In this document: positions 1 to 64,000 of the stretch, piece by piece | How positions within the stretch are numbered: the stretch's first letter is position 1 | Layout of the letters: each line of letters begins with the position of its first letter | Assembly (NCBI GenBank): GCA_043807255.1 | Contig: JAZDGD010000009.1 | Span: forward strand, 29,476 to 93,475 | Length of the DNA: 64,000 nt | Origin: Patescibacteria group bacterium | GTDB taxonomy: Bacteria > Patescibacteriota > Minisyncoccia > RBG-13-40-8-A | Direction of reading: 5' to 3' | Program-made: the position numbers and the translations under genes | The notes under the pieces: generated by a model | What the model was told of the DNA's origin: nothing | Database searches by the model: none | Seen by the model: only the letters and a program-made list of their open reading frames with translations

Positions 1-1240
1 TGGAATTGTTATTTGATACATTTCTAACTGATTTTTCGATTCTTAAGCTTGGATTATCATAAACAGTATTTACAGAAACCGTTGTTGAACAAGTATCCGA
101 ACCACCATTGTAACCATAACATGTAAGTGTATAGGTAGATGTTGAACTTGGTGAAACAGATTGGTTCCCTGACAATGATTTTGATCCCGACCAAGCATTT
201 GAAGCCGTACAATAACTTGCATTATTTGAACTCCAATTTAAATTTGAATAATTACCATTAGTAATTGAACTTGGACTTGCATAAATTGAACAGCTAGGGA
301 CCGAAGTGGTTCCTACGCTTATGGTTGTCTGACAATATGCTGGAACAGCAGTATCTCTTTCAACTTTAACATTTACCACGTAAGTGCCCGCCGAAGAATA
401 ATCACAAGCGTCTATTACTGTTTTTGGATTATCCAAAATACTATCGAATGCATGTTCCCACGTTCCGTCATTTTTACAATCAAATTTATAATTAATTGTT
501 CCCGTAGCGGTTCCTTGAACCGTGGCGGTCAAATCTACATCATTTAATGGAGATGTTCCTGAGTTCGGGGTGGCATAGACAGAACAAGAAAGAGTGGGAA
601 TAACTATATTTGTAACTGTAACTGGAGCAGAACAAGTAGTTGTTCCGCCAGCACCAGTACAGGTTAATGCATAGGTTGAATTTGAACTTGGTGAAACAGA
701 TTGGTTTCCTGACAATGATTTTGATCCCGACCAAGCATTTGAAGCCGTACAAGATGTTGCATTTGTCGATGTCCAAATCAATAAGGAAGACTGACTATTT
801 GTAATTGAGATAGGATTTGCTGAAATTGAACAGGTAGGAACTGGTTCATGATTTTGTTCACAATAATTATATCCTAATGCACCACTGATGTCGCAATGAA
901 AATCCGAACCACATATTGGATCTTCTCTATAATCTCCGCAAGGATAAAAATGTCTTCCTTTGCATTGACCACCGTAACAGTCCATGGTATTGTTCCAGGT
1001 GCTTCCGGTACAATCAGATGTAACGCTACAAGCTGAATCTGGCTGCGCCAAACAAACACCAAGCACACAACTGCCAGAGGCACATTCTGCATTTATTGAA
1101 CAACTGGATCCATTTGGTAAGCTTGTAGCATTTACGGTCCCGATTACAGCAAAAACAGAAATTAAAACACAGACACCGGTTAAAACAACCATTGCTGTAG
1201 TCGAAAATTTTACATTTTGATTAAATGTTAGATTTTTCAT
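1..1240 (-). CDS. Secreted/surface protein with tandem repeat domains (partial; start at 1240, 3' end beyond window edge)
   Basis: Minus-strand frame is open from ATG (rc of 1238-1240) to the window start. N-terminus MKNLTFNQNVKFSTTAMVVLTGVCVLISVFAVIG is a signal/TM anchor. Two near-identical ~100-nt internal repeats (ca. 100-250 and 640-780) imply tandem Ig-like domains. The protein is Ser/Thr/Cys-rich. Not listed in the ORF track because it is incomplete. Confidence 0.55.
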   Translation of the reverse strand, partial: MKNLTFNQNVKFSTTAMVVLTGVCVLISVFAVIGTVNATSLPNGSSCSINAECASGSCVLGVCLAQPDSACSVTSDCTGSTWNNTMDCYGGQCKGRHFYPCGDYREDPICGSDFHCDISGALGYNYCEQNHEPVPTCSISANPISITNSQSSLLIWTSTNATSCTASNAWSGSKSLSGNQSVSPSSNSTYALTCTGAGGTTTCSAPVTVTNIVIPTLSCSVYATPNSGTSPLNDVDLTATVQGTATGTINYKFDCKNDGTWEHAFDSILDNPKTVIDACDYSSAGTYVVNVKVERDTAVPAYCQTTISVGTTSVPSCSIYASPSSITNGNYSNLNWSSNNASYCTASNAWSGSKSLSGNQSVSPSSTSTYTLTCYGYNGGSDTCSTTVSVNTVYDNPSLRIEKSVRNVSNNNS

Positions 1241-1294
1241 AAATTTTTATATTTATACTGTTTTTATACTTATATGATAAGTATATCACAATAA

Positions 1295-1924
1295 CTAATT
1301 GTTGTCAAGGACTTGTACGGTTTTCACAACAATTCTTTTCCACGCTGTATTTACTGGCCAACAACTAACTAAATATAAAACTGAATTATTTTCATCCTTT
1401 TGAAAAATTAAATCCTTTGGTGCCTTGATTTCCTTGCCTTCTACTCTATAAACAAAACTTTTTTGCTTGGATAAAACAATAATTTCGTCTCCAATGTTAA
1501 GTTTGTTTAGTAATGCGAAAATAGACCCATATTGCCCCTTATACCATGGATAAGCAGAACTATGTCCCATAATAACCATAGTCCCGTTTTCGTTTAAAGC
1601 AGTTGAGCCGGGGAGGAAAATTACTCCCTTTTCAAGGTCTGCTTGCAAGCTTTTCTCTTCTGGGTTCTGTGAAAGAACTACTGGCGCCTCTATATTTAAG
1701 GAAGGAATTAAAAGTCTGTCGGGAAATAAATATTCTTTACTGGGCAACACCAAATTAATTATTCCCTGTAATTCAGATTGATTTAGGGTTAATTGGTCTG
1801 AAGCTGGCGGTGGTCCAATAAAAGAATATTTAATTTGCATATAGATAAATCTGCCATTAAAAATAATCATCATCACGCCCAAGACAATAATGCAGATTAA
1901 AATAAAAATTAAAACTTCTTTCAT
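1295..1924 (-). CDS. Sortase family transpeptidase
   Basis: 209 aa with an N-terminal TM anchor. Has the conserved His context (VIMGHSS) and an LVSCWP motif resembling the sortase TLxTC catalytic-Cys motif. Lies adjacent to the surface protein. Confidence 0.65.
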   Translation of the reverse strand: MKEVLIFILICIIVLGVMMIIFNGRFIYMQIKYSFIGPPPASDQLTLNQSELQGIINLVLPSKEYLFPDRLLIPSLNIEAPVVLSQNPEEKSLQADLEKGVIFLPGSTALNENGTMVIMGHSSAYPWYKGQYGSIFALLNKLNIGDEIIVLSKQKSFVYRVEGKEIKAPKDLIFQKDENNSVLYLVSCWPVNTAWKRIVVKTVQVLDNN

Positions 1925-1925
1925 A

Positions 1926-2879
1926 TTAAATTATATCTATTTTACTATTTAATAATGCTCCGCCATTAAACAATGCTATGGCCGCGATTAAAACAATAAA
2001 AATTAAAACCATTAAAATCATTTTTGGATATTGAATTTTTATGTTTATAAAGAAGCTAAGCATTAAAATTAAGCTCACAATGCCTAAGACAATTACGAAA
2101 ACAGTATTCATCCATGATTCTGGTTGATATAAGGCGCTCCTTTGCTTAAAAACTTCCGGACCTTTTAATAATTCTATTTCTTCTCCTTGAACAATCGGTT
2201 TGCTTACCGGGACATTAATGACTGCGGGGGTTTCTGTTTTATTGGCGTCTGGAGTTATAACTGGCGTTGGTAAAACAGCAACCTGTTGGGTTGTTGTTTT
2301 ACCAAAAAGCTCAACAGCAACTGTTGTTTCTTTGCCATTAATAGTTCCCCTAATCACGGCAATGCCAATGTCTTTATAGTTTCCATTTAGAATATTTGCT
2401 TTGTGTGTTGGAGAATTCATCCATGCTTGATGAACATATTCGCTTTCACTAAATCCCCTAGCCAAATTTTCTCCTGCTGCTGAATATTTATATCCTGCTT
2501 TTGTAAACCAATACCAGGGACTTAGCCCCTTGGGACTGGTATGAGAAAAATATCCTTGGTTTATCATGTCTATTGCTTTTTTGGTTGCTGCGTCGACTAG
2601 TCTGGCATTTACAATTAACGGCTCCAACCCTTGTGCTGACCTCTCTTGATTTGTTAATTCAATTAATTCGGCCCCCGTAACAACGGCAAAATTGCTGGTT
2701 TGAGGAAAATATGCCAACCAAGTAAAGGCAATAAATTTAAAAACCAATAAAACCACAGCCAACTTAAACAGATTTTTAGGCCTAAAAATCTGTGGTTTCC
2801 ATAAGTTCTTTTTCGTAGGAATAAACATCCTACTAAACCATTTGACAATATTTCTCATATTTGTCATTATAGCATACAA
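1926..2879 (-). CDS. CAP/SCP/PR-1 domain protein (YkwD-like) with C-terminal TM
   Basis: CAP-domain motifs GYFSHTSPKG, AAGENLARG, HQAWMNSPTHKANIL. Signal anchor at the N-terminus and a hydrophobic C-terminal tail. Confidence 0.65.
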   Translation of the reverse strand: MYAIMTNMRNIVKWFSRMFIPTKKNLWKPQIFRPKNLFKLAVVLLVFKFIAFTWLAYFPQTSNFAVVTGAELIELTNQERSAQGLEPLIVNARLVDAATKKAIDMINQGYFSHTSPKGLSPWYWFTKAGYKYSAAGENLARGFSESEYVHQAWMNSPTHKANILNGNYKDIGIAVIRGTINGKETTVAVELFGKTTTQQVAVLPTPVITPDANKTETPAVINVPVSKPIVQGEEIELLKGPEVFKQRSALYQPESWMNTVFVIVLGIVSLILMLSFFINIKIQYPKMILMVLIFIVLIAAIALFNGGALLNSKIDII

Positions 2880-2911
2880 ACCATATGCTCGTCAAGTTTT
2901 TTTTAAAAATG

Positions 2912-2937
2912 TCAGAGGTCATACCTCTGACATTTGT
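2912..2937. repeat. GC-rich palindrome tgtcagaggtcatacctctgaca; second copy at 63948-63975
   Basis: Perfect 10-bp stem read directly from the sequence. A near-identical copy sits at the other end of the window. Confidence 0.6.
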
Positions 2938-3000
2938 TATTTCGCGACATCGGATATTTCCTATATTACGACATCGCAAGTCGTAATATAGCCAACAAAC

Positions 3001-3570
3001 TTAAATTCTAAAAATATCATTTATTGTTTTTGGCGTAAGTTTAAATTTTTCTTTTCGAAAAGATTTTTTTGTTACCTCGTCAATGTCTTGTGTTGAAAAA
3101 GTGTCAGCACCAATCAACTCATAATGATCGTCCACTTTACCTATTCTGCCAAAAAACACATAACCCTTCTCGGTATCAAAAGTAGCCCTATATTCATTCA
3201 TCAACCATTTTTTGTTAGTTTGTAAATCCTTAATTGTAAGACTTTTGCTTCGTTCCATGTCTAACACTTCAAACATTCCGTATTCGCTATCAAGCAAATC
3301 TTTATAGAGTTTCATTTCTAATTCATTAAGATTAAAAGGATTAGTAATAATAAAATTTTTAATTGGCGTATAGCCATTATTTAATACAAAATCGTATAGG
3401 AACCATTCGTTAAAAAAGATTTCGCCTTGTTTGGTGGTTCCAAGAGAACCGCCTCTCTCTAAATCTGGACGATTATAAAATTCACGCAAAGCGCACATTA
3501 CTTCTTCGCTAAACTCGGGCGCAGTAAAATAATATTTATATACTTTTGCTATTGATCCTTTTGGTAGCAT
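3001..3570 (-). CDS. Hypothetical protein
   Basis: 189-aa ORF with typical AT-rich codon usage. No motif recognised. Confidence 0.4.
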   Translation of the reverse strand: MLPKGSIAKVYKYYFTAPEFSEEVMCALREFYNRPDLERGGSLGTTKQGEIFFNEWFLYDFVLNNGYTPIKNFIITNPFNLNELEMKLYKDLLDSEYGMFEVLDMERSKSLTIKDLQTNKKWLMNEYRATFDTEKGYVFFGRIGKVDDHYELIGADTFSTQDIDEVTKKSFRKEKFKLTPKTINDIFRI

Positions 3571-3573
3571 AAT

Positions 3574-3888
3574 TTATAAATTTTCAACGGCTTTTTTGCG
3601 ATATAACAAAATCAATCTTTCAGAATCATATTCTTTAATTTTATCTTGTGCCATAATTATTAATCCCTCCCATGCCAAAATATTAGCTTTTATTTGAGAA
3701 ATCGCTTCGTTCTTTAACTCGTGATTTTGGATTTCTGAATCATTTTCAGCAATTTTCAAAGTCGCTTTTTCTATTTCTATGTCTTCTTCCAATCTAACTA
3801 TATCGTCTTTCTCTTCCATTTTTATTTTCTCAAGTCCCTCTAATTCTTGATTTATTCTTTCCAGTTTTTTATTTTTAACTATTTCCAT
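3574..3888 (-). CDS. Hypothetical coiled-coil protein
   Basis: 104-aa Glu/Lys-rich ORF, tightly packed (3-nt gap) with the upstream ORF. Confidence 0.35.
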   Translation of the reverse strand: MEIVKNKKLERINQELEGLEKIKMEEKDDIVRLEEDIEIEKATLKIAENDSEIQNHELKNEAISQIKANILAWEGLIIMAQDKIKEYDSERLILLYRKKAVENL

Positions 3889-4112
3889 AAATTTATTTTA
3901 ATTAATTCGTTATCTTATCTTAAATCACCCTTAATTGCCTTAGATCTTTGAAGTTATGTTTTTCAACCAAAGTATCTCTATGCCAAACTTTTAAAAGTTT
4001 GGCATCCCATTCTAAATAATCGAAGGGTTCGCAAGTAGTCTTAAAATAAGAATAAATTTTATTATATTGAGATTGGAAAATTTTATATTTCATTTTTTAT
4101 ATTTTTTTAACT

Positions 4113-4880
4113 TCATAATAATTCGTATTTGCCCGAACCAATAAATCTTAAATAATTTTTATTTCTTAAAAATTGTAATTGTTGTCGGATTTTATCCTTA
4201 ATGTGTTTATTTTCCGGATGAATAATTTTTAGGTCAGTTTCGAAATTATAAATATCTTGTAAATAAAATTCTTTTTTATCTATAAAATCAATACAATTCA
4301 TAATATCTAAAATCCAGCCCCTTGCGTCTGCTTTTTTAATTTTTTTAAGAAAAACCGTTTTTTGCCATTTATCTAAAACTTGTTTTTTAGAAATTTCTTT
4401 TCCGTTTTCTACGTAAAATACTTGCCCCGCTTTGGGAATTTTTGAAAATAAAATATTTGAACCGATCCAGCCAGCTCTTCTGGCTGTCTCTTTTAGGGGT
4501 TTTCTTTTCTCAACAATTTCAGAAACAAAAAAATGTTTTGGCACAACTAAAAAATCATTTACATACAGCGACTCTAAATATCCCATAAAAAAGAAATTTG
4601 GTTTAACTTGAGAATTTATTCTTTCTATCATTTTCGAATATGCTCCAGCGGGTATAATTTTATTAATCTTTCCTTTTTTTGATTTTAATTCAAAATCTTC
4701 ATTACATTTTTCACAATAAAAATCTGCTACTGGCTTATTGTTCTCATAATTAGTAATCTTTATATTCCCACAATTAGGACAAAAAATTTCATTGTTGACC
4801 CAGTTCTCCGTTAAAACTCTCGTTTTTTGAGATAAACTTTTGTATTTATCGGCAATTTTTGTATCGAAAGATAAATTCAT
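4113..4880 (-). CDS. DpnI-like methylation-dependent (GmATC-type) restriction endonuclease
   Basis: 255 aa. N-terminus has SQKTRVLTENWV...FCPNCGN...NNKPVADFYCEKCNEDFELKSKKG (zinc ribbon plus PD-(D/E)xK region). C-terminus has IKDKIRQQLQFLRNKNYLRFIGSGKYELL (winged helix). The layout and many residues match my recollection of S. pneumoniae DpnI (254 aa). Confidence 0.55.
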   Translation of the reverse strand: MNLSFDTKIADKYKSLSQKTRVLTENWVNNEIFCPNCGNIKITNYENNKPVADFYCEKCNEDFELKSKKGKINKIIPAGAYSKMIERINSQVKPNFFFMGYLESLYVNDFLVVPKHFFVSEIVEKRKPLKETARRAGWIGSNILFSKIPKAGQVFYVENGKEISKKQVLDKWQKTVFLKKIKKADARGWILDIMNCIDFIDKKEFYLQDIYNFETDLKIIHPENKHIKDKIRQQLQFLRNKNYLRFIGSGKYELL

Positions 4881-4939
4881 ATATTTTTATCATACCTCTT
4901 TTAATAAATTTTTACCAGCATTATAGATATTTTAACAGA

Positions 4940-5137
4940 AATACCCGAGGTCTGACCTCGGGTATTTCTGTATCTTATGAGGCTAAGCCTCGTAAGATAT
5001 AATCCTGATATCGGGAGGTTCGACCTCTAACGCCCCCCCGCATCAACACTTAATATTGGGAGGTCGAACCTCTTATTATGTGGGACGTGCGACGTCCCAC
5101 ATAAATACGAAACATACGGAGAACTGTTCTCCGTATC
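4940..5137. repeat. Array of six different GC-rich hairpins in tandem
   Basis: Hairpins: cccgaggtctgacctcggg (4945), cttatgaggctaagcctcgtaag (4975), gggaggttcgacctc (5013), gggaggtcgaacctc (5058), gtgggacgtgcgacgtcccac (5080), atacggagaactgttctccgtat (5115). Confidence 0.6.
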
Positions 5138-5173
5138 TTCTATCTGTCCACTATTAATGAGAATTTGTTTGTC

Positions 5174-5291
5174 ACTGAGACAATTTCGCAGGCAAAATGC
5201 ATGGTTTCGTCCCAACAAACATGTCGTGGACGAAATTTTGCCGAGAATTAGCACGGCCACTCGCTGGAGTGGCCGATGCGTGTCGACATGA
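5174..5291 (-). ncRNA. Conserved structured element, copy A, in the 3' region of rpsI (candidate ncRNA or cis-RNA element)
   Basis: About 75% identical to 52317-52422. Compensatory changes preserve three stems. The element ends 18 nt from the rpsI stop codon. Confidence 0.4.
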
Positions 5292-5309
5292 CAAATAAAT
5301 TCGAGTGCT

Positions 5310-5843
5310 CTATCTCTTGCTCCACTGTGGCGCCTTACGGGCTTTCTTGAGGCCGAATTTTCGACGCTCTTTCTCTCTTGGGTCTCTTTTTAAAAATCCT
5401 GCCTTCTTTAGTTTCTTTCTAAAATTAATATCAAAAATAATCAATGCTCTAGAAATACCATGTCTGATTGCTTCCGCTTGTCCAGAAATTCCACCGCCAT
5501 TAACTTTCACTGTTCCTGAAAATCGGTTTGCTGATTTTAGCTTTGCAAACGGAGATTCGATTGTTTGTTGTAAAATTTGGGTTGGAAAATATTGCTTATA
5601 ATTTTTTCCATTAACTATAAGATTCCCTGCTTCCATTGATTCTGATGGATTGACAGTAAAAAGCCGAACACGAGCAACTGCTCTTTTTCTTCTGCCAACG
5701 GCCTCAATATATTCTGACTTTTTGAGCTTCCTCTCTCCAACAACGTCTTCAGAAATAGGCAGGACAACCTGAATATCCTCTGTACTTTCAGCGGGTTTTT
5801 TGGCCACTTTAACAGATTTAATTTTACTTGATTTCTCCGGCAT
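5310..5843 (-). CDS. rpsI: 30S ribosomal protein S9 (with N-terminal extension)
   Basis: C-terminus GRRKRAVARVRLF...RKFGLKKARKAPQWSKR is typical of S9. Confidence 0.85.
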   Translation of the reverse strand: MPEKSSKIKSVKVAKKPAESTEDIQVVLPISEDVVGERKLKKSEYIEAVGRRKRAVARVRLFTVNPSESMEAGNLIVNGKNYKQYFPTQILQQTIESPFAKLKSANRFSGTVKVNGGGISGQAEAIRHGISRALIIFDINFRKKLKKAGFLKRDPREKERRKFGLKKARKAPQWSKR

Positions 5844-6183
5844 ATAATTTTAAATTTTTTATTGTTTTATCTCTTAATGTATTTTTGGGGAGCATATCCC
5901 TCACTGCCATTCGTAGTGGCGCACTTGGATCTTTTACGATTAAATCCTTTAACTTGATCTCACTCACACCACCGGGATATCCTGAATGACGTCTATAAAT
6001 TTTCCCTTCCATTTTATTGCCCGTATAAATAATTTTTTCTGTATTAAAAACTACAACCTTGTTATCGCTTACCTTATAAGCCTTGAAGTCTGTACTATTT
6101 TTGCCACGCAAAAGAACAGCAATTTCAGTTGCTAATTTTCCGAGTTTTTTTTCTGAAGCGTCTATTGTGTAGTCCTTTGCCAT
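5824..6183 (-). CDS. rplM: 50S ribosomal protein L13
   Basis: 119 aa with L13-like sequence. In the conserved L13-S9 gene order. Confidence 0.85.
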   Translation of the reverse strand: MAKDYTIDASEKKLGKLATEIAVLLRGKNSTDFKAYKVSDNKVVVFNTEKIIYTGNKMEGKIYRRHSGYPGGVSEIKLKDLIVKDPSAPLRMAVRDMLPKNTLRDKTIKNLKLYAGEIK

Positions 6184-6187
6184 AAAA

Positions 6188-6541
6188 TTATTTTTTTATT
6201 AACTCTATAAAAGCCATTGGTGCGGCATCGTTCTTTCTCTGCCCGGTTTTCATGATTCTCGTATAGCCACCAGTTTGATTAATATATTTTGGTGCAATGT
6301 CTTTCATTAACTTGTCCACTATTCTTGGTTTAAAATCCATTAACAGCAACCTTCTGCTTGCCAGGGTATTTTTTCTGGCTCTTGTTATCGCCTTCTCAAT
6401 AAAAGGCTTAACTTTTTTTGCCTTACCTTCGGTTGTAGAAATCCTTCCTTTCAAAATTATTGCAGTCGCTAAGGAGCACAAGATTGCTTTGCGCTGATGA
6501 AACGAACTGCCTAATTTTTGTTTTTTCTTTCGGTGTCGCAT
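6188..6541 (-). CDS. rplQ: 50S ribosomal protein L17
   Basis: 117 aa, basic, L17-like. Follows rpoA as in the canonical alpha operon. Confidence 0.8.
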   Translation of the reverse strand: MRHRKKKQKLGSSFHQRKAILCSLATAIILKGRISTTEGKAKKVKPFIEKAITRARKNTLASRRLLLMDFKPRIVDKLMKDIAPKYINQTGGYTRIMKTGQRKNDAAPMAFIELIKK

Positions 6542-6544
6542 GGA

Positions 6545-7315
6545 TTACTTTTTCTTGGCTTTTTTTGTTACTTTTTTAGATTTTTTTTCTCCGACCTCGG
6601 TCCCGATCTTCATCGGGACAACGATTGGAGCGGGTGCGAAAACTCCAAATTGTTCAAGTAAAATTTCCGCTGCTCTATTAAATGCGTATTCTGGTTCAAC
6701 GCTACCGTCGGTTTCAATATCAATTTTAACTCTATTAAAATCGGTTTTATCTCCAACGCGCATATTCTCTACTTCATAATTAACCCTCTTTACTGGAGTA
6801 TAAATTGCATCTAAAGCAATTGCGCCAATTTCTAGTTTGTCTTTCTTTCTTTGTTCAACCGGAACATAACCTAACCCCGTCCCAATTTCAAGTTCCATTT
6901 CTAATTTTGCCTTAGCACTGGTGAGCGTTGCGATATGTGCATCTTTATTAACAACCTCAATTTCTGCGGTTGTTTTAATGTCTTTTGCCTTCACTTCTTT
7001 TTCTCCACTTGCCTTTAATTCTATTTTTATTGAAGGAATTTCTGCGTTTACCTTAAATCTTATTTGTTTTAAATTTAAAATTATTTGAATCACGTCTTCC
7101 AAAACATTGGGAATAGTAGAAAATTCATGACTTACTCCCTTAATCTTAACCGAAGTGATTGCAGCGCCAGACAAAGATGACAAAATCACTCTTCGAAAGG
7201 CGTTACCAATAGTTATGCCATAGCCGGGGTAACAATTATCTATTTCAAAAATTGCACGGTTATCGCCTTTTTTAATAACTTTCGGTTTTATTGGTAAAGA
7301 TATTTTGTGTTCCAT
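6545..7315 (-). CDS. rpoA: DNA-directed RNA polymerase alpha subunit, N-terminal domain only with a Lys-rich tail (no alpha-CTD)
   Basis: 256 aa with RpoA NTD motifs (GYGITIGNAFRRVLLSS-like). Ends in KKSKKVTKKAKKK. Bacterial RpoA is normally about 330 aa. Confidence 0.8.
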   Translation of the reverse strand: MEHKISLPIKPKVIKKGDNRAIFEIDNCYPGYGITIGNAFRRVILSSLSGAAITSVKIKGVSHEFSTIPNVLEDVIQIILNLKQIRFKVNAEIPSIKIELKASGEKEVKAKDIKTTAEIEVVNKDAHIATLTSAKAKLEMELEIGTGLGYVPVEQRKKDKLEIGAIALDAIYTPVKRVNYEVENMRVGDKTDFNRVKIDIETDGSVEPEYAFNRAAEILLEQFGVFAPAPIVVPMKIGTEVGEKKSKKVTKKAKKK

Positions 7316-7324
7316 ATAAATTAT

Positions 7325-7412
7325 TATTCAAATCTACAAATTGTTATGCGAATCTACGAATTATTCGTTGATTCGGATACAGATTCGTATCATTCGGATA
7401 ATGTATTAATTA
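7325..7412. repeat. Palindromic intergenic repeat, family 2 (rpoA leader); copies at 60245-60340 and, inverted, at 40935-41003
   Basis: Shared sequence cgaatctacaaatt..gcgaatctacgaattattcgttgattcggata...attcg.atcattcggataat. Confidence 0.6.
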
Positions 7413-7416
7413 AAAA

Positions 7417-8049
7417 TTATCTTGAATAAAATTCAATAATCATTGCTAGGTCAACCGGAAGTTCAACCTGTGCCCTGCCCGGAGCCCCATGAACAATTGC
7501 TTTAAATGTTTCACCCTCCTTGCTCTCAACTGAAAGCCATGACGGAATAGTTTGTTTTTTAATTTTTGCTTCCATGTCTTTAAATATGATCTTTTTTATA
7601 CTTTCTGGCCTGATTGCAATAACATCGCCCTTCTTAAGATGAATTGATGGAATGTCAACCCTTTTGTTGTTTAACAAAACATGACCATGGCTAACTATTT
7701 GTCTGGCCTTGGCCCTCGATCCGGCAATTCCTAATCTAAAAATAGCGTTATCTATTCTGGTTTCTAATTTTGCAATTAGAACATCGGGCACAACACCCTT
7801 TACCCTTGAAGCTTCTTCAAAATATTTTCTAAACTGTCTCTCGGTTATTCCATAAATTTTCTTAACTTTTTGTTTTTCAGCTAATTGAGCACCATATTCA
7901 GATAGAGCTGATTTATGTTTCTTTGCTTTCATGCCCGGAGGATATGGCTTTTTGATCATTGCGCACTTTACACTAAAACATCGCTCTTCTCGTAAAAAGA
8001 GTTTTTGCCCTGAACGTCTACATTTTTTACAAATTGGTCCTCTTAACAT
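7417..8049 (-). CDS. rpsD: 30S ribosomal protein S4
   Basis: 210 aa with the N-terminal Cys cluster and an S4 domain. Confidence 0.85.
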   Translation of the reverse strand: MLRGPICKKCRRSGQKLFLREERCFSVKCAMIKKPYPPGMKAKKHKSALSEYGAQLAEKQKVKKIYGITERQFRKYFEEASRVKGVVPDVLIAKLETRIDNAIFRLGIAGSRAKARQIVSHGHVLLNNKRVDIPSIHLKKGDVIAIRPESIKKIIFKDMEAKIKKQTIPSWLSVESKEGETFKAIVHGAPGRAQVELPVDLAMIIEFYSR

Positions 8050-8054
8050 AAATT

Positions 8055-8507
8055 TTAAACGCGCCTTGGTTTTGGTGGCCTACAACCATTGTGTGGAATC
8101 GGAGTAATATCTTTAATCGCCTGGATATCTAATCCCGCTCCAGCGATTGCTCGAATTGCTCCTTCTCGACCAGAACCGACGCCTTTTACATATACAAACA
8201 CCTCCCTAACTCCCGTTTTATTGACTTTATTCATTAAAGATTCAACAACTCTTGATGCGGCAAATGGAGTGGCTTTTTTGGGCCCCTTAAATCCGACAGC
8301 TCCTGCGCTTTCAGTGGCAACAACTTCGCCTTTCATGTCAGTCATAGTAATAATCGTATTATTATATGTTGCTTGAATATAAACCCTTGCCTGTTCTAAA
8401 TGACGGCCACCTTTTGCTTCTTTTTTGCCTTTTATTTTGGCATCAGTTGCCTCGCCTGCTTTTAAAGCCTCTTCTGTTGTTTCTTTTGTAATTTTTTTCT
8501 TTCCCAT
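8055..8507 (-). CDS. rpsK: 30S ribosomal protein S11
   Basis: 150 aa. S11-like C-terminus and conserved order. Confidence 0.85.
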   Translation of the reverse strand: MGKKKITKETTEEALKAGEATDAKIKGKKEAKGGRHLEQARVYIQATYNNTIITMTDMKGEVVATESAGAVGFKGPKKATPFAASRVVESLMNKVNKTGVREVFVYVKGVGSGREGAIRAIAGAGLDIQAIKDITPIPHNGCRPPKPRRV

Positions 8508-8515
8508 AATAATTT

Positions 8516-8911
8516 TTAGGTTTTTTCGGACGATTTCTTTCGACCGCTTCCCATTGTTTTTCTTTGATTACCCCTAATTGTTCGATTGTTGGTTTTAGTA
8601 TTTTGTCCTCTTACTGGCAATCCCTTAATATGTCGGAGGCCACGATAACAACCAATTTCCTTTAATCGTTTTATGTTCATCATTTTTTCTCTACGTAAAT
8701 CTCCTTCAATCTTATATTTACCACTTCCCTCAATAATTTCTCTTAATTTGGTGCTTTGATTCTCGTTTAATTCTTTGGTTCTTGTGTCTGGGTTTATCCC
8801 TGCTTTTTTCAAAATTTCTTGACTTAAAACCAAACCTATCCCATATACGTAGGTTAAAGCAACTTCTATTCTTTTGTTGTCTGGGACATTTACCCCTGCG
8901 ATTCTTAACAT
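8516..8911 (-). CDS. rpsM: 30S ribosomal protein S13
   Basis: 131 aa, S13-like ([16 protein letters not shown]...). Confidence 0.85.
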
Positions 8912-8919
8912 ATTAAAAA

Positions 8920-9033
8920 TTATCCTTGTCTTTGTTTGTGCTTAGGATTTGAACAAATAACGTAAATTCGACGTTTACGTCGAACTATTTTGCATTTACT
9001 GCAGATCTTTTTTACCGAAGTTCGAACTTTCAT
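8920..9033 (-). CDS. rpmJ: 50S ribosomal protein L36
   Basis: Hand-translated 37 aa: [37 protein letters not shown]. Below the ORF-track length cutoff. Confidence 0.8.
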
Positions 9034-9040
9034 AATATTT

Positions 9041-9256
9041 TTATTTTTCGCGATATACGATTCTTCCTCTTGTGCTGTCATAGGGGCTCAATTCAATCTT
9101 CACCCTATCTCCGGCCAAAATCTTAATGAAATGAATTCTCATTTTGCCAGAAACGTGTGCCAAAACCTCTGATCCGTCATCAAGTTTAACCTTGAAATTT
9201 GCGTTTGGCAATCCCTCGATAATTATTCCGTCTTTCTTTATTCCTTCTTGTTTCAT
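9041..9256 (-). CDS. infA: Translation initiation factor IF-1
   Basis: [40 protein letters not shown]... The longer listed ORF (to 9322) is probably an N-terminal over-extension. Confidence 0.8.
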
Positions 9257-9341
9257 TTTTATTTCTTGCCTGCCGATAGGCAGGAGTATTTTGAGTATAT
9301 ACAAAATATATTTACGCGTCAACCCCCTTTAATGTTTTTGC

Positions 9342-11006
9342 TTAATTTATTTTAATTAACACCTTAATTCTGCCTTCTTTGTCTGGAACCTGTTTTACCC
9401 AAAACGGCCACAATACTATCTTCGCTGTTTCAATTTCTGCCAAAGACGAAAGATACGTTCTTGCCTCTGTTTCTGTTTTGCCAATTAAGTCCTTCCTGAT
9501 CTGATTGGCATCGAAATTCCAAACCGAATCTGCTTCTACGCTACAAATTAAATTAGAGCTACCCTTTTTAGAATCAAATTTAGATGTCTTATAGTCAATT
9601 TTGATTGTTGAAAAAAGCAAAGTTCTATTTTCAGAAATTTTATCAGCAACATTTTTTTCTAATAAATTCAGAACGTCCTGTTCTTTGAATGCCAAGCCAA
9701 CGGCCCTTACTTTCACCGTAACTGTAAACTTTTCTCCCGGCATATTTGCTTTAACGGTCGAAGACGATTCTGTGACTTCTAGTGATTGACTATCGCTTAA
9801 TAATTTCAAATCATTGGGAATAGTTCCCCGAAACTCTTGTGATGCCCTTTCTTTAAGTCCTACGGCAACAATATTTATTGCTCCAGTAATATCGTCCTGG
9901 GTTGCAACTTTCATTTTTCCTTTTGCTCCGCCAGTCATTGGTTGTGTCGATTTGCCGTAAAATGCACTATATTTTGGTGTTCCCTCAAAGCCGGGAATTT
10001 TAAAATCTGAAGGACCAATATTAAAATCTGCTCCCGCCTCATCTGCCTCAACATCTACTTCTTTACTGCTGGCAACAATTTTTCCCTCGTCGATAATTGC
10101 TCCGGGAATTGTAACCGTGGCAGTCAATCTAAAAATTTTGCCATCAGTTGATTTTAATCGAGTCGTTTTAACTAATGTTTGTGGGCTTGAACTATATTGA
10201 TTGTAAATAGTAATTTTCCCCTTAGCTTTTTCTGAAACATCCCTTTCTCCTGTACTGGGAAATTCTCTGCTCTCCATTTTTTCAACTTCAAAAAGTTGCC
10301 CAGGAATTGTTGCCTGATCAACGTTTATGGCACTAATATCTTTATTAACCGCTATGTCCGTTTCAAATTTAACGCTTTCTTTTTTAGGATTAATTACAAT
10401 TTGAGCATGCGGTAAAACAAAATAAACCACATATGCTAAGCCCAAGACGGCAATTAAAATTCCTAAACTTATTAATATTTTTTTTATGGGAATTCTAAAT
10501 TTTCTTGTTTTCTTTATTCTTTGTATTTTTTCTGGCAACGGCTCGGCAAAAACTTTTTCATCGGAAAATCTTTCTTTGTAGAAAAAATCATTTTCTGGCT
10601 GTGTTTTTATTTGTGGTTCAAATTCAAATTTTGGTTCTGGTTCAAAATTCTCAACCACCTCTTCTTCTTTTCTGGAATTAACAACGTCTGCCATGGTTCT
10701 TAGGTCAACAACCCTACCCATAATTTTGTCTGGTCTTTTAATCTGTGGTTGTCCGGCATCCTGGACTTCTAAAATATCAATCCCTGCCTGCATCGAAAGT
10801 TTTCTAATCAATCCATCGGCAGTAGAAATATAAACCTTTTTACCTAGAAATATTGATTCCTCTTTAAGAATTCTTAGATTGATAATACTTTTCAATGCTG
10901 CTGTTCCCGACGGAACAACCAAGGCAAGGTTAATGTCCTTGCTTAATTTGATATTATCAATTATCGAAAAAAACTCTTCGTTTGATTTTAAATAAAACCT
11001 CTCCAT
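9342..11006 (-). CDS. Hypothetical single-pass membrane protein (large extracytoplasmic domain)
   Basis: 554 aa with a TM helix around residue 180. Downstream of a PilM/FtsA-like gene. Confidence 0.45.
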   Translation of the reverse strand: MERFYLKSNEEFFSIIDNIKLSKDINLALVVPSGTAALKSIINLRILKEESIFLGKKVYISTADGLIRKLSMQAGIDILEVQDAGQPQIKRPDKIMGRVVDLRTMADVVNSRKEEEVVENFEPEPKFEFEPQIKTQPENDFFYKERFSDEKVFAEPLPEKIQRIKKTRKFRIPIKKILISLGILIAVLGLAYVVYFVLPHAQIVINPKKESVKFETDIAVNKDISAINVDQATIPGQLFEVEKMESREFPSTGERDVSEKAKGKITIYNQYSSSPQTLVKTTRLKSTDGKIFRLTATVTIPGAIIDEGKIVASSKEVDVEADEAGADFNIGPSDFKIPGFEGTPKYSAFYGKSTQPMTGGAKGKMKVATQDDITGAINIVAVGLKERASQEFRGTIPNDLKLLSDSQSLEVTESSSTVKANMPGEKFTVTVKVRAVGLAFKEQDVLNLLEKNVADKISENRTLLFSTIKIDYKTSKFDSKKGSSNLICSVEADSVWNFDANQIRKDLIGKTETEARTYLSSLAEIETAKIVLWPFWVKQVPDKEGRIKVLIKIN

Positions 11007-11011
11007 ATATA

Positions 11012-12109
11012 TTAATTTTGAATTAGTTTGATTACTCTTTTTAAGATTGGAGAAAATATATTTTTCTCTTCCAATAAATTAGAACTTAATTGATCGAGTG
11101 CAATACAAGATAGATTTTTATTATCATTTGAATCCTCAATATTCAAAATTTTTAAATTTTTCTCTTTCTTTAAATTCGATTCTATAAACGGCATTTTTGA
11201 TCCACCGCCACATAAGAAAATTTTATTTGGCAAAGAGTCATATTTTTCTGAAAAATCTTTTAAAATAATCTTAAGTCCCTTAAACCAAAACGACGTACTT
11301 GGCACAAATAATTTATCTATCTTCTTTTTGGTTTCGACACTTAATCCGTTTTTATATTGTATTTTAATGTTCTCAACGTCTTCTGGTTTTAAATTAAGAA
11401 AGTTGGCCAGAGCCTGACTAACAATTTGCCCTCCCAAATGAAAATTTTTCGTATCAATTATTTCGCCGTTATTTTTGATTAATGTGATTTCGGTTAGTTT
11501 CCCCCCAACATCAATAATCAATGCTCCACTTTTTTGTAGTTTATCTAAACTCAAATAATGATATAAGGCATAGGCATTGGGAACAATACTCAATAAATTC
11601 ATCTTTAAGTCATCAGCTAATTTTTCTAAATTTTCCAATGCTTGTGAGGACGCATATGTGTTATAAACGCTCAAACAAATATTTTGTCCTTGATCACCTA
11701 TGGGATCCGCAACCAATCTATTGTCAATTTTAATGTCTGTTACAAAAGCATCTATAATTTTAATTTCCGTATCTTTGCATTCCGTTTCGTCTCTAAATTC
11801 TTTACGAATACTATCCAATGCCTTCCATTCTAATTTCTGAATTAAATACTTCAACTCTGCTGTATCAATTTTATTATGAGAATTTTCTCTTTTAAGACAA
11901 AGGGTTGTGGTTTTGCCTTTCAGGGTGTCGTTATTTACACCCAAAATAATATCTTCTGATTTTATTTTCGATTCTTTTAAAAGTTTTTTAACTACTTTTT
12001 TACAAGATGAAAAAATATCCTCCGAGCAACTTTCTCTCACAAACACATCTGAAAGTTTGGCTTTCACATATTGTGTTCCAATATCTAAAACAATAACATT
12101 TCTCATCAA
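11012..12109 (-). CDS. Actin-like ATPase, PilM/FtsA family
   Basis: 365 aa. VLDIGTQYVKAKL (phosphate 1), IIDVGGKLTEITL, and LCGGGSKMP motifs typical of PilM/FtsA. Confidence 0.45.
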   Translation of the reverse strand: MMRNVIVLDIGTQYVKAKLSDVFVRESCSEDIFSSCKKVVKKLLKESKIKSEDIILGVNNDTLKGKTTTLCLKRENSHNKIDTAELKYLIQKLEWKALDSIRKEFRDETECKDTEIKIIDAFVTDIKIDNRLVADPIGDQGQNICLSVYNTYASSQALENLEKLADDLKMNLLSIVPNAYALYHYLSLDKLQKSGALIIDVGGKLTEITLIKNNGEIIDTKNFHLGGQIVSQALANFLNLKPEDVENIKIQYKNGLSVETKKKIDKLFVPSTSFWFKGLKIILKDFSEKYDSLPNKIFLCGGGSKMPFIESNLKKEKNLKILNIEDSNDNKNLSCIALDQLSSNLLEEKNIFSPILKRVIKLIQN

Positions 12110-12212
12110 CTATATTATATCATTAATTTTAAAACAAAACAAAACAAAGAGCAAATAAAAAAAGTCTATACGGGTTCACCGCATAGACCAGACGATTTTA
12201 TAGTCCTTTCCA

Positions 12213-12512
12213 CTACAGGCCAGCAAAAATCTCTCCACCGAGCACATCTATCTCTTGTAACCATTTTCGAAATTTTATTAATTGTCTCACGATTGTATTA
12301 AACTCACCCGCCCCATAGAATAAGTTTCTCAAGTAAGTAATAGGATATTCCACAATCGTTATCGGAATAATTAAAATGGTTATTAATAGCGATGCTAGCT
12401 GAATTAAAACAAACCATAAAACAAGAAAAAATGTGACCATAAAAAAAAGCAAAAAAAATGATATTGCCAAAAACCATTCTCCAAGCCCATCACACAATTT
12501 TTCTTTTTGCAA
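12213..12512 (-). CDS. Small membrane protein, hypothetical
   Basis: 99 aa with two predicted TM helices. Confidence 0.35.
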   Translation of the reverse strand: MQKEKLCDGLGEWFLAISFFLLFFMVTFFLVLWFVLIQLASLLITILIIPITIVEYPITYLRNLFYGAGEFNTIVRQLIKFRKWLQEIDVLGGEIFAGL

Positions 12513-12639
12513 GGTACTCTCCTTTTCGCTTTTTAGCGATAATTTAATGTATCAAATTAAAAAAATTTCGTCAAGCGTTTGCAAACACAAACACCACATA
12601 AATACCATAAACACTATATCAATATTATAAACATTCTTT

Positions 12640-12675
12640 GTTTCCATTTTTGTACGGCCGTAATAAAATGGAAAC
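12640..12675. repeat. Nested-palindrome repeat, family A, 3' copy (gtttccatttttgtacggccgtaataaaatggaaac)
   Basis: 11-bp outer stem enclosing a tacggccgta inner palindrome. Lies 30 nt downstream of the stop codon of 12706..13266. Confidence 0.7.
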
Positions 12676-12705
12676 AAAATTATCTGTTAAAAAACATGAA
12701 CTATG

Positions 12706-13266
12706 TTATTCGAATCTTACTTTTTTAACTAAAAGAAAATCTACAAAAGATTTTAAATTATATTGTTCAATCAATTCTTTGGTTTCTTTCTCTGTGTCAT
12801 ATTGGCAAACCCAAATACTTTGTTGCATTTTTTTATATCCTAAATATTTCAATCCCCTCCTAAACCAATCCCTGTCTTTTCGCCTACTTTCCGATATGTC
12901 AAATAAAACCATTTGCCACTTTCTGTCTTTTCTTAGGTTATTGTCTGTCAATTTTAATTTTGTGATAAATAATTTTTCGAAACCTTTTGATGTAATTATT
13001 ACGGCCGATTTATCCTTCGCTCTTAACGTTTTCAAATAACCACTACTTTTTAACTTACAAACCGTTCCAGCAAATCTTCTTTTGCTTTTTTCCCTTTCGC
13101 GTTTCTTTTTGTTTTCATTTGTCCACTCGTCTCTGAATGTATTGAAGTCGGAAAAACGCAACCCTCCTCTTTCGGGAATAATTTTGCCAATTACGTCTTT
13201 TGTTTTATTTTTGAAATTATATAAATCCCAAAGAAATTGTTCGGTAAATGGTAATTTAAGTCTCAT
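12706..13266 (-). CDS. Winged-helix / Cas2-VapD-like fusion protein (paralog 1)
   Basis: The C-terminal half, KWQMVLFDISESRRKDRDWFRRGLKYLGYKKMQQSIWVCQYD, matches the Cas2 core pattern (hVhhhYDI..RR..h...L...G.RhQxSVFxC). The N-terminal half, CKLKSSGYLKTL...VIITSKGFEKL, looks like a winged helix. Confidence 0.55.
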   Translation of the reverse strand: MRLKLPFTEQFLWDLYNFKNKTKDVIGKIIPERGGLRFSDFNTFRDEWTNENKKKREREKSKRRFAGTVCKLKSSGYLKTLRAKDKSAVIITSKGFEKLFITKLKLTDNNLRKDRKWQMVLFDISESRRKDRDWFRRGLKYLGYKKMQQSIWVCQYDTEKETKELIEQYNLKSFVDFLLVKKVRFE

Positions 13267-13278
13267 AGAATATTATTA

Positions 13279-13315
13279 TGTTTCTATTTTATTACGGCCG
13301 TAATAAAATAGAAAC
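13279..13315. repeat. Nested-palindrome repeat, family A, 5' copy (gtttctattttattacggccgtaataaaatagaaac)
   Basis: 13 nt upstream of the ATG of 12706..13266. Differs from the 3' copy by a compensatory C/G to T/A change that keeps the outer stem intact. Confidence 0.7.
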
Positions 13316-13396
13316 AATTTGAATTTAATAATTAAAATTAATAAATCCCATAATTAATAAACGATTAAATTTATAAATCTTTCGATTATTAAAATT

Positions 13397-15160
13397 TTAT
13401 TCCAAAATTGCCTTGATGCGACGAACGCCGGATGATGATGCTTCTTCTTTTAAAATTTTAAAATGTCCCAATTCCCCTGTTTTTTGAACGTGTGGTCCAG
13501 AACAAATTTCCTGGCTGAAGGCCAGTACCGAGGCCGTCGAGGGAGCACCACCTATTGTATAAACTTTAACCATATCTCCATATTTTGATTCAAAAACTCC
13601 CATTGCTCCAATTTCTTTCGCTTTTTCTAATGACACCTCTACACAATTCACCGGTAAATTTTGTATAATCACTTCATTCACTGCATCCTCGACTTGTTTA
13701 AGTTGATCCGCGGTCATTTTTTCTGAATGCGAAAAATCTAAACGTAATCTTTCGGCAGTAATATTTGAACCTTTTTGAAAAACATGATCACCCAAAACTT
13801 TTCTTAGTGTTGCCAACAACAAATGTGTTGCAGTGTGATATTTTACAACTTGTTCTGAATTATCCGCTAATCCCGATTTAAATTTTCCTGCAGTTGCAGT
13901 GCGTGAAAGTTCTTGATGTTGTTCGAATTCTTTTTGAAATTTTTCTTTATCAATTTTTATTCCTTTTTCTTTTGCCAACTCTTCGGTGATTTCGATCGGA
14001 AAGCCGTAAGTTTGATATAAATTAAAAGCGTCTTTGCCAGAAATTAATTCTAATTTTTTCTCGCTACGCGAGATCTCGTAAAGCGAGACAAATTCTTTTA
14101 ATCCTTTTTCTATTGTTGCTCTAAATTTTCTAGTCTCATGAGAAAGTTTGTTTAAAACTTCCGCACATTTGTCTTCGAGTTCGAACTCTCGATAATCGTT
14201 TTTATAAACGTCTATAACTTTCTGAGCAACCGATTTCAAATTTTTGGAATCGAAATTTTTATCATTTGTATAGGTGTAAACTATGGCTCGTCGAATTAAA
14301 CGACGCAAAATATATCCCTGATCCTTATTAGATGGTTCAACGCCGTCAAAAAGTAAAAACACGCTAGCTTTTATATGGTCGGCAATTATTCTTTGAGACT
14401 TGAGATTAATTGATGGCAAAAGATCTTTAATTTTATCCATTATCGGTTTGAACGTATCAATTTCATAAACATTGTTATAACCATTTAAAATCGCAGTCGT
14501 TCTTTCTAACCCCATCCCTGTATCAACATTCTTTTGTTTTAACGGTTCAAGCTTTCCATCTGCTGTTTTATTAAATTCCATAAAAACATTGTTCCAAATT
14601 TCCACTCCATCATAAAAAATCTCTGTATCTGGACCACAAGGTCCGCCAGCTGATTGCCCCCACCAATTGTCTTCTTTTCCTAAAAATTTGATTTTATTTT
14701 TTGGAATTCCTAATGATTCCCAGGTTTTTGCTGAAATCTCATCTTTCGGAACAGCTTGCCCTGAGGAACTCGAAGGGTCGCCCTTAAAGCAAGTAACCGA
14801 TAATTTTTCGATTGGCAAATTTAATTCTTTGGTCAAAAATTCCCAACTCATCTTAATTGATTCTTCTTTCCAATATGATCCGAGCCCCCAATTCCCCAGC
14901 ATTTCAAAAAAGGTTAGATGCCAATTATCGCCAACTTCGTCAATATCGATTGTTCTGATGCATTTTTGTGAATTAACCAATCTATCGCCCATGGGATGTT
15001 TTTCTCCCAATAAATACGGAACCAATGGATGCATTCCTGCGGAAATAAATAAAGCACCAGGATCATTTTCCGGAATCAAAGAAGCAGAAGGAATAATTTT
15101 GTGTCCCCTCTCTTCAAAAAACTTCAGATATTTTTCTTTCAACTCTTTTGTCGTAATCAT
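13397..15160 (-). CDS. alaS: Alanyl-tRNA synthetase (short form lacking the C-terminal region)
   Basis: 587 aa with a class II catalytic core and the editing-domain motif HTATHLL. Confidence 0.8.
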   Translation of the reverse strand: MITTKELKEKYLKFFEERGHKIIPSASLIPENDPGALFISAGMHPLVPYLLGEKHPMGDRLVNSQKCIRTIDIDEVGDNWHLTFFEMLGNWGLGSYWKEESIKMSWEFLTKELNLPIEKLSVTCFKGDPSSSSGQAVPKDEISAKTWESLGIPKNKIKFLGKEDNWWGQSAGGPCGPDTEIFYDGVEIWNNVFMEFNKTADGKLEPLKQKNVDTGMGLERTTAILNGYNNVYEIDTFKPIMDKIKDLLPSINLKSQRIIADHIKASVFLLFDGVEPSNKDQGYILRRLIRRAIVYTYTNDKNFDSKNLKSVAQKVIDVYKNDYREFELEDKCAEVLNKLSHETRKFRATIEKGLKEFVSLYEISRSEKKLELISGKDAFNLYQTYGFPIEITEELAKEKGIKIDKEKFQKEFEQHQELSRTATAGKFKSGLADNSEQVVKYHTATHLLLATLRKVLGDHVFQKGSNITAERLRLDFSHSEKMTADQLKQVEDAVNEVIIQNLPVNCVEVSLEKAKEIGAMGVFESKYGDMVKVYTIGGAPSTASVLAFSQEICSGPHVQKTGELGHFKILKEEASSSGVRRIKAILE

Positions 15161-15199
15161 TGCTTAAATTATACAATAATAAAAAAAACAAATCCACTG

Positions 15200-15228
15200 T
15201 TGACAAAAATAATGGATATGGTACAATT
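15200..15228 (+). promoter_or_regulatory. Consensus sigma70-type promoter (TTGACA, 17-bp spacer, TACAAT)
   Basis: Exact hexamers with optimal spacing, read directly from the sequence. Confidence 0.6.
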
Positions 15229-15261
15229 ATATTGTCTTAAAAATTCTACTGGAGGTGTAAA

Positions 15262-15426
15262 GTGTTTAAAAAGAATTATTTTGTGATGCTGGAAGACGGC
15301 AAGATGATATCCGAACCCTTCGGATGGCGTGGCGTCCACAAGCAGGTCAAATTCCTGTTCGAGAAGGGAAAGACGTGCCGGGTCTTCAAGGAAAGAAAAA
15401 TCGGACTGAGGGTCAAAGTAGTATAG
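15262..15426 (+). other. GC-rich small transcription unit: sRNA or 54-aa small protein (GTG start, SD GGAGG)
   Basis: GGAGG lies 6 nt upstream of GTG. The reading frame VFKKNYFVMLEDGKMISEPFGWRGVHKQVKFLFEKGKTCRVFKERKIGLRVKVV uses GC-rich codons unlike neighbouring genes. The unit is bracketed by a consensus promoter and a strong terminator. Confidence 0.35.
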
Positions 15427-15455
15427 CTCCACCGACATCAGTTCTCGATCACAAC

Positions 15456-15492
15456 GGCCGATGCGGGCGAACCCGCATCGGCTTTTTTTATT
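15456..15492 (+). terminator. Intrinsic terminator (cggccgatgcgggcgaacccgcatcggc plus T8)
   Basis: Perfect GC-rich stem followed by a T tract. Confidence 0.7.
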
Positions 15493-15569
15493 TAACCCCT
15501 CCACACCTCCCCTTATCAAGGGAGGTTATTGTTTTTTGCCGAATAAAATAGAGGTGGCCCGTGCCACCC

Positions 15570-16193
15570 CTACATGTTTCTTATTCTATCGAACTCCTCC
15601 TCAGAAAATACCATCCACCGTTTTTGGTGCTTGGCGTAATATTTTTCGGCGTTTGTGCGTGTAGTTATTATCCTCCTATTGTCATTAAAAAAATAACTTT
15701 TTCTGTCGGTATTGAACGCCTTGTCATGCTCGCCAATAATCCTCTCTAAGGCACTGGCCATGCATCTTGTATCGTAATGCATGCGTGCCAACAACTTTAT
15801 TGTTGCGAAATCAACGGAAGCCTCTCGCTCTTGATCGTCAAATGCTACAATATTGTTCAAGGCATGGCAAATCTCATGCAAAACAATGGAGACTAGTTCG
15901 GCTTCGTTGTTAACAGCCTCAACAACCCTTTCGTCGATATATATTTCTTTCGTATCATTAATAATATATGCCCATTCGGGATTATTGAGCGAGGCACTAA
16001 CATAATAAATTTTAAATCCGATTTTATTTGCCCCGTCAACAAAATTAATGATTTTGTCGAGAATCTTATTTAACAATACATCACCATAGACGCCCTTATT
16101 CTCAAAATCATTAATTGTTTGCGCGAAGCAAAAATACAGGACGAGAAAGAACAAGGCCACTAAACCTTTCTTTTCCATTGTTTCCCTCCTCAA
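15570..16193 (-). CDS. Secreted/lipoprotein HExxH zinc metallopeptidase
   Basis: 207 aa with a signal peptide and the HEICH motif. Confidence 0.5.
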   Translation of the reverse strand: MRRETMEKKGLVALFFLVLYFCFAQTINDFENKGVYGDVLLNKILDKIINFVDGANKIGFKIYYVSASLNNPEWAYIINDTKEIYIDERVVEAVNNEAELVSIVLHEICHALNNIVAFDDQEREASVDFATIKLLARMHYDTRCMASALERIIGEHDKAFNTDRKSYFFNDNRRIITTRTNAEKYYAKHQKRWMVFSEEEFDRIRNM

Positions 16194-16228
16194 AATGACT
16201 TATGTTTATAATACCAAATAATTAAATT

Positions 16229-17230
16229 TTAGTCAATAATCCCCCCTCCAATAAGTTCGCTGCCTAGATAAAATACTGCGCTTTGACCAGAGGTTATCGC
16301 ACGTTGCGACTTTTTGAAAATAATTTTATTACCTTTTATTGTTGCATCTTGTGCTTTCGTAGTAGAGCGGATTTTAACTTTGCATTTTCCGTTATACTGT
16401 TTTCCCGATAGCCAATTTACATCTTTTATAATTAATTCTTTTTGCATTAAATCTTTTTCATTTTTTGATACGATTAAAATATTTTTCTTAAAATCTTTTT
16501 TCACAACATAGAACGGACCAATGCCACCAATCTCTATTCCTTTACGCTGTCCGATGGTATAGAAAATCAATCCTTTGTGCTCGCCCATCTTTTTGCCATC
16601 AACAGTAATTATATCTCCCGTTTTTGTTTTAATGTTTTGTCTTAAAAAATTATTTAAATCATTTATGAAGCATATTTCTTGACTATCTGGTTTTTTATAG
16701 ACCGGGAGTTTAAATTTCTTCGCCAATTCCCTAACTCGTTCTTTGGTGTAATCACTAAGCGGAAATAAAACTTTATTTAATTGTTTTTGATCTAATTTCC
16801 AAAGAAAATATGATTGGTCTTTTTGTTTGTCCTTGGCAACCAATAATTTTGAGCTTTTTATTTTCGCGTAATGACCAGTGGCAACATAATCCGCGCCGAG
16901 TTCCATCGCCTTGTCAATTAAAAATTTAAATTTAATATGCTTATTGCACATTACACACGGATTTGGTGTGTTTCCTTTTTTGTATTCATCAATAAAATAA
17001 TCGACAACTTTTTTCTTAAATTCTTTTTGCACATCAAGAACGTAAAATGGAATTTTTAATTTTTGAGCAACAATCTTTGCGTCTTTAGCGTTGCTATTTT
17101 TGTGCATGCGCATAAAAACACCGACAACATCATATCCTCGGTTTTTTAACAGGGCGGCAACAATAGAACTATCTACTCCGCCACTCATTGCGACAAGAAC
17201 CCTGCCTCCTCGGCGGGCAAGTTTTTTCAT
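16229..17230 (-). CDS. mnmA: tRNA-specific 2-thiouridylase MnmA
   Basis: VLVAMSGGVDSSV PP-loop and full-length similarity to MnmA. Confidence 0.8.
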   Translation of the reverse strand: MKKLARRGGRVLVAMSGGVDSSIVAALLKNRGYDVVGVFMRMHKNSNAKDAKIVAQKLKIPFYVLDVQKEFKKKVVDYFIDEYKKGNTPNPCVMCNKHIKFKFLIDKAMELGADYVATGHYAKIKSSKLLVAKDKQKDQSYFLWKLDQKQLNKVLFPLSDYTKERVRELAKKFKLPVYKKPDSQEICFINDLNNFLRQNIKTKTGDIITVDGKKMGEHKGLIFYTIGQRKGIEIGGIGPFYVVKKDFKKNILIVSKNEKDLMQKELIIKDVNWLSGKQYNGKCKVKIRSTTKAQDATIKGNKIIFKKSQRAITSGQSAVFYLGSELIGGGIID

Positions 17231-17232
17231 AA

Positions 17233-17733
17233 CTATTTTTTACTTCTAAAAATTCCGATAAAAATTAATGGCACTATAAACCAAATTATCCGTGCAAGGG
17301 TTGTATTAAAAACTTCTAATGGCAAACTACTAAACTTAGAAATCAAATCAGCGGGCAAAAAAGAAAAAATCATACTTACAACAATCCCAACCAAAAATAT
17401 TCCATAAAAAAATGCTTGAAAAATTGCACGATTGGCCTTTCTTCTTGCTTTTAATATTGATTTTGAAAACAAGAGATAGACAATGCCAATTAACAATAAA
17501 AACAAAACAATCATCACCACAAAATTTTCTTCTGCTTTAAAAAAATCGGGCAGAAGTTTTTTAATCGGCACGATACTTATTATTGCCGAGGAAACATAAC
17601 CACCCAACAACATTAAAAAAAGCTTGTCCTTGCCAATCATTAGTCCCAATAAAAATCCCCCCGCGAACAAAAACAAAAAAACAATCATCTCCCAACTCGT
17701 AATATTTAAATTTACATTCGCTAATTGCGTCAT
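17233..17733 (-). CDS. Membrane protein (CvpA-like)
   Basis: 166 aa with four predicted TM helices. Confidence 0.35.
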   Translation of the reverse strand: MTQLANVNLNITSWEMIVFLFLFAGGFLLGLMIGKDKLFLMLLGGYVSSAIISIVPIKKLLPDFFKAEENFVVMIVLFLLLIGIVYLLFSKSILKARRKANRAIFQAFFYGIFLVGIVVSMIFSFLPADLISKFSSLPLEVFNTTLARIIWFIVPLIFIGIFRSKK

Positions 17734-18857
17734 AATCCCTCCCCTTTTAGTTCTTCGATTAATTCTTCTTGCTTTCTTGATAATTTATGCGGGACTTTGA
17801 TGTGAATTTTTACATACTGATCACCGCGACCATAAGAATTGAGTCGTGGCATCCCCTTGCCCGACAACCTGAAAGTTTTTCCAGCCTCGGTCCCTGCCGG
17901 AATCTTCAATTGCAAATCCCCTTCTAATGTTAAAATATTAATCTTATCTCCTAAAATTGCCTGACTATATTTTATTTCTGTATCAGAATACAAATCATCT
18001 CTTTTGCGTGTAAAATAGTCGTGTTGCTTTAAATGCACCCGCACATACAAATCCCCAGAAACCCCGCCTTTTTTGGCCGCCTCACCTTTCCCAGAAATTT
18101 TTATAGTTTGTTCATTATCAACTCCCGCCGGTAAATCAATCTTAATATTCTCAATTTCGTGGGTTCTTCCCGACCCCTTACATTCCTTACATTCTTTTTC
18201 GTTAAGCTCACCTTCTCCTAAACATTTAGGACAAGTTATAACTTGCGAAAAAGTTCCAAACATAGTTCTTCTGGTTTGTTGAACCTGTCCTTGACCATCA
18301 CATTCTGAACATTTTTTCTTGCCACTCCCCGGTTCTCCGCCAACACCCTTGCAGTGCTTACAAATAATATATTTCTTTAAATTGATTTCTTTAGAAACTC
18401 CTGCAAATGCTTCTTCTAGGTTAATGTCTAAATCAACAACAATGTCTTTGCCTTTTTCTTTTCTTGTTCTGCGTCCACCCCCACCACCATTGCCACCAAA
18501 GAACTGACTGAAAATATCCGAAAATCCACCACCACTTCCACCAAAAATATCGTTTAAATCAAATTCTACATTTTGACCCTGTGACTGATAATTTCTAAAT
18601 ATATCATCCCAACTCATCCCCCCACCAAAACCAGCTTGTCCGCCTTGAGTGGAAAAAATATCTCCAAATTGATCGTATTGCTGACGCTTTTCGTCGTTAG
18701 ACAAAATAGAATATGCCTCATTAATTTCTTTGAATTTCTTCTCATCACCGCCTTTATCGGGATGGTGCTGATGCGCAAGTTTTCTAAAAGCCTGCTTGAT
18801 TTCATCCCTGGAAGCATTTTTTTCTACACCCAATAATTTGTAGTAATCTTTTGACAT
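17730..18857 (-). CDS. dnaJ: Chaperone DnaJ
   Basis: J-domain with HPD, a Gly-rich linker, and four CxxCxGxG repeats. Confidence 0.9.
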   Translation of the reverse strand: MSKDYYKLLGVEKNASRDEIKQAFRKLAHQHHPDKGGDEKKFKEINEAYSILSNDEKRQQYDQFGDIFSTQGGQAGFGGGMSWDDIFRNYQSQGQNVEFDLNDIFGGSGGGFSDIFSQFFGGNGGGGGRRTRKEKGKDIVVDLDINLEEAFAGVSKEINLKKYIICKHCKGVGGEPGSGKKKCSECDGQGQVQQTRRTMFGTFSQVITCPKCLGEGELNEKECKECKGSGRTHEIENIKIDLPAGVDNEQTIKISGKGEAAKKGGVSGDLYVRVHLKQHDYFTRKRDDLYSDTEIKYSQAILGDKINILTLEGDLQLKIPAGTEAGKTFRLSGKGMPRLNSYGRGDQYVKIHIKVPHKLSRKQEELIEELKGEGL

Positions 18858-18929
18858 GTTTTATTAACTTGACAATATATTTATAATATGATAGTATCAA
18901 ATTGACCAAATTTAACAAGGAGGATTCTA

Positions 18930-19112
18930 ATGATTTTAGAGACTTTCGAATCGCAAGAGTTTAGTTCCCTGAAAACGTCAATCGAATTTTATACGAGAGA
19001 AAAGAGGTACAAGGTCTTGTTCGTAAGTATCGCTTTCAACAGCATCGTTGATCCCAAAAAAGATTATTTTCCCTATATCGCTATCGTGGGATTTAAACGA
19101 AAATTTTTTTAA
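18930..19112 (+). CDS. Small hypothetical protein (60 aa) with its own promoter, SD and terminator
   Basis: TTGACA-17-TAGTAT at 18869-18897. AAGGAGG sits 6 nt before the ATG. Terminator hairpin at 19142-19177. Confidence 0.4.
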   Translation: MILETFESQEFSSLKTSIEFYTREKRYKVLFVSIAFNSIVDPKKDYFPYIAIVGFKRKFF

Positions 19113-19184
19113 TCATCGCGTGCTCAATTTTAATTCGATCCGACCCTGATTTTATAAATCGGGGTCATTTTTTTATTTAAAAAG

Positions 19185-20057
19185 TTACAAACTAATCATT
19201 TCTACTTCTTTTTGAATTTTTTCAAATTTAATAAATTTAAACTTGGTTAATAATTTGACCATCCCCCAACTCAACATTATCACTATTCCGACATACAGCA
19301 TGCTCACTATCTTTAGGGTAATGAACAATCCAACCGCCAATCCTAACGGGATTAAATACTGATAAGCACCGGTAACATTGTTTAATTGATAATCAATTAT
19401 TTTATATAAAACTTTTCTGCCCGTGTCATCTTTTTCCACTTTAATCCCAAATTTATTTTCCAATTCTTGTTTTTGTGACTCCTGAAGAATTTTATCGGCA
19501 TTTGAATCTAAATCAATCCCCAATGGAAGCTTTTTCTCAATTAGTCCTTCAAGTGGTTTTAAAATTGCATTTATGGTTTTTTCTGGAACATTTATTTTGG
19601 TCGTACTCTTTCTTGTTAGTTCTGGTGAAAAATAATAAACAATCGAAACAACCAGAATTAAAGCAGTTAAAAATATTGGCAGTCCTCTTTTAAAAATTCT
19701 AAAAAAGTTTAAATCAATTTGGACATCTTCTTCTTTTTTAATCTTTTTAGAAGCAGACATAAATGCCAGGAACAATAAGCCCAAAACAATCAGATAATAT
19801 AACGGTTCGGCGTTGAAGAAAATAAAAAATAGCAACAAGCTAATCACAAATCCACCAAAAAGAATTCGTTTATCTTTAACTAAAAGCATCGTCAAACAAT
19901 TGGCAATGCCGAATAGAACAAAAATTCCCACAATCAATGCCCAATGACTAACGAAATAATTGTGGCCATAAAATATCATTCTTAACATCCACCAACACAA
20001 AAAACTAAATAACACTAAAACACTAGCCAAAACTATTTCTTTTTGTTTCGTTTGCAT
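19185..20057 (-). CDS. Polytopic membrane protein, hypothetical
   Basis: 290 aa with multiple TM helices. Confidence 0.4.
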   Translation of the reverse strand: MQTKQKEIVLASVLVLFSFLCWWMLRMIFYGHNYFVSHWALIVGIFVLFGIANCLTMLLVKDKRILFGGFVISLLLFFIFFNAEPLYYLIVLGLLFLAFMSASKKIKKEEDVQIDLNFFRIFKRGLPIFLTALILVVSIVYYFSPELTRKSTTKINVPEKTINAILKPLEGLIEKKLPLGIDLDSNADKILQESQKQELENKFGIKVEKDDTGRKVLYKIIDYQLNNVTGAYQYLIPLGLAVGLFITLKIVSMLYVGIVIMLSWGMVKLLTKFKFIKFEKIQKEVEMISL

Positions 20058-20095
20058 ATTAGACCAATTAGGTTAATTAGAATAATTAGGTTAAT

Positions 20096-21960
20096 TTATT
20101 TTGTTGTCTCTCCTTCCTGGATATCCGGATTTTTGTCGTCTTTTTTTTGCGCTTCTTGTTGTGCTTTATATAATTCAGTTCCAACTTTTTGAATTGCTTG
20201 CGATAACGATTCTGACGCTTTTTTAATGCCCTCGATATCATCGCTATCTTTTATTTTCTTCAATGCCTCCACCCTGTCTTCAATTTCTTTTTTGTCTTCT
20301 GCTTTTATTTTATCACCAAATTCTTTTATTGTCTTCTCGGTTGAAAAAACTAAAGTATCGGCAGTATTTCTAATATCAACAACTTCTTTTTTCTTTTTAT
20401 CTTCTTCTGCGTGAATCTCTGCGTCTTTTTTCATTTTTTCAATGTCTTCTTTCGATAAACCTGAAGACGCTTCAATCCTAATTGATTGTTTTTTGTTTGT
20501 TGCTTTATCCAAGGCAGAAACATTTAAAACTCCGTTTGCATCAAGATCAAACGTAACTTCAACTTGCGGAATTCCTTTTGGTGCTGGCGGAATGCCATCC
20601 AAAATAAACCTACCTAGAGTTTTATTGTCACCAGCCATTGGTCTTTCGCCCTGAAGCACATGAATTTCAACTGACGGCTGATTGTCGCCTGCGGTAGAAA
20701 ACACCTGTGTCTTTGCAGCTGGAATGGTTGTGTTTTTTCAACCAATCTAGTCATAACACTACCTAAAGTTTCTATCCCCAATGATAATGGAGTGACGTCT
20801 AACAATAAAACATCTTTAACGTCTCCTTGAAATATGCCACCCTGAACAGCGGCACCCAAAGCAACTACTTCGTCGGGATTAATATCTTTGTGTGGTTCCT
20901 TGCCAAACAAATCTTTAACTTTTTGTTGCATTAATGGCATTCTGGTTTGACCGCCAACTAAAACAACTTCATCAATATCGGTAATTTTAAATCCTGAATC
21001 ATCAACAACTTGTTTGGTGATTTTTATTGCTTTGTCGATATATTCGCCAACTAAGTCCTCTAATTTTGCACGAGTAAATTTAACGTTTAAATGTTTTGGT
21101 CCATCCGAACCGCTAGTAATAAATGGAATGTTTACCTCTGTTTCAATCGCCGAAGATAATTCATGTTTTGCTTTTTCGGCAGCGTCTTTTAATCTCTGAA
21201 TTGCTAATTGATCTTTTGCCAAATCAATTCCCTCTTGTTTTTTAAATTCGTCAACAAGCCAATTCATAATGATTTGATCAAAGTCATCTCCGCCCAAGTG
21301 TGTATCGCCACCGGTTGATTTAACTTCGACGGTGTCTTTAGAAACTTCAAGCACTGAGACATCAAACGTTCCACCACCGAAATCAAAAACAACAATTTGC
21401 TCGTCTTTCTTTTTATTCAATCCGTAGGCAAGAGCAGCTGCGGTTGGTTCGTTAATAATTCTTTTAACTTTTAATCCAGCAATTTCCCCAGCGTCAATGG
21501 TCGCTTTTCTTTGTGCGTCATCAAAATAAGCCGGAACAGTAATAACTGCTTCAGTGATTTTTTCTCCCAACTTGTCTTCGGCGTCTTGTTTTAGTTTCTG
21601 TAAAATCATTGCAGAAATTTCAGCTGGTCCTTGCCATTTACCATTTAAATTAACTTCTACCGCACCTTCTTTTGATGCTCTGATTTCATAGGGTAAAAGT
21701 TTTTTATCACGCTGAACTTCGGCATCAGAAAATCTTCTGCCGATTAATCTTTTTACAGAATAAACTGTATTTTTCGAATTGGTTACAGCTTGTCTTTTTG
21801 CTAAAAGACCAACCAAACGTTCGCCTGCTTTTGAAACAGCAACAATCGAAGGAGTTGTTCTGTTTCCTTCTTTGTTTTCAATTATTCTTGGCTCGCCTCC
21901 CTCAACAATTGCCATCGCTGAATTAGTCGTGCCCAAATCGATACCTAATATCTTTGACAT
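20096..21960 (-). CDS. dnaK: Chaperone DnaK (Hsp70); reading frame broken by a -1 shift at a T6 homopolymer (20733-20738)
   Basis: ORFs 20614..21960 and 20096..20704 together span DnaK. With 7 T instead of 6, translation reads ...[33 protein letters not shown]. Confidence 0.85.
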
Positions 21961-22014
21961 ATATTTGCTTGCCCCGTTAAATCTCGCGAAGCGAATATTT
22001 AACTGGGGTTTTAC

Positions 22015-22527
22015 TTACTTATTAATTTTAACCTTACTTGCTCTAATTATTTTATTATTAAACCTATAGCCTTTTTGAATTTCTTCGGCGACAATCCCCT
22101 GTTCGCCACTGTCAACTTCGCCAACTGACTCATGAAACTCTGTGTTAAATTTTTCACCAAGTGCTTGAATTTCTTCGAGCCCTTGGCTTTTTAAAATACC
22201 CTTGAGCTGATTGTAAATCTGCGAAAGCCCGATCGCCTCTGGCGATTTAGAGTCCCCGTGTTTTATTGCTAATTCAAAACTATCTAAAACCGGCAAAATT
22301 TCATAAATCAAACCCTCGTTTGCAAATTTAAAAATTTCGGAAATTTTTGCTTCTTGCTCCTTTTTATAATTTATCAAATCTGCTTTTGCTCTTTGCCATC
22401 CACCCAAATATTCCGCCCTTTCTTGTTCGCAAAGACCCAATTTATCTTTGGTCTTCTTTATTTTGTGTTCGGCTTTTTCCGTATCTTCTTCCGTTTCGTA
22501 TTTAATTTCTTCGTTATCTTTATTCAT
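22015..22527 (-). CDS. grpE: Nucleotide exchange factor GrpE
   Basis: 170 aa, GrpE-like. Sits between hrcA and dnaK. Confidence 0.75.
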   Translation of the reverse strand: MNKDNEEIKYETEEDTEKAEHKIKKTKDKLGLCEQERAEYLGGWQRAKADLINYKKEQEAKISEIFKFANEGLIYEILPVLDSFELAIKHGDSKSPEAIGLSQIYNQLKGILKSQGLEEIQALGEKFNTEFHESVGEVDSGEQGIVAEEIQKGYRFNNKIIRASKVKINK

Positions 22528-23044
22528 AGAATTCCTCTAACATTTCTTTTAGTTTATTAATCAACGAAATATTGTGATCGTAATTTGTTCTCGTTGGACT
22601 TAAAAAACCAACAATTTCGTTTTTATTATTAGGGGTTTTATGCCCCGTAACAATCAATGAATATTTTTTGGTTTTAATCATTGGGATGTCTTTACCAATA
22701 AAAACCTGTGTTGTCTCTTCACCAACTTCCTTAAATAAATAATTAAAGTGTTGTTCAAAAATATCTTCTGTCGATTGTTGATTAATTTCTGTTGAAGCCT
22801 CTGTTTTCTTTTCTGATAAATTTATAAAAAATCGATATGCTTTTTCTGTGGGCACTCTTCCCGCTGATGTGTGTGGCTGATTTAAATACCCCGCCTGTTT
22901 TAATTCCATCATTTCGTTTCTTAGGGTCGCTGAACTTAACCCAAGCTTTTTTTGAGTTAATATTTTTGAACTTACGGGCTTAGAATTCTTAACATAATCT
23001 TTAACAATAAGTTCTAATATTTTTTGTTGTCTTTCTGTTATCAT
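22520..23044 (-). CDS. hrcA: Heat-inducible repressor HrcA (short form; ATG at 23044, the listed ORF uses an upstream TTG)
   Basis: MITERQQKILELIVKDYV...SSATLRNEM..PHTSAGRVPTEKAYRFF matches the HrcA N-terminal domain. Confidence 0.7.
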   Translation of the reverse strand: MITERQQKILELIVKDYVKNSKPVSSKILTQKKLGLSSATLRNEMMELKQAGYLNQPHTSAGRVPTEKAYRFFINLSEKKTEASTEINQQSTEDIFEQHFNYLFKEVGEETTQVFIGKDIPMIKTKKYSLIVTGHKTPNNKNEIVGFLSPTRTNYDHNISLINKLKEMLEEFYE

Positions 23045-23092
23045 AATATTGGCATCGCGCTGAGCGCGATTAGCCAACCACGCTCAGCGTGG

Positions 23093-23119
23093 TTGGCACT
23101 CTATTAATACGAGTGCTAA
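23093..23119. promoter_or_regulatory. CIRCE operator (TTGGCACTC-N9-GAGTGCTAA)
   Basis: Close match to the TTAGCACTC-N9-GAGTGCTAA consensus. Positioned directly upstream of hrcA-grpE-dnaK-dnaJ. Confidence 0.75.
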
Positions 23120-23235
23120 TTCAATATTATTACATAAAATAGAACGTGTCAAGTTTATCCCGACTCCACGTCGGGGCCCGACGCAAGGCCGGGGCAAGGT
23201 TTGTTGTATGAGATTTATTTTGGTATAATTAAGGC

Positions 23236-24150
23236 ATGCAAAAAATTCAAATCAAAAATTTAACTTGGGTTGACATAACTGACCCCAAAAAAGAAGATAT
23301 TGATTATCTTCAATCTTTAAGCTTTCACCCTGTTGTTTTAGGAGAACTACAATCTCCCACTTTGCGACCAAAGGTAGAAGAATATGACAATTATCTTTAT
23401 ATGGTCTTACATTTTCCAATTTACCATCCCAAAGAAAAAACCAGCAAATCAATGGAAATAGATTTTCTTATAACCAAATACTCCCTAATTACAGTACGAT
23501 ATGGAAAAATTCAACCCCTACAAGAGTTCTGGGAAAAATGTAAGTCTGGAGATGAAAGTATATTGTTTAATTACTCTTCTGCTTCTTTGCTCTATTACAT
23601 GCTTCAAGAACTAAATAAATTTTCATTTAGACAAATTGATCATATTACCAAAAAAATAGACGCACTCGAAGAAAAAGTTTTCAAAGAAAGAGACCCTAAA
23701 AACGAGGAAAAATTAGTTGAAGAAATTTCTATCATTAGACGAGACATCCTAGATTTTAGAAGAACCATTAAGCCGCAAGAAACAATTCTTAGTTCTCTAA
23801 AAACCAGAGGTGTCAATTTTTTTGGACAAACCACTCTTCCCTATTTTAACGATATAATTGGAGATCATTTAAGGGTGTGGGAACTATTAGACAATCACAA
23901 GGAAACGATAGAATCGTTACAACAAGCCAATGATTCACTTTTGTCGAACAAAACAAACCGCATTATGAAATTAATTACGTTGTTTGCGGTCATTGTTTTC
24001 CCGCTCAGCTTACTTGCTGCATTGTTTGGCATGAACACCCATTATATGCCAATTGTTGGCATTGAGCATGATTTTTGGATTATCTTAGGAATAATGGCCA
24101 CAGGAACATTCGGAATGATTGCCCTGTTTAAAAGAAAAAAATGGCTATAA
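23236..24150 (+). CDS. corA: CorA-family magnesium transporter
   Basis: FGMNTHYMP (GMN motif) followed by C-terminal TM helices. Confidence 0.75.
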
Positions 24151-25532
24151 GATTATACAATACGCTAACCAGAAAAAAGGAAATTTTTAAACCCATTAAG
24201 AAGGGTTTTGTTGGTATTTATACTTGCGGGCCAACCGTTTATTCTTTTGCTCACATTGGGAATTTAAGAAGTTATGTTTTTGCTGATATTTTAAAAAGAA
24301 TTTTTATTTACAATAAATATAAAGTAAAACACGTAATCAATGTAACTGATGTTGGACATTTAACCTCTGATGCCGATGAAGGCGAAGATAAAATAGAAAA
24401 AGCGGCCTTGCGCGAAAATAAAAAAGCTGAAGATATCGCAAATTATTATTTTGGATTTTTCAAACGAGACCTAGAAAAACTTAATATTTTAAAACCAGAA
24501 ATTTATTGTAAGGCAACCGAACACATTAAAGAACAAATTGAGTTAATCAAAAAGCTTGAAAAAAAAGGATTTACTTATAAAACCTCTGATGGAATTTATT
24601 TTGATACATCTAAAATAAAAGACTACGGTAAGCTTGCACAATTAAAAAAAGAAGGGTTAATTGCTGGCAAGAGAATTGATTTTAAAGAAAAGAAAAATAT
24701 CACTGATTTTGCTTTATGGAAATTCTCCCCGCCTATCGGCGGGGCAAGCTTCTCTCTTAAGAGACAACAGGAATGGAAAAGTCCTTGGGGCGTTGGCTTT
24801 CCCGGCTGGCACATTGAATGCTCGGCAATGTCTATAAAATATCTCAGTGAACATTTTGATATTCATACTGGCGGGATTGACCACATTCCAATTCATCACA
24901 CCAACGAGATTGCCCAGTCCGAAGCAGCTACCGAAAAGAAATTCGTAAATTATTGGATACACGGCGAATTCCTTAATTTTAAAGGGAAAAAAGTTTCGAA
25001 ATCGAAAGGCGGGCTTTATACCGTTTCGGAGTTGCAAGAAAAAGGATTTAATCCCCTTGCATTTCGTTATTTAACATTTATCACTCATTATCGTGACCCA
25101 TTAAATTTTTCCCTAGAATCATTACAAAGCGCACAAGAATCATATAATCGATTAAAAAATATTATATGGGAGAACCGAGACAAAAGAACCAAAAAAGAGT
25201 ATTTGAAAGAATTTCAAAAAGCTATTAACGATGACTTAAATATGCCCAAGGCATTAAGCATTGTTTGGAAAATGGTACGAGACAAGAAACCCGCCCGCAA
25301 CGCCAGCAAGCTGTCTTGCTTGGCAGGCGAGGTGGACAAGGTTTTTGGATTGGATTTGTTAAAGAAAGAAAAGATAGAAATTTCTTCCGGCGTTGAGGAT
25401 TTAATCAAAGACCGCGAACAATCAAGAAAGAATAAGGACTGGCAAAAATCCGACGAGCTTCGTGACAAAATAAAATCCCTCGGTTATACCGTCGAAGACA
25501 CCCCCGAAGGACAAAAAATTAAGAAAATATAA
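24141..25532 (+). CDS. cysS: Cysteinyl-tRNA synthetase
   Basis: HIGN and KVSKSKG (KMSKS) motifs and the SPWG..GWHIECS zinc site. Confidence 0.9.
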
Positions 25533-25604
25533 TACACCAGATATAAACAGATTCTTAGCAAAAGCTCGTTTGACGACGGGCTTTTCGATTGCTAAAATTA
25601 GGGT

Positions 25605-26972
25605 ATGGCAAAACATAACCAAGAGAAACAAGACAAACTTCCACCACAAAGCATTGAAGCAGAACAATCTGTTTTGGGTTCATTGCTTTTAAATAAAAAA
25701 GCGATTATTAGAATTGCTGATATTTTACATCCTGAAGATTTTTATCGCGATACCCACAGAATCATCTATGAAACAATGATTCAGCTTTTTGAAAAAAATG
25801 AACCAATCGATGTTTTGACTGTCGCTTCTCGACTGGAAGACAATGGACAATTGGAAAAAATTGGCGATTCAAGTTATCTAACCAATCTTGTAAATTGCGT
25901 TCCAACTGCCTCTAATATTGTCCATTACGCAAAAATTGTTCAAAGGAAAAAGCTTTTAAGAGACTTAATTGACGCAGCATACGATATTACTCAATTAAGT
26001 TTCGAGGAATCGCAAGATATTGAAAATATTTTAGATCAAGCAGAAAAAAATATATTTGCTGTCTCACAAAAATCATTAAAACAATATTTTATACCAATTA
26101 AACCCGCGCTTGCAGAAGCGTTTGAAAGAATTGATTTAATACACAAACACGAAGGTGGTGCGCTTCGCGGGACCCCAACTGGATTTAAGGATTTAGATAA
26201 TATTTTGGCAGGACTTCAAAAATCCGATTATATCTTATTGGCAGCCAGACCAAGTTTAGGAAAAACCACGTTAGCCCTTGATATCGCCAGACATGTTGCA
26301 ATTAGAGAAAAGAAAACTGTGGGGATTTTCAGTTTAGAAATGTCTTCTGCCCAACTTGTTGATAGAATGCTTTGCGCTGAAGCAAAAATTGATTTATGGA
26401 AATTAAGAACTGGCCGACTTTCAGATAAAGGCGAAGATAATGATTTTTCAAGAATTCAAGAGGCAATGGGAACACTTTCAGAAAGTCCAATATTTATTGA
26501 TGACACCGCTGGCTCGACAGTGCTAGAAATTAAAACTAAAGCCAGACGACTTCAATCAGAACACGAGTTAGGACTAATTATTGTTGATTATATTCAATTA
26601 ATAAATGCTCCTGGATACCAAAACAACCCCGTTCAACAAATGACTGATATTTCCAGATCATTGAAGGCATTGGCACGTGAATTAGATGTTCCCGTTTTAG
26701 CGGTTTCCCAATTAAATCGCGCAACCGAACAAAGATCACCAAGAATCCCGCGTTTATCTGACCTTAGAGAATCCGGCTCCTTAGAGCAAGATGCCGATGT
26801 TGTAATTTTGATTTACAGAGAGGACGTTGACATTAAACAAAGTGAAAGAAAAAATATTGCTGATATTTTTATTGCCAAACACAGAAACGGCCCAACCGGA
26901 CAAATCGAACTTTATTTCGACCAAGACAAGGTAAGCTTTCAAAATCTTGCCAAGCAAACATACGAGGAATAA
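25605..26972 (+). CDS. dnaB: Replicative DNA helicase DnaB
   Basis: Walker A GKT and full-length DnaB-like helicase motifs. Confidence 0.9.
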   Translation: MAKHNQEKQDKLPPQSIEAEQSVLGSLLLNKKAIIRIADILHPEDFYRDTHRIIYETMIQLFEKNEPIDVLTVASRLEDNGQLEKIGDSSYLTNLVNCVPTASNIVHYAKIVQRKKLLRDLIDAAYDITQLSFEESQDIENILDQAEKNIFAVSQKSLKQYFIPIKPALAEAFERIDLIHKHEGGALRGTPTGFKDLDNILAGLQKSDYILLAARPSLGKTTLALDIARHVAIREKKTVGIFSLEMSSAQLVDRMLCAEAKIDLWKLRTGRLSDKGEDNDFSRIQEAMGTLSESPIFIDDTAGSTVLEIKTKARRLQSEHELGLIIVDYIQLINAPGYQNNPVQQMTDISRSLKALARELDVPVLAVSQLNRATEQRSPRIPRLSDLRESGSLEQDADVVILIYREDVDIKQSERKNIADIFIAKHRNGPTGQIELYFDQDKVSFQNLAKQTYEE

Positions 26973-27005
26973 CGTCTAATTATTCTAATTGATCTAATTA
27001 TTCTA

Positions 27006-27626
27006 ATGTTACCAAGATCCATACAAAATTTAATTGATGAGTTTGCCAAACTTCCATCAGTGGGGCCGAGACAAGCGGCTCGTTTTGTTTTTTATTTATT
27101 AAATGAGCCCAAAGAAGATATTGAAAAATTCGCTAAGAAATTATTTATCCTAAAAAAGATTAAACATTGTCATTTCTGTAATCGTGCAATCGAGCCCTCC
27201 TTCGCCAAGGCTACGGAGGGCAAGCCCGCCTTGTGTGATATTTGCAAGAACAAAGATAGAGACAGAAGTTTAATCTGTATTATAGAAAAAGACACCGACA
27301 TTGAATCAATTGAAAAAACTAAAAGATACGATGGCATTTATTATGTAATTGGAACCGAAGATGAAAATATCCAATTGAACCGACTCAAGGATTTAATCTC
27401 GCGAATTAAAAAATCCGAAAAGGAATTAAATGAAATTATTATTGCTACTGACGCCACAACTGAGGGCGAAACAATTGCCCTATATTCCGCAAGACAACTC
27501 GAGGAACTTAAAAAAACCTACCCAGGGCTTAAAATAACCCGCTTAGGACGCGGTTTATCCACTGGAGCAGAGTTAGAGTATATGGACGAAGATACGCTTT
27601 CCAACGCATTGTTGGGGAGAAAATAA
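27006..27626 (+). CDS. recR: Recombination protein RecR (zinc finger carries an inserted loop)
   Basis: C4 zinc finger CHFC...CDIC and a Toprim domain (IIIATDATTEGE). Confidence 0.8.
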   Translation: MLPRSIQNLIDEFAKLPSVGPRQAARFVFYLLNEPKEDIEKFAKKLFILKKIKHCHFCNRAIEPSFAKATEGKPALCDICKNKDRDRSLICIIEKDTDIESIEKTKRYDGIYYVIGTEDENIQLNRLKDLISRIKKSEKELNEIIIATDATTEGETIALYSARQLEELKKTYPGLKITRLGRGLSTGAELEYMDEDTLSNALLGRK

Positions 27627-27642
27627 AGATTTAAGAATAAAA

Positions 27643-27680
27643 AAAACGCCCCGATGAACATCGGGGGCGTTTTTTTTATT
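27643..27680. terminator. Bidirectional intrinsic terminator (aaaaaaacgccccgatgaacatcgggggcgtttttttt)
   Basis: GC stem flanked by an A run on one side and a T run on the other. Lies between the convergent recR and rplU. Confidence 0.7.
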
Positions 27681-27691
27681 ATACAATTCAA

Positions 27692-28006
27692 TTAAGCAGC
27701 AATGATTTCTTTGATTTCGACTTCCGTATATGGTTGTCTGTGGCCTCTTTTTGTGTGCTGTCTTTTTTTTGCTTTGTATTTGAAAACGATAATTTTTTTG
27801 GCCCTGTCTTGTTTTAAAATGGTGCCAGTAACTTTGGCGCCTTTTATAAATGGCTTACCAATTTCAATAACTTTGTCATCTTCAAATAACAAAACATCAG
27901 TGAATTCAACTTGTCCACCCACTTCGCCTTCGAGTTTCTCAATTTTAAGTTTTTGTTTTGGAGAAACAATATATTGTTTCCCGCCAGTTTTTATAATTGC
28001 TAACAT
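27692..28006 (-). CDS. rplU: 50S ribosomal protein L21
   Basis: MLAIIKTGGKQYIVSP..., L21-like. Confidence 0.85.
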   Translation of the reverse strand: MLAIIKTGGKQYIVSPKQKLKIEKLEGEVGGQVEFTDVLLFEDDKVIEIGKPFIKGAKVTGTILKQDRAKKIIVFKYKAKKRQHTKRGHRQPYTEVEIKEIIAA

Positions 28007-28017
28007 ATTTTTATTTA

Positions 28018-29097
28018 CTATTCTTCCATATTTAGTGGTCCTTCAATTTCGATTGCCTCAACCTTTTCTTTGCCACTAGTAAGTTTAGCTGTGTCTTTTT
28101 CAATTTTAGCAAACTCCTTATAGGCCTTATTATAAGTACTAACCGTAGTTTGAAGGTGTGAACCCAGTTTAGCAAGAAATTCATTATAATTCAAGAGGTG
28201 CTTCCTTAAAACCTCAACTCTGCCCAAAATCTCCTTTGCCGACTCCTCTATACTTAATGCTCTTAGCCCCTGTAGAACGGTCTGCAAATAAGCATAAAAA
28301 GATGTTGGCGAAACAATAATTACATGTTTTTCTTTAAATGCGTACTCAATTAAGTCATAGGTGCTAACCTTAACTGCGCCAACTTGATTGATTAACAAAT
28401 CATAATAAATTCCCTCCGAAGGAATAAACATAAATGCAAAATCCATCGTCCCTTCTGTGGGTCGAATATACTTTGCAGTTTCTTCGATTCTAACTTTAAG
28501 GTCCTGTTTAAACAATTTTTCGAATTCCCCTTTTTTGGTCTCGTCTTTTTCTTCGACAATACGATTATAATTTTCTAAAGAAAACTTTGAATCAATCGGT
28601 ACAATTTTATCTTTAATAAAAATTACTGCGTCAACTTTATCGCCATTTTTAAATTTATATTGTAATTGATACTGATTAGGCGCAAATACATTTTGTAATA
28701 ATGTTTCCAAAAAATATTCTCCCAAACTTCCTCTTTGCTTAGGATTGGCTAAAATATCAGTTAATTTACCCAATTGATTTTTAACGTCAACCACATGTTG
28801 ATTATCAACATGAATTTTTTCCAATTGCGAAGTAATTTCTTTAATTCGGCTATTTGCGTCTCGAGAAATTCTTCCGCTCTCCTCAAATTGTCTTTGTAAT
28901 GACTCTAAACTCTTGTCTCTTGATTCACTCAATTCTTTTCTAATCTCTTTTAACTCGTCTCTTAGTTCCCTATCAGCATTTCCGCCCTTGTTTTGTTTGA
29001 AAAACAAATAAAAAATCCCTGCAATCAAAATAATTATTATAATATATAAAAAATATGTCATTGATATAATTCTACTACCTAAATATAAATTCCGCAA
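28018..29097 (-). CDS. rmuC: DNA recombination protein RmuC
   Basis: N-terminal TM helix, coiled coil, then an RmuC-like C-terminal domain. Confidence 0.6.
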   Translation of the reverse strand: MRNLYLGSRIISMTYFLYIIIIILIAGIFYLFFKQNKGGNADRELRDELKEIRKELSESRDKSLESLQRQFEESGRISRDANSRIKEITSQLEKIHVDNQHVVDVKNQLGKLTDILANPKQRGSLGEYFLETLLQNVFAPNQYQLQYKFKNGDKVDAVIFIKDKIVPIDSKFSLENYNRIVEEKDETKKGEFEKLFKQDLKVRIEETAKYIRPTEGTMDFAFMFIPSEGIYYDLLINQVGAVKVSTYDLIEYAFKEKHVIIVSPTSFYAYLQTVLQGLRALSIEESAKEILGRVEVLRKHLLNYNEFLAKLGSHLQTTVSTYNKAYKEFAKIEKDTAKLTSGKEKVEAIEIEGPLNMEE

Positions 29098-30028
29098 TTA
29101 AAAATAAAACATAAACACCAATCAAAATCCAGCCCTCTTTTTTGGAAACCTTTCTCCCGCTGGCCAAAAAAATATTAGCCAAAAAAATTGCCAATAACAT
29201 AAATCCCGCACCGATAAAAGTTACATTCAAATTCTCAAGTTTAATTGGACTAATGATTGCTGAGATTCCCAAAATAAATGTTGAATTAACCACAATGCTT
29301 CCAATAATATTCCCCAAACACATCCCCTCGTGTTTCACAATTGCAGATTTTATGCCAAAAACCAATTCCGGCAAAGCGGTTCCCATTGCCACCAAAACTA
29401 TACTTACCAGCGCCAACGGAATATATAATTCTTCGGCAATTAATTTGGCGCATTCAACAACTCCCCACGCAGACAAAATCAAAACCAATACTGCTAATGC
29501 AAAAAAACCAACAACTTTCAATAATTTATGTGAATTATTAATCTCACCTTTAATGTGATGAACTCTGTGTGTAAACGCATCTTTTGACTTTAATAAATGC
29601 CAAGCATACCAACCAAAAATAATCAATAACACAAATCCTTCTGGCCGTGAAAGTTTTTTATCAAGCAACAGAAGCAATGGAATTAAAGAAATAAAAAACA
29701 CAATCCAGGCATCCTTTTTGGCAATCTTGCTTTCAACTTTCAGCCCCCCAGAAACAACTGCGACCAACCCCAAGATAAAAGTTAAATTTATAAAATTCGA
29801 ACCGATAACATTGCCCAAAGAAACAACCGAAAGCCCCTTTATCCCGGAAGTAATGCCCACGACCAATTCTGGCAATGTGGTTGCAAAGGTAACCAAAATA
29901 AAAGCCAAAACAAATTCAGTTAACTTTAAATATTTCGATAATTGTGCTAATGACCTTACCAAATGTGCCCCACTGCGTATTAATATATAGCACAAAACAA
30001 CAAAAATTAAGAGATACAGAATAATCAT
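29075..30028 (-). CDS. Ca2+/Na+ antiporter (CaCA/YrbG family)
   Basis: 317 aa with two internally repeated membrane halves carrying GNVIGSN-type alpha repeats. Confidence 0.6.
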   Translation of the reverse strand: MIILYLLIFVVLCYILIRSGAHLVRSLAQLSKYLKLTEFVLAFILVTFATTLPELVVGITSGIKGLSVVSLGNVIGSNFINLTFILGLVAVVSGGLKVESKIAKKDAWIVFFISLIPLLLLLDKKLSRPEGFVLLIIFGWYAWHLLKSKDAFTHRVHHIKGEINNSHKLLKVVGFFALAVLVLILSAWGVVECAKLIAEELYIPLALVSIVLVAMGTALPELVFGIKSAIVKHEGMCLGNIIGSIVVNSTFILGISAIISPIKLENLNVTFIGAGFMLLAIFLANIFLASGRKVSKKEGWILIGVYVLFLIAEFIFR

Positions 30029-30117
30029 ATCTGTTTACATTTTAACACAAAAAAATCTTTTATTGAATTAAAAAGCGGTCATCCGCAGGATGACCGCTTT
30101 CGTATAATTAATTCTGA

Positions 30118-30780
30118 TTATTTATTAAACAATTTTACCAGCCAACCAAACAAACTAAACCTACTTTCGTTTGTTTTCACAAAATTTTCAATATTCAGTC
30201 TTTCTTGTTCCATGATCTGAATTTGGTTTTGAAGTTCGGTTTTATCTATTTCATCGGTTGTTTGTTCCATTAATCCTGTTAGTTTTTCTAATCTATTTCT
30301 GGTTTGTACCATTTCACTGCGTAATGCTCCGAGATTTTTATAGTTAGAACCGAACAAAAATGTCTTTATTTTGTTTCTTTCCTGAATTGATTCTATCTCG
30401 TCGGCAATTTTTTCCCTAACCTGATTTTGCTCTTGAGCAATAGTTCTCACCTGCGCACCAATTCCATCACCCTGATTGTCTGCAATCCCCTCTAGTTGAT
30501 GAATAAAGGTAGAAACCGTACTGCTGTGTTCTTCAATATTAATTCTTAATTGCTTGGTTTCTTGTACTTGATTCCCGTTTTGTAAAGAATTTTCTTCGCC
30601 CTCATTTTCCTGCCCTTGATTCTGTTCTTGGTTTTGGATGTCTTCTCCTTGGTTTTGTTCTTGATTCTGATTCTGATTTTGCTCAGTATCGCCAGTTTGA
30701 GCATTGTCTGATTTTGCCAAAACAAAACCAGCCAAACCCAAAACCAACACGCACACACAAATTATAGATAAAATTTTCAT
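30118..30780 (-). CDS. Secreted low-complexity Gln/Asn/Glu-rich protein, hypothetical
   Basis: Signal peptide, then QNQNQEQNQGE repeats and a coiled-coil tail. Confidence 0.4.
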   Translation of the reverse strand: MKILSIICVCVLVLGLAGFVLAKSDNAQTGDTEQNQNQNQEQNQGEDIQNQEQNQGQENEGEENSLQNGNQVQETKQLRINIEEHSSTVSTFIHQLEGIADNQGDGIGAQVRTIAQEQNQVREKIADEIESIQERNKIKTFLFGSNYKNLGALRSEMVQTRNRLEKLTGLMEQTTDEIDKTELQNQIQIMEQERLNIENFVKTNESRFSLFGWLVKLFNK

Positions 30781-30885
30781 TTTTTTATATATATTAATTA
30801 TTAATTTATTAATTGTTAGTTAATATACAGTATAGCACACATTTAATGTGGTGCCATGGGAATTCAAGCCCAAGTTTTTTAGAAT

Positions 30886-30916
30886 AAATCTTACGAGGTT
30901 AAACCTCGTAAGATTT
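30886..30916. repeat. REP-like palindrome, copy 1 (aaatcttacgaggttaaacctcgtaagattt)
   Basis: Perfect 14-bp inverted repeat overlapping the transposase stop codon. Confidence 0.7.
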
Positions 30917-31610
30917 ATTCTAATGACAATTCTCTTGCGTCGTTTACTGCCATGTCCTTCAGCCATTTTTCTATATTTTGTTTGTATTTCCCATCTCCAC
31001 CAAACACTCCCAATAAAAATTCTCTATTTGTAATTGAAGGAAAGTTCTTTTTACCTGCGTAATCCAAATAACTAGACCAACGATAATTGCCTAAATATTC
31101 CATCGCTCCGTTATAATTATTTAGTTTTCTTGCTCGCCATTCCGGAAAACTGAGATCTAGTGGATTCAAATGAATATAATATGGAAGGTTTAAGAAATGA
31201 TTTTGTTTGTCGATTAAAATTGATTTATACGTACTCTGAAATAATGTTCCCCTTCTTTTGTATTTTTTATTGAATGACATCGTATAACCGGTTCCTAATT
31301 TTTGCATAAACCTAGAAATACCATTATCTTTTTTCTGTTTCAACAATAAATGATAATGATTTGGCATCAAACAAAATGCTAAAATTTCCACAAGCAATTT
31401 TCTCTCTTTAATCTTGCGAGGTTTAACCTCGTAAGATTCTAGGTCCATAGATTTATAATATATATTTTCTGCGGGTGCCTCATCGTTAAATTCATACAGA
31501 TCGTGAATAAAACGAAGATGGTCCTTGTCGTCTGCAAATATGTTTCTCTGTTCAACTCCGTGATTTAAAACGTGATAAATTTCATTATTTTCAAATTGTG
31601 GTTTTTTCAT
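30915..31610 (-). mobile_element. tnpA: IS200/IS605-type Y1 (HUH) transposase, REP-associated (RAYT-like)
   Basis: N-terminal YHVLNHGVEQRNIF, HUH motif PNHYHLLL, and catalytic Tyr context GTLFQSTYKSILID. Flanked by REP-like palindromes. Confidence 0.6.
31410..31438. repeat. REP-like palindrome, copy 2, inside the transposase CDS in-frame
   Basis: aatcttgcgaggtttaacctcgtaagatt, which encodes SYEVKPRKI. Confidence 0.65.
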
Positions 31611-31640
31611 AATATTTTTATATTATCATAATTAAAATAT

Positions 31641-31667
31641 GTTTACGAGGTTAAACCTCGTAAGATT
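31641..31667. repeat. REP-like palindrome, copy 3
   Basis: gtttacgaggttaaacctcgtaagatta. Confidence 0.7.
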
Positions 31668-31721
31668 AATTGTAACATAAAAATTGATATTTAGATATAA
31701 TTCTGCTATATTTTAACTAAC

Positions 31722-31794
31722 GGCCCCATCGTCTAGTGGCCCAGGACATCAGATTCTCATTCTGAAAACACCGGTTCAACTCCGGTTGGGGCTA
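31722..31794 (+). tRNA. tRNA-Glu (anticodon CTC)
   Basis: Hand-folded cloverleaf: acceptor GGCCCCA/TGGGGCT, anticodon loop TTCTCAT, T-loop TTCAACT. Confidence 0.7.
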
Positions 31795-31800
31795 AAACCA

Positions 31801-31833
31801 AAAATCTTACGAGGTTTAACCTCGTAAGATTTT
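31801..31833. repeat. REP-like palindrome, copy 4
   Basis: aaaatcttacgaggtttaacctcgtaagatttt. Confidence 0.7.
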
Positions 31834-31862
31834 ATAATACAACCGAATAATCAGAATTAAAA

Positions 31863-33152
31863 TTATTTTTTAAGCCAAGTTTTGTCTTGACGGACTAAAA
31901 GCTGTTTTATTTTTTCTGGCTCTGCCATAATTTCCTCTATTATCTTTTCTAGTCTTATTGATTGAGATCCTTTTACAAAAACAATATCTTCTTCTTTTAT
32001 TTCTTTTTGCACAATTAATTTTGCTTCTTCGGATGTTGAAAATTTAAAAATCTTACTTTCATCAAAACCAACGCTCTTTGCTCCTTGTGCAATAAATTCT
32101 GTACTACTTCCAATTGCAAAAATTAGATTTACTGTTTCGCCCGCCTTTTTGCCAAGCTTGATATGTGCTTGTTCTGAATATTTCCCAATCTCCAACATAT
32201 CTCCCAAAATTGCGATTTTTCGTTTATCTGTAAAAACTTTTAAGGCATTAAGTCCTGCCTCCATTGATAGTGGTGCTGCGTTGTAGGAATCATCAATAAT
32301 AACACTATTTTTTATCCCTTTTAATAAATGCATTCTTCCTGGCAAAGGAACAATTTCTTTGATTGCCTGAGAAATCTCTACTAAGTTCATATTAAAAATA
32401 ATTCCTACCGCAGCTCCGGCCAAGGCCGAATATAAATGTTGTGTGCCCAAAACATTAATTAATTTTGCTGGCACACTGCTCCCCTTAAAATCTAATTTAA
32501 AATTAAGCTCACTAACGTTTTCTTTTTCAAACAACAATTTTAATTCATAATTTGTTGCCTTAATATCCGCTTTTTCATTCAATCCAAAGGTCATAACTTT
32601 AGCGTCGATATCATTTTCCATTTTTCTTACTCTTTCGTCGTCGTAATTTAAAATCGCAATTCCATCCTTGTCCAATGTTTTGACTATGGTCTTTTTTTCT
32701 TCAGCAACTTTTTCTGGGCTTTCGAAAAATTCAACATGAACTGGAATATCACCAACCGTAGTGACTACGCCAATTTTATGTTTTACAAAACCAAGCAAGT
32801 ACTTTATGTCTCCCGGTTTATCAGCCCCCATTTCTAAAATTAGGAAATCGGGATAATCAACTTTAACCAAAATCATATACAACATTTTAATAAATTTTGG
32901 AATCCATCTTAAAATTGAATTTCCTCCAGTTTTTAAATTAAAAATCGTTAACGGGACACCAATTTCATTATTATAATTTTTTTCATTCCTTCTGATTCGT
33001 TTTTCGCCAAAATGACTTTTTAAAACAGCATAAATTGCCTCCTTGGTAGAGGTTTTACCTACGCTACCAGTAATCGCAATAACAATTGGCTTATATTTTT
33101 TTAAAGCAATGATTGCTAATCTTTTTAATATTTTTTGTAAAATTTTTATCAT
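31863..33152 (-). CDS. murF: UDP-N-acetylmuramoyl-tripeptide--D-alanyl-D-alanine ligase MurF
   Basis: ITGSVGKTSTKE P-loop and Mur ligase domains. Confidence 0.8.
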   Translation of the reverse strand: MIKILQKILKRLAIIALKKYKPIVIAITGSVGKTSTKEAIYAVLKSHFGEKRIRRNEKNYNNEIGVPLTIFNLKTGGNSILRWIPKFIKMLYMILVKVDYPDFLILEMGADKPGDIKYLLGFVKHKIGVVTTVGDIPVHVEFFESPEKVAEEKKTIVKTLDKDGIAILNYDDERVRKMENDIDAKVMTFGLNEKADIKATNYELKLLFEKENVSELNFKLDFKGSSVPAKLINVLGTQHLYSALAGAAVGIIFNMNLVEISQAIKEIVPLPGRMHLLKGIKNSVIIDDSYNAAPLSMEAGLNALKVFTDKRKIAILGDMLEIGKYSEQAHIKLGKKAGETVNLIFAIGSSTEFIAQGAKSVGFDESKIFKFSTSEEAKLIVQKEIKEEDIVFVKGSQSIRLEKIIEEIMAEPEKIKQLLVRQDKTWLKK

Positions 33153-33153
33153 A

Positions 33154-34869
33154 TTATTCGCTTGGCATTATCTCATAATAATTTAACACATACTTGGCTA
33201 TTTCTCCAAACAATGGTGCTGATGTACTTTCGGCATATTGTGCGCCAACTGGTCTGTCCAATTTCACCAACATTGAAAATTGAGCATTAAAAGCTGGATA
33301 ATAACCAATTACAGAATGAATTGTTTCGTTTTCTAAATATCCTTTTACTGGATCTGGAATTTGAGCAGTCCCAGTCTTTGCAGCAATTTGATATCCTTCG
33401 ACTCCTGCACGTTGTGTGTGACCGTTTTCAACAACACTTACAAGCATTGCAGTTAACCTTGAGGCGGTGTCTTGAGAAATTACACGTCTTATTTCTTTGG
33501 GCCGTGTTTCTTCTTCTTTGTCACCGCGAATGATTTTTTCAACCACGTAGGGTTTCATCATTATGCCATTGTTAGCAATCGCTGCAAATGCGGTTACCAT
33601 TTGAATTGGCGTTACAGCAATGCCCTGACCAAAAGAAATGTTTGCGTAATTGATATCAATATCTTTATTCAAATTTAGAATGCTTCCTTTTACTTCGCCG
33701 TTTAAATCAATGCCCGTTTTCTCTCCGAAGCCAAATTTAATAACATACTCCTTAAACGCACTCTTACCCAGTTCTTGTTGGGCAAAAACAGCTCCTAGGT
33801 TCAGTGATTTTTCCAAAACCTGTGTCATTGTCTGAATTCCCTCTGCGCGCCTCAAGGCGTTTTCAATTATCTTGCCAGACACCTCTATCTTGCCGGTGTC
33901 ATTATAAGTAGTTTGGGGATTAACAACTTTTTTGTCAAGCGCAGCAGCCATGGTTATTGGCTTAAATATTGATCCTGGTTCATATAAACTTTGCACGATT
34001 GGATTTATAAAAACGTTTATATTTTTAACATTTCCGTAATTGTTGGGATTAAATTTTGGATAACTAGCCATGGCAATAATTTTGCCAGTTTGTACTTCCA
34101 TAATTACTACGCTGCCGGATGGAGATTTAAATTTATCAATATATTCTTTTAATTTATTTTCTACAAAAAATTGAACATTGGGATCGATAGTCAAAATTAA
34201 GTCTGCTCCCTCTTCTGGTTGTTCAATTATCTTTTTGCTTATGGGAATTAATTGCCCCTTGCTATCTTTTTCCATTATTGCTGACCCTGCCCTTCCTGAC
34301 AATTCTTGATTATACGCTTCTTCTACTCCATACTGACCCTGATCTGCTTCTCCGCTTGTCTGACGCACAAAACCGATTAAGTGGCAAACTGTTTCATTCG
34401 CAGGAAAATATCTTCTTTGTTCGACTTCGAATTTTATACCCTGCAAATTTAATTCTTTAATCTGTTCAATAATTTCCTCGCTGACCTTATTTTTTAATGG
34501 TTCATAGGGATCATTTTCCTTATAAATTCTTTCTCTAATTTTGTCTGCGTCCATTTCTAATAATGGAGCTAATAATTCTGCCGTTTCTTCTTTCTCTTCG
34601 ATCTCCATGGGAACGGCATAAAGATTGTAAAAATTTTTATTAATTGCTATTGGAGAAAATAAAGAGCGGGAGTTTTTCTCGATATACCGATCTTTAAGAA
34701 AAATTTCCCCCCGCTGAGGATAAATATTTTGATACACCTGTTGTTGGTTTTCGGCCTTCCCTTTATAGGAGCTGTGTTTTAATATTTGAAGATTAAACAA
34801 GCGAAAAACTACACCCGCAAAACAAAAAAATATAACCACGCTTAAAAAATAAAAACGCCAATTTTTCAT
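33154..34869 (-). CDS. ftsI: Penicillin-binding protein 2/3 transpeptidase (FtsI-like)
   Basis: N-terminal TM helix and transpeptidase motifs (S..K context, KTGTA). Confidence 0.8.
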   Translation of the reverse strand: MKNWRFYFLSVVIFFCFAGVVFRLFNLQILKHSSYKGKAENQQQVYQNIYPQRGEIFLKDRYIEKNSRSLFSPIAINKNFYNLYAVPMEIEEKEETAELLAPLLEMDADKIRERIYKENDPYEPLKNKVSEEIIEQIKELNLQGIKFEVEQRRYFPANETVCHLIGFVRQTSGEADQGQYGVEEAYNQELSGRAGSAIMEKDSKGQLIPISKKIIEQPEEGADLILTIDPNVQFFVENKLKEYIDKFKSPSGSVVIMEVQTGKIIAMASYPKFNPNNYGNVKNINVFINPIVQSLYEPGSIFKPITMAAALDKKVVNPQTTYNDTGKIEVSGKIIENALRRAEGIQTMTQVLEKSLNLGAVFAQQELGKSAFKEYVIKFGFGEKTGIDLNGEVKGSILNLNKDIDINYANISFGQGIAVTPIQMVTAFAAIANNGIMMKPYVVEKIIRGDKEEETRPKEIRRVISQDTASRLTAMLVSVVENGHTQRAGVEGYQIAAKTGTAQIPDPVKGYLENETIHSVIGYYPAFNAQFSMLVKLDRPVGAQYAESTSAPLFGEIAKYVLNYYEIMPSE

Positions 34870-34891
34870 AAGAAGTCAGACTTCTTCATAC

Positions 34892-35257
34892 TTATTTAAC
34901 TAGCATTGCACTGGCTCTGGGCAAAGAAACATATTCCGTTCTAGAAACCCTAATCATTTCTAATTGGCCAACTTTTGCTTCTAAAATATTTACCGAATTA
35001 AGGCTGGATATTTCAACTTGCAAATCTTTATTTATTGATTCTAACTCACCTAATTGTTTTGACAAGCTTCTTATTTTATATCCTTTTGCAGCAATACTAT
35101 TTGTTGCAAAAACATACAAAAAACCAAAAACAAATACAAATAAAATCAAAACACAGGCCGTACATTTTCTAGCTTTTATGCGTTGATTAACTTCCGCCCC
35201 ATAGACAGATCGATGAGAGCGAACAACATTTGTATGTACCAATGATGCTACTGTCAT
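34892..35257 (-). CDS. ftsL: Cell division protein FtsL-like
   Basis: 121 aa with a single TM helix and coiled coil. Sits between rsmH and ftsI. Confidence 0.5.
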   Translation of the reverse strand: MTVASLVHTNVVRSHRSVYGAEVNQRIKARKCTACVLILFVFVFGFLYVFATNSIAAKGYKIRSLSKQLGELESINKDLQVEISSLNSVNILEAKVGQLEMIRVSRTEYVSLPRASAMLVK

Positions 35258-35259
35258 AA

Positions 35260-36132
35260 TTATATATACATCGCGGCTCGCAGTTTTGCACTACGGCTAC
35301 GAGAATTAGCAATAAGCTCTGCCTCTCCGGCAGTAATCGGCTTCTTTGTCAGAATTTTTATCTTCCCTTGCTTTTCTAAATCCCTAAAGAACCATTTCAC
35401 TATTCGATCTTCTAATGAGTGAAACGAGATAACCACTACTCTACCCTCTTTGTTTAAAATTTGAAATGCTTGTTCCAGTCCTTTCTTTAAATTTTCCATT
35501 TCATCGTTAACTACAATTCTTAATGCTTGAAAAATTCTCGCTGCTGTACGATCCACCCTATAATGTCCTGCTTTTGAAAAGGGAACGCTTCTTTTTATAA
35601 TCTCAAATAATTGCGAGGTTGTCTGAATTGAACTTAGTCCCCTATGTTGAACAATCCTTTGTACAATTCTTCTGGCAAATCTTTCCTCGCCATAATCTCT
35701 AAAGATCTTAATCAACTCCTCTTCTGGCCAAGTATTGATTATTTCTTGCGCTGTCACCACCTGGCTACTATTAAAAATCATTGTCAGAGGTTCGTCTTTT
35801 TTGTACGAGAATCCCTTCTCGCTTTCATCAAGTTGCCAACTCGATAATCCTAAGTCAAATAAGACGCCATCCACTTTAATAAAATTATTTTCCTCTGCAA
35901 TTATTTTAAGATCTCTAAAGTTTCCGCAAACTAAATTTAATCTTTCTGTGGATTGAATTCTTTTTAATGATTCTGCGTCCACATCAATCCCCAAAATTTT
36001 TCCATCAGGAATTGTTTTTTCTAATATTTTTAAACTGTGCCCTGCCTCACCAACCGTGCAGTCAATAAAATTTTCATTCGGTTGTGGGTTAAGATATTCA
36101 ATTACTTCATTTAAAAGTACTGGTTTATGCAT
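35260..36132 (-). CDS. rsmH: 16S rRNA m4C1402 methyltransferase RsmH (MraW)
   Basis: Full-length similarity to RsmH. Conserved mraZ-rsmH order. Confidence 0.85.
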   Translation of the reverse strand: MHKPVLLNEVIEYLNPQPNENFIDCTVGEAGHSLKILEKTIPDGKILGIDVDAESLKRIQSTERLNLVCGNFRDLKIIAEENNFIKVDGVLFDLGLSSWQLDESEKGFSYKKDEPLTMIFNSSQVVTAQEIINTWPEEELIKIFRDYGEERFARRIVQRIVQHRGLSSIQTTSQLFEIIKRSVPFSKAGHYRVDRTAARIFQALRIVVNDEMENLKKGLEQAFQILNKEGRVVVISFHSLEDRIVKWFFRDLEKQGKIKILTKKPITAGEAELIANSRSRSAKLRAAMYI

Positions 36133-36138
36133 AGGACG

Positions 36139-36570
36139 TTAAACGCCCAAGTTACCTAAGCGTTCGGCAATATTATCAACTTCTTTTTCGCTTTGACTTT
36201 TGAATGCATTCCACTTAATTTCATCCCAAATTTCTAAACGATTATAAACTCCAGCAATCACAACATTCTTTTTAAGTTGAGCGTATTCTTTTAGGTAGTC
36301 GGGAATAAGAACTCTTCCTAGTGTGTCTAGATCAACTTCGCTTGCACCAGCAAGCATTAATCGACTGAATCCCCTGGTGTCGCGTTGACCAATTGGTAAA
36401 TTGCTTAACTTTTCAACTAACTTCTGCCACTCTTTAGACGGATAAATAAAAAGACAGTTATCCAGTCCCCTGGTAATAACCGCCTTAGCACCAAGCTCTT
36501 TCCTGATTTTCGCAGGAATCGCTAATCGCTTTTTGTCGTCTATTATGTGTGTGTATTCGCCAATTAACAT
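36139..36570 (-). CDS. mraZ: Transcriptional regulator MraZ
   Basis: 143 aa with MraZ duplicated motifs. Confidence 0.8.
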   Translation of the reverse strand: MLIGEYTHIIDDKKRLAIPAKIRKELGAKAVITRGLDNCLFIYPSKEWQKLVEKLSNLPIGQRDTRGFSRLMLAGASEVDLDTLGRVLIPDYLKEYAQLKKNVVIAGVYNRLEIWDEIKWNAFKSQSEKEVDNIAERLGNLGV

Positions 36571-36827
36571 TTTGTTTCTTTGTCTTGTTTCGGGGAGTTA
36601 TCCCCCGTTATGATTAGTTATCAACACTTCTATCCACATCTCACCACCTTGATTACATTTTAATCCACAAAAATACACGTGTCAACCCCGCAGCTGCGGG
36701 GTAAATCCCTTGTGGCTAAAATTACAAATTCCCCTCTATGCAAGGGGAATTTTCAATAATCACACAAAAAGTTATGCACAGCTTTTACACTATACTGATT
36801 TTATTAAAATTAATTTGTTAAATAAAA

Positions 36828-36860
36828 TAGCCCTTAACCGCTTCGCGCGATTAAGGGCTT
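36828..36860 (-). terminator. Intrinsic terminator of the GC-rich gene (gcccttaa..ttaagggc followed by TATTTT on the minus strand)
   Basis: 8-bp stem read on the minus strand, followed by a T-rich tract. Confidence 0.5.
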
Positions 36861-36874
36861 CTGAAATTCAGAGA

Positions 36875-37486
36875 CTAGAGATTTGGCTCTTTGGCAGAAG
36901 CGAGGCCGATGCTACTGTCGTCGTTGGAGTCATCCCAGTCGATGATGCGGAGACCGTCCTTGTCGAAGATGCCGAGACTGAAAGAATCGCCATACGAATT
37001 CACATTCGAAGTTCTGACCCAGATGCGTTTAAACAAGCGTTCATTGTTCTCCAGACAATTCAGCATGATGGCATAGGCCATTTGTCGAACCATGGGAACA
37101 ACTTCGTTGGTCTGGAGCAGATGCTGCTGTTTGCCCCAGTTCTTTTTGCGGGAATTGGGAACTTCTGCTTTCCGAATCAGACGCCACTGCGGAGTTTCCT
37201 GCTCCTCGGCCCAGCCGTACGATTCGCAAAAGCCTAAATGCTGGTCGCAGAATAGACCATCCTTCACTCTGCCACGAACATCAAGAAGCGAGATCCCGAA
37301 GTCGGCAATGAGGATATGGTCGTTCTTCGTTGCTTCCAACACCTCTTCGGTAAACGGAATCACCGAAAACGCCTTGGCGATTTCATTGGTCATCGAGACA
37401 TTGAAACGCCGGACGGCTACGTCTACGCCGAGAAGATTACGACCCATGATTTCACGAACAGAATTGAGTTTTAAAAACTTGCTCAC
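36875..37486 (-). CDS. GC-rich hypothetical protein of atypical composition (probable GTG start with SD AAGGAG; alternative ATG at 37447)
   Basis: Region 36880-37480 is far more GC-rich than its flanks. The 203-aa ORF VSKFLKLNSVREIMGRNLLGVDVAVRRF...HILIADFGISLLDVRGRV... has balanced amino-acid composition. Overlapping plus-strand ORFs look spurious. Confidence 0.45.
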   Translation of the reverse strand: MSKFLKLNSVREIMGRNLLGVDVAVRRFNVSMTNEIAKAFSVIPFTEEVLEATKNDHILIADFGISLLDVRGRVKDGLFCDQHLGFCESYGWAEEQETPQWRLIRKAEVPNSRKKNWGKQQHLLQTNEVVPMVRQMAYAIMLNCLENNERLFKRIWVRTSNVNSYGDSFSLGIFDKDGLRIIDWDDSNDDSSIGLASAKEPNL

Positions 37487-37607
37487 TCTAAATCTCCTTT
37501 TAATATAAATTTTATGGCTCTCTCCGACTTTTACGTCGTAGCTCGCCATAATTTCAAAGGACAAATACAATTCATATATACCATATCGCAAAAATCTTGT
37601 CAAATTA

Positions 37608-37648
37608 TTTCTTGTCGCCATTAGAACGCCATGGCGTAATTATGGCGT
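37608..37648. repeat. Nested-palindrome repeat, family B, 3' copy (tttcttgtcgccattagaacgccatggcgtaattatggcg)
   Basis: Inner perfect palindrome acgccatggcgt with an outer cgccat/atggcg stem. Lies 31 nt downstream of the stop codon of 37680..38255. Confidence 0.7.
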
Positions 37649-37679
37649 ATCAATTAATTGAGCAATATTGGCCAACCGA

Positions 37680-38255
37680 CTAATTGATTTTAAATGTTTC
37701 TCTTAACTCTCTATCATCTCCTATTCTGTCGGCCACGATTAATCTAATTTCGTTTTCGGTTAATCCAAAAAAATCTCTCAACAAATCGATTTCATCTTTA
37801 CAATTAAATGGATGGATCCAAACACTTTTTTGAATTAATTGAAATCCCAACTCTTTTAATTTTCCGCGAAAAGCATCTCTATGGGCCTTTTTCAAATGTG
37901 CAATATCAAACATAACCAATCTCCATTTCTTGTCCCATTTTTTCGGTTTACCGATCTTTAATTCGTCTATCTGCATCCAACCAGCTTTTCTCTTGCCTTT
38001 GTCCGTAAGCGAAATATGCATGCCACCTTTTTTGATTTCTATCTTTATCAATCCTTGTTTCTTGAGTTTATAAAAATTGTCTTGCACCTTTTTGTTGCCA
38101 TATCTTTTAAATTGCTTCAATCCCCTCATTAAATTTCGTATAAAATAAGGAGAACTAGCCGCGACGACAACTGCACCAGAAATTAATAGTGCTATCAAAA
38201 TATCTTTAACAATTTCAGATTTTGGTTTTTTAAAATAATATTTATATTTTGTCAT
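37680..38255 (-). CDS. Winged-helix / Cas2-VapD-like fusion protein (paralog 2, with N-terminal TM helix)
   Basis: KKWRLVMFDIAHLKKAHRDAFRGKLKELGFQLIQKSVWIHPFN is Cas2-like. FYKLKKQGLIKIEIKKGGMHISLTDKGKR is wHTH-like. Aligns along its length with paralog 1. Confidence 0.55.
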   Translation of the reverse strand: MTKYKYYFKKPKSEIVKDILIALLISGAVVVAASSPYFIRNLMRGLKQFKRYGNKKVQDNFYKLKKQGLIKIEIKKGGMHISLTDKGKRKAGWMQIDELKIGKPKKWDKKWRLVMFDIAHLKKAHRDAFRGKLKELGFQLIQKSVWIHPFNCKDEIDLLRDFFGLTENEIRLIVADRIGDDRELRETFKIN

Positions 38256-38268
38256 ATTTGTAATTCAC

Positions 38269-38310
38269 TTTCTTGTCGCCATTAGAACGCCATGGCGTAA
38301 ATACGGCGAC
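38269..38310. repeat. Nested-palindrome repeat, family B, 5' copy
   Basis: ctttcttgtcgccattagaacgccatggcgtaaatacggcgac, 14 nt upstream of the ATG. Confidence 0.7.
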
Positions 38311-38389
38311 AACAAATAAATAATTAACAATAGATCATAGAAACATAAATAAAAATAAAATAATAATTTAAATTAAAACTCAACAATAA

Positions 38390-40927
38390 TTATACTCCGC
38401 CACCGATTTCGCTTGCTTCAATTTTTACAAAATCACCACGTTTTAAGTCTTGTTCTAAAATTATTTTTGCAACCCGACTCTCAACTTCGTCTTGAATTGC
38501 CCTTCTCATCGGCCTTGCACCAAATTCTGGTTTATATCCAATTTTAACAATTTTCTCAATTAAATCAGGAGTTATTATTAATCTCACTCCCGTACCATCT
38601 AACAATCTCTTCGATAAATCGTTCATCATTAAAATCGCAATCTTAATTAAATGTTCGTGTGCCAATGGCCTAAATACCATAACCGCATCAAAACGATTTA
38701 AAAACTCTGCTCTAAATATTCCATCTTTCATTAAATAATCAACCAAATCATCTTTAAATGTTCGCAAATCTCTCCCCTGTCTTACGCATTGTCTAATTAA
38801 TTCTGCTCCGGCATTAGAGGTTCCAATAATTATTGATTCAGAAAAATTTATTTTTCTGCCAAAAGCATCAGTCAAGAATCCTTCATCCAAAACTTGTAAA
38901 AATAAATTCAAAATATTGGGATGAGCTTTTTCAATTTCATCCAAAAGAATAACTGAAAATGGATCATCCAAAACCGCTTTTGCCAAAAGCCCTGGTTCAT
39001 CTTTTTCTAAAGAACCAATTAAACGACTAATATTAGAAATTTCTTGATATTCGGACATATCGAATCTAATCATTTTCGTTTCTGATCCAAAATACGCTTC
39101 GGCCAATGCCTTAGCTGTTTCGGTTTTTCCAACTCCAGTTGGTCCAAGAAATAAAAAACTACCAATTGGTCTTTTATGAGATTTAATGCCCACCCTTGCC
39201 CTGCGCATTGCTTGAGCGATCGCCTTTACTGCCTCTTCCTGGTCAACTACTCGCCGATGTATTCTTTGTTCTAATTCTAAAAGTTTTTTCTTTTCATCTT
39301 CTTTAATCGCACCAATTGGGATCTCTACTCTTTCGGAAATAATTCGATTAACATATTCTGGAGGAATTATTTTTTCGCCTTTTTGCTTTGCATAAATTAG
39401 AACTTCGGTTAAAATATCAATTGCTTTTTGTGGAAATGGCTTGTCTTGTATGTAACGATCCGTCAATTGAACAATGTTTCTTAAAATTTTATAACTTACA
39501 GAAATGTCGTATTGTTTTTCAAATTTTGGCAACATGTCTTGAAGAACAAAAATCACCTGTTCTTGGGTTGGCATGTTCATTTCAACTTTCACAAATAAAT
39601 TTTTCACTGATGCATTATTTTCAATGTGTCTGTGCCAACCATCGAAGGTTGTCAGACCAATGATTTGAAAATTTGAAGAATTTAAATATGGCAATAAAAT
39701 CGAGGTAATATCTATGGTCCCCGGCCCCTTGTTAACACCTAAATAATTATGTATCTCGTCGACAATTAAAATTATATTCCCCGCGCTTACTGCTTCGGAA
39801 AAAATAATTCTTAATCTCTCTAATATTTTTCCCGGATCACTAATTCCAGCCAAAACTGCTTGCATATCCAACTCCAAGATTCTTTTATCGTTCAAATTTG
39901 AAAATGATCTACCTTCAATTACTTTTTTGGCAAATCCATATGCGACCGTTGATCTACCAGACCCCGACTCTCCAACCAATAAAACATTATTCTCTCCACT
40001 ACGAGATAAAATTCTTTCAATGGCATAAATTTCTTTTTGATGGCCAAGTAAGTGTATGGACAAGTCTTGCTTTTTAAAAACATCATTAATTTCAACACTG
40101 TAGTTATCTAAATTCACAGTGTAGCCAGCCGCCCAACGCTTGCCTACGCCCCTTTTACGCAATAAGTTTTCCAGTCTCCAAAATTGACTTTTTCTTCTTA
40201 TTTCGTTTTCAATATAATCTTCCCAAACCGCAACACGATCAACGTCTTCGGGATTCATTTCGTATTTAGACAGAATGTTTATAAAATTTTCATCTTCTTC
40301 TGCGGCTGCGATTAAAAAGTCTCTAATGTCAATGTTTCTGTGAAAATGAGAAATCGCTAATGTTGTGGCCCTTTTTAGGGTGGTAATAAATTTTTGTTCA
40401 TCAATATTGTCTTCAACGCTTTTTTTCATTTCCGTGATTAATTTTTCCCGAAACAAACCCTCATCCAGTCCTAATTTGGTAAAAATTTCTTTGCCTCGCG
40501 AATCGTTCCAAAAGTTACAAACAACTGCAAAAACATTTAATCCTCTTTTTTTTCTTTGACAAAATCTTATCGATTTTATAATTGCTCTCGCAACTCTAAA
40601 ATCCAAATATTCTGCCAAATTCACATCTTTTATCTTTTCTTCGGACAGTCTTTCTGCTAATGGTTTTTTAATTAAAAAGTTCTGACGCAAGGCATCAATA
40701 AACGCAACATAAATAATGCAAACAACAAAAAAACAAACGAAAATTATAAATAAAGCAAAATTCTGTTGCGTGTTCAATCCCAAAAGTCCTGGTTTGAAAA
40801 TTCCCAAGAAAAATATCAGTGCAATGACTATAAACACCATTCCCCAAATTCGTATAAATTTAAGAGGAAAGACTTTTTCCAATTGCACCGACCTATATAC
40901 AAGATTGTTTTTTTCTAAATCAAACAT
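38390..40927 (-). CDS. Clp/Hsp100-family double AAA+ ATPase with an N-terminal two-TM membrane anchor
   Basis: D2 Walker A GPTGVGKTE. D1 P-loop is GESGSGRST, with Arg in place of Lys. Clp N-domain-like repeats follow the TM segment. Confidence 0.7.
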   Translation of the reverse strand: MFDLEKNNLVYRSVQLEKVFPLKFIRIWGMVFIVIALIFFLGIFKPGLLGLNTQQNFALFIIFVCFFVVCIIYVAFIDALRQNFLIKKPLAERLSEEKIKDVNLAEYLDFRVARAIIKSIRFCQRKKRGLNVFAVVCNFWNDSRGKEIFTKLGLDEGLFREKLITEMKKSVEDNIDEQKFITTLKRATTLAISHFHRNIDIRDFLIAAAEEDENFINILSKYEMNPEDVDRVAVWEDYIENEIRRKSQFWRLENLLRKRGVGKRWAAGYTVNLDNYSVEINDVFKKQDLSIHLLGHQKEIYAIERILSRSGENNVLLVGESGSGRSTVAYGFAKKVIEGRSFSNLNDKRILELDMQAVLAGISDPGKILERLRIIFSEAVSAGNIILIVDEIHNYLGVNKGPGTIDITSILLPYLNSSNFQIIGLTTFDGWHRHIENNASVKNLFVKVEMNMPTQEQVIFVLQDMLPKFEKQYDISVSYKILRNIVQLTDRYIQDKPFPQKAIDILTEVLIYAKQKGEKIIPPEYVNRIISERVEIPIGAIKEDEKKKLLELEQRIHRRVVDQEEAVKAIAQAMRRARVGIKSHKRPIGSFLFLGPTGVGKTETAKALAEAYFGSETKMIRFDMSEYQEISNISRLIGSLEKDEPGLLAKAVLDDPFSVILLDEIEKAHPNILNLFLQVLDEGFLTDAFGRKINFSESIIIGTSNAGAELIRQCVRQGRDLRTFKDDLVDYLMKDGIFRAEFLNRFDAVMVFRPLAHEHLIKIAILMMNDLSKRLLDGTGVRLIITPDLIEKIVKIGYKPEFGARPMRRAIQDEVESRVAKIILEQDLKRGDFVKIEASEIGGGV

Positions 40928-40934
40928 AAGATAT

Positions 40935-41003
40935 TATTATTCGAATGATGCGAATTCTTATCCGAATCAACGAATTCGTAGATTCGGATATTTTATTTGT
41001 AGA
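40935..41003. repeat. Palindromic intergenic repeat, family 2, inverted copy (Clp ATPase leader)
   Basis: tatccgaatcaacgaattcgtagattcggata is a near-perfect 32-bp palindrome and the reverse complement of the 7325/60245 copies. Confidence 0.6.
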
Positions 41004-41378
41004 TTAGGATAATAAAATTATACTAAAAATTAAAAGCCCCAATATTAATAAGGGCAAAATAATCCACAAAATAAAGAATATTCCTCCAATAATAACCGTT
41101 AATACTAAATAAATAATCCCGACCAAAATTGTAAAAAATCTAATCAGAAAACCGGTTCCACGAGAAATCATATTGAATGCTAGATATTCAAAAAGTTTTT
41201 TAAAATCTAACCCCTGTGGTTTTTTTGTAATATCCCTTCTCCAGGGCGCAAATAGGGTTTTAAACAATAAGGGAATAGAAAAATAGCTTAAAGCAAAAAT
41301 AATAAAATTTCGCCAAGCGTCTAAAACGTTTCTCAGCGCCTCCCCGTAATACCATCTCCAAAACACCAAAACTATCAT
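41004..41378 (-). CDS. Small membrane protein, hypothetical
   Basis: 124 aa with three or four TM helices. Confidence 0.35.
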   Translation of the reverse strand: MIVLVFWRWYYGEALRNVLDAWRNFIIFALSYFSIPLLFKTLFAPWRRDITKKPQGLDFKKLFEYLAFNMISRGTGFLIRFFTILVGIIYLVLTVIIGGIFFILWIILPLLILGLLIFSIILLS

Positions 41379-41523
41379 ACCCCTATATTATACAATATTT
41401 TAGGAAAATAAAAAATAAACCGACAAGAAATCGGCTTATTTCCAAAAAATGCGCGCGGATGGAATCGGACCATCAGTCTCTGCAATGTGAATGCAATGTT
41501 ATCGTAATTCAATAACGATAACA

Positions 41524-43056
41524 TTATCGAATAGAAGCATTCTTTGAAAGTTTTTCTGCCCAAGATGGTAGTTTTCCGCCTTGTGCATTCGGCACCATTG
41601 TCTCGGGATTTATGCCAGCTAATTTTATCATTTGTTCAAAATATTTTTTTGCAGAATCTTTTAAATTTTTAGGAGCTAATTTTGTTTCCCCTCTTTTTTG
41701 AGTTTCTTGATATGCAAGCTCGAAAGACAATTGTGTAAATCCAGCGATCATTTCATTATATGATATTTGAAGATATTTTTTGTCATCTCCGCGGTCTTTT
41801 AAATCCATTGCCCTAAAAAGTTTATTGAGGTTTTTTGGTTCTGGGGCATAACTAATCCCTCGCACAATAGAAGTACTACTTGGCATATTTTTTTTCGCAC
41901 ATGCATCTTCTGGACATAATTTTTTAAATGCCTCCATAACTTTTCCCATTTCTTCATCACTAACATTATCAGTTTGATACACAATGATTGTTTCTTGACG
42001 ATTTGCAAGTTCCCCGGTTAATTTAAAATAAATTTTATCTTGTAATCCAGTTTCTATAAGCGCATTTTTCCACGCACTTACTAATTTTTCTGGTGAGCCA
42101 GAAAGATTAGCGCTTAAATAAAACCGATTTTTTACATTTTTATCTTCATCATCTTTTCTATTAAAATGATAAAAAACGCCTTCATAAATAATTTTATCTT
42201 CTCCATAAAAATCATATAAATCTTGGGTAGCTGCAAGATATTTTTCTTTTGCCTCTTCGCTTGGCTCTTCGGGATTTTCGACAATGTTATTATAATAATA
42301 ACTTTCTTTTAATGTGCGAAAATTCTCTAAAAATACTTTTGCAGTAAATAAATCTACTTCCCCGGACTGAATTAATTGATTAATATTTTTTTTAAGCCCT
42401 AAATACATTTCACTGTAATCTGCATTTCGTTTCTTATAGTCATCTTGATCTTTAGAAAAACGCATAAGTTTCTTTGCCATACCTTCTGTCCATATTCTTT
42501 CAAGCACCTGATCAATAGATTCATTTTCATCAATTTTTTCAATATGCACATCTTGATATTGTGCAAGCTTTTCTACAAAATTTTGCCCATTCTTTTTTTC
42601 ATCTATGCCTGGTTTTGGCTTTAATTGTTCATAAACATTATTAAAAATATTCTGAGCTTGTGATAAATTTTCATTTGTTGACTCTTGTTCTATGCCTAAT
42701 CTTTTTCTAACCTCTACCAATTTTTCTTTATCCTCTTGCTCTCGTTCGGCTTTCTCTTGTGCAAAACTTTTTCTCAAAATTCTTTTCTCTCCATTAATTC
42801 CAAGAACAACAGCTTCGTAGTCTCCCTTTTCTCCTTTATTTATTATAAATCTTTCTCCTTCTTGCAGTTCGTGGTATGTGCCATCAGGTGCGACTATCCC
42901 TTTTTCTGTCCTTTGCCCATTTTTTCCTGTTTCTATTTTTGATTGCCAAAGAGTATCCTCGGGTACAACACCACCTGGTCGCTTTGTTTCGTTAGAAACA
43001 ATATTTGGTTCTATATTTTCCGCGGGGTTAAATTGTGGTTCTTTATCAAGTTTCAT
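41524..43056 (-). CDS. Hypothetical 510-aa soluble protein
   Basis: Long, charged ORF with no recognisable motif. The next ORF lies 5 nt downstream. Confidence 0.45.
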   Translation of the reverse strand: MKLDKEPQFNPAENIEPNIVSNETKRPGGVVPEDTLWQSKIETGKNGQRTEKGIVAPDGTYHELQEGERFIINKGEKGDYEAVVLGINGEKRILRKSFAQEKAEREQEDKEKLVEVRKRLGIEQESTNENLSQAQNIFNNVYEQLKPKPGIDEKKNGQNFVEKLAQYQDVHIEKIDENESIDQVLERIWTEGMAKKLMRFSKDQDDYKKRNADYSEMYLGLKKNINQLIQSGEVDLFTAKVFLENFRTLKESYYYNNIVENPEEPSEEAKEKYLAATQDLYDFYGEDKIIYEGVFYHFNRKDDEDKNVKNRFYLSANLSGSPEKLVSAWKNALIETGLQDKIYFKLTGELANRQETIIVYQTDNVSDEEMGKVMEAFKKLCPEDACAKKNMPSSTSIVRGISYAPEPKNLNKLFRAMDLKDRGDDKKYLQISYNEMIAGFTQLSFELAYQETQKRGETKLAPKNLKDSAKKYFEQMIKLAGINPETMVPNAQGGKLPSWAEKLSKNASIR

Positions 43057-43061
43057 AAATA

Positions 43062-43595
43062 TTATTCTAAAAACTTATTTTTTAAAAATTTAGCAAAATC
43101 ATTCATTTCTTTCTGATAAATCAATAGTTTTTCTTTTTGTTCTACGTCGGAAATTATCGGCATTCTTTCTACGCTCATGCTTTGAATCCGAAATCCACCA
43201 TAAATACCGATATTACTAAAATTTAATTTCGCATCAAATGGTGTCTCTCTGTCTTTATAGAATTCTTCAAGCAATTCCATTGTTTTGACTCTATGTTTCA
43301 AATTTTCCACAATCCATTCTTTTTCTTTCTCCCCGCCTTCTTCCCATCCTCCCGGCTCTGGCGCATAAACCTCAATCCACGGAAATGATGCACCCTTTTC
43401 TTGCAAATGGCCTTCGCAGGATTGACTGGTTGGAATCCCCCAAACATTTAAAGCCACTACAGCATCTTTTATTTCTTTATCAATCGGCATTCCTAATTTA
43501 TCGGCAATTTCATCAACTTGTCTTTCAATATCTTTAATCCGACCTTCCCTTTCAGATTCGGGTTTTGTTTCAAAGTTTGGGTTTTCTCTGTTCAT
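43062..43595 (-). CDS. Hypothetical 177-aa acidic protein
   Basis: No motif recognised. Confidence 0.4.
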   Translation of the reverse strand: MNRENPNFETKPESEREGRIKDIERQVDEIADKLGMPIDKEIKDAVVALNVWGIPTSQSCEGHLQEKGASFPWIEVYAPEPGGWEEGGEKEKEWIVENLKHRVKTMELLEEFYKDRETPFDAKLNFSNIGIYGGFRIQSMSVERMPIISDVEQKEKLLIYQKEMNDFAKFLKNKFLE

Positions 43596-43646
43596 GTTTC
43601 TATTCTACCAAAAAATCGCCTCAATTAAAAGACGATTTCAATAATT

Positions 43647-43718
43647 TGGACGCGAGAGGGATCGGACCTCTGACCTTTCCGATGTGAACGGAACGCTCTA
43701 CCACTGAGCCACGCGTCC
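43647..43718 (-). tRNA. tRNA-Val (anticodon CAC)
   Basis: Hand-folded from the rc strand. Acceptor GGACGCG, anticodon loop TTCACAT. Confidence 0.65.
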
Positions 43719-43987
43719 TAATCAATTGACTCTGGTAGTATATCAAGTTTTAATCTATCTTTCAAAAATCTTCTGCCAAAACCTGTTTTAAAATATTTTT
43801 CTCTTTTTATTGCACTTTTTTCGTCCAAGCAAGCTTCATAATAAATTAATTCTATGGGTCTTCTATTTTTTGTAGAATCAACTTTTCCTGCTTGATGTTC
43901 TTCAAATCTTCTCTTTAAATTTTCTGTATACCCAATATAATGCTTCTTGTCTTTTAAACTTAACAATACGTAAGTATAATAAAACAC
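43718..43987 (-). CDS. GIY-YIG nuclease superfamily protein
   Basis: YTYVLLS...HYIGYTENLKRRFEEH. Confidence 0.65.
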   Translation of the reverse strand: MFYYTYVLLSLKDKKHYIGYTENLKRRFEEHQAGKVDSTKNRRPIELIYYEACLDEKSAIKREKYFKTGFGRRFLKDRLKLDILPESID

Positions 43988-44050
43988 GTTAATGTGAATG
44001 CAATGTTCCCTGCCCGCAACGCCAGCAAGCTGGCTTGCGTGGCGGGCGGG

Positions 44051-44734
44051 TTACCACAAATTCAGCTTGTTAATCAAAACGTCCTTATTCTCGTTAATCA
44101 AGTCTCTAACAAAACGGTCATACATATCATAACGATAATTAAATTCTTTTGCTGACATTGTGACAAAATTTAATTCCTTGCCTACCTCCGCTTCCAGGTC
44201 CTTGGAAAAAGTTGTTAATTTTCTTGTATTTATCTTGTCACCCACAATCAATAAATCCGCTCCGTCGGCTTCATTGTTTCTAAAAATTCCACCCAAAACC
44301 AAAAGCTTAACATTGCCAATTTTTCGTACATTATTAATCAATTCACCTTTTGAGGAAATTGTTGATTTTAAAATTAAGTCTTTTAATTCTTTCAAAAAGT
44401 CAAAATTATTATTCAAAGAATAAACTATTCTCCCCTGTTTTTTTCTGCTTTCAATCAGGCCAATTCTTTCTAATTTTTTAATTTCTTGTTTTACGGCAGA
44501 ATTATTCGTTCTTACCATTTTCAGAATTTCTCTAACCTGAAAGGCATCAACCGAATTTCTAAAAAAGAATTTCATCAATTTTACCTTTGCCAACGATTCA
44601 AATAACTGCTCTAATGTCCCCTTGCCTATTATGTTTTTGGCCTTTTGTCGGGATTTGTGCTTTAAAATTCGCTTCCTCGCCTTTTTGACGGGTTTTTTGG
44701 TCATTTTCTTGGTTTTCTTTATCTTCTTTTTCAT
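44051..44734 (-). CDS. Putative transcriptional regulator (Lys-rich N-terminus, wHTH, nucleotidyltransferase-like C-terminus)
   Basis: wHTH-like VREILKMVRTNNSAVKQEIKKLERIGLIE. C-terminal LGGIFRNNEADGADLLIVGD. Confidence 0.35.
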   Translation of the reverse strand: MKKKIKKTKKMTKKPVKKARKRILKHKSRQKAKNIIGKGTLEQLFESLAKVKLMKFFFRNSVDAFQVREILKMVRTNNSAVKQEIKKLERIGLIESRKKQGRIVYSLNNNFDFLKELKDLILKSTISSKGELINNVRKIGNVKLLVLGGIFRNNEADGADLLIVGDKINTRKLTTFSKDLEAEVGKELNFVTMSAKEFNYRYDMYDRFVRDLINENKDVLINKLNLW

Positions 44735-44798
44735 ATGCTTTCATCCTACATCTTAATTCCCCTTTTGTAAAGGTTTTTTTAATGGTAAAATAATATTA

Positions 44799-46784
44799 AT
44801 GGATTCAGAAAATCTTAATTTATATTACCGAGAAATTGTCTATCAAGACCCCAAAAAGAAAAAAGATTCAATTTGCGGGGTTTTTTCGTATGAAGCGATA
44901 AACAAACAAGACCTGGGACTAGGCAATCTTTATATTGTAGGAGAAATTACAAATATTCCCAAGAAAAAATATAAAAATTCTGACTTTATTTTAAACCTCT
45001 TAAGTTCGGCAATTAGGAGAGATTTTTATTCTAACCCACAAAGAAACACGCTGGAAGCATTAGAGTCAGCGCTTCAAAGCGCAAATATTTATTTAACCGA
45101 TTTCGTTAAAAAGGGACACAATGAATGGATTAACAATCTGCATTTTACTTGTTTAACCTTTTCTGGAAACAATATTCACGTGGGTCAAACCGGAGAAATG
45201 ATCGTACAATTGTTCCGCAACAACACAATGTCTAATATCAGTAGAAAATTTGAAACACCAGAAATCCCAGAGCCAACAAAAACATTTTCCAATATTGCCA
45301 GCGGAGAGATAGAAAAAGGCGACAAAATATTAATTAGCACTACCAATATTTCAAAAATTCTACCCTCTTCCAAAATAAAAGAAATAATTTCCAGTTCCAC
45401 TACCGACAAACTTTATCACTACATTAAAAACAATTTATCAGAATCAAGTTCATTGGCTTGCCTACTATTGGATGCGGCAACTCAAAAACCGGAAGAAGCT
45501 CCGACCGCAATCCAAGCCCAAGTCAGGACAGAAACCAGAAAAGAAGGGCCAACTAATTTTGGGTTAAACCTTAGGCAATCAATTGATTTTAAAATGGAAA
45601 AAATAGATCAAATTATAAAAGATCAAATTACTTTTCCTAATAAAATAACGATCTTTTTTCTAAAACATCAAATTATAAAATATTTTTTAATTTTATTTAT
45701 CGGATTAACAATTATCATTTCTCCGTACTTGATTTTGAAAATCAGTTATGACATTAAAATTAGACAAATAAACGAATTAATTCAACGCACACAGGAGAAT
45801 GTCGAACGCAGTAAGTTGTCTTTGGTCTACCAAAATCAACCAGAAGCAAAAACATTTTTAAAACAAGCGACTGTTTTTTTGGAAAATGCAAATTTATTAT
45901 TTGCCAACCTTCCTTTGGACGCAAAAAATAAAGTATCCAATAATCTACAATTAATACAGGGTCTGCTTGATCAACAAAAAAATAGTCTAAATAATGTTAT
46001 CAATATTCAGTTACCAGAAAAAATTACTGATTTATCACAAAGCGTCTATCCATTCAACCCCCAGGGATTAGTAAAACTAGAAAACCTGATTTATCTCTAC
46101 GAATTGAATTCTGGATTTTTGCATCAAATCGATTTAATTGATAACTCTTCAAAGCTTATATTCCTCTCATCAAAAGACACATTTAAACTCGGAACAGCTA
46201 CAGACAACGAAGTGCTATTGTTGGCCAACCCAGAAAAAATCGCTGTTTATAATTATAATGAAAATTACAATATCTATTTGCTTAAACCAAATCTAGAAAA
46301 CACCCTAAACATCAAAAGCATGACGAGTTATGATGATAATCTATTCTTTCTGGATGTCCAAAGATTAAATGTGTTTAAATATTCTAAAACCGAAGATATT
46401 TTAAACGGCTCGCAATGGATTATGAAAGGCCCAACTGACGAATTAAAAGACGCAACCTCTATTGCTGTAGATGGCGACATATATATTTCATTAAACACTG
46501 GAAAAATTATTCAATACTCCCAAGGCAAAAAAAATAAAGAATTAAAAATTGACATCTCCCCCGCCCTAATCAACGCAGAAAAATTATTTACTCAGTCCGA
46601 TTTCAAAAATTTATATATCCTAGATAAGACAAACAGCAGAATTATTTCTTATAATAAGAAAGATGGATTAATAAAACAATATTTTCTTTCTGGGCTTAAC
46701 AATCTTAAAGACTTTTGGGTTGATTATGACGAAAGCATAATTTATCTACTAAACGGTTCAGAAGTTTATAAAATAGAAATCTAA
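44799..46784 (+). CDS. Membrane protein with an N-terminal PP2C/SpoIIE-like phosphatase domain and a large extracytoplasmic region
   Basis: GDKILISTTNISKIL resembles the PPM GDxxLLxTDG motif. TM helix around residue 285. Confidence 0.35.
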   Translation: MDSENLNLYYREIVYQDPKKKKDSICGVFSYEAINKQDLGLGNLYIVGEITNIPKKKYKNSDFILNLLSSAIRRDFYSNPQRNTLEALESALQSANIYLTDFVKKGHNEWINNLHFTCLTFSGNNIHVGQTGEMIVQLFRNNTMSNISRKFETPEIPEPTKTFSNIASGEIEKGDKILISTTNISKILPSSKIKEIISSSTTDKLYHYIKNNLSESSSLACLLLDAATQKPEEAPTAIQAQVRTETRKEGPTNFGLNLRQSIDFKMEKIDQIIKDQITFPNKITIFFLKHQIIKYFLILFIGLTIIISPYLILKISYDIKIRQINELIQRTQENVERSKLSLVYQNQPEAKTFLKQATVFLENANLLFANLPLDAKNKVSNNLQLIQGLLDQQKNSLNNVINIQLPEKITDLSQSVYPFNPQGLVKLENLIYLYELNSGFLHQIDLIDNSSKLIFLSSKDTFKLGTATDNEVLLLANPEKIAVYNYNENYNIYLLKPNLENTLNIKSMTSYDDNLFFLDVQRLNVFKYSKTEDILNGSQWIMKGPTDELKDATSIAVDGDIYISLNTGKIIQYSQGKKNKELKIDISPALINAEKLFTQSDFKNLYILDKTNSRIISYNKKDGLIKQYFLSGLNNLKDFWVDYDESIIYLLNGSEVYKIEI

Positions 46785-46839
46785 CAGACCACGAATTACT
46801 AATCTGTACGAATATACAGATAAAAACAGAAACGCCCTG

Positions 46840-46878
46840 CAGTTGCAGGACGTTTCTGTTTGGAGGCCGAACCTCCGC
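46840..46878 (+). terminator. Intrinsic terminator (11-bp stem aaacagaaacg...cgtttctgttt)
   Basis: Nested hairpin plus a T tract after the 44799..46784 gene. Confidence 0.6.
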
Positions 46879-46951
46879 CTATTATTTCAATTCAATCGTT
46901 GCACCAATCCCGATCTCTATCGAGGATCCCGACCCGAGGTCGGGACTGCAC

Positions 46952-47359
46952 CTATTTAAGCTCTACGGTGGCTCCAACGCCTTCTAACCTTGTTTTTAAC
47001 TCTTCTGCATCTTCTTTCTTAAGATTTTCCTTAATAACTTTCGGAGCCGCGTCAACAATTGCTTTTGATTCCTTTAATCCAAGCCCAGAAATTTCACCGA
47101 TGATTTTAATAACCTGAATCTTTTGATCTCCAGCTGATTTTAATTCGACATTAAAAGCTGTTTTTTCAACTTCGACGCTCGCTTCTGGCGAGGTCGGAGT
47201 CCCGACTCCCGCGGACGTCGGGATTGCCGCACTAACTCCAAATTTTTCTTCTAAAACTTTAACAAGTTCAGACAAATCCATAACAGTCATTTTTTCAATT
47301 TCATCAACTAATTTTTTGAATTTTTCTGGAACCTTTACGTCCTTGTTTTTTTCAGTCAT
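46952..47359 (-). CDS. rplL: 50S ribosomal protein L7/L12
   Basis: Ala/Glu-rich and L12-like. Confidence 0.85.
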   Translation of the reverse strand: MTEKNKDVKVPEKFKKLVDEIEKMTVMDLSELVKVLEEKFGVSAAIPTSAGVGTPTSPEASVEVEKTAFNVELKSAGDQKIQVIKIIGEISGLGLKESKAIVDAAPKVIKENLKKEDAEELKTRLEGVGATVELK

Positions 47360-47364
47360 CTTAT

Positions 47365-47455
47365 TATGATGCCAATCTACTAATCTTATGCCAATCTACA
47401 GACTGCGAATTCGCAGTTCGCATAATTGGCATTAAATTCGCATATTCGCATTATG
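47365..47455. repeat. 90-bp palindromic leader repeat, family 1 (rplL leader); near-identical copy at 62985-63075 in the rplK leader
   Basis: gccaatctactaatcttatgccaatctacagactgcgaattcgcagttcgcataattggcat... Confidence 0.7.
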
Positions 47456-47966
47456 ATTTATTGCTTATCGCACTTAATACTCCAATCAAATTCCTTAAAT
47501 TGCCCTGCAATACGTTTGCAAAACCACTGATTGGACTCTTTATTGAACCAACTAATTTGGCCAATAAAATTTCTCGAGAAGGAATTTTTGATAACTCTTT
47601 AATTTCTAATGCCGACAAAACTCTGCCTTCAACCATACCGCCTAAAATTTTAAATTTATCATTGGTTTTGGCTAGCTTAGTAAGAACCTTGATTAAAGAT
47701 ATCGGATCGCCATATCCAAAACTTGATGCCAAAGAACCACTAAATTCTGACAAATCCATTTCTTTGCCTTCTTTTTTGAGAGCCAATTTCATTAAAGTTT
47801 TCTTCGCAACTCTATATTCCCCTTCTAGTTTTCGAAGTTCTTTTCGAATAATTTGAATGTCTTTAACCTTAACCCCTTTGGCGTCGGTAAAAATCAAAGA
47901 TTTCTGGCGTTTAATTTTGTCAGCTAACTCCTCTACAATTTCCTGTTTTTGTTTTTTTGTTAACAT
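47451..47966 (-). CDS. rplJ: 50S ribosomal protein L10
   Basis: MLTKKQKQEIVEELADKIK... The listed ORF is extended 23 codons upstream. Confidence 0.8.
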   Translation of the reverse strand: MLTKKQKQEIVEELADKIKRQKSLIFTDAKGVKVKDIQIIRKELRKLEGEYRVAKKTLMKLALKKEGKEMDLSEFSGSLASSFGYGDPISLIKVLTKLAKTNDKFKILGGMVEGRVLSALEIKELSKIPSREILLAKLVGSIKSPISGFANVLQGNLRNLIGVLSAISNKS

Positions 47967-48158
47967 TGTTTTTTTAATTAAAAATCTGCGACCTTTCCGC
48001 AGACAAACCTCTAAACTTATGGATATTAAACCCACAAATTTTCAGTCTCGACAGGATTTAAGCTTTCGCAACCTGTTGTCTACGACCATCTAATTATGCA
48101 TTAATAGTATTACAATTTTAAACCGTTGTCAAGCTTGCCCGCCTCTGACGAGATACCC

Positions 48159-49127
48159 TTAATTTAAATATTTCGCCTTGTTCGCATTGTGTTCTTCAAT
48201 TGTTTTTGAATAGATCATTGTGCCATCTGGAGCATTTAAAAAATACAAATAATCTGTTTGCTGGGGATTAAGTGCCGCCTCAATTGCTGATAATCCAGGG
48301 TTATTTATCGGTCCTGGCGGAAGTCCGGGATAAAGATAGGTATTGTATGGCGATTTTATGCGCGTATCTTCATATGTATATTGTGCCTTATCAACACCCA
48401 AAATATATCCTATTGTTGCGCATGATTGTAATGGAATGCCGGCGTTAATTCTTTTCCAAAAAATATTAGAAACAATTATTTTGTCCTGTTCGGTTTTAAC
48501 TTCTTTTTCAATAATGCTTGCCATAATTACTGTGTCGCGTAATTTCATACTAGAATCGAGCAATAAATTTTCTGAAATCCCTCCTATTTTTTGAAGAAAA
48601 TTATCACGCATTTTTTTTACAACCAAATCAACACTAGAGTTTGTATAGAAATAATAGGTATCAGGGAATAAATATCCTTCATTCTCTGTAGAAATTTTTG
48701 CGTCTTCGTTAATTACGTTATTATCTTTCAGGCGTGCTTCGATTTTTTTAATATCCCATCCTTCGGGAATCGTAATTTTTACATAATCTTCTTTAATTTC
48801 ACCATTAACAATTATCTTGGCAATCTGCGACATACTCATCTGTGAATTTAATAAATACTCCCCTGCCTGTATATGGTTAATGTGTCCCTTGGTCCATAAA
48901 TAAAACACAAACCCCCACTTACTATTTATGATTCCATTGTCTTTTAAAACCTGTGCAGTCTCATCAGAACCAAGTCCTTTTTCAATAACCACAATCTTGT
49001 CTTCTCCGCTACATTTTGGTTGTATCAATCCCAAACCAAGAATTAAAAAAAACAAAACAGCAAAAAATATTATTACTACTTTTCTATTTTTTGATAATTT
49101 AATTATTTTTTCGAATATTGGTTTCAT
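48159..49127 (-). CDS. mltG: Endolytic murein transglycosylase MltG (YceG-like)
   Basis: N-terminal TM helix; LQSCATIGYILG and GLPPGPINNPG motifs. Confidence 0.75.
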   Translation of the reverse strand: MKPIFEKIIKLSKNRKVVIIFFAVLFFLILGLGLIQPKCSGEDKIVVIEKGLGSDETAQVLKDNGIINSKWGFVFYLWTKGHINHIQAGEYLLNSQMSMSQIAKIIVNGEIKEDYVKITIPEGWDIKKIEARLKDNNVINEDAKISTENEGYLFPDTYYFYTNSSVDLVVKKMRDNFLQKIGGISENLLLDSSMKLRDTVIMASIIEKEVKTEQDKIIVSNIFWKRINAGIPLQSCATIGYILGVDKAQYTYEDTRIKSPYNTYLYPGLPPGPINNPGLSAIEAALNPQQTDYLYFLNAPDGTMIYSKTIEEHNANKAKYLN

Positions 49128-49132
49128 GCTTT

Positions 49133-49203
49133 CAGGCCCGGGAGGAATTGAACCCCCGACTAAGATTTTGGAGATCTTCGTGATACCACTTCACCACGAG
49201 CCT
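49133..49203 (-). tRNA. tRNA-Trp (anticodon CCA)
   Basis: Hand-folded. Anticodon loop CTCCAAA. Confidence 0.65.
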
Positions 49204-49209
49204 AATTTC

Positions 49210-49368
49210 CTATTTTTTTGTTTCCTTATGAATCGTGTTTTTTCTGCACCATTTGCAGAACTTGCTCAACTGCAATTTTTCCTCAACAGTTTTTTTATTT
49301 CTGCGAGTAAAATGGTTGACGCGCTTACACTTTTCACAAGCTAATTTTACCGTAAAATCTTTTTTCAT
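49210..49368 (-). CDS. rpmG: 50S ribosomal protein L33
   Basis: MKKDFTVKLACEKCKRVNHFTRRNKKTVEEKLQLSKFCKWCRKNTIHKETKK. The longer listed ORF runs over tRNA genes. Confidence 0.8.
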   Translation of the reverse strand: MKKDFTVKLACEKCKRVNHFTRRNKKTVEEKLQLSKFCKWCRKNTIHKETKK

Positions 49369-49394
49369 ATATTTGTTTTTATTTTTATTATTTT

Positions 49395-49470
49395 TGGAGC
49401 CAAGATCGGGAATCGAACCCGAGACCTTCCCCTTACCATGGGGATGCTCTGCCAGCTGAGCTATCTTGGC
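49395..49470 (-). tRNA. tRNA-Thr (anticodon GGT), CCA encoded
   Basis: Hand-folded. Confidence 0.65.
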
Positions 49471-49511
49471 ATTGTGGGCCTGCCCACCGAAGCTCCGCGG
49501 TGCGGAGCGAA

Positions 49512-49595
49512 GGTGGGAGCGGGTGGACTCGAACCACCGAAGCCGTGAGGCGACAGATTTACAGTCTGTTGCAATAGCCGCTATGCGACGCTCCC
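49512..49595 (-). tRNA. tRNA-Tyr (anticodon GTA), long variable arm
   Basis: Hand-folded. Anticodon loop CTGTAAA. Confidence 0.65.
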
Positions 49596-49600
49596 TCAAA

Positions 49601-49672
49601 AGCCGACGGGGTGAATCGAACACCCGACAAATAGTTTACAAAACTATTGCTCTACCACTGAGCTACATCGGC
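49601..49672 (-). tRNA. tRNA-Thr (anticodon TGT)
   Basis: Hand-folded. Anticodon loop TTTGTAA. Confidence 0.65.
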
Positions 49673-49974
49673 GGATCTTGTTTCTTCTTTTTTAAATAAC
49701 TAGTTATTCTTGCAGAAGAATTGTGAAGTTTTAAAACAAACACTCTAAATTTTCTTAAAAATTTTTCCGTTTTAGGAATAATGGCATTGTGTAAAACTTC
49801 GCTTTGATTTGCACTCTCTTTTATTTTTTTAATTCTACTAACAATCTTGTGCTTTAACGATGTTTCTTCAAATGGACGTCGCGGATAATTTAAAAGAACA
49901 GGGATCTTTTTGAAAACCACAACAAGAAACCCTGCGATGCCCACTCCTAAAATAATTTGAAAAACTAATACCAT
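49663..49974 (-). CDS. Small membrane-anchored basic protein, hypothetical (3' end overlaps the tRNA)
   Basis: 103 aa with an N-terminal TM helix. Overlaps tRNA-Thr by about 10 nt. Confidence 0.25.
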   Translation of the reverse strand: MVLVFQIILGVGIAGFLVVVFKKIPVLLNYPRRPFEETSLKHKIVSRIKKIKESANQSEVLHNAIIPKTEKFLRKFRVFVLKLHNSSARITSYLKKKKQDPPM

Positions 49975-49980
49975 CGTTAA

Positions 49981-50430
49981 TTAAAGCTCATATCTAATGA
50001 ACTTTTCTATTTTAATATTCTCTCCCAGCTTACCAATTTTAGCTTCAATTAAATCCTTAACGGTGATTGAAGGATTTTTTATAAATGGTTCGGCTAATAA
50101 TGTTTCTGGGTCTTTTGAATTCATGCCAGCAATATGCATTGCAATTTCATGTGCTAGTTCTTTAAATTCCTCGTTCTTGGCAACAAAATCGGTTTCGCAT
50201 TTTAATTCTAATAAAACACCAATTTTTGCATTGGCATGAATATATGCTTCAATTACACCCTGATTTGCGGTTCTGTCTGATTTTTTCATTGCCGTTAATT
50301 TGTCTTTTTCTTTTAAAATTTCGGTTGCCTTTGTTTCGTCGCCATTCGCCTCTTCCAGCGCCTTTTTACAATCCATCATTGAAGCTCCTGTTTTTTCTCT
50401 TAATTGTTTGACTAGGTCTGCGTTTATCAT
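49981..50430 (-). CDS. tsf: Elongation factor Ts (short form)
   Basis: UBA-like N-terminus LVKQLREKTGASMMDCKKAL. Confidence 0.8.
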   Translation of the reverse strand: MINADLVKQLREKTGASMMDCKKALEEANGDETKATEILKEKDKLTAMKKSDRTANQGVIEAYIHANAKIGVLLELKCETDFVAKNEEFKELAHEIAMHIAGMNSKDPETLLAEPFIKNPSITVKDLIEAKIGKLGENIKIEKFIRYEL

Positions 50431-50449
50431 ATATTGTTTACTTGCCCCA

Positions 50450-51187
50450 TTATGCGGGGATTATTACTTTTTCAACTTGATTAAGCATGAATTGAAGCGC
50501 ACTTACTGCTTCATCATTAGCGGGAATAATATAGTCCACTAACGCTGGATTACTGTCCGTATCAACCAAAGAAATTACTGGAATTTTCTTTATCTTGGCC
50601 TCCCTAATTGCGGTCAAATGATCCTTAACCCCCAAAACAAATATTGCGTCTGGCAATTTATCTAATGATTTTAATCCGCCAAAATTTTTATTCAATTTAT
50701 CGATTTCCTTATCGAATGCTTTTTGTTCTTTTTTGGTATATTTCTTTAGCTCCCCTTCTTCTCTTTTCTTTTCCAGGCCGATAAAGTGATCGATTCTTTT
50801 TCTGATTGTTCTGAAGTTTGTTAAAAGTCCACCAATCCAACGCAAAGAAACATATGGCATTTTACATCTTTCCGCTGTTTCTTTTAAAATTAACTGAGAT
50901 TGTGGTCTAACCCCAACAAAAAGAATTTTTCCACTATTTTTAATTATTTCTTCAATAAAATCCAATGCTTTTTCTAATCCTTTCATCGTTTCCTCTAAAT
51001 TGATAATCTGAATGTTGTTTTTTATGCCATGGATATATGGATCCATTTTTGGATGATGATTGCCTTTTTTGTGTCCAAAATGAACACCAGCACTAAACAT
51101 TTCTTTAGCTAATTCCTCTGAAACTATTGTTTTTTTATTTTCATTTGTCATATCAATTATACTATCATAAGAATTTCGATATTGCAA
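50450..51187 (-). CDS. rpsB: 30S ribosomal protein S2
   Basis: S2-like. Conserved rpsB-tsf order. Confidence 0.85.
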   Translation of the reverse strand: MQYRNSYDSIIDMTNENKKTIVSEELAKEMFSAGVHFGHKKGNHHPKMDPYIHGIKNNIQIINLEETMKGLEKALDFIEEIIKNSGKILFVGVRPQSQLILKETAERCKMPYVSLRWIGGLLTNFRTIRKRIDHFIGLEKKREEGELKKYTKKEQKAFDKEIDKLNKNFGGLKSLDKLPDAIFVLGVKDHLTAIREAKIKKIPVISLVDTDSNPALVDYIIPANDEAVSALQFMLNQVEKVIIPA

Positions 51188-51324
51188 GTCAACCCCACCA
51201 AGGCGGGGTTGACTCTTATATATTTATATTATATCATATACTATATGAAAAAAGATATTCATCTCCCGACCGCTGTCGGGATCCCGACCGAAGTCGGGAC
51301 AGGCCCAATAAGTAAAAATAGTTT

Positions 51325-51537
51325 ATGAAAAAAAATATACATCCAGAATATTACGAACAAGCAACAGTCCATTGTGGTTGTGGCAAAATATTTAAAATGG
51401 GTGCAACCAAGCCGGAAATACACGTTGAGGTGTGTAGCGCTTGCCATCCTTTTTATACTGGTCAAGACAAAATCTTGGACTCTGCTGGACGTGTTGATAA
51501 ATTCAAAAAACGATTAGCCAAAAAAACAATTAAATAA
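51325..51537 (+). CDS. rpmE: 50S ribosomal protein L31
   Basis: [11 protein letters not shown]...CGCG...[10 protein letters not shown]. Confidence 0.85.
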
Positions 51538-51551
51538 CAGTTACGCAACCT

Positions 51552-52286
51552 ATGAGCGCTAATCCCAACAGTATAATTATAGAAATTAGAGCTGGTGCTG
51601 GTGGCGACGAAGCTGCCATTTTTGCTGCTGATTTGTATCGAATGTATTCTCGTTTTGCCGAAAAACAGGGATGGAAATTAAGAGTTTTAGATTCTAGTGA
51701 ATCTGGATCGAAAGGGATCAAAGAAATTAGTTTTCAAATTTCCGGAGCTGATGTTTATAATCTATTGAAACAAGAAGGTGGGGTTCATCGCGTACAAAGA
51801 ATCCCTGAAACAGAAAAAAACGGTAGAATTCATACTTCAACCGCATCAGTGGCAGTACTTCCCTACGTTGAACCAAAAGAATTTGAAATTAAAGCAAGTG
51901 ATTTAAAAATTGACACTTTTAAGTCGTCTGGTCCAGGCGGGCAATACGTGAATAAAACCGAATCCGCAATTAGAATCACGCATATGCCATCTGGGTTTGT
52001 TGTTGCCTCTCAGCGCGAACGAAGCCAGGCGGCGAACAAAGAAACGGCCATGAACTTATTACGTTCACGGCTTTTCGCATTTTTAGAAAACAAAGAAATA
52101 CAAAAATTGGGACAAGAAAGAAATGCACAAATTGGCACCGCTGATAGGTCGGAAAAAATCCGCACCTACAACTTTCCCCAAGATCGCATCACCGACCATC
52201 GCATCAAAAAAGAATGGCACAATATTGAAGACATCATTAATGGCAACTTCTACCCGATTATCAAAAAATTCCAAAGACCCGAATAA
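51552..52286 (+). CDS. prfA: Peptide chain release factor 1, domains 2-4 only (domain 1 absent; PET in place of PAT)
   Basis: GGQ motif [44 protein letters not shown] aligns to the RF1 PAT region. 244 aa against about 360 aa typical. Confidence 0.75.
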
Positions 52287-52287
52287 A

Positions 52288-52315
52288 CCCTCACCCAAAG
52301 TGAGGATTTATTTTA
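52288..52315. terminator. Bidirectional terminator (ccctcacccaaagtgaggg with flanking T/A tracts)
   Basis: Hairpin followed by TTTATTTT. Confidence 0.65.
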
Positions 52316-52316
52316 T

Positions 52317-52422
52317 ACTGAGACAACTTCGGAAGCCAAAAGCACGGTTTTTTCTGAAAGAAAAATTTTGGCTGAGAATTAATGCAGCCACCCGCTGGGG
52401 TGGCTGACATGTGTCGACATAT
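52317..52422 (-). ncRNA. Conserved structured element, copy B (3' region of the SLT-domain gene)
   Basis: Aligns with 5174-5291. Ends 18 nt after the stop codon of 52441..53763. Confidence 0.4.
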
Positions 52423-52440
52423 AAAATGAATCTGAGCGTC

Positions 52441-53763
52441 CTACCCTTTTTCCATAATATCAATTTGTTCTTGAAAATTTTCTGCTCTTTCCATCACTTG
52501 ATCACCATAAAAACGCAAAGACGATTTTTGCCAATTTGCACCGGCCAAATACATCATTGTTGCTTTCCATTCTGCTTTTTCTGTTTTTTGATCAGCCCCC
52601 TTATTCACCAAATATAGTGCCGAAGCAATAAATGCATCTTTAACATTCCACGGTGATGGCGGATTATTTCCTGTTATTTCTGCAATTTTTGCCTTATACC
52701 CCAACCAAGTGGCTGGCATCATTTGCGCTGGGCCCATTGCCCCACCCCAACCATACCAAACCTTTTTTGATACTGGATATTTATCTGGGTCAATTCCCAA
52801 TTCTTCACAAATCTGTAAATAATAAGTTCTTTGGCTTAGTTTCATATCAACTCGCCACGTTCCTTTGCCAATATTTTTTCCCAATTCTGATTCTCTGCTT
52901 AAAATTGCCAAAAGAAACGCTGGCCTTATTCCAGTATGAATTCCTGCAAATTTTGCATATTTATATGCATCTTCAAACCTTAACGAACCATCAGTTGATA
53001 TGTCTTGCAAAAAATAAAGTTTGTTTTTTATCGTTTCTATGTCGGCCTGAGTTTTTTTCATTAACTGATTAAACAGATTTTCTTGGCCATTGGTTTGGGC
53101 CAATAAATTATTCCTTTGTTTTTTCTTTAGTTCCAACCCAGCCCTCTGTTCGGCTTGTATATATTTTAATGATGCCTGTTCTTCTTTCTCGTTCACTAAA
53201 TCTGTTTTTTCTTTTTCTAAGGTTGATTTTGCATTAGAAATTTTCTTAAGCTGTTCTTGAACCTGTTGATGAAAATTTTCTAAAGATCTTATTTCCGAAA
53301 GAAAATCCGATAAACTCCCTTCAGTCAAAACCACTTCTACAAGCGAAGTGTCGTCATATTTTCTCACTTCTCTCAATAATTCGGCAATAGTTGTTTTTTC
53401 TAAATCAACTTCGCGCTCTATTTCGCGAATTGATTTTTCTTTTTGATTTATTTGCTTGTCGAGTTTCTTAATCAACAAATCAGTTCTTTGAATTTCTAAT
53501 TCTGCAGAATTAATTTGTGCATCTAAAATCACGATTTCTGTTTTTAATGATTTTGCCTGTTGTTGATTTTCGGTTATTGCTTGCTGATACTGGCCAATTT
53601 TTGATTCCAATTCTTTTAGTCGTGCCTCTGCTTCTTGCTCTTGGACATCAATATCGAGAGATGTCTCGGCAAAAACAAAACCCGCTCTAAGCGGAAAAAC
53701 GCAAAAAATGGCAATAATTGCCATTAAAATAAAACTTTTATTAAGTTTAACAAACTTAATCAT
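52441..53763 (-). CDS. Secreted coiled-coil protein with a C-terminal lytic transglycosylase (SLT) domain
   Basis: Signal peptide, long coiled coil, and GGAMGPAQMMPATW with SLT-domain-like context. Confidence 0.6.
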   Translation of the reverse strand: MIKFVKLNKSFILMAIIAIFCVFPLRAGFVFAETSLDIDVQEQEAEARLKELESKIGQYQQAITENQQQAKSLKTEIVILDAQINSAELEIQRTDLLIKKLDKQINQKEKSIREIEREVDLEKTTIAELLREVRKYDDTSLVEVVLTEGSLSDFLSEIRSLENFHQQVQEQLKKISNAKSTLEKEKTDLVNEKEEQASLKYIQAEQRAGLELKKKQRNNLLAQTNGQENLFNQLMKKTQADIETIKNKLYFLQDISTDGSLRFEDAYKYAKFAGIHTGIRPAFLLAILSRESELGKNIGKGTWRVDMKLSQRTYYLQICEELGIDPDKYPVSKKVWYGWGGAMGPAQMMPATWLGYKAKIAEITGNNPPSPWNVKDAFIASALYLVNKGADQKTEKAEWKATMMYLAGANWQKSSLRFYGDQVMERAENFQEQIDIMEKG

Positions 53764-54428
53764 TCTTTGGGTTGTGGTTCTGTTTTTCCCTCCCCTTCAT
53801 CAACCTTCTTTTCCTCTTTAACTAGTTCTGGTTCGACAGTTTCTTTAACTTCGTCAGTAGATTTAATTTCTTCTTCAGTTCTTGGAGGTATCACAGAAAC
53901 AATTACCTCTTCTAAGTCAAGATCTATTTTTACGCCTGTTGGTAAAACTAAATCTTTAATTCTAATATTTTTATCAAAAGAATCTAAAATAGAAATATCG
54001 ATTCTGATTTCGTGTGGTAGATCTTTTGGCAATGCCTCTACTTCGATATGGTTCATGTTCTTAATCAAAACACCTTCCAAATTTTTAACTGCCGGCGCTT
54101 CGCCCTCAAAAATTAATGGTACTTCTGCTTTAATCACTTGATCCATTCTTACCTGGTAAAAATCAACATGGATAAATCGATCACTCATTGGATCTTTTGC
54201 AATTTCATTAATTAAAACATTTTTTGATTCACTGCCAATTTTTAATTTAACAAGCGTGTTTTCTCCTGATTGCTCAAAGATTTTTCTAAATTCTTCATAA
54301 TCAACCTGAACCGAAACTGACTTATGGCCCGAACCATAAATTACAGCAGGAATAATCCCTTTTTCTCGAAGGGCTTCCAACTTTTTTCCCACATCTTCTC
54401 TTTTTTCAGCTTTTAATTCTAAATCCAT
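53760..54428 (-). CDS. rplY: 50S ribosomal protein L25/general stress protein Ctc
   Basis: L25-like N-terminus with an acidic C-terminal extension. Confidence 0.75.
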   Translation of the reverse strand: MDLELKAEKREDVGKKLEALREKGIIPAVIYGSGHKSVSVQVDYEEFRKIFEQSGENTLVKLKIGSESKNVLINEIAKDPMSDRFIHVDFYQVRMDQVIKAEVPLIFEGEAPAVKNLEGVLIKNMNHIEVEALPKDLPHEIRIDISILDSFDKNIRIKDLVLPTGVKIDLDLEEVIVSVIPPRTEEEIKSTDEVKETVEPELVKEEKKVDEGEGKTEPQPKE

Positions 54429-54462
54429 TGCGTTTTTATATTATCAGAACTTAATTTAAAAA

Positions 54463-55329
54463 TCAAGCTTTGTTTTGGCCACCGAATAATACAACTTTAT
54501 CTGCGACTACCTTTTTTACTGCTTCCATCGCTGGAAACAAAATTTTGTACGGTTTTACTTCGTCTAAATTTTCTTCTAAAAATTTCTTTAAGGCGTTTTT
54601 ATAAGCAATCCTAATTTCTGTATTAATGTTAATTTTAACTATCCCTTTTTTAATTGCTTGTTGCAAATCATCTCTTGGTGTTCCCGATCCACCATGCAAA
54701 ACCAACATCGTGCTGGGCACGGCTCGTCTAATTTCTTCTAAACGATCAATATATAAATGTGGATCGTCATCACCGCCTTCTTTCATGCCATGAATGTTTC
54801 CAATTGCAATCGCCAACAAATCAACTCCTGTTTTTTTAATAAACTCCTTTGCTTCCTCTGGCTGGGTTAAATCAGAAAGTTTTATTTTCACATCTTGATG
54901 AATATCTGAACCGCCTGGCAAACAACCAATTTCTGCCTCCACCACAATATCTGGATTCACGCTTTTTGCATATTCAATAACTCGTTTCGTAATTGCTACA
55001 TTTTCATCAAACGGCAATTTAGATCCATCAAAGTGAACACTGTCGTAGCCAGCATCAACGACTTCTTTAATGCTTTCGAATGTTTTGCAATGATCAGCGT
55101 TCAAAATAATTGGTAAACCAGTTTGTTTTTGCCACGATTTAACCAAAGCAACAATCTGATCAACGCCAATAAATTCTCTCTCTCCCTCCGATGTCCCAAT
55201 AATCACTGGCGCATTTAATTCTTTGGCAACCTCAACAATCGCCGTTATTTGTTCGTCTGTAGAAACATTAAACTGACCAATCGCATAACCGTGCATTTGC
55301 GCTTTTTCAAAAATTTCTATTGTTTTCAT
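54463..55329 (-). CDS. fba: Class II fructose-bisphosphate aldolase
   Basis: 288 aa with aldolase class II motifs (LVLHGGSG). Confidence 0.8.
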   Translation of the reverse strand: MKTIEIFEKAQMHGYAIGQFNVSTDEQITAIVEVAKELNAPVIIGTSEGEREFIGVDQIVALVKSWQKQTGLPIILNADHCKTFESIKEVVDAGYDSVHFDGSKLPFDENVAITKRVIEYAKSVNPDIVVEAEIGCLPGGSDIHQDVKIKLSDLTQPEEAKEFIKKTGVDLLAIAIGNIHGMKEGGDDDPHLYIDRLEEIRRAVPSTMLVLHGGSGTPRDDLQQAIKKGIVKININTEIRIAYKNALKKFLEENLDEVKPYKILFPAMEAVKKVVADKVVLFGGQNKA

Positions 55330-56564
55330 AGTTCTATAAAACCTTTGTCAAAATTATCAACCATTAATTTTTCTAAATTTTCTGGGCCCATGTATTCGGA
55401 AAAAATTTCGTTCCACAATGCTTCCTGGTGATGATAAAGATATTTTAAACTTTGTTCTTTATTTACCAATCCCATCCAATTATCAATTAAATCAAAGCTA
55501 ACTAATTCCTCTTTGCCCTGATTATTTTTAAAGAATCCGCCAACCCAATCTAAATCATACCATAATTCTAAATCAATATTTTCAAATCTCTTTCCTAAAT
55601 CACTGATATCTTTTTCCGTTTTTTTCCAATGCAATGCTTCGGGATTAACGTGCGGAACAAACAAATACGGATCTTCTGGATTGTCCTTGGCCAAATATCT
55701 TTGAATAATCGGCCAGATCATTTTTTCTTGATTTTTTGGTTGTTCTAAAATTTCACCCTTCAACAGGGAAATAACCTTTTTACCAAAATTTTCCGACAAA
55801 CTAGCTTTTCTAAATAATCTTGAATAAAATTCTGTTTCGTGTAAATAATGCAAAACCATTGAAAACACCCTCAATGTTTCTCCGGGAGTATTAATTTTTA
55901 AAGGAATCACGAACACGACCCCCAACTCCTTAAGATGGCTAACATTATGATATTTCTTTTTTACAAATCCCTCTGCTATTTTTAACCATTTTTCTGACAG
56001 AACAATCAATTTTGTTTTTCTTTCTTCAAAGTCATCAGGAATTAGTTTTTGATATGTTTCATCAAATGCTTTATGCATCCACTCATTGTTTTCCACAAAG
56101 CGAAATGCAGCAAAAATTTCATACAAGTTTTCTTTTTCCAAAAGCTCATCCACATCCTTATACCCCAATACCTTCATTATGTTTGGTGGTGGGTTTTTTC
56201 TTAAAATATCTTTAGCAATTTCTTCTTTTAAAACAAACAACGGTTCGGTATTTGCTAATTCTAGGGCAAAATTAAATAAAGTTTTGTATCCCTCAACGCT
56301 GGCTCCGTCAGGATTTCTGAATAATTCACATACAGCGCGATCGTCTTTCTGTAATTTTGTGATTAAAGACAGGGCAACATTTTCTGCTGAATAATCGTGA
56401 CAATTCAAGGCAGACATTGTTTTACTGATTCGAAATTCGTTTTCTTTAACCACCTTATCGAGTACTCCCGTTTTTCCGGTAACTTTATTCATCTTTTCTT
56501 CCATTTCTTTGACAATTTCTGGTTTAGCCCTAAATATTCTTGCTATATATTCATATGATTTCAT
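55326..56564 (-). CDS. Hypothetical protein (412 aa), co-transcribed with sugar-phosphate genes
   Basis: 4-nt overlaps with both neighbours. No motif recognised. Confidence 0.4.
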   Translation of the reverse strand: MKSYEYIARIFRAKPEIVKEMEEKMNKVTGKTGVLDKVVKENEFRISKTMSALNCHDYSAENVALSLITKLQKDDRAVCELFRNPDGASVEGYKTLFNFALELANTEPLFVLKEEIAKDILRKNPPPNIMKVLGYKDVDELLEKENLYEIFAAFRFVENNEWMHKAFDETYQKLIPDDFEERKTKLIVLSEKWLKIAEGFVKKKYHNVSHLKELGVVFVIPLKINTPGETLRVFSMVLHYLHETEFYSRLFRKASLSENFGKKVISLLKGEILEQPKNQEKMIWPIIQRYLAKDNPEDPYLFVPHVNPEALHWKKTEKDISDLGKRFENIDLELWYDLDWVGGFFKNNQGKEELVSFDLIDNWMGLVNKEQSLKYLYHHQEALWNEIFSEYMGPENLEKLMVDNFDKGFIEL

Positions 56565-57553
56565 AATTTTATTTTACTTGTTTCTAATTTCTCCCAACGC
56601 GATTCGGTTTCGAATCGTTTTTTTGTTAATAAACCATTTTTTGCTCCCATCGCCTCTACAACCGCGGTACCATTGGCAGTTCCCAGTCTTATGGCTTCTT
56701 CAATTGTGTCGTAACGCATTATCCCGGAAACAAAACCCGAACCAAATGCATCTCCAGCACCAGTTCGATCAATGAATTTTTCTTCTTTAAACGTTCCCGC
56801 CCTATAGATATATTCTCCATCAGAAACAACAACTCCTTCTGGCCCCTTAGTCATAATAACGATTCCCCTGACATATTCGTCTAATTTTTTAAAAATCTCA
56901 TTCTCTTGTTCAAATGGAAGTTCGGCTAATTTTGCGCCCTCTTCTTGATTTAAATTTAAAATATCAACGGCATTCAAAACATCTTTCAATCCCTCTAGCC
57001 CCAAAGACAATTGATCCTTCCCTGGATTTAATGCAACTTTAATATTATTTTTCTTGGCAAAATTTATTATTGGCAAAAGTGTTTTTGCTGATTCTCCCGG
57101 CAAGGGTGCAATATAAAACCATTTTGCTTTTAGTTTATTAAGGGGTATATCATTTTCATTTAAATAATAACAAGCTCCGGGATAATTTAAAATTGTTCGT
57201 TCTTTGTCAGAAACTGACAGAATAATTGAATGCCCGGTTATTTGCTTTTTGTCCTCAATAATAAAATCTTTAACTTTTAATTCTTTAAGTTCCCTCTTAA
57301 TTGATTCTCCACTAATATCGTTCCCAACTTTTCCTACGCAACCAACCTTAAATCCCTGATAAGCAAAAGTGGTCGAAACATTTGTTCCACCGCCACCAGA
57401 AGCAAAAAATATCTCATCAATTTGATTTTTTGAACCCAAATCAAAACATATCCCCTGCCCGGTTGCAAAATCATCGCTTTTTATTACTCTAAAATTCTTA
57501 CTTCTTAAAAAGAAATCTCTAGTTGCCGAGCCGAATGTAATAATATCGAACAT
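56561..57553 (-). CDS. PfkB-family carbohydrate kinase
   Basis: DRTGAGDAFGSGFVSG (PfkB signature 2) and a GG motif. Confidence 0.75.
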   Translation of the reverse strand: MFDIITFGSATRDFFLRSKNFRVIKSDDFATGQGICFDLGSKNQIDEIFFASGGGGTNVSTTFAYQGFKVGCVGKVGNDISGESIKRELKELKVKDFIIEDKKQITGHSIILSVSDKERTILNYPGACYYLNENDIPLNKLKAKWFYIAPLPGESAKTLLPIINFAKKNNIKVALNPGKDQLSLGLEGLKDVLNAVDILNLNQEEGAKLAELPFEQENEIFKKLDEYVRGIVIMTKGPEGVVVSDGEYIYRAGTFKEEKFIDRTGAGDAFGSGFVSGIMRYDTIEEAIRLGTANGTAVVEAMGAKNGLLTKKRFETESRWEKLETSKIKL

Positions 57554-57560
57554 ACTTTGT

Positions 57561-58292
57561 TTATTTAATTAATTTGTTTAATTTTTCAATTGCTTTTTTA
57601 ACCCTATCACCTTCGTCCAAAGGTGAGGGGTTAATATCTTTGCTGCGATAAATATAGGTTCCCACGCCAAATAAATTTGTGCCTGCTTTGGCAATTTTTT
57701 TGATATTTTCATCATTCACTCCACCATCAACCTCGATATCTCCTTTCGGCCATCTTTTTCTTAGCGCTTCAATCTTTTCTAAAACCCAATATTTAAATTC
57801 TTGCCCACCCCACCCCGGCTGAACAGTCATAAATAAAACCAAATCCAAGTCCTTAATAAATGGCAAAACCGCTGCAAAATGAGTTTCCGGATTTAAGACC
57901 AAACCAAACTCCTTCCCCTGTGCATGCGCTTTTTCAATCATTGCCCGAATTCCCAATTCACGATTTGTGATTTTTGATTCAAAATGTACAAAAATTCTAT
58001 CTGCAACTTTCAACCAATCATCAAATTCATCTTCTGGCCTTTCTACCATTAAATGAATTTCGATTTTTAATTTTGTGTTTATTTTTTTTAATTTTTCAAT
58101 CTCTTTCGTATATGCTTTCCCTCTTTTCGCTTTCCCTGGCACAGCCGAATGTGGCCAAGTTTCATTATATACAAAAACACCGTCCATAACATCAATTTGG
58201 ACCCATTCCACATAGTCTTCAACCAGCTTAATCTTCTCTTCAACTTCTTCAAATGTCTTAACTAAAATTGTAGGTATTATTTGTTTTTGCAT
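57561..58292 (-). CDS. rpe: Ribulose-phosphate 3-epimerase
   Basis: Full-length RPE-like. Confidence 0.75.
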   Translation of the reverse strand: MQKQIIPTILVKTFEEVEEKIKLVEDYVEWVQIDVMDGVFVYNETWPHSAVPGKAKRGKAYTKEIEKLKKINTKLKIEIHLMVERPEDEFDDWLKVADRIFVHFESKITNRELGIRAMIEKAHAQGKEFGLVLNPETHFAAVLPFIKDLDLVLFMTVQPGWGGQEFKYWVLEKIEALRKRWPKGDIEVDGGVNDENIKKIAKAGTNLFGVGTYIYRSKDINPSPLDEGDRVKKAIEKLNKLIK

Positions 58293-58293
58293 T

Positions 58294-58731
58294 TTAATTT
58301 TCTAATTTTTTAATTTTATTTATTCTTCGAATATATCTTTCGGCATTGAAAAAATCCGTTTCCAGCCAAACTTTAATAATTTTCTTTGCCTCTCGGAACG
58401 ACAACGCATGTTCGCCTAAACACAAAATATTAGAATCTAAATCCTCTCTTGATCTTATCGCTGATTTTTTTGTTGACGGACTAACGGCAACAATCCCTTT
58501 AATTTTATTTGCTGCAACACACATTCCATCGGCGTGAGTGCAAATTAAAATCCCTTTCTGCTTCGTTTCTACAACCTTGTTCGCCACCAAAACAGCATAA
58601 TCTACAAAATCATCATCGCCTTGAAATTTCAAATTGCCCAAATCAACAAAATCTGTTTTTAGTTCTTTCAAATATTCTTTGATTTTTTCCTTAAAACTAA
58701 ACCCGCCATGATCAGCGCCAAGATATATCAT
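58294..58731 (-). CDS. rpiB: Ribose-5-phosphate isomerase B
   Basis: MIYLGADHGGFSFKEKIKEYL... Confidence 0.8.
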   Translation of the reverse strand: MIYLGADHGGFSFKEKIKEYLKELKTDFVDLGNLKFQGDDDFVDYAVLVANKVVETKQKGILICTHADGMCVAANKIKGIVAVSPSTKKSAIRSREDLDSNILCLGEHALSFREAKKIIKVWLETDFFNAERYIRRINKIKKLEN

Positions 58732-58770
58732 ATGTTTGTGAATTAAAAATTAAAAGTCAAAAATTAAAAG

Positions 58771-59142
58771 TTATTTTCCCCTCATCGTCCTAACACTAGA
58801 AGCTAAAATGTTTGCTAACTCAATTAATTCTTTCAATAATTCGTTAATTTCATTTTTGTCGCCCTTATTCGCGTCTCGTAACAGTGCCAACCAAAACTTT
58901 GATTCATTTGCAGACTTTAGGGCATAACTTAAAAAATTTACAAATTCTTTTTTAGAGCTTCCGGCTATTGCTTCAACATAATTAGCGCCAATACTTGTGC
59001 CACACCGCATAAGTTGATTATCAGCGGTTTTACATAAAGTATCTGTTTTCGATAAGGTGTCTAAAAATTTTATTAATCTCAATATCCAATTATAAATCCT
59101 TCTTTTTAATTCCTCGCTAAATTTTTTATTATCTTGTGACAT
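58771..59142 (-). CDS. Four-helix-bundle protein (23S rRNA intervening-sequence protein family)
   Basis: RCGTSIGANYVEAIAGSSKKEF..FLSYALKSANE matches the family signature. Confidence 0.55.
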   Translation of the reverse strand: MSQDNKKFSEELKRRIYNWILRLIKFLDTLSKTDTLCKTADNQLMRCGTSIGANYVEAIAGSSKKEFVNFLSYALKSANESKFWLALLRDANKGDKNEINELLKELIELANILASSVRTMRGK

Positions 59143-59197
59143 TTTAATTATTAAATTTAATACTGCAACTTTAAACTTTTGATTTTTAACTTTAAAC

Positions 59198-60229
59198 TCA
59201 CTTAATAAGTTTTCCGCTTTTAATTACATGTTCAACCAAAGTTGATGAATAACCCCATTCATTATCGTACCAGGCCATAACTTTTACTAAATCGCCATCA
59301 ATAACTTTTGTAAATCCCAAATCAACAATAGCAGCGGTAGTAATGCCAATAAAATCCGAGGAAACCAATTGTTCACTAGTTACACCTAAAATCCCTTTCC
59401 AGTGTGGTTTTTTAGATGCCTCAATTAAAATATTATTAATTTCCTCAACTGAAGTTTTTCGGTTGGCTACAAAAGTTATGTCCGCCAAAGAAACCGTTGG
59501 CACCGGAGTCCTGATTGCTAGACCATCAAATACGCCTTTTAAGTTTTTTACAACCTTCGTAACTGTAATCGCTGCTCCCGTAGAAGACGGAACCAAACTA
59601 ATTGCTCCCGCCCTGCCCCTGCGCCAATCCTTCGCATCTGGACCATCAACAATTTTTTGCGTTGCCGTATAAGCATGGGTTGTATTTAAGACTGCCTTTT
59701 TTATCCCTGGATTTTCTGATAAAACCGCCATCACCGGTGCAACTGCATTGGTTGTGCAAGAACCGTTAGAAGTAATGTTTACTCGCGACATATCTTTTTC
59801 ATTAATCCCTAAAAGCACGGTTCCGCCAAGCTTAAAGCTCTCGTCGTCGTCTTTTGATGGCGCAGTGATTACCACTCTCTTGGCTCCAGCTTTTATGTGC
59901 GCAGAACTTCCCTCAAAAGAATCAAAAAATCCTGTTGCCTCAACAACCACATCTATTCCCAATCTTGCCCATGGCAATTTTATTGGATCTTTTTCTTGAA
60001 AAAAATCAATTTTTTGATTATCAATAATTAATTTTTTTTGCTTTAAATCAACACTAACCCTGTGGTCATATGCACCATAAACGCTATCGTGTTTTAAAAG
60101 ATAGGCCAAATTTTCTAAATCAGCCAAATCATTAATTGCCACGATTCTTAAATCGTTTCGTTCATGGGCTATCCTTAAAAAACTTCGACCAATTCTCCCA
60201 AATCCACTTATTGCTACTTTCGTAAACAT
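59198..60229 (-). CDS. gap: Glyceraldehyde-3-phosphate dehydrogenase
   Basis: NGFGRIGR and SCTTN motifs. Confidence 0.9.
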   Translation of the reverse strand: MFTKVAISGFGRIGRSFLRIAHERNDLRIVAINDLADLENLAYLLKHDSVYGAYDHRVSVDLKQKKLIIDNQKIDFFQEKDPIKLPWARLGIDVVVEATGFFDSFEGSSAHIKAGAKRVVITAPSKDDDESFKLGGTVLLGINEKDMSRVNITSNGSCTTNAVAPVMAVLSENPGIKKAVLNTTHAYTATQKIVDGPDAKDWRRGRAGAISLVPSSTGAAITVTKVVKNLKGVFDGLAIRTPVPTVSLADITFVANRKTSVEEINNILIEASKKPHWKGILGVTSEQLVSSDFIGITTAAIVDLGFTKVIDGDLVKVMAWYDNEWGYSSTLVEHVIKSGKLIK

Positions 60230-60244
60230 ACAATTAAATATTCG

Positions 60245-60340
60245 AATCTACAAATTAGTATACGAATCTACGAATAATTCGTTGATTCGGATAAATATTC
60301 GCATCATTCGGATAATATTACTTATATTGTAATTATACCA
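60245..60340. repeat. Palindromic intergenic repeat, family 2 (gap leader)
   Basis: cgaatctacaaattagtatacgaatctacgaataattcgttgattcggataaatattcgcatcattcggataat. Confidence 0.6.
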
Positions 60341-60343
60341 CTT

Positions 60344-61420
60344 TTAAAACTTTTTTATAATCGCATCAATCATTTCAATTGTGCCCACAGCACTGGGATC
60401 ATTTCTGTCTAACTTTAGATCATAGGTTACATCCTTCCCCTCTTTGATCACTTCCTTCCATGCATTTTCTATTTTTAGAGCAATCTTATCTTCGCCAATG
60501 TGTCGCAACATCATAATCCCCGACAAAAGAGTTGCTGATGGATTAACTTTGTTTAAACCAGTATATTTTGGCGCTGAACCGTGCGTTGGCTCAAAAACAA
60601 CAATCCCCTCACCAATATTTGCCCCCGGCGCAACTCCCAATCCCCCAACCAGTCCTGCACATAAATCAGAAATAATATCGCCATACAAATTCGGCAGAAC
60701 TAAAACATCAAAATTGTTTGGTCTCAAAACAAGTTGCATTGTTAAATTATCCACAATTACTTCTTCAAATTCAATTTCTTTATATCGTCCTGCAATTTCC
60801 CTGGCCACTTTTAAGAATAAGCCATCTGTAAATTTCATAATATTTGCCTTATGGATACAGCTAACTTTTTTACGTTTATTTTCTACTGCATACTTAAAAG
60901 CAAATTCAATTATTCTTCTTGATGCCTTTTCAGAAATCGGTTTTATGCCCAAAGCAGTGCTCAAATCAAGATTTTTATTTGTTTTTTCTTTAATCCATTT
61001 CAATAATTCTTCAGTCTCTAGTTTGCCTTTTTCAAATTCAATTCCCGCATATAAATCCTCACTGTTTTCTCTCACGATTACAATATCAATATTGCTATAT
61101 TTAGAGTTTATCCCCGTATATGACCGACATGGCCTTAAACAAGCGTACAAGCCCAATTCTTGCCTTAAGGCCACATTAACAGAACGAAATCCACCACCAA
61201 TCGGCGTTGTAATTGGCCCCTTCAAGGCAACTTTGTTTCTTTTTATTGAATCTAATGTTTTGGGTGGAAACGGTGTTCCATATTTTTCAATTGCCGACAA
61301 TCCCGCGTCCATTTCTTCCCAATCGATATTTGCACCAGCAGCATCAATACATTTTTTTACTGCATAAACAATTTCTGGTCCCGTTCCGTCGCCGGGTATT
61401 AATGTAATTTTATGATTCAT
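60344..61420 (-). CDS. Isocitrate/isopropylmalate dehydrogenase family protein (probably NAD-dependent isocitrate dehydrogenase)
   Basis: [19 protein letters not shown], and NLYGDIISD motifs. Confidence 0.7.
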
Positions 61421-61422
61421 AA

Positions 61423-62331
61423 TTATTTTTTATTATTTAAAAATTTAAACACCTCCAATGTTGCAATTGCGCCTTCAGAGACAGCCGTAACAACTTGTCG
61501 GAAATTATTGGAATTAGTTGTAATGTCTCCGGCGGCAAAAATTCCAGAAACATTTGTTTTTTGTGCTTCGTCCACTTTAATAAAACCAAATTCATTGGTT
61601 ACAATGCCCAGATCTTGTAATAAAACGGTATTTGGCACTGAACCCGCTTCAATAATTAAACCGCTTGCCTCTAATTTTTTGCCATTGTCTAAAATAACTT
61701 CTTCTAACCAATCTTTTCCATTTACCTCTGTAACATTGGCATTGTAAATTATTTCCACATTTTTTAATTCCCCAACTCTCTTGGTCCATAAATCGTCTGC
61801 CCTTAATTTATCTTTTCTGTAAATTAAATAAATTTTTTCTGCTTCTTCGGCAAGCATGACCGCACCCATCACTGCCGAATTTGCACCGCCAACAATGGCG
61901 ATATTTTTGTGTTTAAATAAAGAGACACAGTTTTGTGAGCAATAACTCACTCCTTTTTGTTCAAATTTTTCTACGTTTTTAATTTCTAATTTTTTAGTTT
62001 CCGTGCCAATTGCTAAAATAATTGATTTCGCTTGATACTCCTCTTTTTCGGAAACAATTTTAAATCCATCATCAATTTTGGCAACTTGATTAACTCTGGT
62101 TTGTTCAAAATTAACTTTTAAATGTTCCAGATGTTCATAAAATTTTCCGGCCAATTCCTTACCATTTACTCCGAATATTCCTGGATAATTTTCTACTTTA
62201 TAGGCAGTATTAATAAGTCCGCCAGAAACTTCGCCAAGAACCAAAGAATTTATGCCGAAATTCTTAGCATAAATACCCGCCGAAACCCCCGCCGGCCCGG
62301 CACCAACAATAATTAAATCATAATTTTTCAT
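61423..62331 (-). CDS. Thioredoxin reductase-like FAD/NAD(P)-binding oxidoreductase
   Basis: [11 protein letters not shown] and a second GxGxxA motif. The redox-active Cys pair is CSQNC rather than the canonical CATC. Confidence 0.65.
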
Positions 62332-62557
62332 ACCCTGTAGTAGATTTTTGACTAATTTATTATCGTCCCTCGTAGCATTTTGATCCGATGAACATCGGAC
62401 CAGTCAAAAATTCACTACGGGGCATGTTTTTATTGTAACATAAAAAGCGGTCTTTTCCAACCGCTTTTTGTTTATCCCGACGCCCTGGTCGGGGACCTAA
62501 TCAACAATCTCTATGCCCCTATATCAAGCCATTGGCTTGATCGGGGCGACATTGAAT

Positions 62558-62980
62558 TTATTCAATGTTTATGCCCATATTCTTTGCCGTTCCTTCGATG
62601 ATTTTCATTGCTGCTTCGATGTCATTGGCATTTAGGTCTTCCATTTTTGTTTCTGCAATTTGTCTTACCTGTTCTCTGGTAACTTTTCCAACTTTGTCTT
62701 TTTGTGGAACCCCAGACCCCTTTTCAATTCCTGCTGCTTTTTTTAATAAATCAGCTGCTGGTGGAGTTTTTAATACAAAGCTAAAGGTTCTATCTGTAAA
62801 AATTGTAATTTCCGCTGGAATTACATTTCCCATTTTATCTTTTGTTGCTTCATTAAATTTTCCACAAAAATCTTGAAGGTTTAATCCGTGTGGACCTAAA
62901 ACCGTACCCACTGGTGGAGCTGGTGTAGCGCCTCCGGCGGGAAGTTGAATTTTAATAATTGTCTTTATTTCTTTTGCCAT
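62558..62980 (-). CDS. rplK: 50S ribosomal protein L11
   Basis: [23 protein letters not shown]. Confidence 0.9.
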
Positions 62981-62984
62981 AATA

Positions 62985-63075
62985 ATTATTATAATGCCAA
63001 TCTACTAATCTTATGCCAATCTACAGACTGCGAATTCGCAGTTCGCAATATTGGCATTAAGTTCGCATATTCGCA
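62985..63075. repeat. 90-bp palindromic leader repeat, family 1 (rplK leader copy)
   Basis: About 90% identical to 47365-47455. Confidence 0.7.
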
Positions 63076-63621
63076 TTATATCTTTTTGACTTGTAGGAAA
63101 TCCAACTCTACTGGAGTTTCCCGTCCAAACATATTTACTAAAACTTTAATTTTACCTTTGCCATGATCAACTTCGCTGATTTTGCCTTCCATGTCCTTAA
63201 ATGGCCCATCGGCAATTTTCACAATATCGCCAACCTCAACATCAATTTTATAAACTGGCTCATCTTTGGTTTCTGCTTTTAATATTTTTGTAATTTCCTC
63301 ATCAGAAACTGGAACCGGCGTAATCCCCGAACCAATAAAACCCGTTACTCTTGGCGTATTTCTAACCACATACCAGGAATCATCGGTCACAATCATGTCT
63401 ACAAAAACATAGTTTGGAAAAAATTTCTCTTCAATTATTTGTCTTTTTCCGCCCTTTATTTTTATCTTTTTTTCCTTGGGAACCACAATATTAAAAATTT
63501 TATCACCCATTCCCAACGACTCAATTCTTTGTTTCAAATTAAAAGCAACCGTATCTTCTGATGCAGGATAGGTATGAATTGCATACCAGTGTCTTTCCCC
63601 CGTTGTTTCTTGCTTTGGCAT
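63076..63621 (-). CDS. nusG: Transcription antitermination factor NusG
   Basis: NGN domain (WYAIHTY) and KOW domain. Confidence 0.85.
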   Translation of the reverse strand: MPKQETTGERHWYAIHTYPASEDTVAFNLKQRIESLGMGDKIFNIVVPKEKKIKIKGGKRQIIEEKFFPNYVFVDMIVTDDSWYVVRNTPRVTGFIGSGITPVPVSDEEITKILKAETKDEPVYKIDVEVGDIVKIADGPFKDMEGKISEVDHGKGKIKVLVNMFGRETPVELDFLQVKKI

Positions 63622-63830
63622 TATAACAAAAATTTACTAACTAAAAATGTAAACAAAAAATCTAGACCACCCAAAAAAATCGCAACAACCAAACTTAACC
63701 CGATAACAATTAGGGTATATTTTATGGTTTCTTGCTTGGTGGGCATATTTACTTTCTTAATTTCCACCTTAACCTCTTTTAAATAATTCGTTAATTTGCT
63801 TAAAATGCTCATGGTTTTTAAAATGGCCAA
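63621..63830 (-). CDS. secE: Preprotein translocase subunit SecE
   Basis: 69 aa with a single TM helix. Conserved secE-nusG-rplK order. Confidence 0.7.
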   Translation of the reverse strand: MAILKTMSILSKLTNYLKEVKVEIKKVNMPTKQETIKYTLIVIGLSLVVAIFLGGLDFLFTFLVSKFLL

Positions 63831-64000
63831 AGGCCATCTTAATTACAAGTTTATTATAAAATAATTCCCGTGTCAATAATTATTTATAACTATCTCTTTC
63901 GTAATTTGAATTAAAAAAATTTAATGATTTTGTTCATATTTGAAGATGTCAGAGGTCATACCTCAGACATCTATATTTTTAAGACTGTAAACTAAATTCA

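Follow-up and report, generated by a model that had tools for sequence, protein, structure and literature searches.

The two look-alike palindromes that precede rplL and rplK in the window (the whole 64-kb stretch of DNA that was analysed) belong to a set of at least five, E1 to E5. A small selfish element is probably widespread in Patescibacteria, and the five are most likely its non-autonomous, MITE-like version, which lacks a gene; they probably have no specific regulatory role involving L10/L12 or L11. What we observed is a repeat family that has sub-families, turns over at orthologous sites, is placed with indifference to the neighbouring genes and, elsewhere, has a nuclease gene nested within it, the clade of the nuclease co-varying with the words of the arms.

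A repeat search of the window combined with pairwise alignment gave a 103-nt pair, 47361-47463 and 62986-63088, with 92% identity, a resemblance that is far beyond chance. The first-pass annotation was thus right in placing two similar stretches between rplJ and rplL and between nusG and rplK, and also in describing a long inverted repeat, whose centre, CGAATTCG, lies at 47406-47413 and 63031-63038. As to the internal direct repeats that it reported, GCCAATCTA does occur twice per copy and ATTCGCAT twice in the first copy (47436 and 47444), but the latter is present only once in exact form in the second (63069). The two elements and the genes around them are the following.

46952-47359, minus strand: rplL (Pfam)
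47369..47451, minus strand: E3, gene-less palindromic element of the GGCAT/GCCAAT sub-family, between rplJ and rplL (repeat search, alignment, folding)
47451-48035, minus strand: rplJ ORF (Pfam); the true start is the ATG at 47966
47970..48103, minus strand: classical L10 leader upstream of rplJ, outside the repeat family (Rfam RF00557, 40.9 bits against a gathering score of 44, E = 1.7e-5)
61423-62331: pyridine-nucleotide-disulphide oxidoreductase, the next gene after rplK (Pfam)
62558-62980, minus strand: rplK (Pfam)
62994..63076, minus strand: E5, gene-less palindromic element of the GGCAT/GCCAAT sub-family, between nusG and rplK (repeat search, alignment, folding)
63076-63621, minus strand: nusG (Pfam)
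63621-63830, minus strand: secE (Pfam)

The list bears on two further statements of the same annotation. The absence of rplA after rplK holds, here (where the oxidoreductase gene comes next) and likewise in relatives; certain CPR bacteria are known to have lost L1 (bioRxiv 10.1101/2022.01.07.475337; PMC5220378). The claim that the L10 leader is not recognisable was wrong, as RF00557 matches upstream of rplJ over the full length of the model. This leader has a promoter (TTGACA-17-TACTAT, 48132-48104) and an attenuator-type terminator hairpin with a T-run (48004-47984), which was the sole terminator-like site found by our scan, and its sequence is conserved in three relatives (L137-L139). The rplJ-rplL operon is already equipped with its own autoregulatory leader, separate from E3.

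Read in the direction of the genes, E3 and E5 have the form TAATGCGAAT ATGCGAAT .. ATGCCAAT .. CTGCGAATTCGCAG .. GTAGATTGGCAT AAGATTA GTAGATTGGCAT. The stop codon of rplJ (TAA, 47453-47451) overlaps the first base of E3, and the ATG of rplL lies 9 nt past its last base; the nusG stop codon overlaps the first base of E5 in the same manner, with the rplK ATG 13 nt past the last one. E3 is flanked by the direct repeat CATA (47452-47455 and 47365-47368, minus-strand reading) and E5 by TATA (63077-63080 and 62990-62993). As single strands, both fold into one long imperfect hairpin of ~38 bp, with energies of -35.8 kcal/mol (z = -6.0) and -38.5 kcal/mol (z = -7.3), respectively; none of 200 shuffles did as well. 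A terminator scan detected no intrinsic-terminator-like site (GC-rich stem plus T-run) at E3 or E5. When Rfam was scanned over the whole window at the gathering score, and around E5 at E ≤ 10, no family matched the element, and neither threshold yielded an L10 or L1 leader match to it.

Further copies were sought across the 64-kb window and then in other genomes. Within the window, the 12-mer GTAGATTNNNAT occurs 10 times, compared with 0.68 occurrences expected by chance, and these fall into five pairs, with 19-21 nt between the two members of a pair, which are the five elements. Besides E3 and E5, they are as follows.

7326..7399, minus strand: E1, CCGAAT/CGNAT sub-family, between rpsD (7417-8049) and rpoA (6545-7315) (repeat search, GTAGATTNNNAT pair, folding)
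40939..41010, plus strand: E2, CCGAAT sub-family, inverted relative to the other elements; on one side is the 3' end of ORF 41004-41378 and on the other the start of the clpB-like gene 38390-40927 (repeat search for inverted pairs, GTAGATTNNNAT pair, folding)
60240..60313, minus strand: E4, CCGAAT sub-family, in the icd/gap spacer, within the 5' UTR of gap (59198-60229) (repeat search, GTAGATTNNNAT pair, folding)

E1, E2 and E4 constitute a second sub-family, in which the words CCGAAT/ATTCGG replace GCCAAT/ATTGGC; E1 and E4 are 87% identical. An extended -10 box that is conserved, TGGTATAAT (60340-60332), precedes E4. All five elements form long hairpins, and each fills its own intergenic spacer. 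In line with the usual description of MITEs, they are short (<300 bp), non-coding, multicopy and built of inverted arms: five copies of 72-83 nt in 64 kb.

The repeated unit, ATTYGTAGATTNGNAT, is ~16 nt long and is present twice per arm with a period of 18-20 nt, the two arms meeting at a short central palindrome. An arm can equivalently be described as four ATTNG/CNAAT pentamers, which recur about once per helical turn. Scanning one genome per species with the pattern GTAGATTNGNAT-N5-11-GTAGATTNGNAT, we found at least 118 loci with a double unit, whereas by our own estimate a pattern with 20 fixed bases should match ~8 times by chance. Among the matches listed, the period of the unit was 18, 19 and 20 nt in 34, 79 and 16 cases, respectively, and nearly all carried CPR labels, with about 20 lineage names: Saccharibacteria, Roizman-, Collier-, Moran-, Uhr-, Buchanan-, Staskawicz-, Sung-, Magasanik-, Falkow-, Doudna-, Yanofsky-, Kaiser-, Wolfe-, Vogel-, Nomura-, Lipton-, Portnoy- and Peribacteria are included. 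A few of the loci are probably chance matches or mislabelled bins. Full elements are palindromes with two units per arm, while a few Moranbacteria copies are one-armed (L019, L023, L048, L062). Copies within one genome share even the bases of the spacers, whereas copies from different genomes differ; near-identical multiple copies also occur in other genomes (e.g., L050, L057 and L064). Viral contigs gave six matches to the repeat.

The nearest homologues of L11 and L12 belong to Portnoybacteria or Paceibacterota by name, and a comparison with such relatives revealed the presence/absence pattern typical of MITEs at four orthologous sites.

nusG/rplK: E5 in the window; in relatives, a spacer of 1 nt (L119), 3 nt (L123) or 44 nt with a different, CTAATT repeat (L121)
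rplJ/rplL: E3 in the window; in relatives, an orthologous copy in L138 (same contig as L119) and none in L137 (12-nt spacer) or L139 (25-nt spacer)
secE/nusG: no element in the window; in relatives, a CCGAAT-type copy, only in L121 and L122
gap 5' UTR: the CCGAAT-type E4 in the window; in relatives, a GGCAT-type copy (L119), an unrelated palindromic word repeat (L121, L122) or a plain, A-rich leader of 35 nt (L123)

Upstream of gap, all four genomes compared keep an extended -10 box (GTGATATAAT or TGGTATAAT, TGnTATAAT), and the sequence past the box differs. The exact GGCAT sub-family was also found, in the metagenome scan, upstream of ssb, dnaJ, nusA and gap, and L119 has a further copy between rpsB and tsf.

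For the 135 matches listed, we counted the placement relative to genes.

Pointing with both flanking genes: 43
Pointing against both flanking genes: 41
In convergent spacers: 15
In divergent spacers: 10
Called inside ORFs, mostly chance matches or ORF over-calls: 11
With one flanking gene not called (locus edge): 15

Orientation relative to the genes is random (43 vs 41 among the matches listed). Spacers containing the element were 77% co-directional, 14% convergent and 9% divergent among these matches, compared with 73%, 13.5% and 13.4% for all spacers of the same loci. The genes whose starts adjoin an arm are diverse, encoding S18 (three times), L12, S4, L2, SecY, GroEL, an EF-Tu-like GTPase and FtsZ, as well as MreB, MraZ, SSB, a topoisomerase, tRNA synthetases and ABC transporters; no regulon is apparent among them in the matches listed. 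Known regulon boxes (ArgR, PurR, LexA, CIRCE, MraZ) were considered and set aside, as none fits the word or the spacing and the downstream genes are unrelated. The neighbours do seem to be enriched for highly expressed genes (ribosomal proteins, rpoA, gap, groEL, tuf-like), which may point to selection for a function and would then count against a selfish nature of the element.

At five loci, left and right arm units were 400-1400 nt apart, and in four of them (L012, L014, L107, L098) the insert was a PF13366 (PDDEXK_3) gene; the fifth (L055) proved to be rplB-rpsS lying between two separate elements. The inserted ORF, ~400 bp in length and encoding a protein of ~130 aa, was found in either orientation. 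The arm-bracketed proteins bear the NCBIfam name GxxExxY (TIGR04256), a family (PF13366/TIGR04256) of predicted PD-(D/E)XK nucleases in which the D...ExK motif is intact and whose function is listed as unknown in Pfam's source paper (PMC3424549). A PDB sequence search with the nuclease returned nothing significant. We know of no transposase family to which a PD-(D/E)XK protein of 130 aa would belong.

A tblastn search over the fetched loci retrieved 12 PF13366 genes, and every one of the 12 was bracketed by inverted arrays of short words, GTAGATT-type in seven cases and built of other words (GCGAAA, ACTGATT, ACAGAT, CTCGAAT, ACAAAT) in five. Among proteins whose arms are GTAGATT-type, identity is 44-62%; with proteins that have other words it is 22-38%. 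As an independent test, homologues were picked by protein similarity alone (61-69% identity); all four had GTAGATT-type arms, and they lay inside operons (atpD/atpC, argS/ileS, scpA/scpB). Without the ORF, the arms align colinearly with E3 and E5, and the ORF is positioned exactly at what is the palindrome centre of the window copies, between CTGCGA and ATTCGCAG. Because the same arms, in the same order, elsewhere bracket a nuclease gene sited at the palindrome centre, we regard the window copies as the gene-less form, although the arrangement would arise just as well if the nuclease gene homed into palindromes that were already there. On a Treponema plasmid, too, a GxxExxY gene is bracketed, by a 16-nt inverted repeat (CACGGATTCG/CGAATCCGTG), so the nuclease-plus-arms pattern may extend beyond CPR. 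The literature that we searched, with incomplete coverage, contained no description of the element or of its tie to GxxExxY proteins.

A mechanism consistent with these data would start with recognition of the arm words by the nuclease, which would promote copying of the element by break-and-repair, i.e., by homing or gene conversion, with gene-less copies being carried along in trans. Once inserted, the element would be co-transcribed with its neighbours (at gap, downstream of the conserved promoter), and its hairpin would fold aside, re-joining the upstream stop codon and the downstream start codon; the hairpin may also be cut by RNase III. Insertions between tightly packed genes that lack a Shine-Dalgarno sequence and lie 1-3 nt apart would be tolerated, as neutral passengers, because the palindrome folds out.

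Some observations do not fit this scheme easily. By tblastn, neither the 64-kb window nor the relatives' loci contain a GxxExxY gene, which weakens the case for mobilisation in trans in this genome. Insertion by cut and paste may apply or not: the 4-nt direct repeats that could be target-site duplications are seen only at E3 (CATA) and E5 (TATA), and none is clear at E1, at E4, at the gap copy of L119 or at the L134 copy. The one-armed copies of some Moranbacteria also count against the scheme. Furthermore, a 12-mer core conserved over a whole superphylum is unusual for a selfish repeat and could be explained by a conserved host protein.

In more general terms, we tentatively propose, fully aware that the proposal may well turn out to be wrong, that the GxxExxY proteins (PF13366/TIGR04256) are nucleases that serve one class of small selfish elements, with a ~400-bp gene at the centre of a word-array palindrome and each clade recognising its own word. 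Gene-less palindromes would be non-autonomous derivatives that colonise intergenic spacers CPR-wide, including those of ribosomal and ATP-synthase operons, and that are tolerated in Shine-Dalgarno-poor genomes through the hairpin-mediated re-joining of stop and start.

The alternative that fares best against the data, albeit an unlikely one, is that of a selected RNA element, in which the long hairpin would either be processed by RNase III, as a punctuation site, or stabilise the mRNA, and would thereby uncouple neighbouring cistrons. The ~38-bp hairpins are indeed stable and sit inside transcription units (gap 5' UTR, rplJ-rplL, rpsD-rpoA), they are built along the lines of the stem-plus-ORF seen in 23S rRNA intervening sequences (a PF05635 gene with inverted arms lies in the window), and the retention of RNase III in CPR (PMC12641178) also counts in favour. 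However, it is the GTAGATT strand that folds better, irrespective of gene direction (29:14 for sense copies, 31:10 for antisense copies), and because folding follows the motif and not the direction of transcription, there is no sign of selection at the transcript level. We had considered the G.U asymmetry as evidence of RNA function, and discarded it as an ascertainment effect, the GTAGATT strand folding better either way. Single-arm copies exist, the conserved 12-mer is unnecessary for RNase III, and presence/absence in close relatives argues against an essential role. RNAalifold on eight copies returned no common structure, the register having slipped on the repeated words.

We consider it somewhat less likely still that the family serves as a portable outward promoter, where unit 1 would supply a -35-like TTGGCA, the 19-nt period a 17-nt spacer, and the end of unit 2 with its flank a TG plus -10-like sequence, with a leaderless mRNA starting at the ATG. 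E3 can be read as TTGGCA-17-(TG)CATCAT-6 nt-ATG and E5, with a rougher fit, as TTGGCA-17-(TG)CATTAT, and outward-facing sites occur in both arms. The periods of 18, 19 and 20 nt among the matches listed would translate into spacers of 16, 17 and 18 nt. This genome barely uses Shine-Dalgarno sequences and has many genes with TGnTATAAT 5-8 nt before the ATG, and an insertion that splits the once-coupled nusG and rplK would require a new route for rplK expression. Over the whole data set, however, the required geometry was found at only 3 of 42 element-adjacent starts and failed at the other 39. Half of the exact arms look towards a gene's 3' end, convergent spacers are as common as in the background, in four genomes a conserved promoter of gap itself precedes the element position, and the family shows no conservation of A2 in the putative -10. 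An outward promoter is possible for E3, but we do not take it to be a property of the family.

It is improbable that the palindromes are an immobile array of sites to which a conserved DNA-binding protein of the host (a nucleoid protein or global regulator, for instance) would bind, and which the nuclease genes merely use as a landing pad. Conservation of the core GTAGATTNGNAT over ~20 CPR lineages, the helical-turn spacing of the pentamers, the single-arm copies adjoining stop codons and the seeming enrichment of highly expressed neighbours would all agree with such an array. Yet the spacers, which would not be contacted, are also near-identical within a genome, sub-families form, and gain, loss and replacement at orthologous sites are rapid; moreover, the nuclease clade co-varies with the arm word, including GCGAAA, ACTGATT, ACAGAT and CTCGAAT.

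Mobilisation as a REP/REPIN family, by a RAYT (Y1/HUH) transposase acting through the GTAG tag, is very improbable. GTAG/CTAC is invariant in the units, and REP doublets do form long hairpins between co-directional and convergent genes (PMC3733652), but in our element the GTAG is paired with the CTAC of the other arm within the long hairpin, and the arm-bracketed genes that we found are PF13366/TIGR04256, not a Y1 transposase.

Finally, a shared autoregulatory or processing leader, whose hairpin RNA would bind L10-L12 or L11 and control rplL and rplK, has hardly any probability left: near-identical copies do lie directly upstream of both genes, L1 and its leader are absent and a family member precedes the L7/L12 gene in one other scanned genome, but copies also precede rpoA, the clpB-like gene and gap here and ssb, dnaJ, nusA, tsf and gap elsewhere, close relatives lack the element at nusG/rplK and rplJ/rplL, a full-length L10 leader with promoter and attenuator-type terminator already stands before rplJ, and Rfam gave no match to the element. 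The first-pass annotation had put forward such a stalk-gene element, specific to the lineage, side by side with a mobile palindrome that happens to sit in both leaders, and had named copies at unrelated intergenic sites as the finding that would speak against the former. Such copies were found, at rpsD/rpoA, at the clpB-like gene and at icd/gap, with the GGCAT sub-family at gap, ssb, dnaJ, nusA and tsf in other genomes, and the comparison of leaders in close relatives, whose nusG/rplK and rplJ/rplL spacers can be free of the element, told in the same direction. The mobile palindrome is supported, and extended, by presence/absence, sub-family turnover, CPR-wide spread and the nuclease-bearing long form.

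In practical terms, E3 and E5 should not be annotated as ribosomal leaders, the real L10 leader being the one upstream of rplJ; by themselves, they are ordinary repeat DNA. The wider interest is in the tie between a small nuclease family and a palindromic repeat that occurs in ~20 CPR lineages and whose 12-mer core is conserved. Should the link to the nuclease be causal, it would provide a role for thousands of GxxExxY proteins, explain the recurrent word-repeat intergenic sequences of CPR genomes and offer a marker of recent genome dynamics in organisms not yet cultured. It also raises the question of how a gene without a Shine-Dalgarno sequence continues to be expressed once 90 nt have been inserted between the preceding stop codon and its own start.

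Among known systems, the gene-less selfish element that we favour may be compared with Correia/NEMIS (Neisseria), ERIC, RUP and BOX, which are MITE-like, multicopy elements of ~100 nt with inverted arms, located next to genes and co-transcribed with them. Correia RNA hairpins are cut by RNase III, and such MITEs sometimes contain parts of outward promoters and show presence/absence between strains. The CPR element resembles Correia/NEMIS-type MITEs in being short, multicopy and gene-adjacent, in its inverted arms and in its presence/absence between relatives. There is no sequence similarity, however, and the CPR arms are tandem 16-nt units of 5-8-nt words; a TA duplication is not evident, conservation of the core is superphylum-wide instead of genus-wide, and the long form carries the gene for a PD-(D/E)XK nuclease instead of a DDE transposase.

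A REP is a 20-40-nt unit with an unpaired GTAG and its own GC-rich stem-loop of 6-13 bp (PMC3733652). GTAG-tagged REP/REPIN share with the CPR element the extragenic palindromes, the invariant GTAG, the inverted doublets that give larger hairpins and the sub-families with complementary changes, and the REP/REPIN-RAYT system further shares the presence of one small nuclease-type gene flanked by repeats. Because its unit has no stem-loop of its own, the CPR element fails the definition of REP, and its partner protein is GxxExxY (PD-(D/E)XK) and not a Y1/HUH transposase.

The 23S rRNA intervening sequences (PF05635) are similar in that a small ORF (~120-130 aa) is contained in a long inverted-repeat stem within a transcribed region, but they encode another protein family, and their place is in rRNA, whereas the CPR elements are found between genes for proteins. 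The window itself has a PF05635 gene, at 58743-59196, with inverted arms of 23 nt.

I-Ssp6803I, for its part, is a PD-(D/E)XK homing endonuclease that is encoded by a selfish insertion, has a palindromic target and spreads by break-and-repair. By analogy, the CPR element would resemble the insertions of I-Ssp6803I-type homing endonucleases, in that a small, predicted PD-(D/E)XK nuclease is encoded on what we propose to be a selfish insertion.

Upstream of rplJ we found a classical L10 leader (window 47970-48132, minus strand; RF00557, 40.9 bits, slightly below the gathering score of 44). Its promoter reads TTGACA-17-TACTAT, its terminator is of the attenuator type, and the leader is conserved in three relatives. 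The longest ORF for rplJ, which starts with GTG at 48035, is an over-call: translation really begins with the ATG at 47966, which yields a protein of 171 aa, the same as in the relatives.

Across the whole window, most genes were found to be missing a Shine-Dalgarno sequence, and in many an extended -10 box (TGnTATAAT) lies merely 5-8 nt before the ATG. This arrangement suggests that leaderless or near-leaderless mRNAs are widespread in the source organism.

At the site occupied in the window by E4 (60240-60313, minus strand), the gene-less palindromic element in the gap 5' UTR, a close relative (L121/L122) carries an unrelated palindromic word repeat of about 110 nt (L122 14585-14712). It is built of the words ATGTTTGA/TCAAACAT and CGCTTCGCT/AGCGA, and sits behind the same conserved promoter as E4. 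Between gap and rpiB, the window stretch 58743-59196 contains the following gene:

58771-59142, minus strand: PF05635 '23S rRNA-intervening sequence protein', 123 aa

This gene is flanked on both sides by 23-nt inverted arms of AAAAGT words (58750-58772 and 59174-59196; 87% complementary). In L121, the equivalent position likewise holds a PF05635 gene.

Several palindromic repeat families are present in the source genome. One, separate from the others, comprises five copies of a small perfect palindrome, TTACGAGGTT(A/T)AACCTCGTAAGATT, several of which flank a tRNA gene (31722-31794). Four intergenic hairpin repeats occur in two copies each, their words being, as listed, CGCCAT/ATGGCG; TGTTTCCATTTT...AAAATGGAAACA; GC-rich CCCGCCCGCAACGCCAGCAAGC; and ATGTCAGAGGTCATACCTCTGACAT.

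Palindromic repeat copies in the window
4975-5007, 30891-30923, 31414-31446, 31643-31675 and 31807-31839: TTACGAGGTT(A/T)AACCTCGTAAGATT palindrome
37605-37647 and 38269-38319: two-copy intergenic hairpin
12638-12703 and 13252-13317: two-copy intergenic hairpin
25288-25329 and 44009-44052: two-copy intergenic hairpin
2902-2942 and 63939-63979: two-copy intergenic hairpin

Some spacers are filled by CTAATT/AATTAG word repeats (window 20058-20089 and 26976-27007), and the 44-nt spacer between nusG and rplK in L121 (9957-10000) is also built of this word.

Near the secE-nusG-rplK cluster of two relatives (L119, 1-1091; L121, 4234-6200), a reverse transcriptase gene (RVT_1) adjoins a bAvd-like gene, a pairing typical of diversity-generating retroelements. 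In the window, ORF callers reported spurious ORFs (49210-49623) across a tRNA cluster:

49133-49672, minus strand: four tRNA genes, between yceG and the next operon

In another genome (L090, ~385-445, minus strand), a GTAGATT double unit of the palindromic element stops about 13 nt short of the 5' end of a putative tRNA gene (GCGGGGTAGAGCAGCC..., recognized by eye), so that the element abuts non-coding genes too. Outside the CPR, an annotated gene for the GxxExxY nuclease on the Treponema saccharophilum plasmid pTS1 lies inside a 16-nt inverted repeat (561-576/1006-1021; CACGGATTCG/CGAATCCGTG), whose core is similar to the CPR word GATTCG.

On contig CAYJUW010000067.1 (~720-2355, minus strand), arms of CTCGAAT words enclose a GxxExxY coding sequence that shares its reading frame with a long ORF; by eye, the remainder of this ORF resembles an amidotransferase (GatB-like) protein. 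The same ORF contains a second stretch resembling a translated word repeat, FENNSGAFEKDS. GxxExxY-type elements may sometimes be sited within genes.

The PF05635 locus shares with the GxxExxY elements a stem-plus-small-ORF layout, but the protein family is not the same. Rickettsia palindromic elements are sited inside genes, and the GxxExxY element of contig CAYJUW010000067.1 is possibly alike.

Follow-up and report, generated by a model that had tools for sequence, protein, structure and literature searches.

A naturally truncated release factor 1 (RF1) is encoded in the 64,000-nucleotide stretch of Patescibacterial DNA analysed here (the window). Its gene, prfA, specifies a 244-residue protein in which domain 1 is deleted and the decoding superdomain (domains 2 and 4) and the catalytic domain 3 are intact. 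With high confidence, we regard the gene as the housekeeping prfA of a Parcubacterium that probably lacks L1; its product would be a minimal RF1, shorn of domain 1 and of about ten C-terminal residues, with the decoding and catalytic domains retained. A first-pass annotation of the window had offered two readings, a reduced termination apparatus or a specialised release-factor paralogue, and the former is the better of the two. An identical protein is already deposited at NCBI, on a 103-kb contig.

The prfA gene and its transcription unit

The first-pass annotation described a 244-aa ORF that opens at the equivalent of RF1 domain 2, 14 nt after rpmE, and its coordinates, the gap and the domain start all hold. 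The gene and its borders comprise the following features:

51209..51237, + strand, promoter-like site 5' of rpmE (TTGACT, 17-nt spacer, TATCAT), by consensus match only
51325..51537, + strand, rpmE, ribosomal protein bL31 of 70 aa, directly 5' of prfA (ORF)
51531..51533, + strand, TAA in the RF1 frame, inside the 3' end of rpmE (read from the sequence)
51552..52286, + strand, prfA, RF1 of 244 aa with domains 2, 3 and 4 and no domain 1 (ORF, profile matches, structure alignment and AlphaFold model)
52289..52305, + strand, terminator-like hairpin (CCTCAC / GTGAGG) followed by the T-rich tract ATTTATTTTA, 3 nt past the prfA stop (sequence)

The rpmE stop codon ends at 51537 and the prfA ATG lies at 51552. 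Because the in-frame TAA sits six codons 5' of this ATG, and only rpmE coding sequence lies further 5', there is no longer ORF, no hidden N-terminal extension and no frameshifted domain 1. The promoter-like site upstream of rpmE, together with the hairpin and T-rich tract after prfA, fits a two-gene rpmE–prfA unit, and the promoter-like site is likely the start of this transcript. Overall G+C content of the window is about 35%.

Two further elements lie in the rpmE upstream region. Between the divergent rpsB and rpmE genes is a 28-nt palindrome at 51187..51214, AGTCAACCCC-ACCAAGGC-GGGGTTGACT, each arm of which carries a TTGACT −35-like box, one per direction, with promoter-like sites at 51209 (+ strand) and 51192 (− strand). 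The rpmE leader contains two near-identical tandem 7-bp hairpins, CCCGAC-N4-GTCGGG, at 51265..51298 (+ strand), approximately 27 nt before the start codon. Their folding z-score is −3.3 and the pattern is unique within the window, with none expected by chance; it is absent from 80 related loci. These hairpins could serve as a leader or regulatory element or represent a small repeat.

Domain architecture and family assignment

The profile comparison proposed in the first-pass annotation, against RF1, RF2, PrfH and ArfB, places RF1 first. NCBIfam RF1 models match the 244-aa protein at 370.6 and 358 bits, beginning at profile position 104 or 110, and the competing models score 252.8 (RF2), 97.8 (PrfH; cut-off 166.65) and 41.6 bits (ArfB; cut-off 100). 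Both RF1 scores miss their equivalog cut-offs (370.6 against 400 for NF001859 and 358 against 423.25 for TIGR00019) because the first ~103–109 profile positions are unmatched; where the models do match, the score is about 1.5 bits per position. As a consequence of these sub-threshold scores, the NCBI name is only "PCRF domain-containing protein". In Pfam, the PCRF profile matches at 158 bits over its last half only (positions 99–194 of 194), and the RF-1 domain is complete at 134 bits.

The protein aligns without gaps to residues 87–320 of Thermotoga maritima RF1 (1RQ0) and to residues 106–341 of Thermus thermophilus RF1, with 50–60% identity to solved RF1 structures over domains 2–4. It therefore consists of exactly domains 2, 3 and 4. 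Pfam, NCBIfam and the gapless structure alignments thus agree that domain 1 is truly missing, as the first-pass annotation had it. An AlphaFold model (pLDDT 81) superposes on ribosome-bound T. thermophilus RF1 with a TM-score of 0.91 and on ribosome-bound E. coli RF1 with a TM-score of ~0.9, in both cases at an rmsd of ~2 Å. The model is nearer the open, ribosome-bound form (TM-score 0.91) than the closed crystal form (~0.59), which may reflect predictor bias.

At the other end of the protein, the C-terminus of short RF1s is about 10 residues shorter than usual, with a median of 27 versus 37 residues after the DHR motif (here 52200..52286). This suggests joint loss of domain 1 and of a C-terminal tail associated with it.

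Stop-codon reading residues and the GGQ motif

We located the functional residues of RF1 through the gapless alignment, in which numbering is offset by +99 to T. thermophilus:

51600..51611, + strand, codons G17-G18-D19-E20, tip of the decoding helix (gapless alignment)
51804..51812, + strand, codons P85-E86-T87, the P-x-T recognition tripeptide, with P85 and T87 invariant and position 86 hypervariable
51936..51944, + strand, codons G129-G130-Q131, the catalytic GGQ of domain 3 (alignment; invariant in 59 relatives)

Residues G17, E20, Q82, P85, T87, I93, H94 and T95 correspond to T. thermophilus G116, E119, Q181, P184, T186, I192, H193 and T194, which are the stop-codon-reading residues in published RF1–ribosome structures, G116 and E119 being the readers of the first stop-codon base. 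In an alignment of 59 relatives with at least 65% identity, 76 columns are invariant; among them are G17, E20, Q82, P85, T87, E88, H94, T95 and the GGQ, and I93 is invariant or nearly so. The first-pass annotation was right that GGQ is kept, at residues 129–131.

The same annotation read PET as standing in place of the PAT recognition motif. PET is indeed present, at residues 85–87, and T. thermophilus RF1 has P184-V185-T186 at the aligned site, but no motif has been replaced: recognition is defined by P-x-T, and PET is no departure from it. Across the best 120 protein clusters, P and T are constant and the middle position is occupied by 11 different residues (E in 77, K in 15, A in 6, S in 5, L in 4, I, D and T in 3 each, and V, G and R in 1 each). 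Of the full-length RF1s retrieved, too, more have PET than any other form: it occurs in 29/90 representatives of 50%-identity clusters and 21/51 GTDB loci.

Stop-codon usage and release factor 2

The first-pass annotation had proposed a check of stop-codon usage across the genome. Run at the scale of the 64-kb window, it finds UAA, UAG and UGA all used as stops: of 71 ORFs with 80 aa or more, TAA ends 49, TAG 15 and TGA 7. The TAG count includes the end of a frameshifted dnaK fragment, which is no natural gene end. TAG terminates S9 (...QWSKR) and L7/L12 (...ATVELK) at their canonical C-termini, so UAG is in use as a true stop codon. To our knowledge, RF1 is the only reader of UAG. The canonical UAG ends of S9 and L7/L12 call for an efficient UAG reader, which implies that the short RF1 must work, its release activity being predicted from these gene ends.

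TGA ends dnaJ, gap, L25 and fba, which points to the standard code, so that an RF2 would be expected elsewhere in the genome. Screening metagenomes for GGTE-x-QDW, an AT-rich pattern specific to RF2, yielded 120 RF2 loci. Aside from a few cut by contig ends and one non-RF2 locus, these have at least 113 open codons 5' of the motif, and none is truncated. A Patescibacterial origin is demonstrable for none of them (best neighbour identity at most 48%), which makes the scan uninformative for the Patescibacterial genome described here.

Several other features were recorded in the window. The dnaK gene (20096..21960, − strand) is split into overlapping ORFs of 448 and 202 aa by a 1-nt frameshift near 20690–20700, at a run of six A's (GTTGAAAAAACACAACC); seven A's would give ...LVEKNTTIP.... 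The frameshift is probably a homopolymer assembly error and possibly a real frameshift. A cluster of four tRNA genes lies at 49133..49672 (− strand), between yceG and a small membrane ORF 5' of tsf, and the 137-aa ORF that overlies it (49210..49623, − strand) is probably spurious. Two more tRNA genes are found at 43647..43718 (− strand) and 31722..31794 (+ strand).

Genomic context and ribosomal protein L1

The gene belongs to a conserved Patescibacterial block with tsf–rpsB on one strand and rpmE–prfA on the other, followed by an SLT-domain gene, L25 and fructose-bisphosphate aldolase. Here prfA is flanked by rpmE on its 5' side and by the convergent SLT-domain gene on its 3' side. Full-length prfA likewise lies directly downstream of rpmE in Patescibacteria, Eremiobacterota, Aminicenantes and others, and this shared slot marks the short gene as an RF1 orthologue rather than a PrfH-type paralogue. 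The distance from the end of rpmE to the aligned core is ~370–500 nt in full-length prfA versus 40–100 nt in the shortest same-strand cases, a difference of ~300 nt that is the size of the domain-1 coding segment. In the neighbouring tsf–rpsB block is another shortened translation factor: EF-Ts (tsf, 49981..50430, − strand) is only 149 aa long, and E. coli EF-Ts has about 280 aa.

The first-pass annotation also observed that rplA is missing next to rplK, and this was borne out:

62558..62980, − strand, rplK, uL11, complete with N-terminal and RNA-binding domains (domain match)
61423..62331, − strand, thioredoxin-reductase-like (pyridine-nucleotide-disulphide) oxidoreductase at the usual rplA place after rplK (annotation)

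A tblastn search with Patescibacterial L1 returned nothing in the 64-kb window, in which L10 and L7/L12 are present. The further step of tying the missing rplA to the loss of domain 1 confused two ribosomal stalks. Domain 1 of RF1 contacts the L11 stalk, L1 forms the E-site stalk on the opposite side of the ribosome from it, and we know of no contact of L1 with domain 1 of RF1. Since L1 belongs to the other stalk, a direct functional link to domain 1 is unsupported, and L11 itself is complete with both domains. We therefore rejected a functional tie between the two losses, which amounts to co-occurrence with no mechanistic basis. Published work gives loss of L1 as a hallmark of the OD1-L1 Parcubacteria (PMC5220378), and complete genomes bore this out (Tsurumaki et al., PMC9297842). 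A contrasting Komeilibacteria locus (L067) has a full-length RF1 and L1.

Distribution of short RF1 across Patescibacteria

Nearly all members of the best 120 protein clusters are 230–250 aa long, and several are encoded on contigs of 0.3–0.54 Mb. More than 100 independent protein clusters, drawn from many different assemblies and sources, share the short architecture. JGI and some NCBI records call these proteins "peptide chain release factor 1", whereas other records have only "PCRF domain-containing protein". In a GTDB scan at one genome per species, the 80 best loci were compared by how many residues precede the conserved core; 28 of them have a short or intermediate RF1:

Extension of ~0 aa: 17 loci, labelled Paceibacterota, Staskawiczbacteria, "Parcubacteria group" or just generically
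Extension of 11–36 aa: mostly Staskawiczbacteria-type
Extension of ~60–67 aa: L055 and clusters P0065, P0076, P0077, P0084 and P0090-92
Extension of 94–109 aa (full length): Moraniibacteriota, Falkowbacteria, Komeilibacteria and all non-CPR phyla

The ~60-aa extensions can be aligned to the two final domain-1 helices of full-length Patescibacterial RF1. This gradation suggests that domain 1 was lost stepwise, from full length to a two-helix stub to nothing. Most extensions of 26–36 aa are unlike domain 1 and consist of a conserved segment, D[FY]SKFTxEDWKNY, followed by a low-complexity linker. The segment could be a new docking peptide; its carriers are the Staskawiczbacteria-type prfA genes at L003, L013, L019, L022, L025, L026 and L043.

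In a neighbour-joining ordering of the core domains, the short and intermediate forms all group with one another and no full-length RF1 falls among them; the ordering is crude and does not establish a single origin of the truncation. After clustering at 50% identity, the short clusters among the hits inspected are P0050, P0126 and P0153, and the great majority of RF1 clusters are ~355 aa long. Judged from these genes, the domain-1 truncation is lineage-wide, shared by a clade of ultra-small Parcubacteria.

Some hits fall outside this pattern. Clusters P0002-P0011 and their relatives (231–235 aa) have a further deletion of ~10 aa in domain 2, where they read LDDNVIQISG against a 20-residue segment of the window protein, and this subgroup holds the smallest RF1s among those compared, at ~231 aa. 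The best-scoring long hits, P0121 and P0122 (477 and 481 aa), were considered as tandem fusions and rejected; they are full-length RF1s with an internal core duplication of ~120–130 aa and look like assembly artefacts. Likewise, among the other hits below 300 aa that were inspected, P0137, P0157 and P0205 were discarded as short RF1s, being 5'-truncated gene calls from other organisms.

Alternative explanations

The missing domain 1 is a feature shared with PrfH, and the window is a single 64-kb piece of the genome; the gene could on these grounds be a paralogue, a PrfH-like or other rescue factor for damaged or stalled ribosomes, with a full-length RF1 encoded elsewhere. We consider this very unlikely. 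The PrfH score of 97.8 bits is below the family cut-off of 166.65 and far from the 370.6 bits of RF1, no rtcB adjoins the gene, and the gene occupies the orthologous rpmE–prfA locus. Residues around the decoding site of PrfH differ from those of RF1 and RF2 (PMC1586002), and the protein described here keeps the canonical P-x-T reading head. A tblastn search for a second release factor in the 64-kb window gave no match, and a second homologue within 10 kb of prfA occurs at 0/80 related GTDB loci. The PrfH-type paralogue raised in the first-pass annotation thus finds no footing in score, neighbourhood or synteny, and the 244-aa form is probably the only RF1 of the genome. It is extremely improbable that the gene has instead been split, with domain 1 encoded separately and joining the 244-aa core non-covalently. 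No direct evidence speaks for such an arrangement, although domain 1 is flexible and loosely attached (PMC1586002). A tblastn search of the 64-kb window for a domain-1 remnant, with the stubs of relatives and E. coli domain 1, returned no match; loci without an N-terminal extension have rpmE, on either strand, or another unrelated gene on the 5' side; and the graded intermediates argue for stepwise loss, not fission.

An assembly or annotation artefact, or a decaying pseudogene, might be suspected in a MAG contig whose dnaK carries a homopolymer frameshift. Recurrence of the same architecture in more than 100 independent protein clusters effectively refutes this explanation, and the 76 invariant alignment columns and the clean gene boundaries, with a stop on the 5' side and a terminator-like hairpin on the 3' side, also count against it. 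Equally, one could suppose that the E of PET shifts stop-codon specificity, so that for instance UGA or a wider range of codons is read, within an altered code coupled to L1 loss; UGA ends 7/71 ORFs, and RF2 is unseen in the 64 kb. We give this almost no credence: PET is the commonest form in ordinary full-length RF1s, the clade tolerates many residues in the middle of P-x-T, the residues known to choose between A and G at the second and third positions are all canonical for RF1, and 64 kb is too small a part of a genome for the lack of prfB to be informative. The housekeeping, domain-1-less RF1 is the explanation that we retain.

Discussion

Domain 1 is the least conserved release-factor domain, flexible and loosely attached (PMC1586002). 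According to Mora et al. (2003), as summarised in PMC1586002, neither stop-codon recognition nor in vitro peptide release requires it, truncated E. coli RF1 is functional in vivo, and domain 1 is needed to interact with RF3 and to stimulate it. The relevant passages of PMC6514570 name it the GTPase/RF3-interacting domain and include it in their account of the canonical bacterial factors.

We propose that the short RF1 would bind the ribosomal A site and read UAA and UAG through the helix-tip Gly/Glu, the P-x-T tripeptide and the Gln/Ile-His-Thr pocket. It would then place GGQ in the peptidyl-transferase centre and bring about hydrolysis of peptidyl-tRNA, as in any RF1. Because the domain that contacts the L11 stalk and RF3 is missing, exit from the ribosome is proposed to occur without RF3-driven recycling, and the factor may leave spontaneously or during recycling by RRF and EF-G. 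Peptide release, UAA/UAG specificity and RF3 independence of the short RF1 are all predictions from sequence. Bacillus subtilis is not known to have RF3 and yet keeps domain 1; if it does lack RF3, loss of RF3 alone would not explain the deletion.

Comparison with known systems sharpens this picture. Canonical RF1 (T. maritima 1RQ0, T. thermophilus) shares with the short form the P-x-T and GGQ motifs, the helix-tip Gly/Glu, the His-Thr pair and, in its genes, the position after rpmE; the N-terminal helical domain 1 of ~100 aa and ~10 C-terminal residues of the canonical factor are all missing from the short one. The engineered E. coli RF1 of Mora et al. (2003), as related in PMC1586002, likewise consists of domains 2–4 only, releases peptide, keeps its codon specificity and supports growth. 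In that account it is a laboratory deletion with impaired growth in a host that has RF3, whereas the short RF1 is natural, clade-fixed and conserved. The translation system of the short-RF1 clade has presumably adapted to the deletion. PrfH (RFH) also lacks domain 1 and has a domain 2/4-like module and GGQ, but its recognition region is divergent, it is partnered by rtcB and it rescues damaged ribosomes, in contrast to the canonical reading head and rtcB-free locus seen here. ArfB, ICT1 and C12orf65 are reduced class-I relatives that similarly work without domain 1; they have a C-terminal tail instead of domains 2 and 4, both of which are complete in the short RF1, and only its GGQ region matches ArfB.

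In the searchable literature we found no published description of a domain-1-less RF1 in CPR/Patescibacteria and nothing relevant on prfC, RF1 or RF2 in these bacteria. Release factors are absent from the supplements of two OD1-L1 genome papers, termination factors go unmentioned in the main paper on reduced CPR ribosomes, and the passages of PMC6514570 that were searched make no mention of a naturally truncated RF1 or RF2.

It is quite possible, and we put it tentatively, that a large clade of L1-less Parcubacteria terminates translation with a minimal class-I factor that has no stalk- or RF3-binding domain, reached by stepwise loss. If so, its termination cycle would run without RF3 and without contact to the L11 stalk, and in the Staskawiczbacteria type domain 1 would have been replaced by the new conserved peptide D[FY]SKFTxEDWKNY. 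The RF2 of the same genomes may be likewise reduced, with its frameshift autoregulation site lost.

With the short RF1, a whole clade carries naturally the domain-1 deletion that had been made in the laboratory; it is not a new mechanism. Surveys of stop-codon reassignment or translation gene content that go by the presence of prfA could score genomes with a short RF1 as lacking RF1. The graded intermediates offer material for asking what domain 1 does, whether in RF3 recycling, stalk docking or the closed-to-open switch. Taken together, our analysis extends the published list of reduced CPR ribosomal components (uL1, bL9, uL30 and rRNA helices) by a translation factor and suggests that decoding and catalytic domains alone can suffice for a housekeeping release factor.

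What the first reader, a model, noticed from the sequence alone, without database searches (positions are those of the whole stretch)
52317..52422. Copy B of the covarying structured element (downstream of the SLT-domain gene, abutting the prfA terminator)
Same element as 5174-5291, recorded separately because its context differs. It sits between the convergent prfA (plus strand) and the SLT-domain gene (minus strand), with no room for a plus-strand promoter after the prfA terminator. This favours minus-strand, 3'-UTR-embedded expression.
Basis: seen in the sequence. Interest (0 to 1): 0.55.

Follow-up and report, generated by a model that had tools for sequence, protein, structure and literature searches.

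The report
Structured repeat lodged after stop codons
This is one copy of a previously undescribed ~140-base repeat in ultra-small (CPR/Patescibacteria) bacteria that folds into a three-armed hairpin and always sits, in one orientation, right after a gene's stop codon; it comes and goes between related genomes, so it behaves as a small mobile or recombining element, not a conventional RNA gene.

Summary
Copy B spans about 52300-52437, wider than reported, and copy A about 5157-5306. Both belong to a family with more than 110 copies in CPR genomes and metagenomes. The fold is a long A/U-rich closing stem, an internal loop and a three-way junction. It is strongly supported: 45 of 50 pairs co-vary and 96.9% of cells are paired. 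Rfam, phages, plasmids and viral contigs gave no match.

In about 95% of roughly 90 loci, a gene on the opposite strand ends 0-10 nt from the outer stem. The element has no promoter of its own. In at least 11 loci it fills an intercistronic gap.

Orthologous sites after the SLT gene, rpsI and murF are filled in some genomes and empty in others. Filled sites carry different internal modules.

These signatures are a G·U excess, tandem G·A motifs, purine-rich loops, GNA triloops and about 5.6 kcal/mol extra stability.

Best reading: a new, orientation-specific interspersed palindromic element, passively co-transcribed. The molecule on which selection acts is unresolved.

The parts
52300..52437 (+). 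Copy B, whole element (strand given is the better-folding strand; it is transcribed from the minus strand with the SLT gene)
   Evidence: CM R1 162 bits; full-length fold with z -7.1; boundaries from family conservation
52304..52317 (+). P1 outer stem, 5' arm (GGATTTATTTTATA); also the T-tract of the prfA terminator
   Evidence: Pairs with 52420-52433, including two G·U pairs. The equivalent columns co-vary across the family: 17 of 20 pairs in helix 1 show double changes.
52318..52325 (+). CUGA half of the internal loop, then GACA (P1 inner stem, 5' strand)
   Evidence: Invariant in the main class. A variant class has AAAAGACA/UGUCUUU, a fully paired helix, which confirms the register.
52328..52378 (+). 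P2 arm: UUC/GAA, GGA/GA loop, 8-bp P2b, 5' bulge GCACGGT (52342-52348), and P2c hairpin with a GAA triloop (52356-52358)
   Evidence: All 15 pairs of helices 3 and 4 show double changes; loop census. Some copies have a short, bulgeless P2 or insertions here.
52379..52411 (+). J2/3 UUA; P3 hairpin (ATG.CAGCCACC C-GCTG-G GGTGGCTG A CAT); J3/1 G
   Evidence: All 12 P3 pairs show double changes. The basal triplet reads AUG/CAU here, GCA/UGC in copy A and GUG/CAC in the consensus.
52412..52437 (+). TGTC (P1 inner stem, 3' strand), GACA loop half, P1 outer 3' arm (52420-52433), terminal GAGC
52441..53763 (-). SLT_2-domain lytic transglycosylase gene; its stop codon (TAG, 52441-52443) lies 3 nt from the element
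51552..52286 (+). prfA-like release factor gene (244 aa), convergent with the SLT gene
   Evidence: PCRF and RF-1 domains; same synteny in relatives
52289..52305 (+). prfA terminator hairpin CCTCAC-CCAAA-GTGAGG; its 3' arm and T-tract belong to the element
   Evidence: the same composite arrangement occurs in 7 other loci
5157..5306 (+). Copy A, directly after the rpsI stop codon (rpsI 5310-5843, minus strand)
   Evidence: CM 158 bits
31795..31862 (.). Empty site in this same genome: the murF 3' end (murF 31863-33152, minus strand) has no element, whereas the orthologous site is filled in L005, L008, L023/L030, L051, L054 and L098

Best explanation
Copy B belongs to a new family of roughly 140-bp interspersed palindromic elements found in a clade of Patescibacteria (CPR). 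The MAGs carrying it are labelled Portnoybacteria, 'Saccharibacteria' or unclassified. The element folds into a long A/U-rich stem closing a three-way junction. It occupies, in one orientation only, the few nucleotides between a gene's stop codon and whatever follows: a terminator, the next promoter or the next cistron. It has no promoter and is transcribed passively with the upstream gene (shown by context). Here that means the minus strand, in the SLT gene's 3' UTR. It is gained, lost and remodelled between related genomes (shown). Copies exchange P2 and P3 modules (inferred to be gene conversion between copies). The strand whose fold is preserved is the one antisense to the genes (shown statistically). 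I therefore infer that selection acts mainly on a single-stranded DNA form of the plus strand. That form would be the substrate of a strand-specific transposition or recombination enzyme not yet identified, as with REP/REPIN-RAYT, IS200/IS605 ends or integron attC bottom strands. On this reading the gene-sense RNA hairpin (about -55 kcal/mol) is a by-product. It can still matter locally, for example as a barrier to 3' exonucleases, an RNase III substrate, a substitute for a lost terminator, or a donor of half a terminator to a convergent gene, as for prfA here.
For: Family and structure: 17 strict copies in 6 GTDB species genomes and 105 metagenome stretches. The model R1 finds 114 + 25 hits in loci fetched. 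Of 50 pairs, 45 show compensatory changes; 96.9% of cells are paired, against 32-53% when the 3' partner is slid by 1-3 columns and 79% in shuffles. Placement and orientation; every copy on any one contig has the same orientation. No own promoter, and intercistronic cases. Gain and loss: the SLT site is filled in the window, L126/L038 and L124 with three different module sets, and empty in L122, L123, L125, L127 and L128. The rpsI site is filled in the window, L113 and L116, decayed in L129, and empty in L130-L132. The murF site is filled in six contexts and empty in the window and L048. Chimeric copies exist: L116 combines a B-type P2 with an A-type P3. Other small repeats are inserted inside some copies, and one copy has lost P2, showing that individual copies are dispensable. 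Fold strand: G·U versus A·C is 119:48, and 85:45 after clustering at 90% identity. Rare variants are symmetric, but only G·U variants reach high frequency. CGAG/CGAG tandem G·A motifs occur at 3-4 places, and junction and loop bases are purine-rich, on the plus strand only. The P2 tip carries C-GAA-G, T-GAA-A or C-GCA-G triloops in 51 of 105 copies, and I saw no GNRA or UNCG loop among the listed loops. The plus strand is more stable in 98 of 101 copies, by a mean of 5.6 kcal/mol. From my own knowledge, d(C-GNA-G) triloops and Y-GA-R tandem mismatches are classic stable ssDNA motifs.
Against: No partner enzyme, target motif or target-site duplication was found. Within one genome, copies are old and diverse: the median pairwise identity is 73% across the whole set of 106 distinct copies. 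This is not a recent burst. The locus-specific outer stem shows compensatory change between orthologous murF copies (GATAAAAA/TTTTTATC versus GATGAAAA/TTTTCACC). That looks like selection on pairing in place, and so hints at a host-level role. Only 22 of 95 loci keep a canonical terminator after the element, and in L129 the element sits where relatives have the terminator. The gene-sense RNA may therefore be functional. In known ssDNA transposons (IS200/IS605, my own knowledge) the active strand lies on the lagging-strand template. Here the plus strand is the leading-strand template for most genes. The search patterns demanded intact motifs, so decayed copies are under-sampled.
Confidence: 0.5

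Rival explanations
1. Host cis-acting RNA element in the gene-sense transcript. On this reading the hairpin directly after the stop codon defines or protects the mRNA 3' end, uncouples cistrons, or is unwound by the terminating ribosome as a translation-linked switch. This would resemble E. coli REP/BIME or Yersinia ERIC elements.
For: The element is always co-transcribed with the upstream gene. About 75% of loci have no other terminator. In L129 the element replaces the terminator found in relatives. The outer stem shows compensatory change in place between orthologues. The stop codon lies within ribosome reach of the stem. TAG stop codons are enriched, 41 of 90 against 98 of 504 in the background, which hints at a link with translation termination.
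Against: On this strand the conserved internal loops become C·U/U·C mismatches and the junctions become pyrimidine-rich. A·C mismatches replace the frequent G·U pairs. This strand is less stable in 98 of 101 copies. No U-tract follows the structure, because the 3' arm is A-rich. Orthologous genes do well without the element. Some copies are broken by insertions.
Confidence: 0.27
2. Folded-DNA recombination site of an integron-like or Xer-like system. On this reading the plus (bottom) strand hairpin downstream of each ORF is the recombination substrate, and extra genes are captured next to it.
For: The element sits directly after ORFs, and the folded strand is antisense to the ORF. Same-orientation arrays exist, for example four copies in 5 kb in L096. 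Length and imperfect dyad symmetry resemble attC sites such as the Vibrio cholerae repeats (VCR; my own knowledge). Filled sites often carry extra DNA on the far side: the DpnI island next to copy A, an extra ORF in L124, and an IS in L126.
Against: The flanking genes are syntenic housekeeping genes (rpsI, murF, mnmA, the SLT gene). They stay in place whether or not the element is present. No RYYYAAC/GTTRRRY boxes are present (sequence). No integrase was seen in the loci inspected.
Confidence: 0.1
3. Independently expressed plus-strand small RNA, or a catalytic RNA (for example a new self-cleaving ribozyme) made from a few master copies. Most copies would then be inactive insertions in the harmless antisense orientation.
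For: The plus strand looks like a functional RNA. About 40 unpaired or junction bases are invariant, loops are purine-rich, tandem G·A motifs are conserved, and the three-way junction is about the size of small ribozymes.
Against: There is no plus-strand promoter in 88 of 92 loci and none inside the element. Terminators stop plus-direction transcription at the element's 5' end in 8 loci. No Rfam ribozyme or other family matches even at E up to 10. No tertiary covariation was detected. No GNRA or UNCG loops were seen.
Confidence: 0.08

Closest known systems
REP / REPIN elements mobilised by RAYT (HUH Y1) transposases
   Same: Both are multi-copy extragenic palindromes, mostly at gene 3' ends and co-transcribed. 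Recognition is strand-specific on a folded single strand. REPINs are long hairpins of about 100 nt. Both evolve by compensatory change. (My own knowledge; abstract of PMC3733652 seen.)
   Different: There is no GTAG or CGTC head. The structure is not a doublet of two short REPs but an asymmetric three-way junction with about 40 invariant bases. Orientation relative to the gene, and distance to the stop codon, are essentially fixed. No RAYT has been identified.
ERIC, Correia, BOX, RUP and SPRITE small interspersed repeats (MITE-like)
   Same: All are 100-200 bp, with terminal inverted repeats that form a long stem in the transcript. They are restricted to a clade, enriched downstream of genes, and thought to affect co-transcribed genes (PMC3049150, read; PMC2229807 abstract).
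   Different: The pneumococcal repeats show only about 60% strand bias and variable distance to genes (PMC3049150). Here the bias is about 100% and the stop codon is 0-10 nt away. No target-site duplication is seen. Internal helices co-vary extensively. The better-folding strand is antisense to the transcript.
Integron attC sites (for example Vibrio cholerae repeats)
   Same: Both are imperfect palindromes of roughly 60-140 bp directly after ORFs. The functional fold is on the strand antisense to the ORF. Structure is conserved through compensatory change. Species-specific homogeneous families and same-orientation arrays occur. (My own knowledge.)
   Different: There are no R'/R'' boxes. The neighbouring genes are fixed housekeeping genes, not cassettes. 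The element is gained and lost without its gene. No integrase or attI is known.
Intrinsic (Rho-independent) terminators
   Same: Both sit at gene 3' ends. The element sometimes stands where relatives have a terminator, and its 5' end can supply the 3' stem arm and T-tract of a terminator for a convergent gene, as for prfA here.
   Different: The U-rich arm precedes the structure and the A-rich arm follows it, on both strands. That is the reverse of a terminator. The element is also far larger, with a conserved junction.

Membership tests
Any Rfam 15 RNA family (including hammerhead, twister, hatchet, pistol, hairpin, HEARO) | Score at or above the family's gathering threshold | tested here: not met
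   Only six tRNAs pass threshold in the window. Searches of both copies at E up to 10 give only sub-threshold noise; the best is CRISPR-DR53 at 19.6 bits against a threshold of 45.
REP/REPIN (RAYT-associated) | Conserved GTAG or CGTC tetranucleotide head next to a short (20-40 nt) hairpin; inverted doublets | tested here: not met
   The consensus and alignments contain no GTAG/CTAC or CGTC head. The architecture is a single asymmetric three-way junction.
REP/REPIN (RAYT-associated) | Cognate RAYT (Y1 HUH transposase) gene in the same genomes | not tested
   Only up to about 14 kb around each copy was available.
MITE (non-autonomous DDE transposon) | Terminal inverted repeats | tested here: met
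   The P1 arms GGATTTATTTTACA / TGTAAAATAAATCC are conserved.
MITE (non-autonomous DDE transposon) | Target-site duplication flanking the inverted repeats | tested here: not met
   No consistent direct repeat appears outside the stem in 88 copies. TA flanks both sides in only a few copies (L012, L096).
MITE (non-autonomous DDE transposon) | Insertion in either orientation; parent IS with matching inverted repeats | tested here: not met
   Orientation relative to the adjacent gene is uniform. No split copy flanking an ORF was found in 700 kb of loci.
Integron attC | R'' RYYYAAC and R' GTTRRRY boxes at the ends | tested here: not met
   The ends read ATTTTAC...GTAAAAT or ATTTTCA...TGAAAAT, and they vary between copies.
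Integron attC | The site moves together with its upstream ORF as a cassette; intI and attI nearby | tested here: not met
   Gene order L25-SLT-prfA-L31 and rplM-rpsI-CAP is the same with or without the element.
Intrinsic terminator | GC-rich hairpin immediately followed by a U-tract on the transcribed strand | tested here: not met
   The 3' arm is A-rich on both strands. Only the P3 hairpin plus CAUUAAUUCU gives a weak consensus match on the minus strand.
TnpB/IscB guide-RNA (omega RNA) scaffold | Adjacent to or overlapping a tnpB or iscB gene at a transposon end | tested here: not met
   The neighbours are rpsI, SLT, prfA, murF, mnmA, PAP2, PNP and similar genes.
Stand-alone sRNA gene | Own promoter and terminator on the strand of the structure | tested here: not met
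   4 of 92 loci have weak promoters pointing in, and none lies inside the element.

The most novel reading that the evidence does not exclude
The element may be the folded single-stranded DNA substrate of an unknown, strand-specific insertion or recombination machinery in CPR bacteria. That machinery would target the junction between a stop codon and the downstream signal. It would use a three-way-junction hairpin on the strand antisense to the gene, in effect a new class alongside attC, REPIN and IS200/IS605 ends. It might also nucleate capture of extra genes such as the DpnI island next to copy A. A related reading is that the plus strand encodes a new catalytic or protein-binding RNA made only from master copies.
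Probability: 0.25. Interest if true: 0.85.

Novelty: new variant of a known kind. Interest (0 to 1): 0.6.

Why it matters
CPR/Patescibacteria genomes are tiny and tightly packed, and almost nothing is known about their repeats, mRNA 3' ends or mobile DNA. This family has three useful properties. (1) It is easily recognised, and gene callers mistake it for small ORFs: a 58-aa 'gene' was called on it in L126. (2) It shows an unusually strict rule, always antisense and within 0-10 nt of a stop codon, that no described bacterial repeat family shows. That rule points to a targeting or selection mechanism not yet described. (3) It offers a clean natural experiment of filled versus empty orthologous sites after rpsI, murF and the SLT gene, which can test how a strong 3' hairpin affects expression in organisms that cannot be cultured alone. 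If the antisense-strand fold reflects an ssDNA recombination substrate, it would add a new member to the small set of systems that read folded single-stranded DNA.

Tried and rejected
- **Rfam:** searches at gathering and permissive thresholds found nothing.
- **Known ribozymes:** I compared hammerhead and hairpin ribozyme cores by eye. The CUGAGA and GAGAAUUA blocks do not fit CUGANGA...GAAA...UH or loop A/B, so I rejected both.
- **Small ORFs:** a minus-strand AUG...UAA across P3 and a plus-strand SD-AUG...UAG across P2 are in frame in only some copies. The AUGs are not conserved, so these were rejected.
- **Palindromic protein site:** GACACGTGTC and GTCGAC looked like a possible dsDNA binding site. 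The P3 base co-varies with its 5' partner instead of keeping the palindrome, and a variant class lacks GTCGAC.
- **Insertion into pre-existing terminator hairpins:** this might have explained the locus-specific outer stems. Empty sites show no such hairpin halves.
- **TA target-site duplication (IS630-like):** seen in only a few copies.
- **Outward promoter inside the element:** no match of 10/12 or better.
- **Tertiary or pseudoknot covariation, including bulge to P3 loop:** only within-helix linkage was found.
- **Orphan half-elements flanking an ORF (an autonomous parent):** none.
- **Phage, plasmid and viral collections:** no match.
- **Separating gene direction from replication direction with GC skew:** not possible, because skew follows the coding strand.
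- **Literature:** searches for a described CPR repeat or RNA of this kind found nothing relevant.

Full report
**1. Observation.**

Copy B (reported as 52317-52422) and copy A (reported as 5174-5291) are real relatives. They share 82% mean column identity, and their differences fall on both sides of predicted helices. A three-block pattern taken from their shared motifs hits only these two places, against 0 expected in shuffles. Each copy folds into the same three-way architecture on either strand, well below shuffled controls. No Rfam family matches, either at gathering thresholds or at E up to 10.

**2. The element is one copy of a large family and is longer than reported.**

- The pattern found 17 copies in 16 stretches from six GTDB species genomes. 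All are Patescibacteria MAGs; Candidatus Portnoybacteria RBG_13_40_8 alone has six.
- A pattern restricted to the 3' half found 105 metagenome stretches. All but one also carry the unconstrained 5' half.
- Viral contigs, phages and plasmids gave nothing.
- The flanks are conserved too, and they pair: GCGArGAUUUAUUUUACA ... UGUAAAAUAAAUCyGAGC.
- Copy B therefore spans about 52300-52437 and copy A about 5157-5306.
- I built a covariance model from 19 copies with a hand-set structure. It finds only the two copies in the window and 114 + 25 copies in the fetched loci.

**3. Anatomy (window plus strand).**

- **P1 outer stem:** 14 bp or more. In the main class it is extended through a tandem G·A (CGAr/yGAG) by two or more further pairs.
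- **Internal loop and inner stem:** a 4x4 loop CUGA/GACA, followed by the inner stem GACA/UGUC.
- **Three-way junction:** J1/2 is AAY, J2/3 is UUA within GAGAAUUAG, and J3/1 is G.
- **P2:** UUC/GAA; a GSA/GA loop; 8-bp P2b; a conserved 5' bulge GCAYGGU; and the P2c hairpin.
- **P3:** a basal triplet, 9 more pairs with a bulged A, and the loop C-GCUG-G.
- **Support:** on 106 distinct copies, 96.9% of cells pair. Of 50 pairs, 45 show double changes, and 886 cells show compensatory change. Shuffled controls give 79% pairing, and sliding the 3' partner by 1-3 columns gives 32-53%.
- **Variants:** a class whose internal loop is closed to Watson-Crick pairs (AAAAGACA/UGUCUUU); a short bulgeless P2; other P3 loops (CGCA, CACA); a P2b module in which GAAA/UUUC is swapped for the tandem-G·A module GAGC/GCGAG; and copies interrupted by other small repeats.
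- No tertiary covariation was detected.

**4. Context rule.**

- In about 95% of roughly 90 loci with enough flank, an ORF on the opposite strand ends 12-32 nt after GTGTCGACA, with 17-23 nt the dominant range. That places the stop codon 0-10 nt from the outer stem, and sometimes inside it.
- The genes are ordinary: rpsI, murF, mnmA, dnaJ-like, PAP2, PNP, DJ-1 and an FAD oxidase. In the window they are rpsI and the SLT-domain gene.
- L096 carries four copies in 5 kb, each after a gene.
- On the other side, the next cistron's ATG is 3-20 nt from the stem in at least 11 loci.
- These organisms use textbook TTGACA-17-TATAAT promoters. Good promoters point away from the element in 20 of 92 loci. 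Weak ones point into it in 4 of 92. None lies inside it.
- A canonical terminator follows the element in gene orientation in only 22 of 95 loci.
- In 8 loci, including copy B, the element's 5' end (GyGAGG plus the T-rich arm) is the 3' half of a terminator for plus-direction transcription.
- The element is therefore transcribed with the upstream gene.

**5. Gain, loss and remodelling.**

- **SLT site.** Synteny L25-SLT-prfA-L31-S2-Tsf is conserved.
  - The site is filled in the window.
  - It is filled in L126/L038 (SLT 92% identical), where the copy has a copy-A-like P2 and a different P3.
  - It is filled in L124 (73% identical) with a short-P2 type.
  - It is empty in L122 (90%), L127 (81%), L123 and L128 (76%) and L125 (62%).
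  - In L122, L123 and L127 (read directly) the stop codon runs straight into a bidirectional terminator. L128 has a similar 28-nt gap, and in L125 the SLT and prfA genes overlap.
- **rpsI site.** It is filled in the window, L113 and L116. L129 has a decayed copy in which P2 is replaced by an unrelated palindrome. L130-L132 are empty.
- **murF site.** It is filled in L005, L008, L023/L030, L051, L054 and L098, with at least four module combinations. It is empty in this window and in L048.
- L116 is a chimera of a B-type P2 and an A-type P3.
- Between orthologous murF copies the locus-specific outer stem changes on both sides: GATAAAAA/TTTTTATC versus GATGAAAA/TTTTCACC.
- The family therefore turns over, shuffles modules and keeps its pairing.

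**6. Which strand folds.**

- G·U pairs outnumber A·C 119:48, and 85:45 after clustering at 90% identity.
- Rare variants are symmetric (by my tally of the table, about 37 G·U against 35 A·C). Only G·U variants reach 5-15% frequency.
- The conserved non-canonical features are tandem G·A (CGAG/CGAG) and purine-rich loops on the plus strand. On the minus strand they become C·U mismatches and pyrimidine-rich loops.
- The P2 tip is a GNA triloop closed by C-G or T-A in 51 of 105 copies, and I saw no GNRA or UNCG loops among the listed loops.
- With RNA parameters the plus strand is more stable in 98 of 101 copies, by a mean of 5.6 kcal/mol. With DNA parameters it is more stable by 2-4 kcal/mol.
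- Mutation bias does not explain this. At four-fold degenerate sites of minus-strand genes the skews are near zero. The expected deamination bias would favour the opposite mismatch (inference).
- The plus strand is antisense to the genes, and it is the leading-strand template for the 62 of 68 window ORFs on the minus strand.

**7. Interpretation.**

Three things are shown: a new interspersed structured repeat, strict placement and orientation, passive gene-sense transcription, and turnover between genomes. The rest is inferred.

The preserved fold is on a strand that is not normally transcribed. I therefore think selection acts chiefly on a single-stranded DNA form used in propagation or recombination. 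Precedents are REP/REPIN-RAYT, IS200/IS605 ends and attC bottom strands. The GNA triloops and Y-GA-R tandem mismatches fit DNA. I hold the overall reading at 0.5.

The main rival (0.27) is a host cis-RNA role for the gene-sense hairpin. Three observations support it: other terminators are scarce, compensation occurs in place, and TAG stop codons are enriched (41 of 90 against 98 of 504).

An attC-like recombination site (0.1) fails on R boxes and on cassette behaviour. A plus-strand sRNA or ribozyme (0.08) fails on promoters and on Rfam.

**8. Comparison and novelty.**

The closest kinds are REP/REPIN, ERIC, Correia, BOX and SPRITE repeats, and attC sites. None of them combines a conserved three-way junction, near-absolute orientation, 0-10 nt spacing to the stop codon, and a fold favoured on the antisense strand. 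Pneumococcal repeats, for comparison, show only about 60% strand bias (PMC3049150). Literature searches found no description of such an element in CPR bacteria. I rate it a new variant of a known kind, with interest 0.6.

Noticed in passing
window 2880-5156: Relatives have rpsI followed directly by the CAP-domain and sortase genes (L129-L132). The window instead carries a ~2.3-kb insert between copy A and the CAP gene. It holds a DpnI-like methyl-directed endonuclease (4113-4880, minus strand; Pfam DpnI 1.6e-74) and two ORFs with no Pfam hit (3001-3570 and 3574-3888). Other filled sites also carry extra DNA on the same side of the element: an extra 143-aa ORF in L124 and an rve-type IS in L126.
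   Followed up: partly
window 4935-5136: Six near-perfect hairpins lie in a row between copy A and the DpnI gene, for example ACGGAGAAC.GTTCTCCGT, GTGGGACGTGCGACGTCCCAC, GAGGTTCGACCTC, GAGGTCGAACCTC and an 18-bp perfect palindrome at 4935-4971. Similar GGAGGTCGAACCTCC hairpins recur next to elements in L011, L035 and L116.
   Followed up: no
L033:39-217, L057:3009-3149, L020:2425-2728; upstream flanks of L017, L019, L020, L021, L048, L114, L115: A second small repeat, CCCGC-nnnn-GCGGGATAAACTCCGC, often lies just beyond the far end of the element. In three copies it is inserted inside P2.
   Followed up: no
L089:2795-2974 and L129:2023-2151: A third small palindrome, CCTGCCTGCCGGCAGGCAGG, is inserted into the element. 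In L089 it splits GAGAATTA. In L129 it replaces P2.
   Followed up: no
about 90 loci; window 52441-52443 and 5310-5312: Stop codons directly before the element are TAG in 41 of 90 cases, against 98 of 504 for long ORFs in the same loci. Both window copies follow TAG. Unexplained.
   Followed up: partly
L048:2790-2816; L008, L005, L023 and L051 just beyond the element: In the empty murF site of L048, the -35 box of the downstream tRNA promoter lies inside the last murF codons (TTGTTA), with TATAAA 17 nt on. In filled murF sites a TTGATT-17-TATGAT/TATTCT promoter starts immediately after the element.
   Followed up: no
window 51552-52286: The release-factor gene is short (244 aa). Its PCRF match starts at profile position 99 of 194. 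Relatives are similar at 231-245 aa, so the N-terminal domain seems to be reduced in this clade.
   Followed up: no
L126:2070-2246: The public gene call lists a 58-aa ORF that is simply the element read on the opposite strand. This repeat will seed spurious small proteins in CPR annotations.
   Followed up: yes
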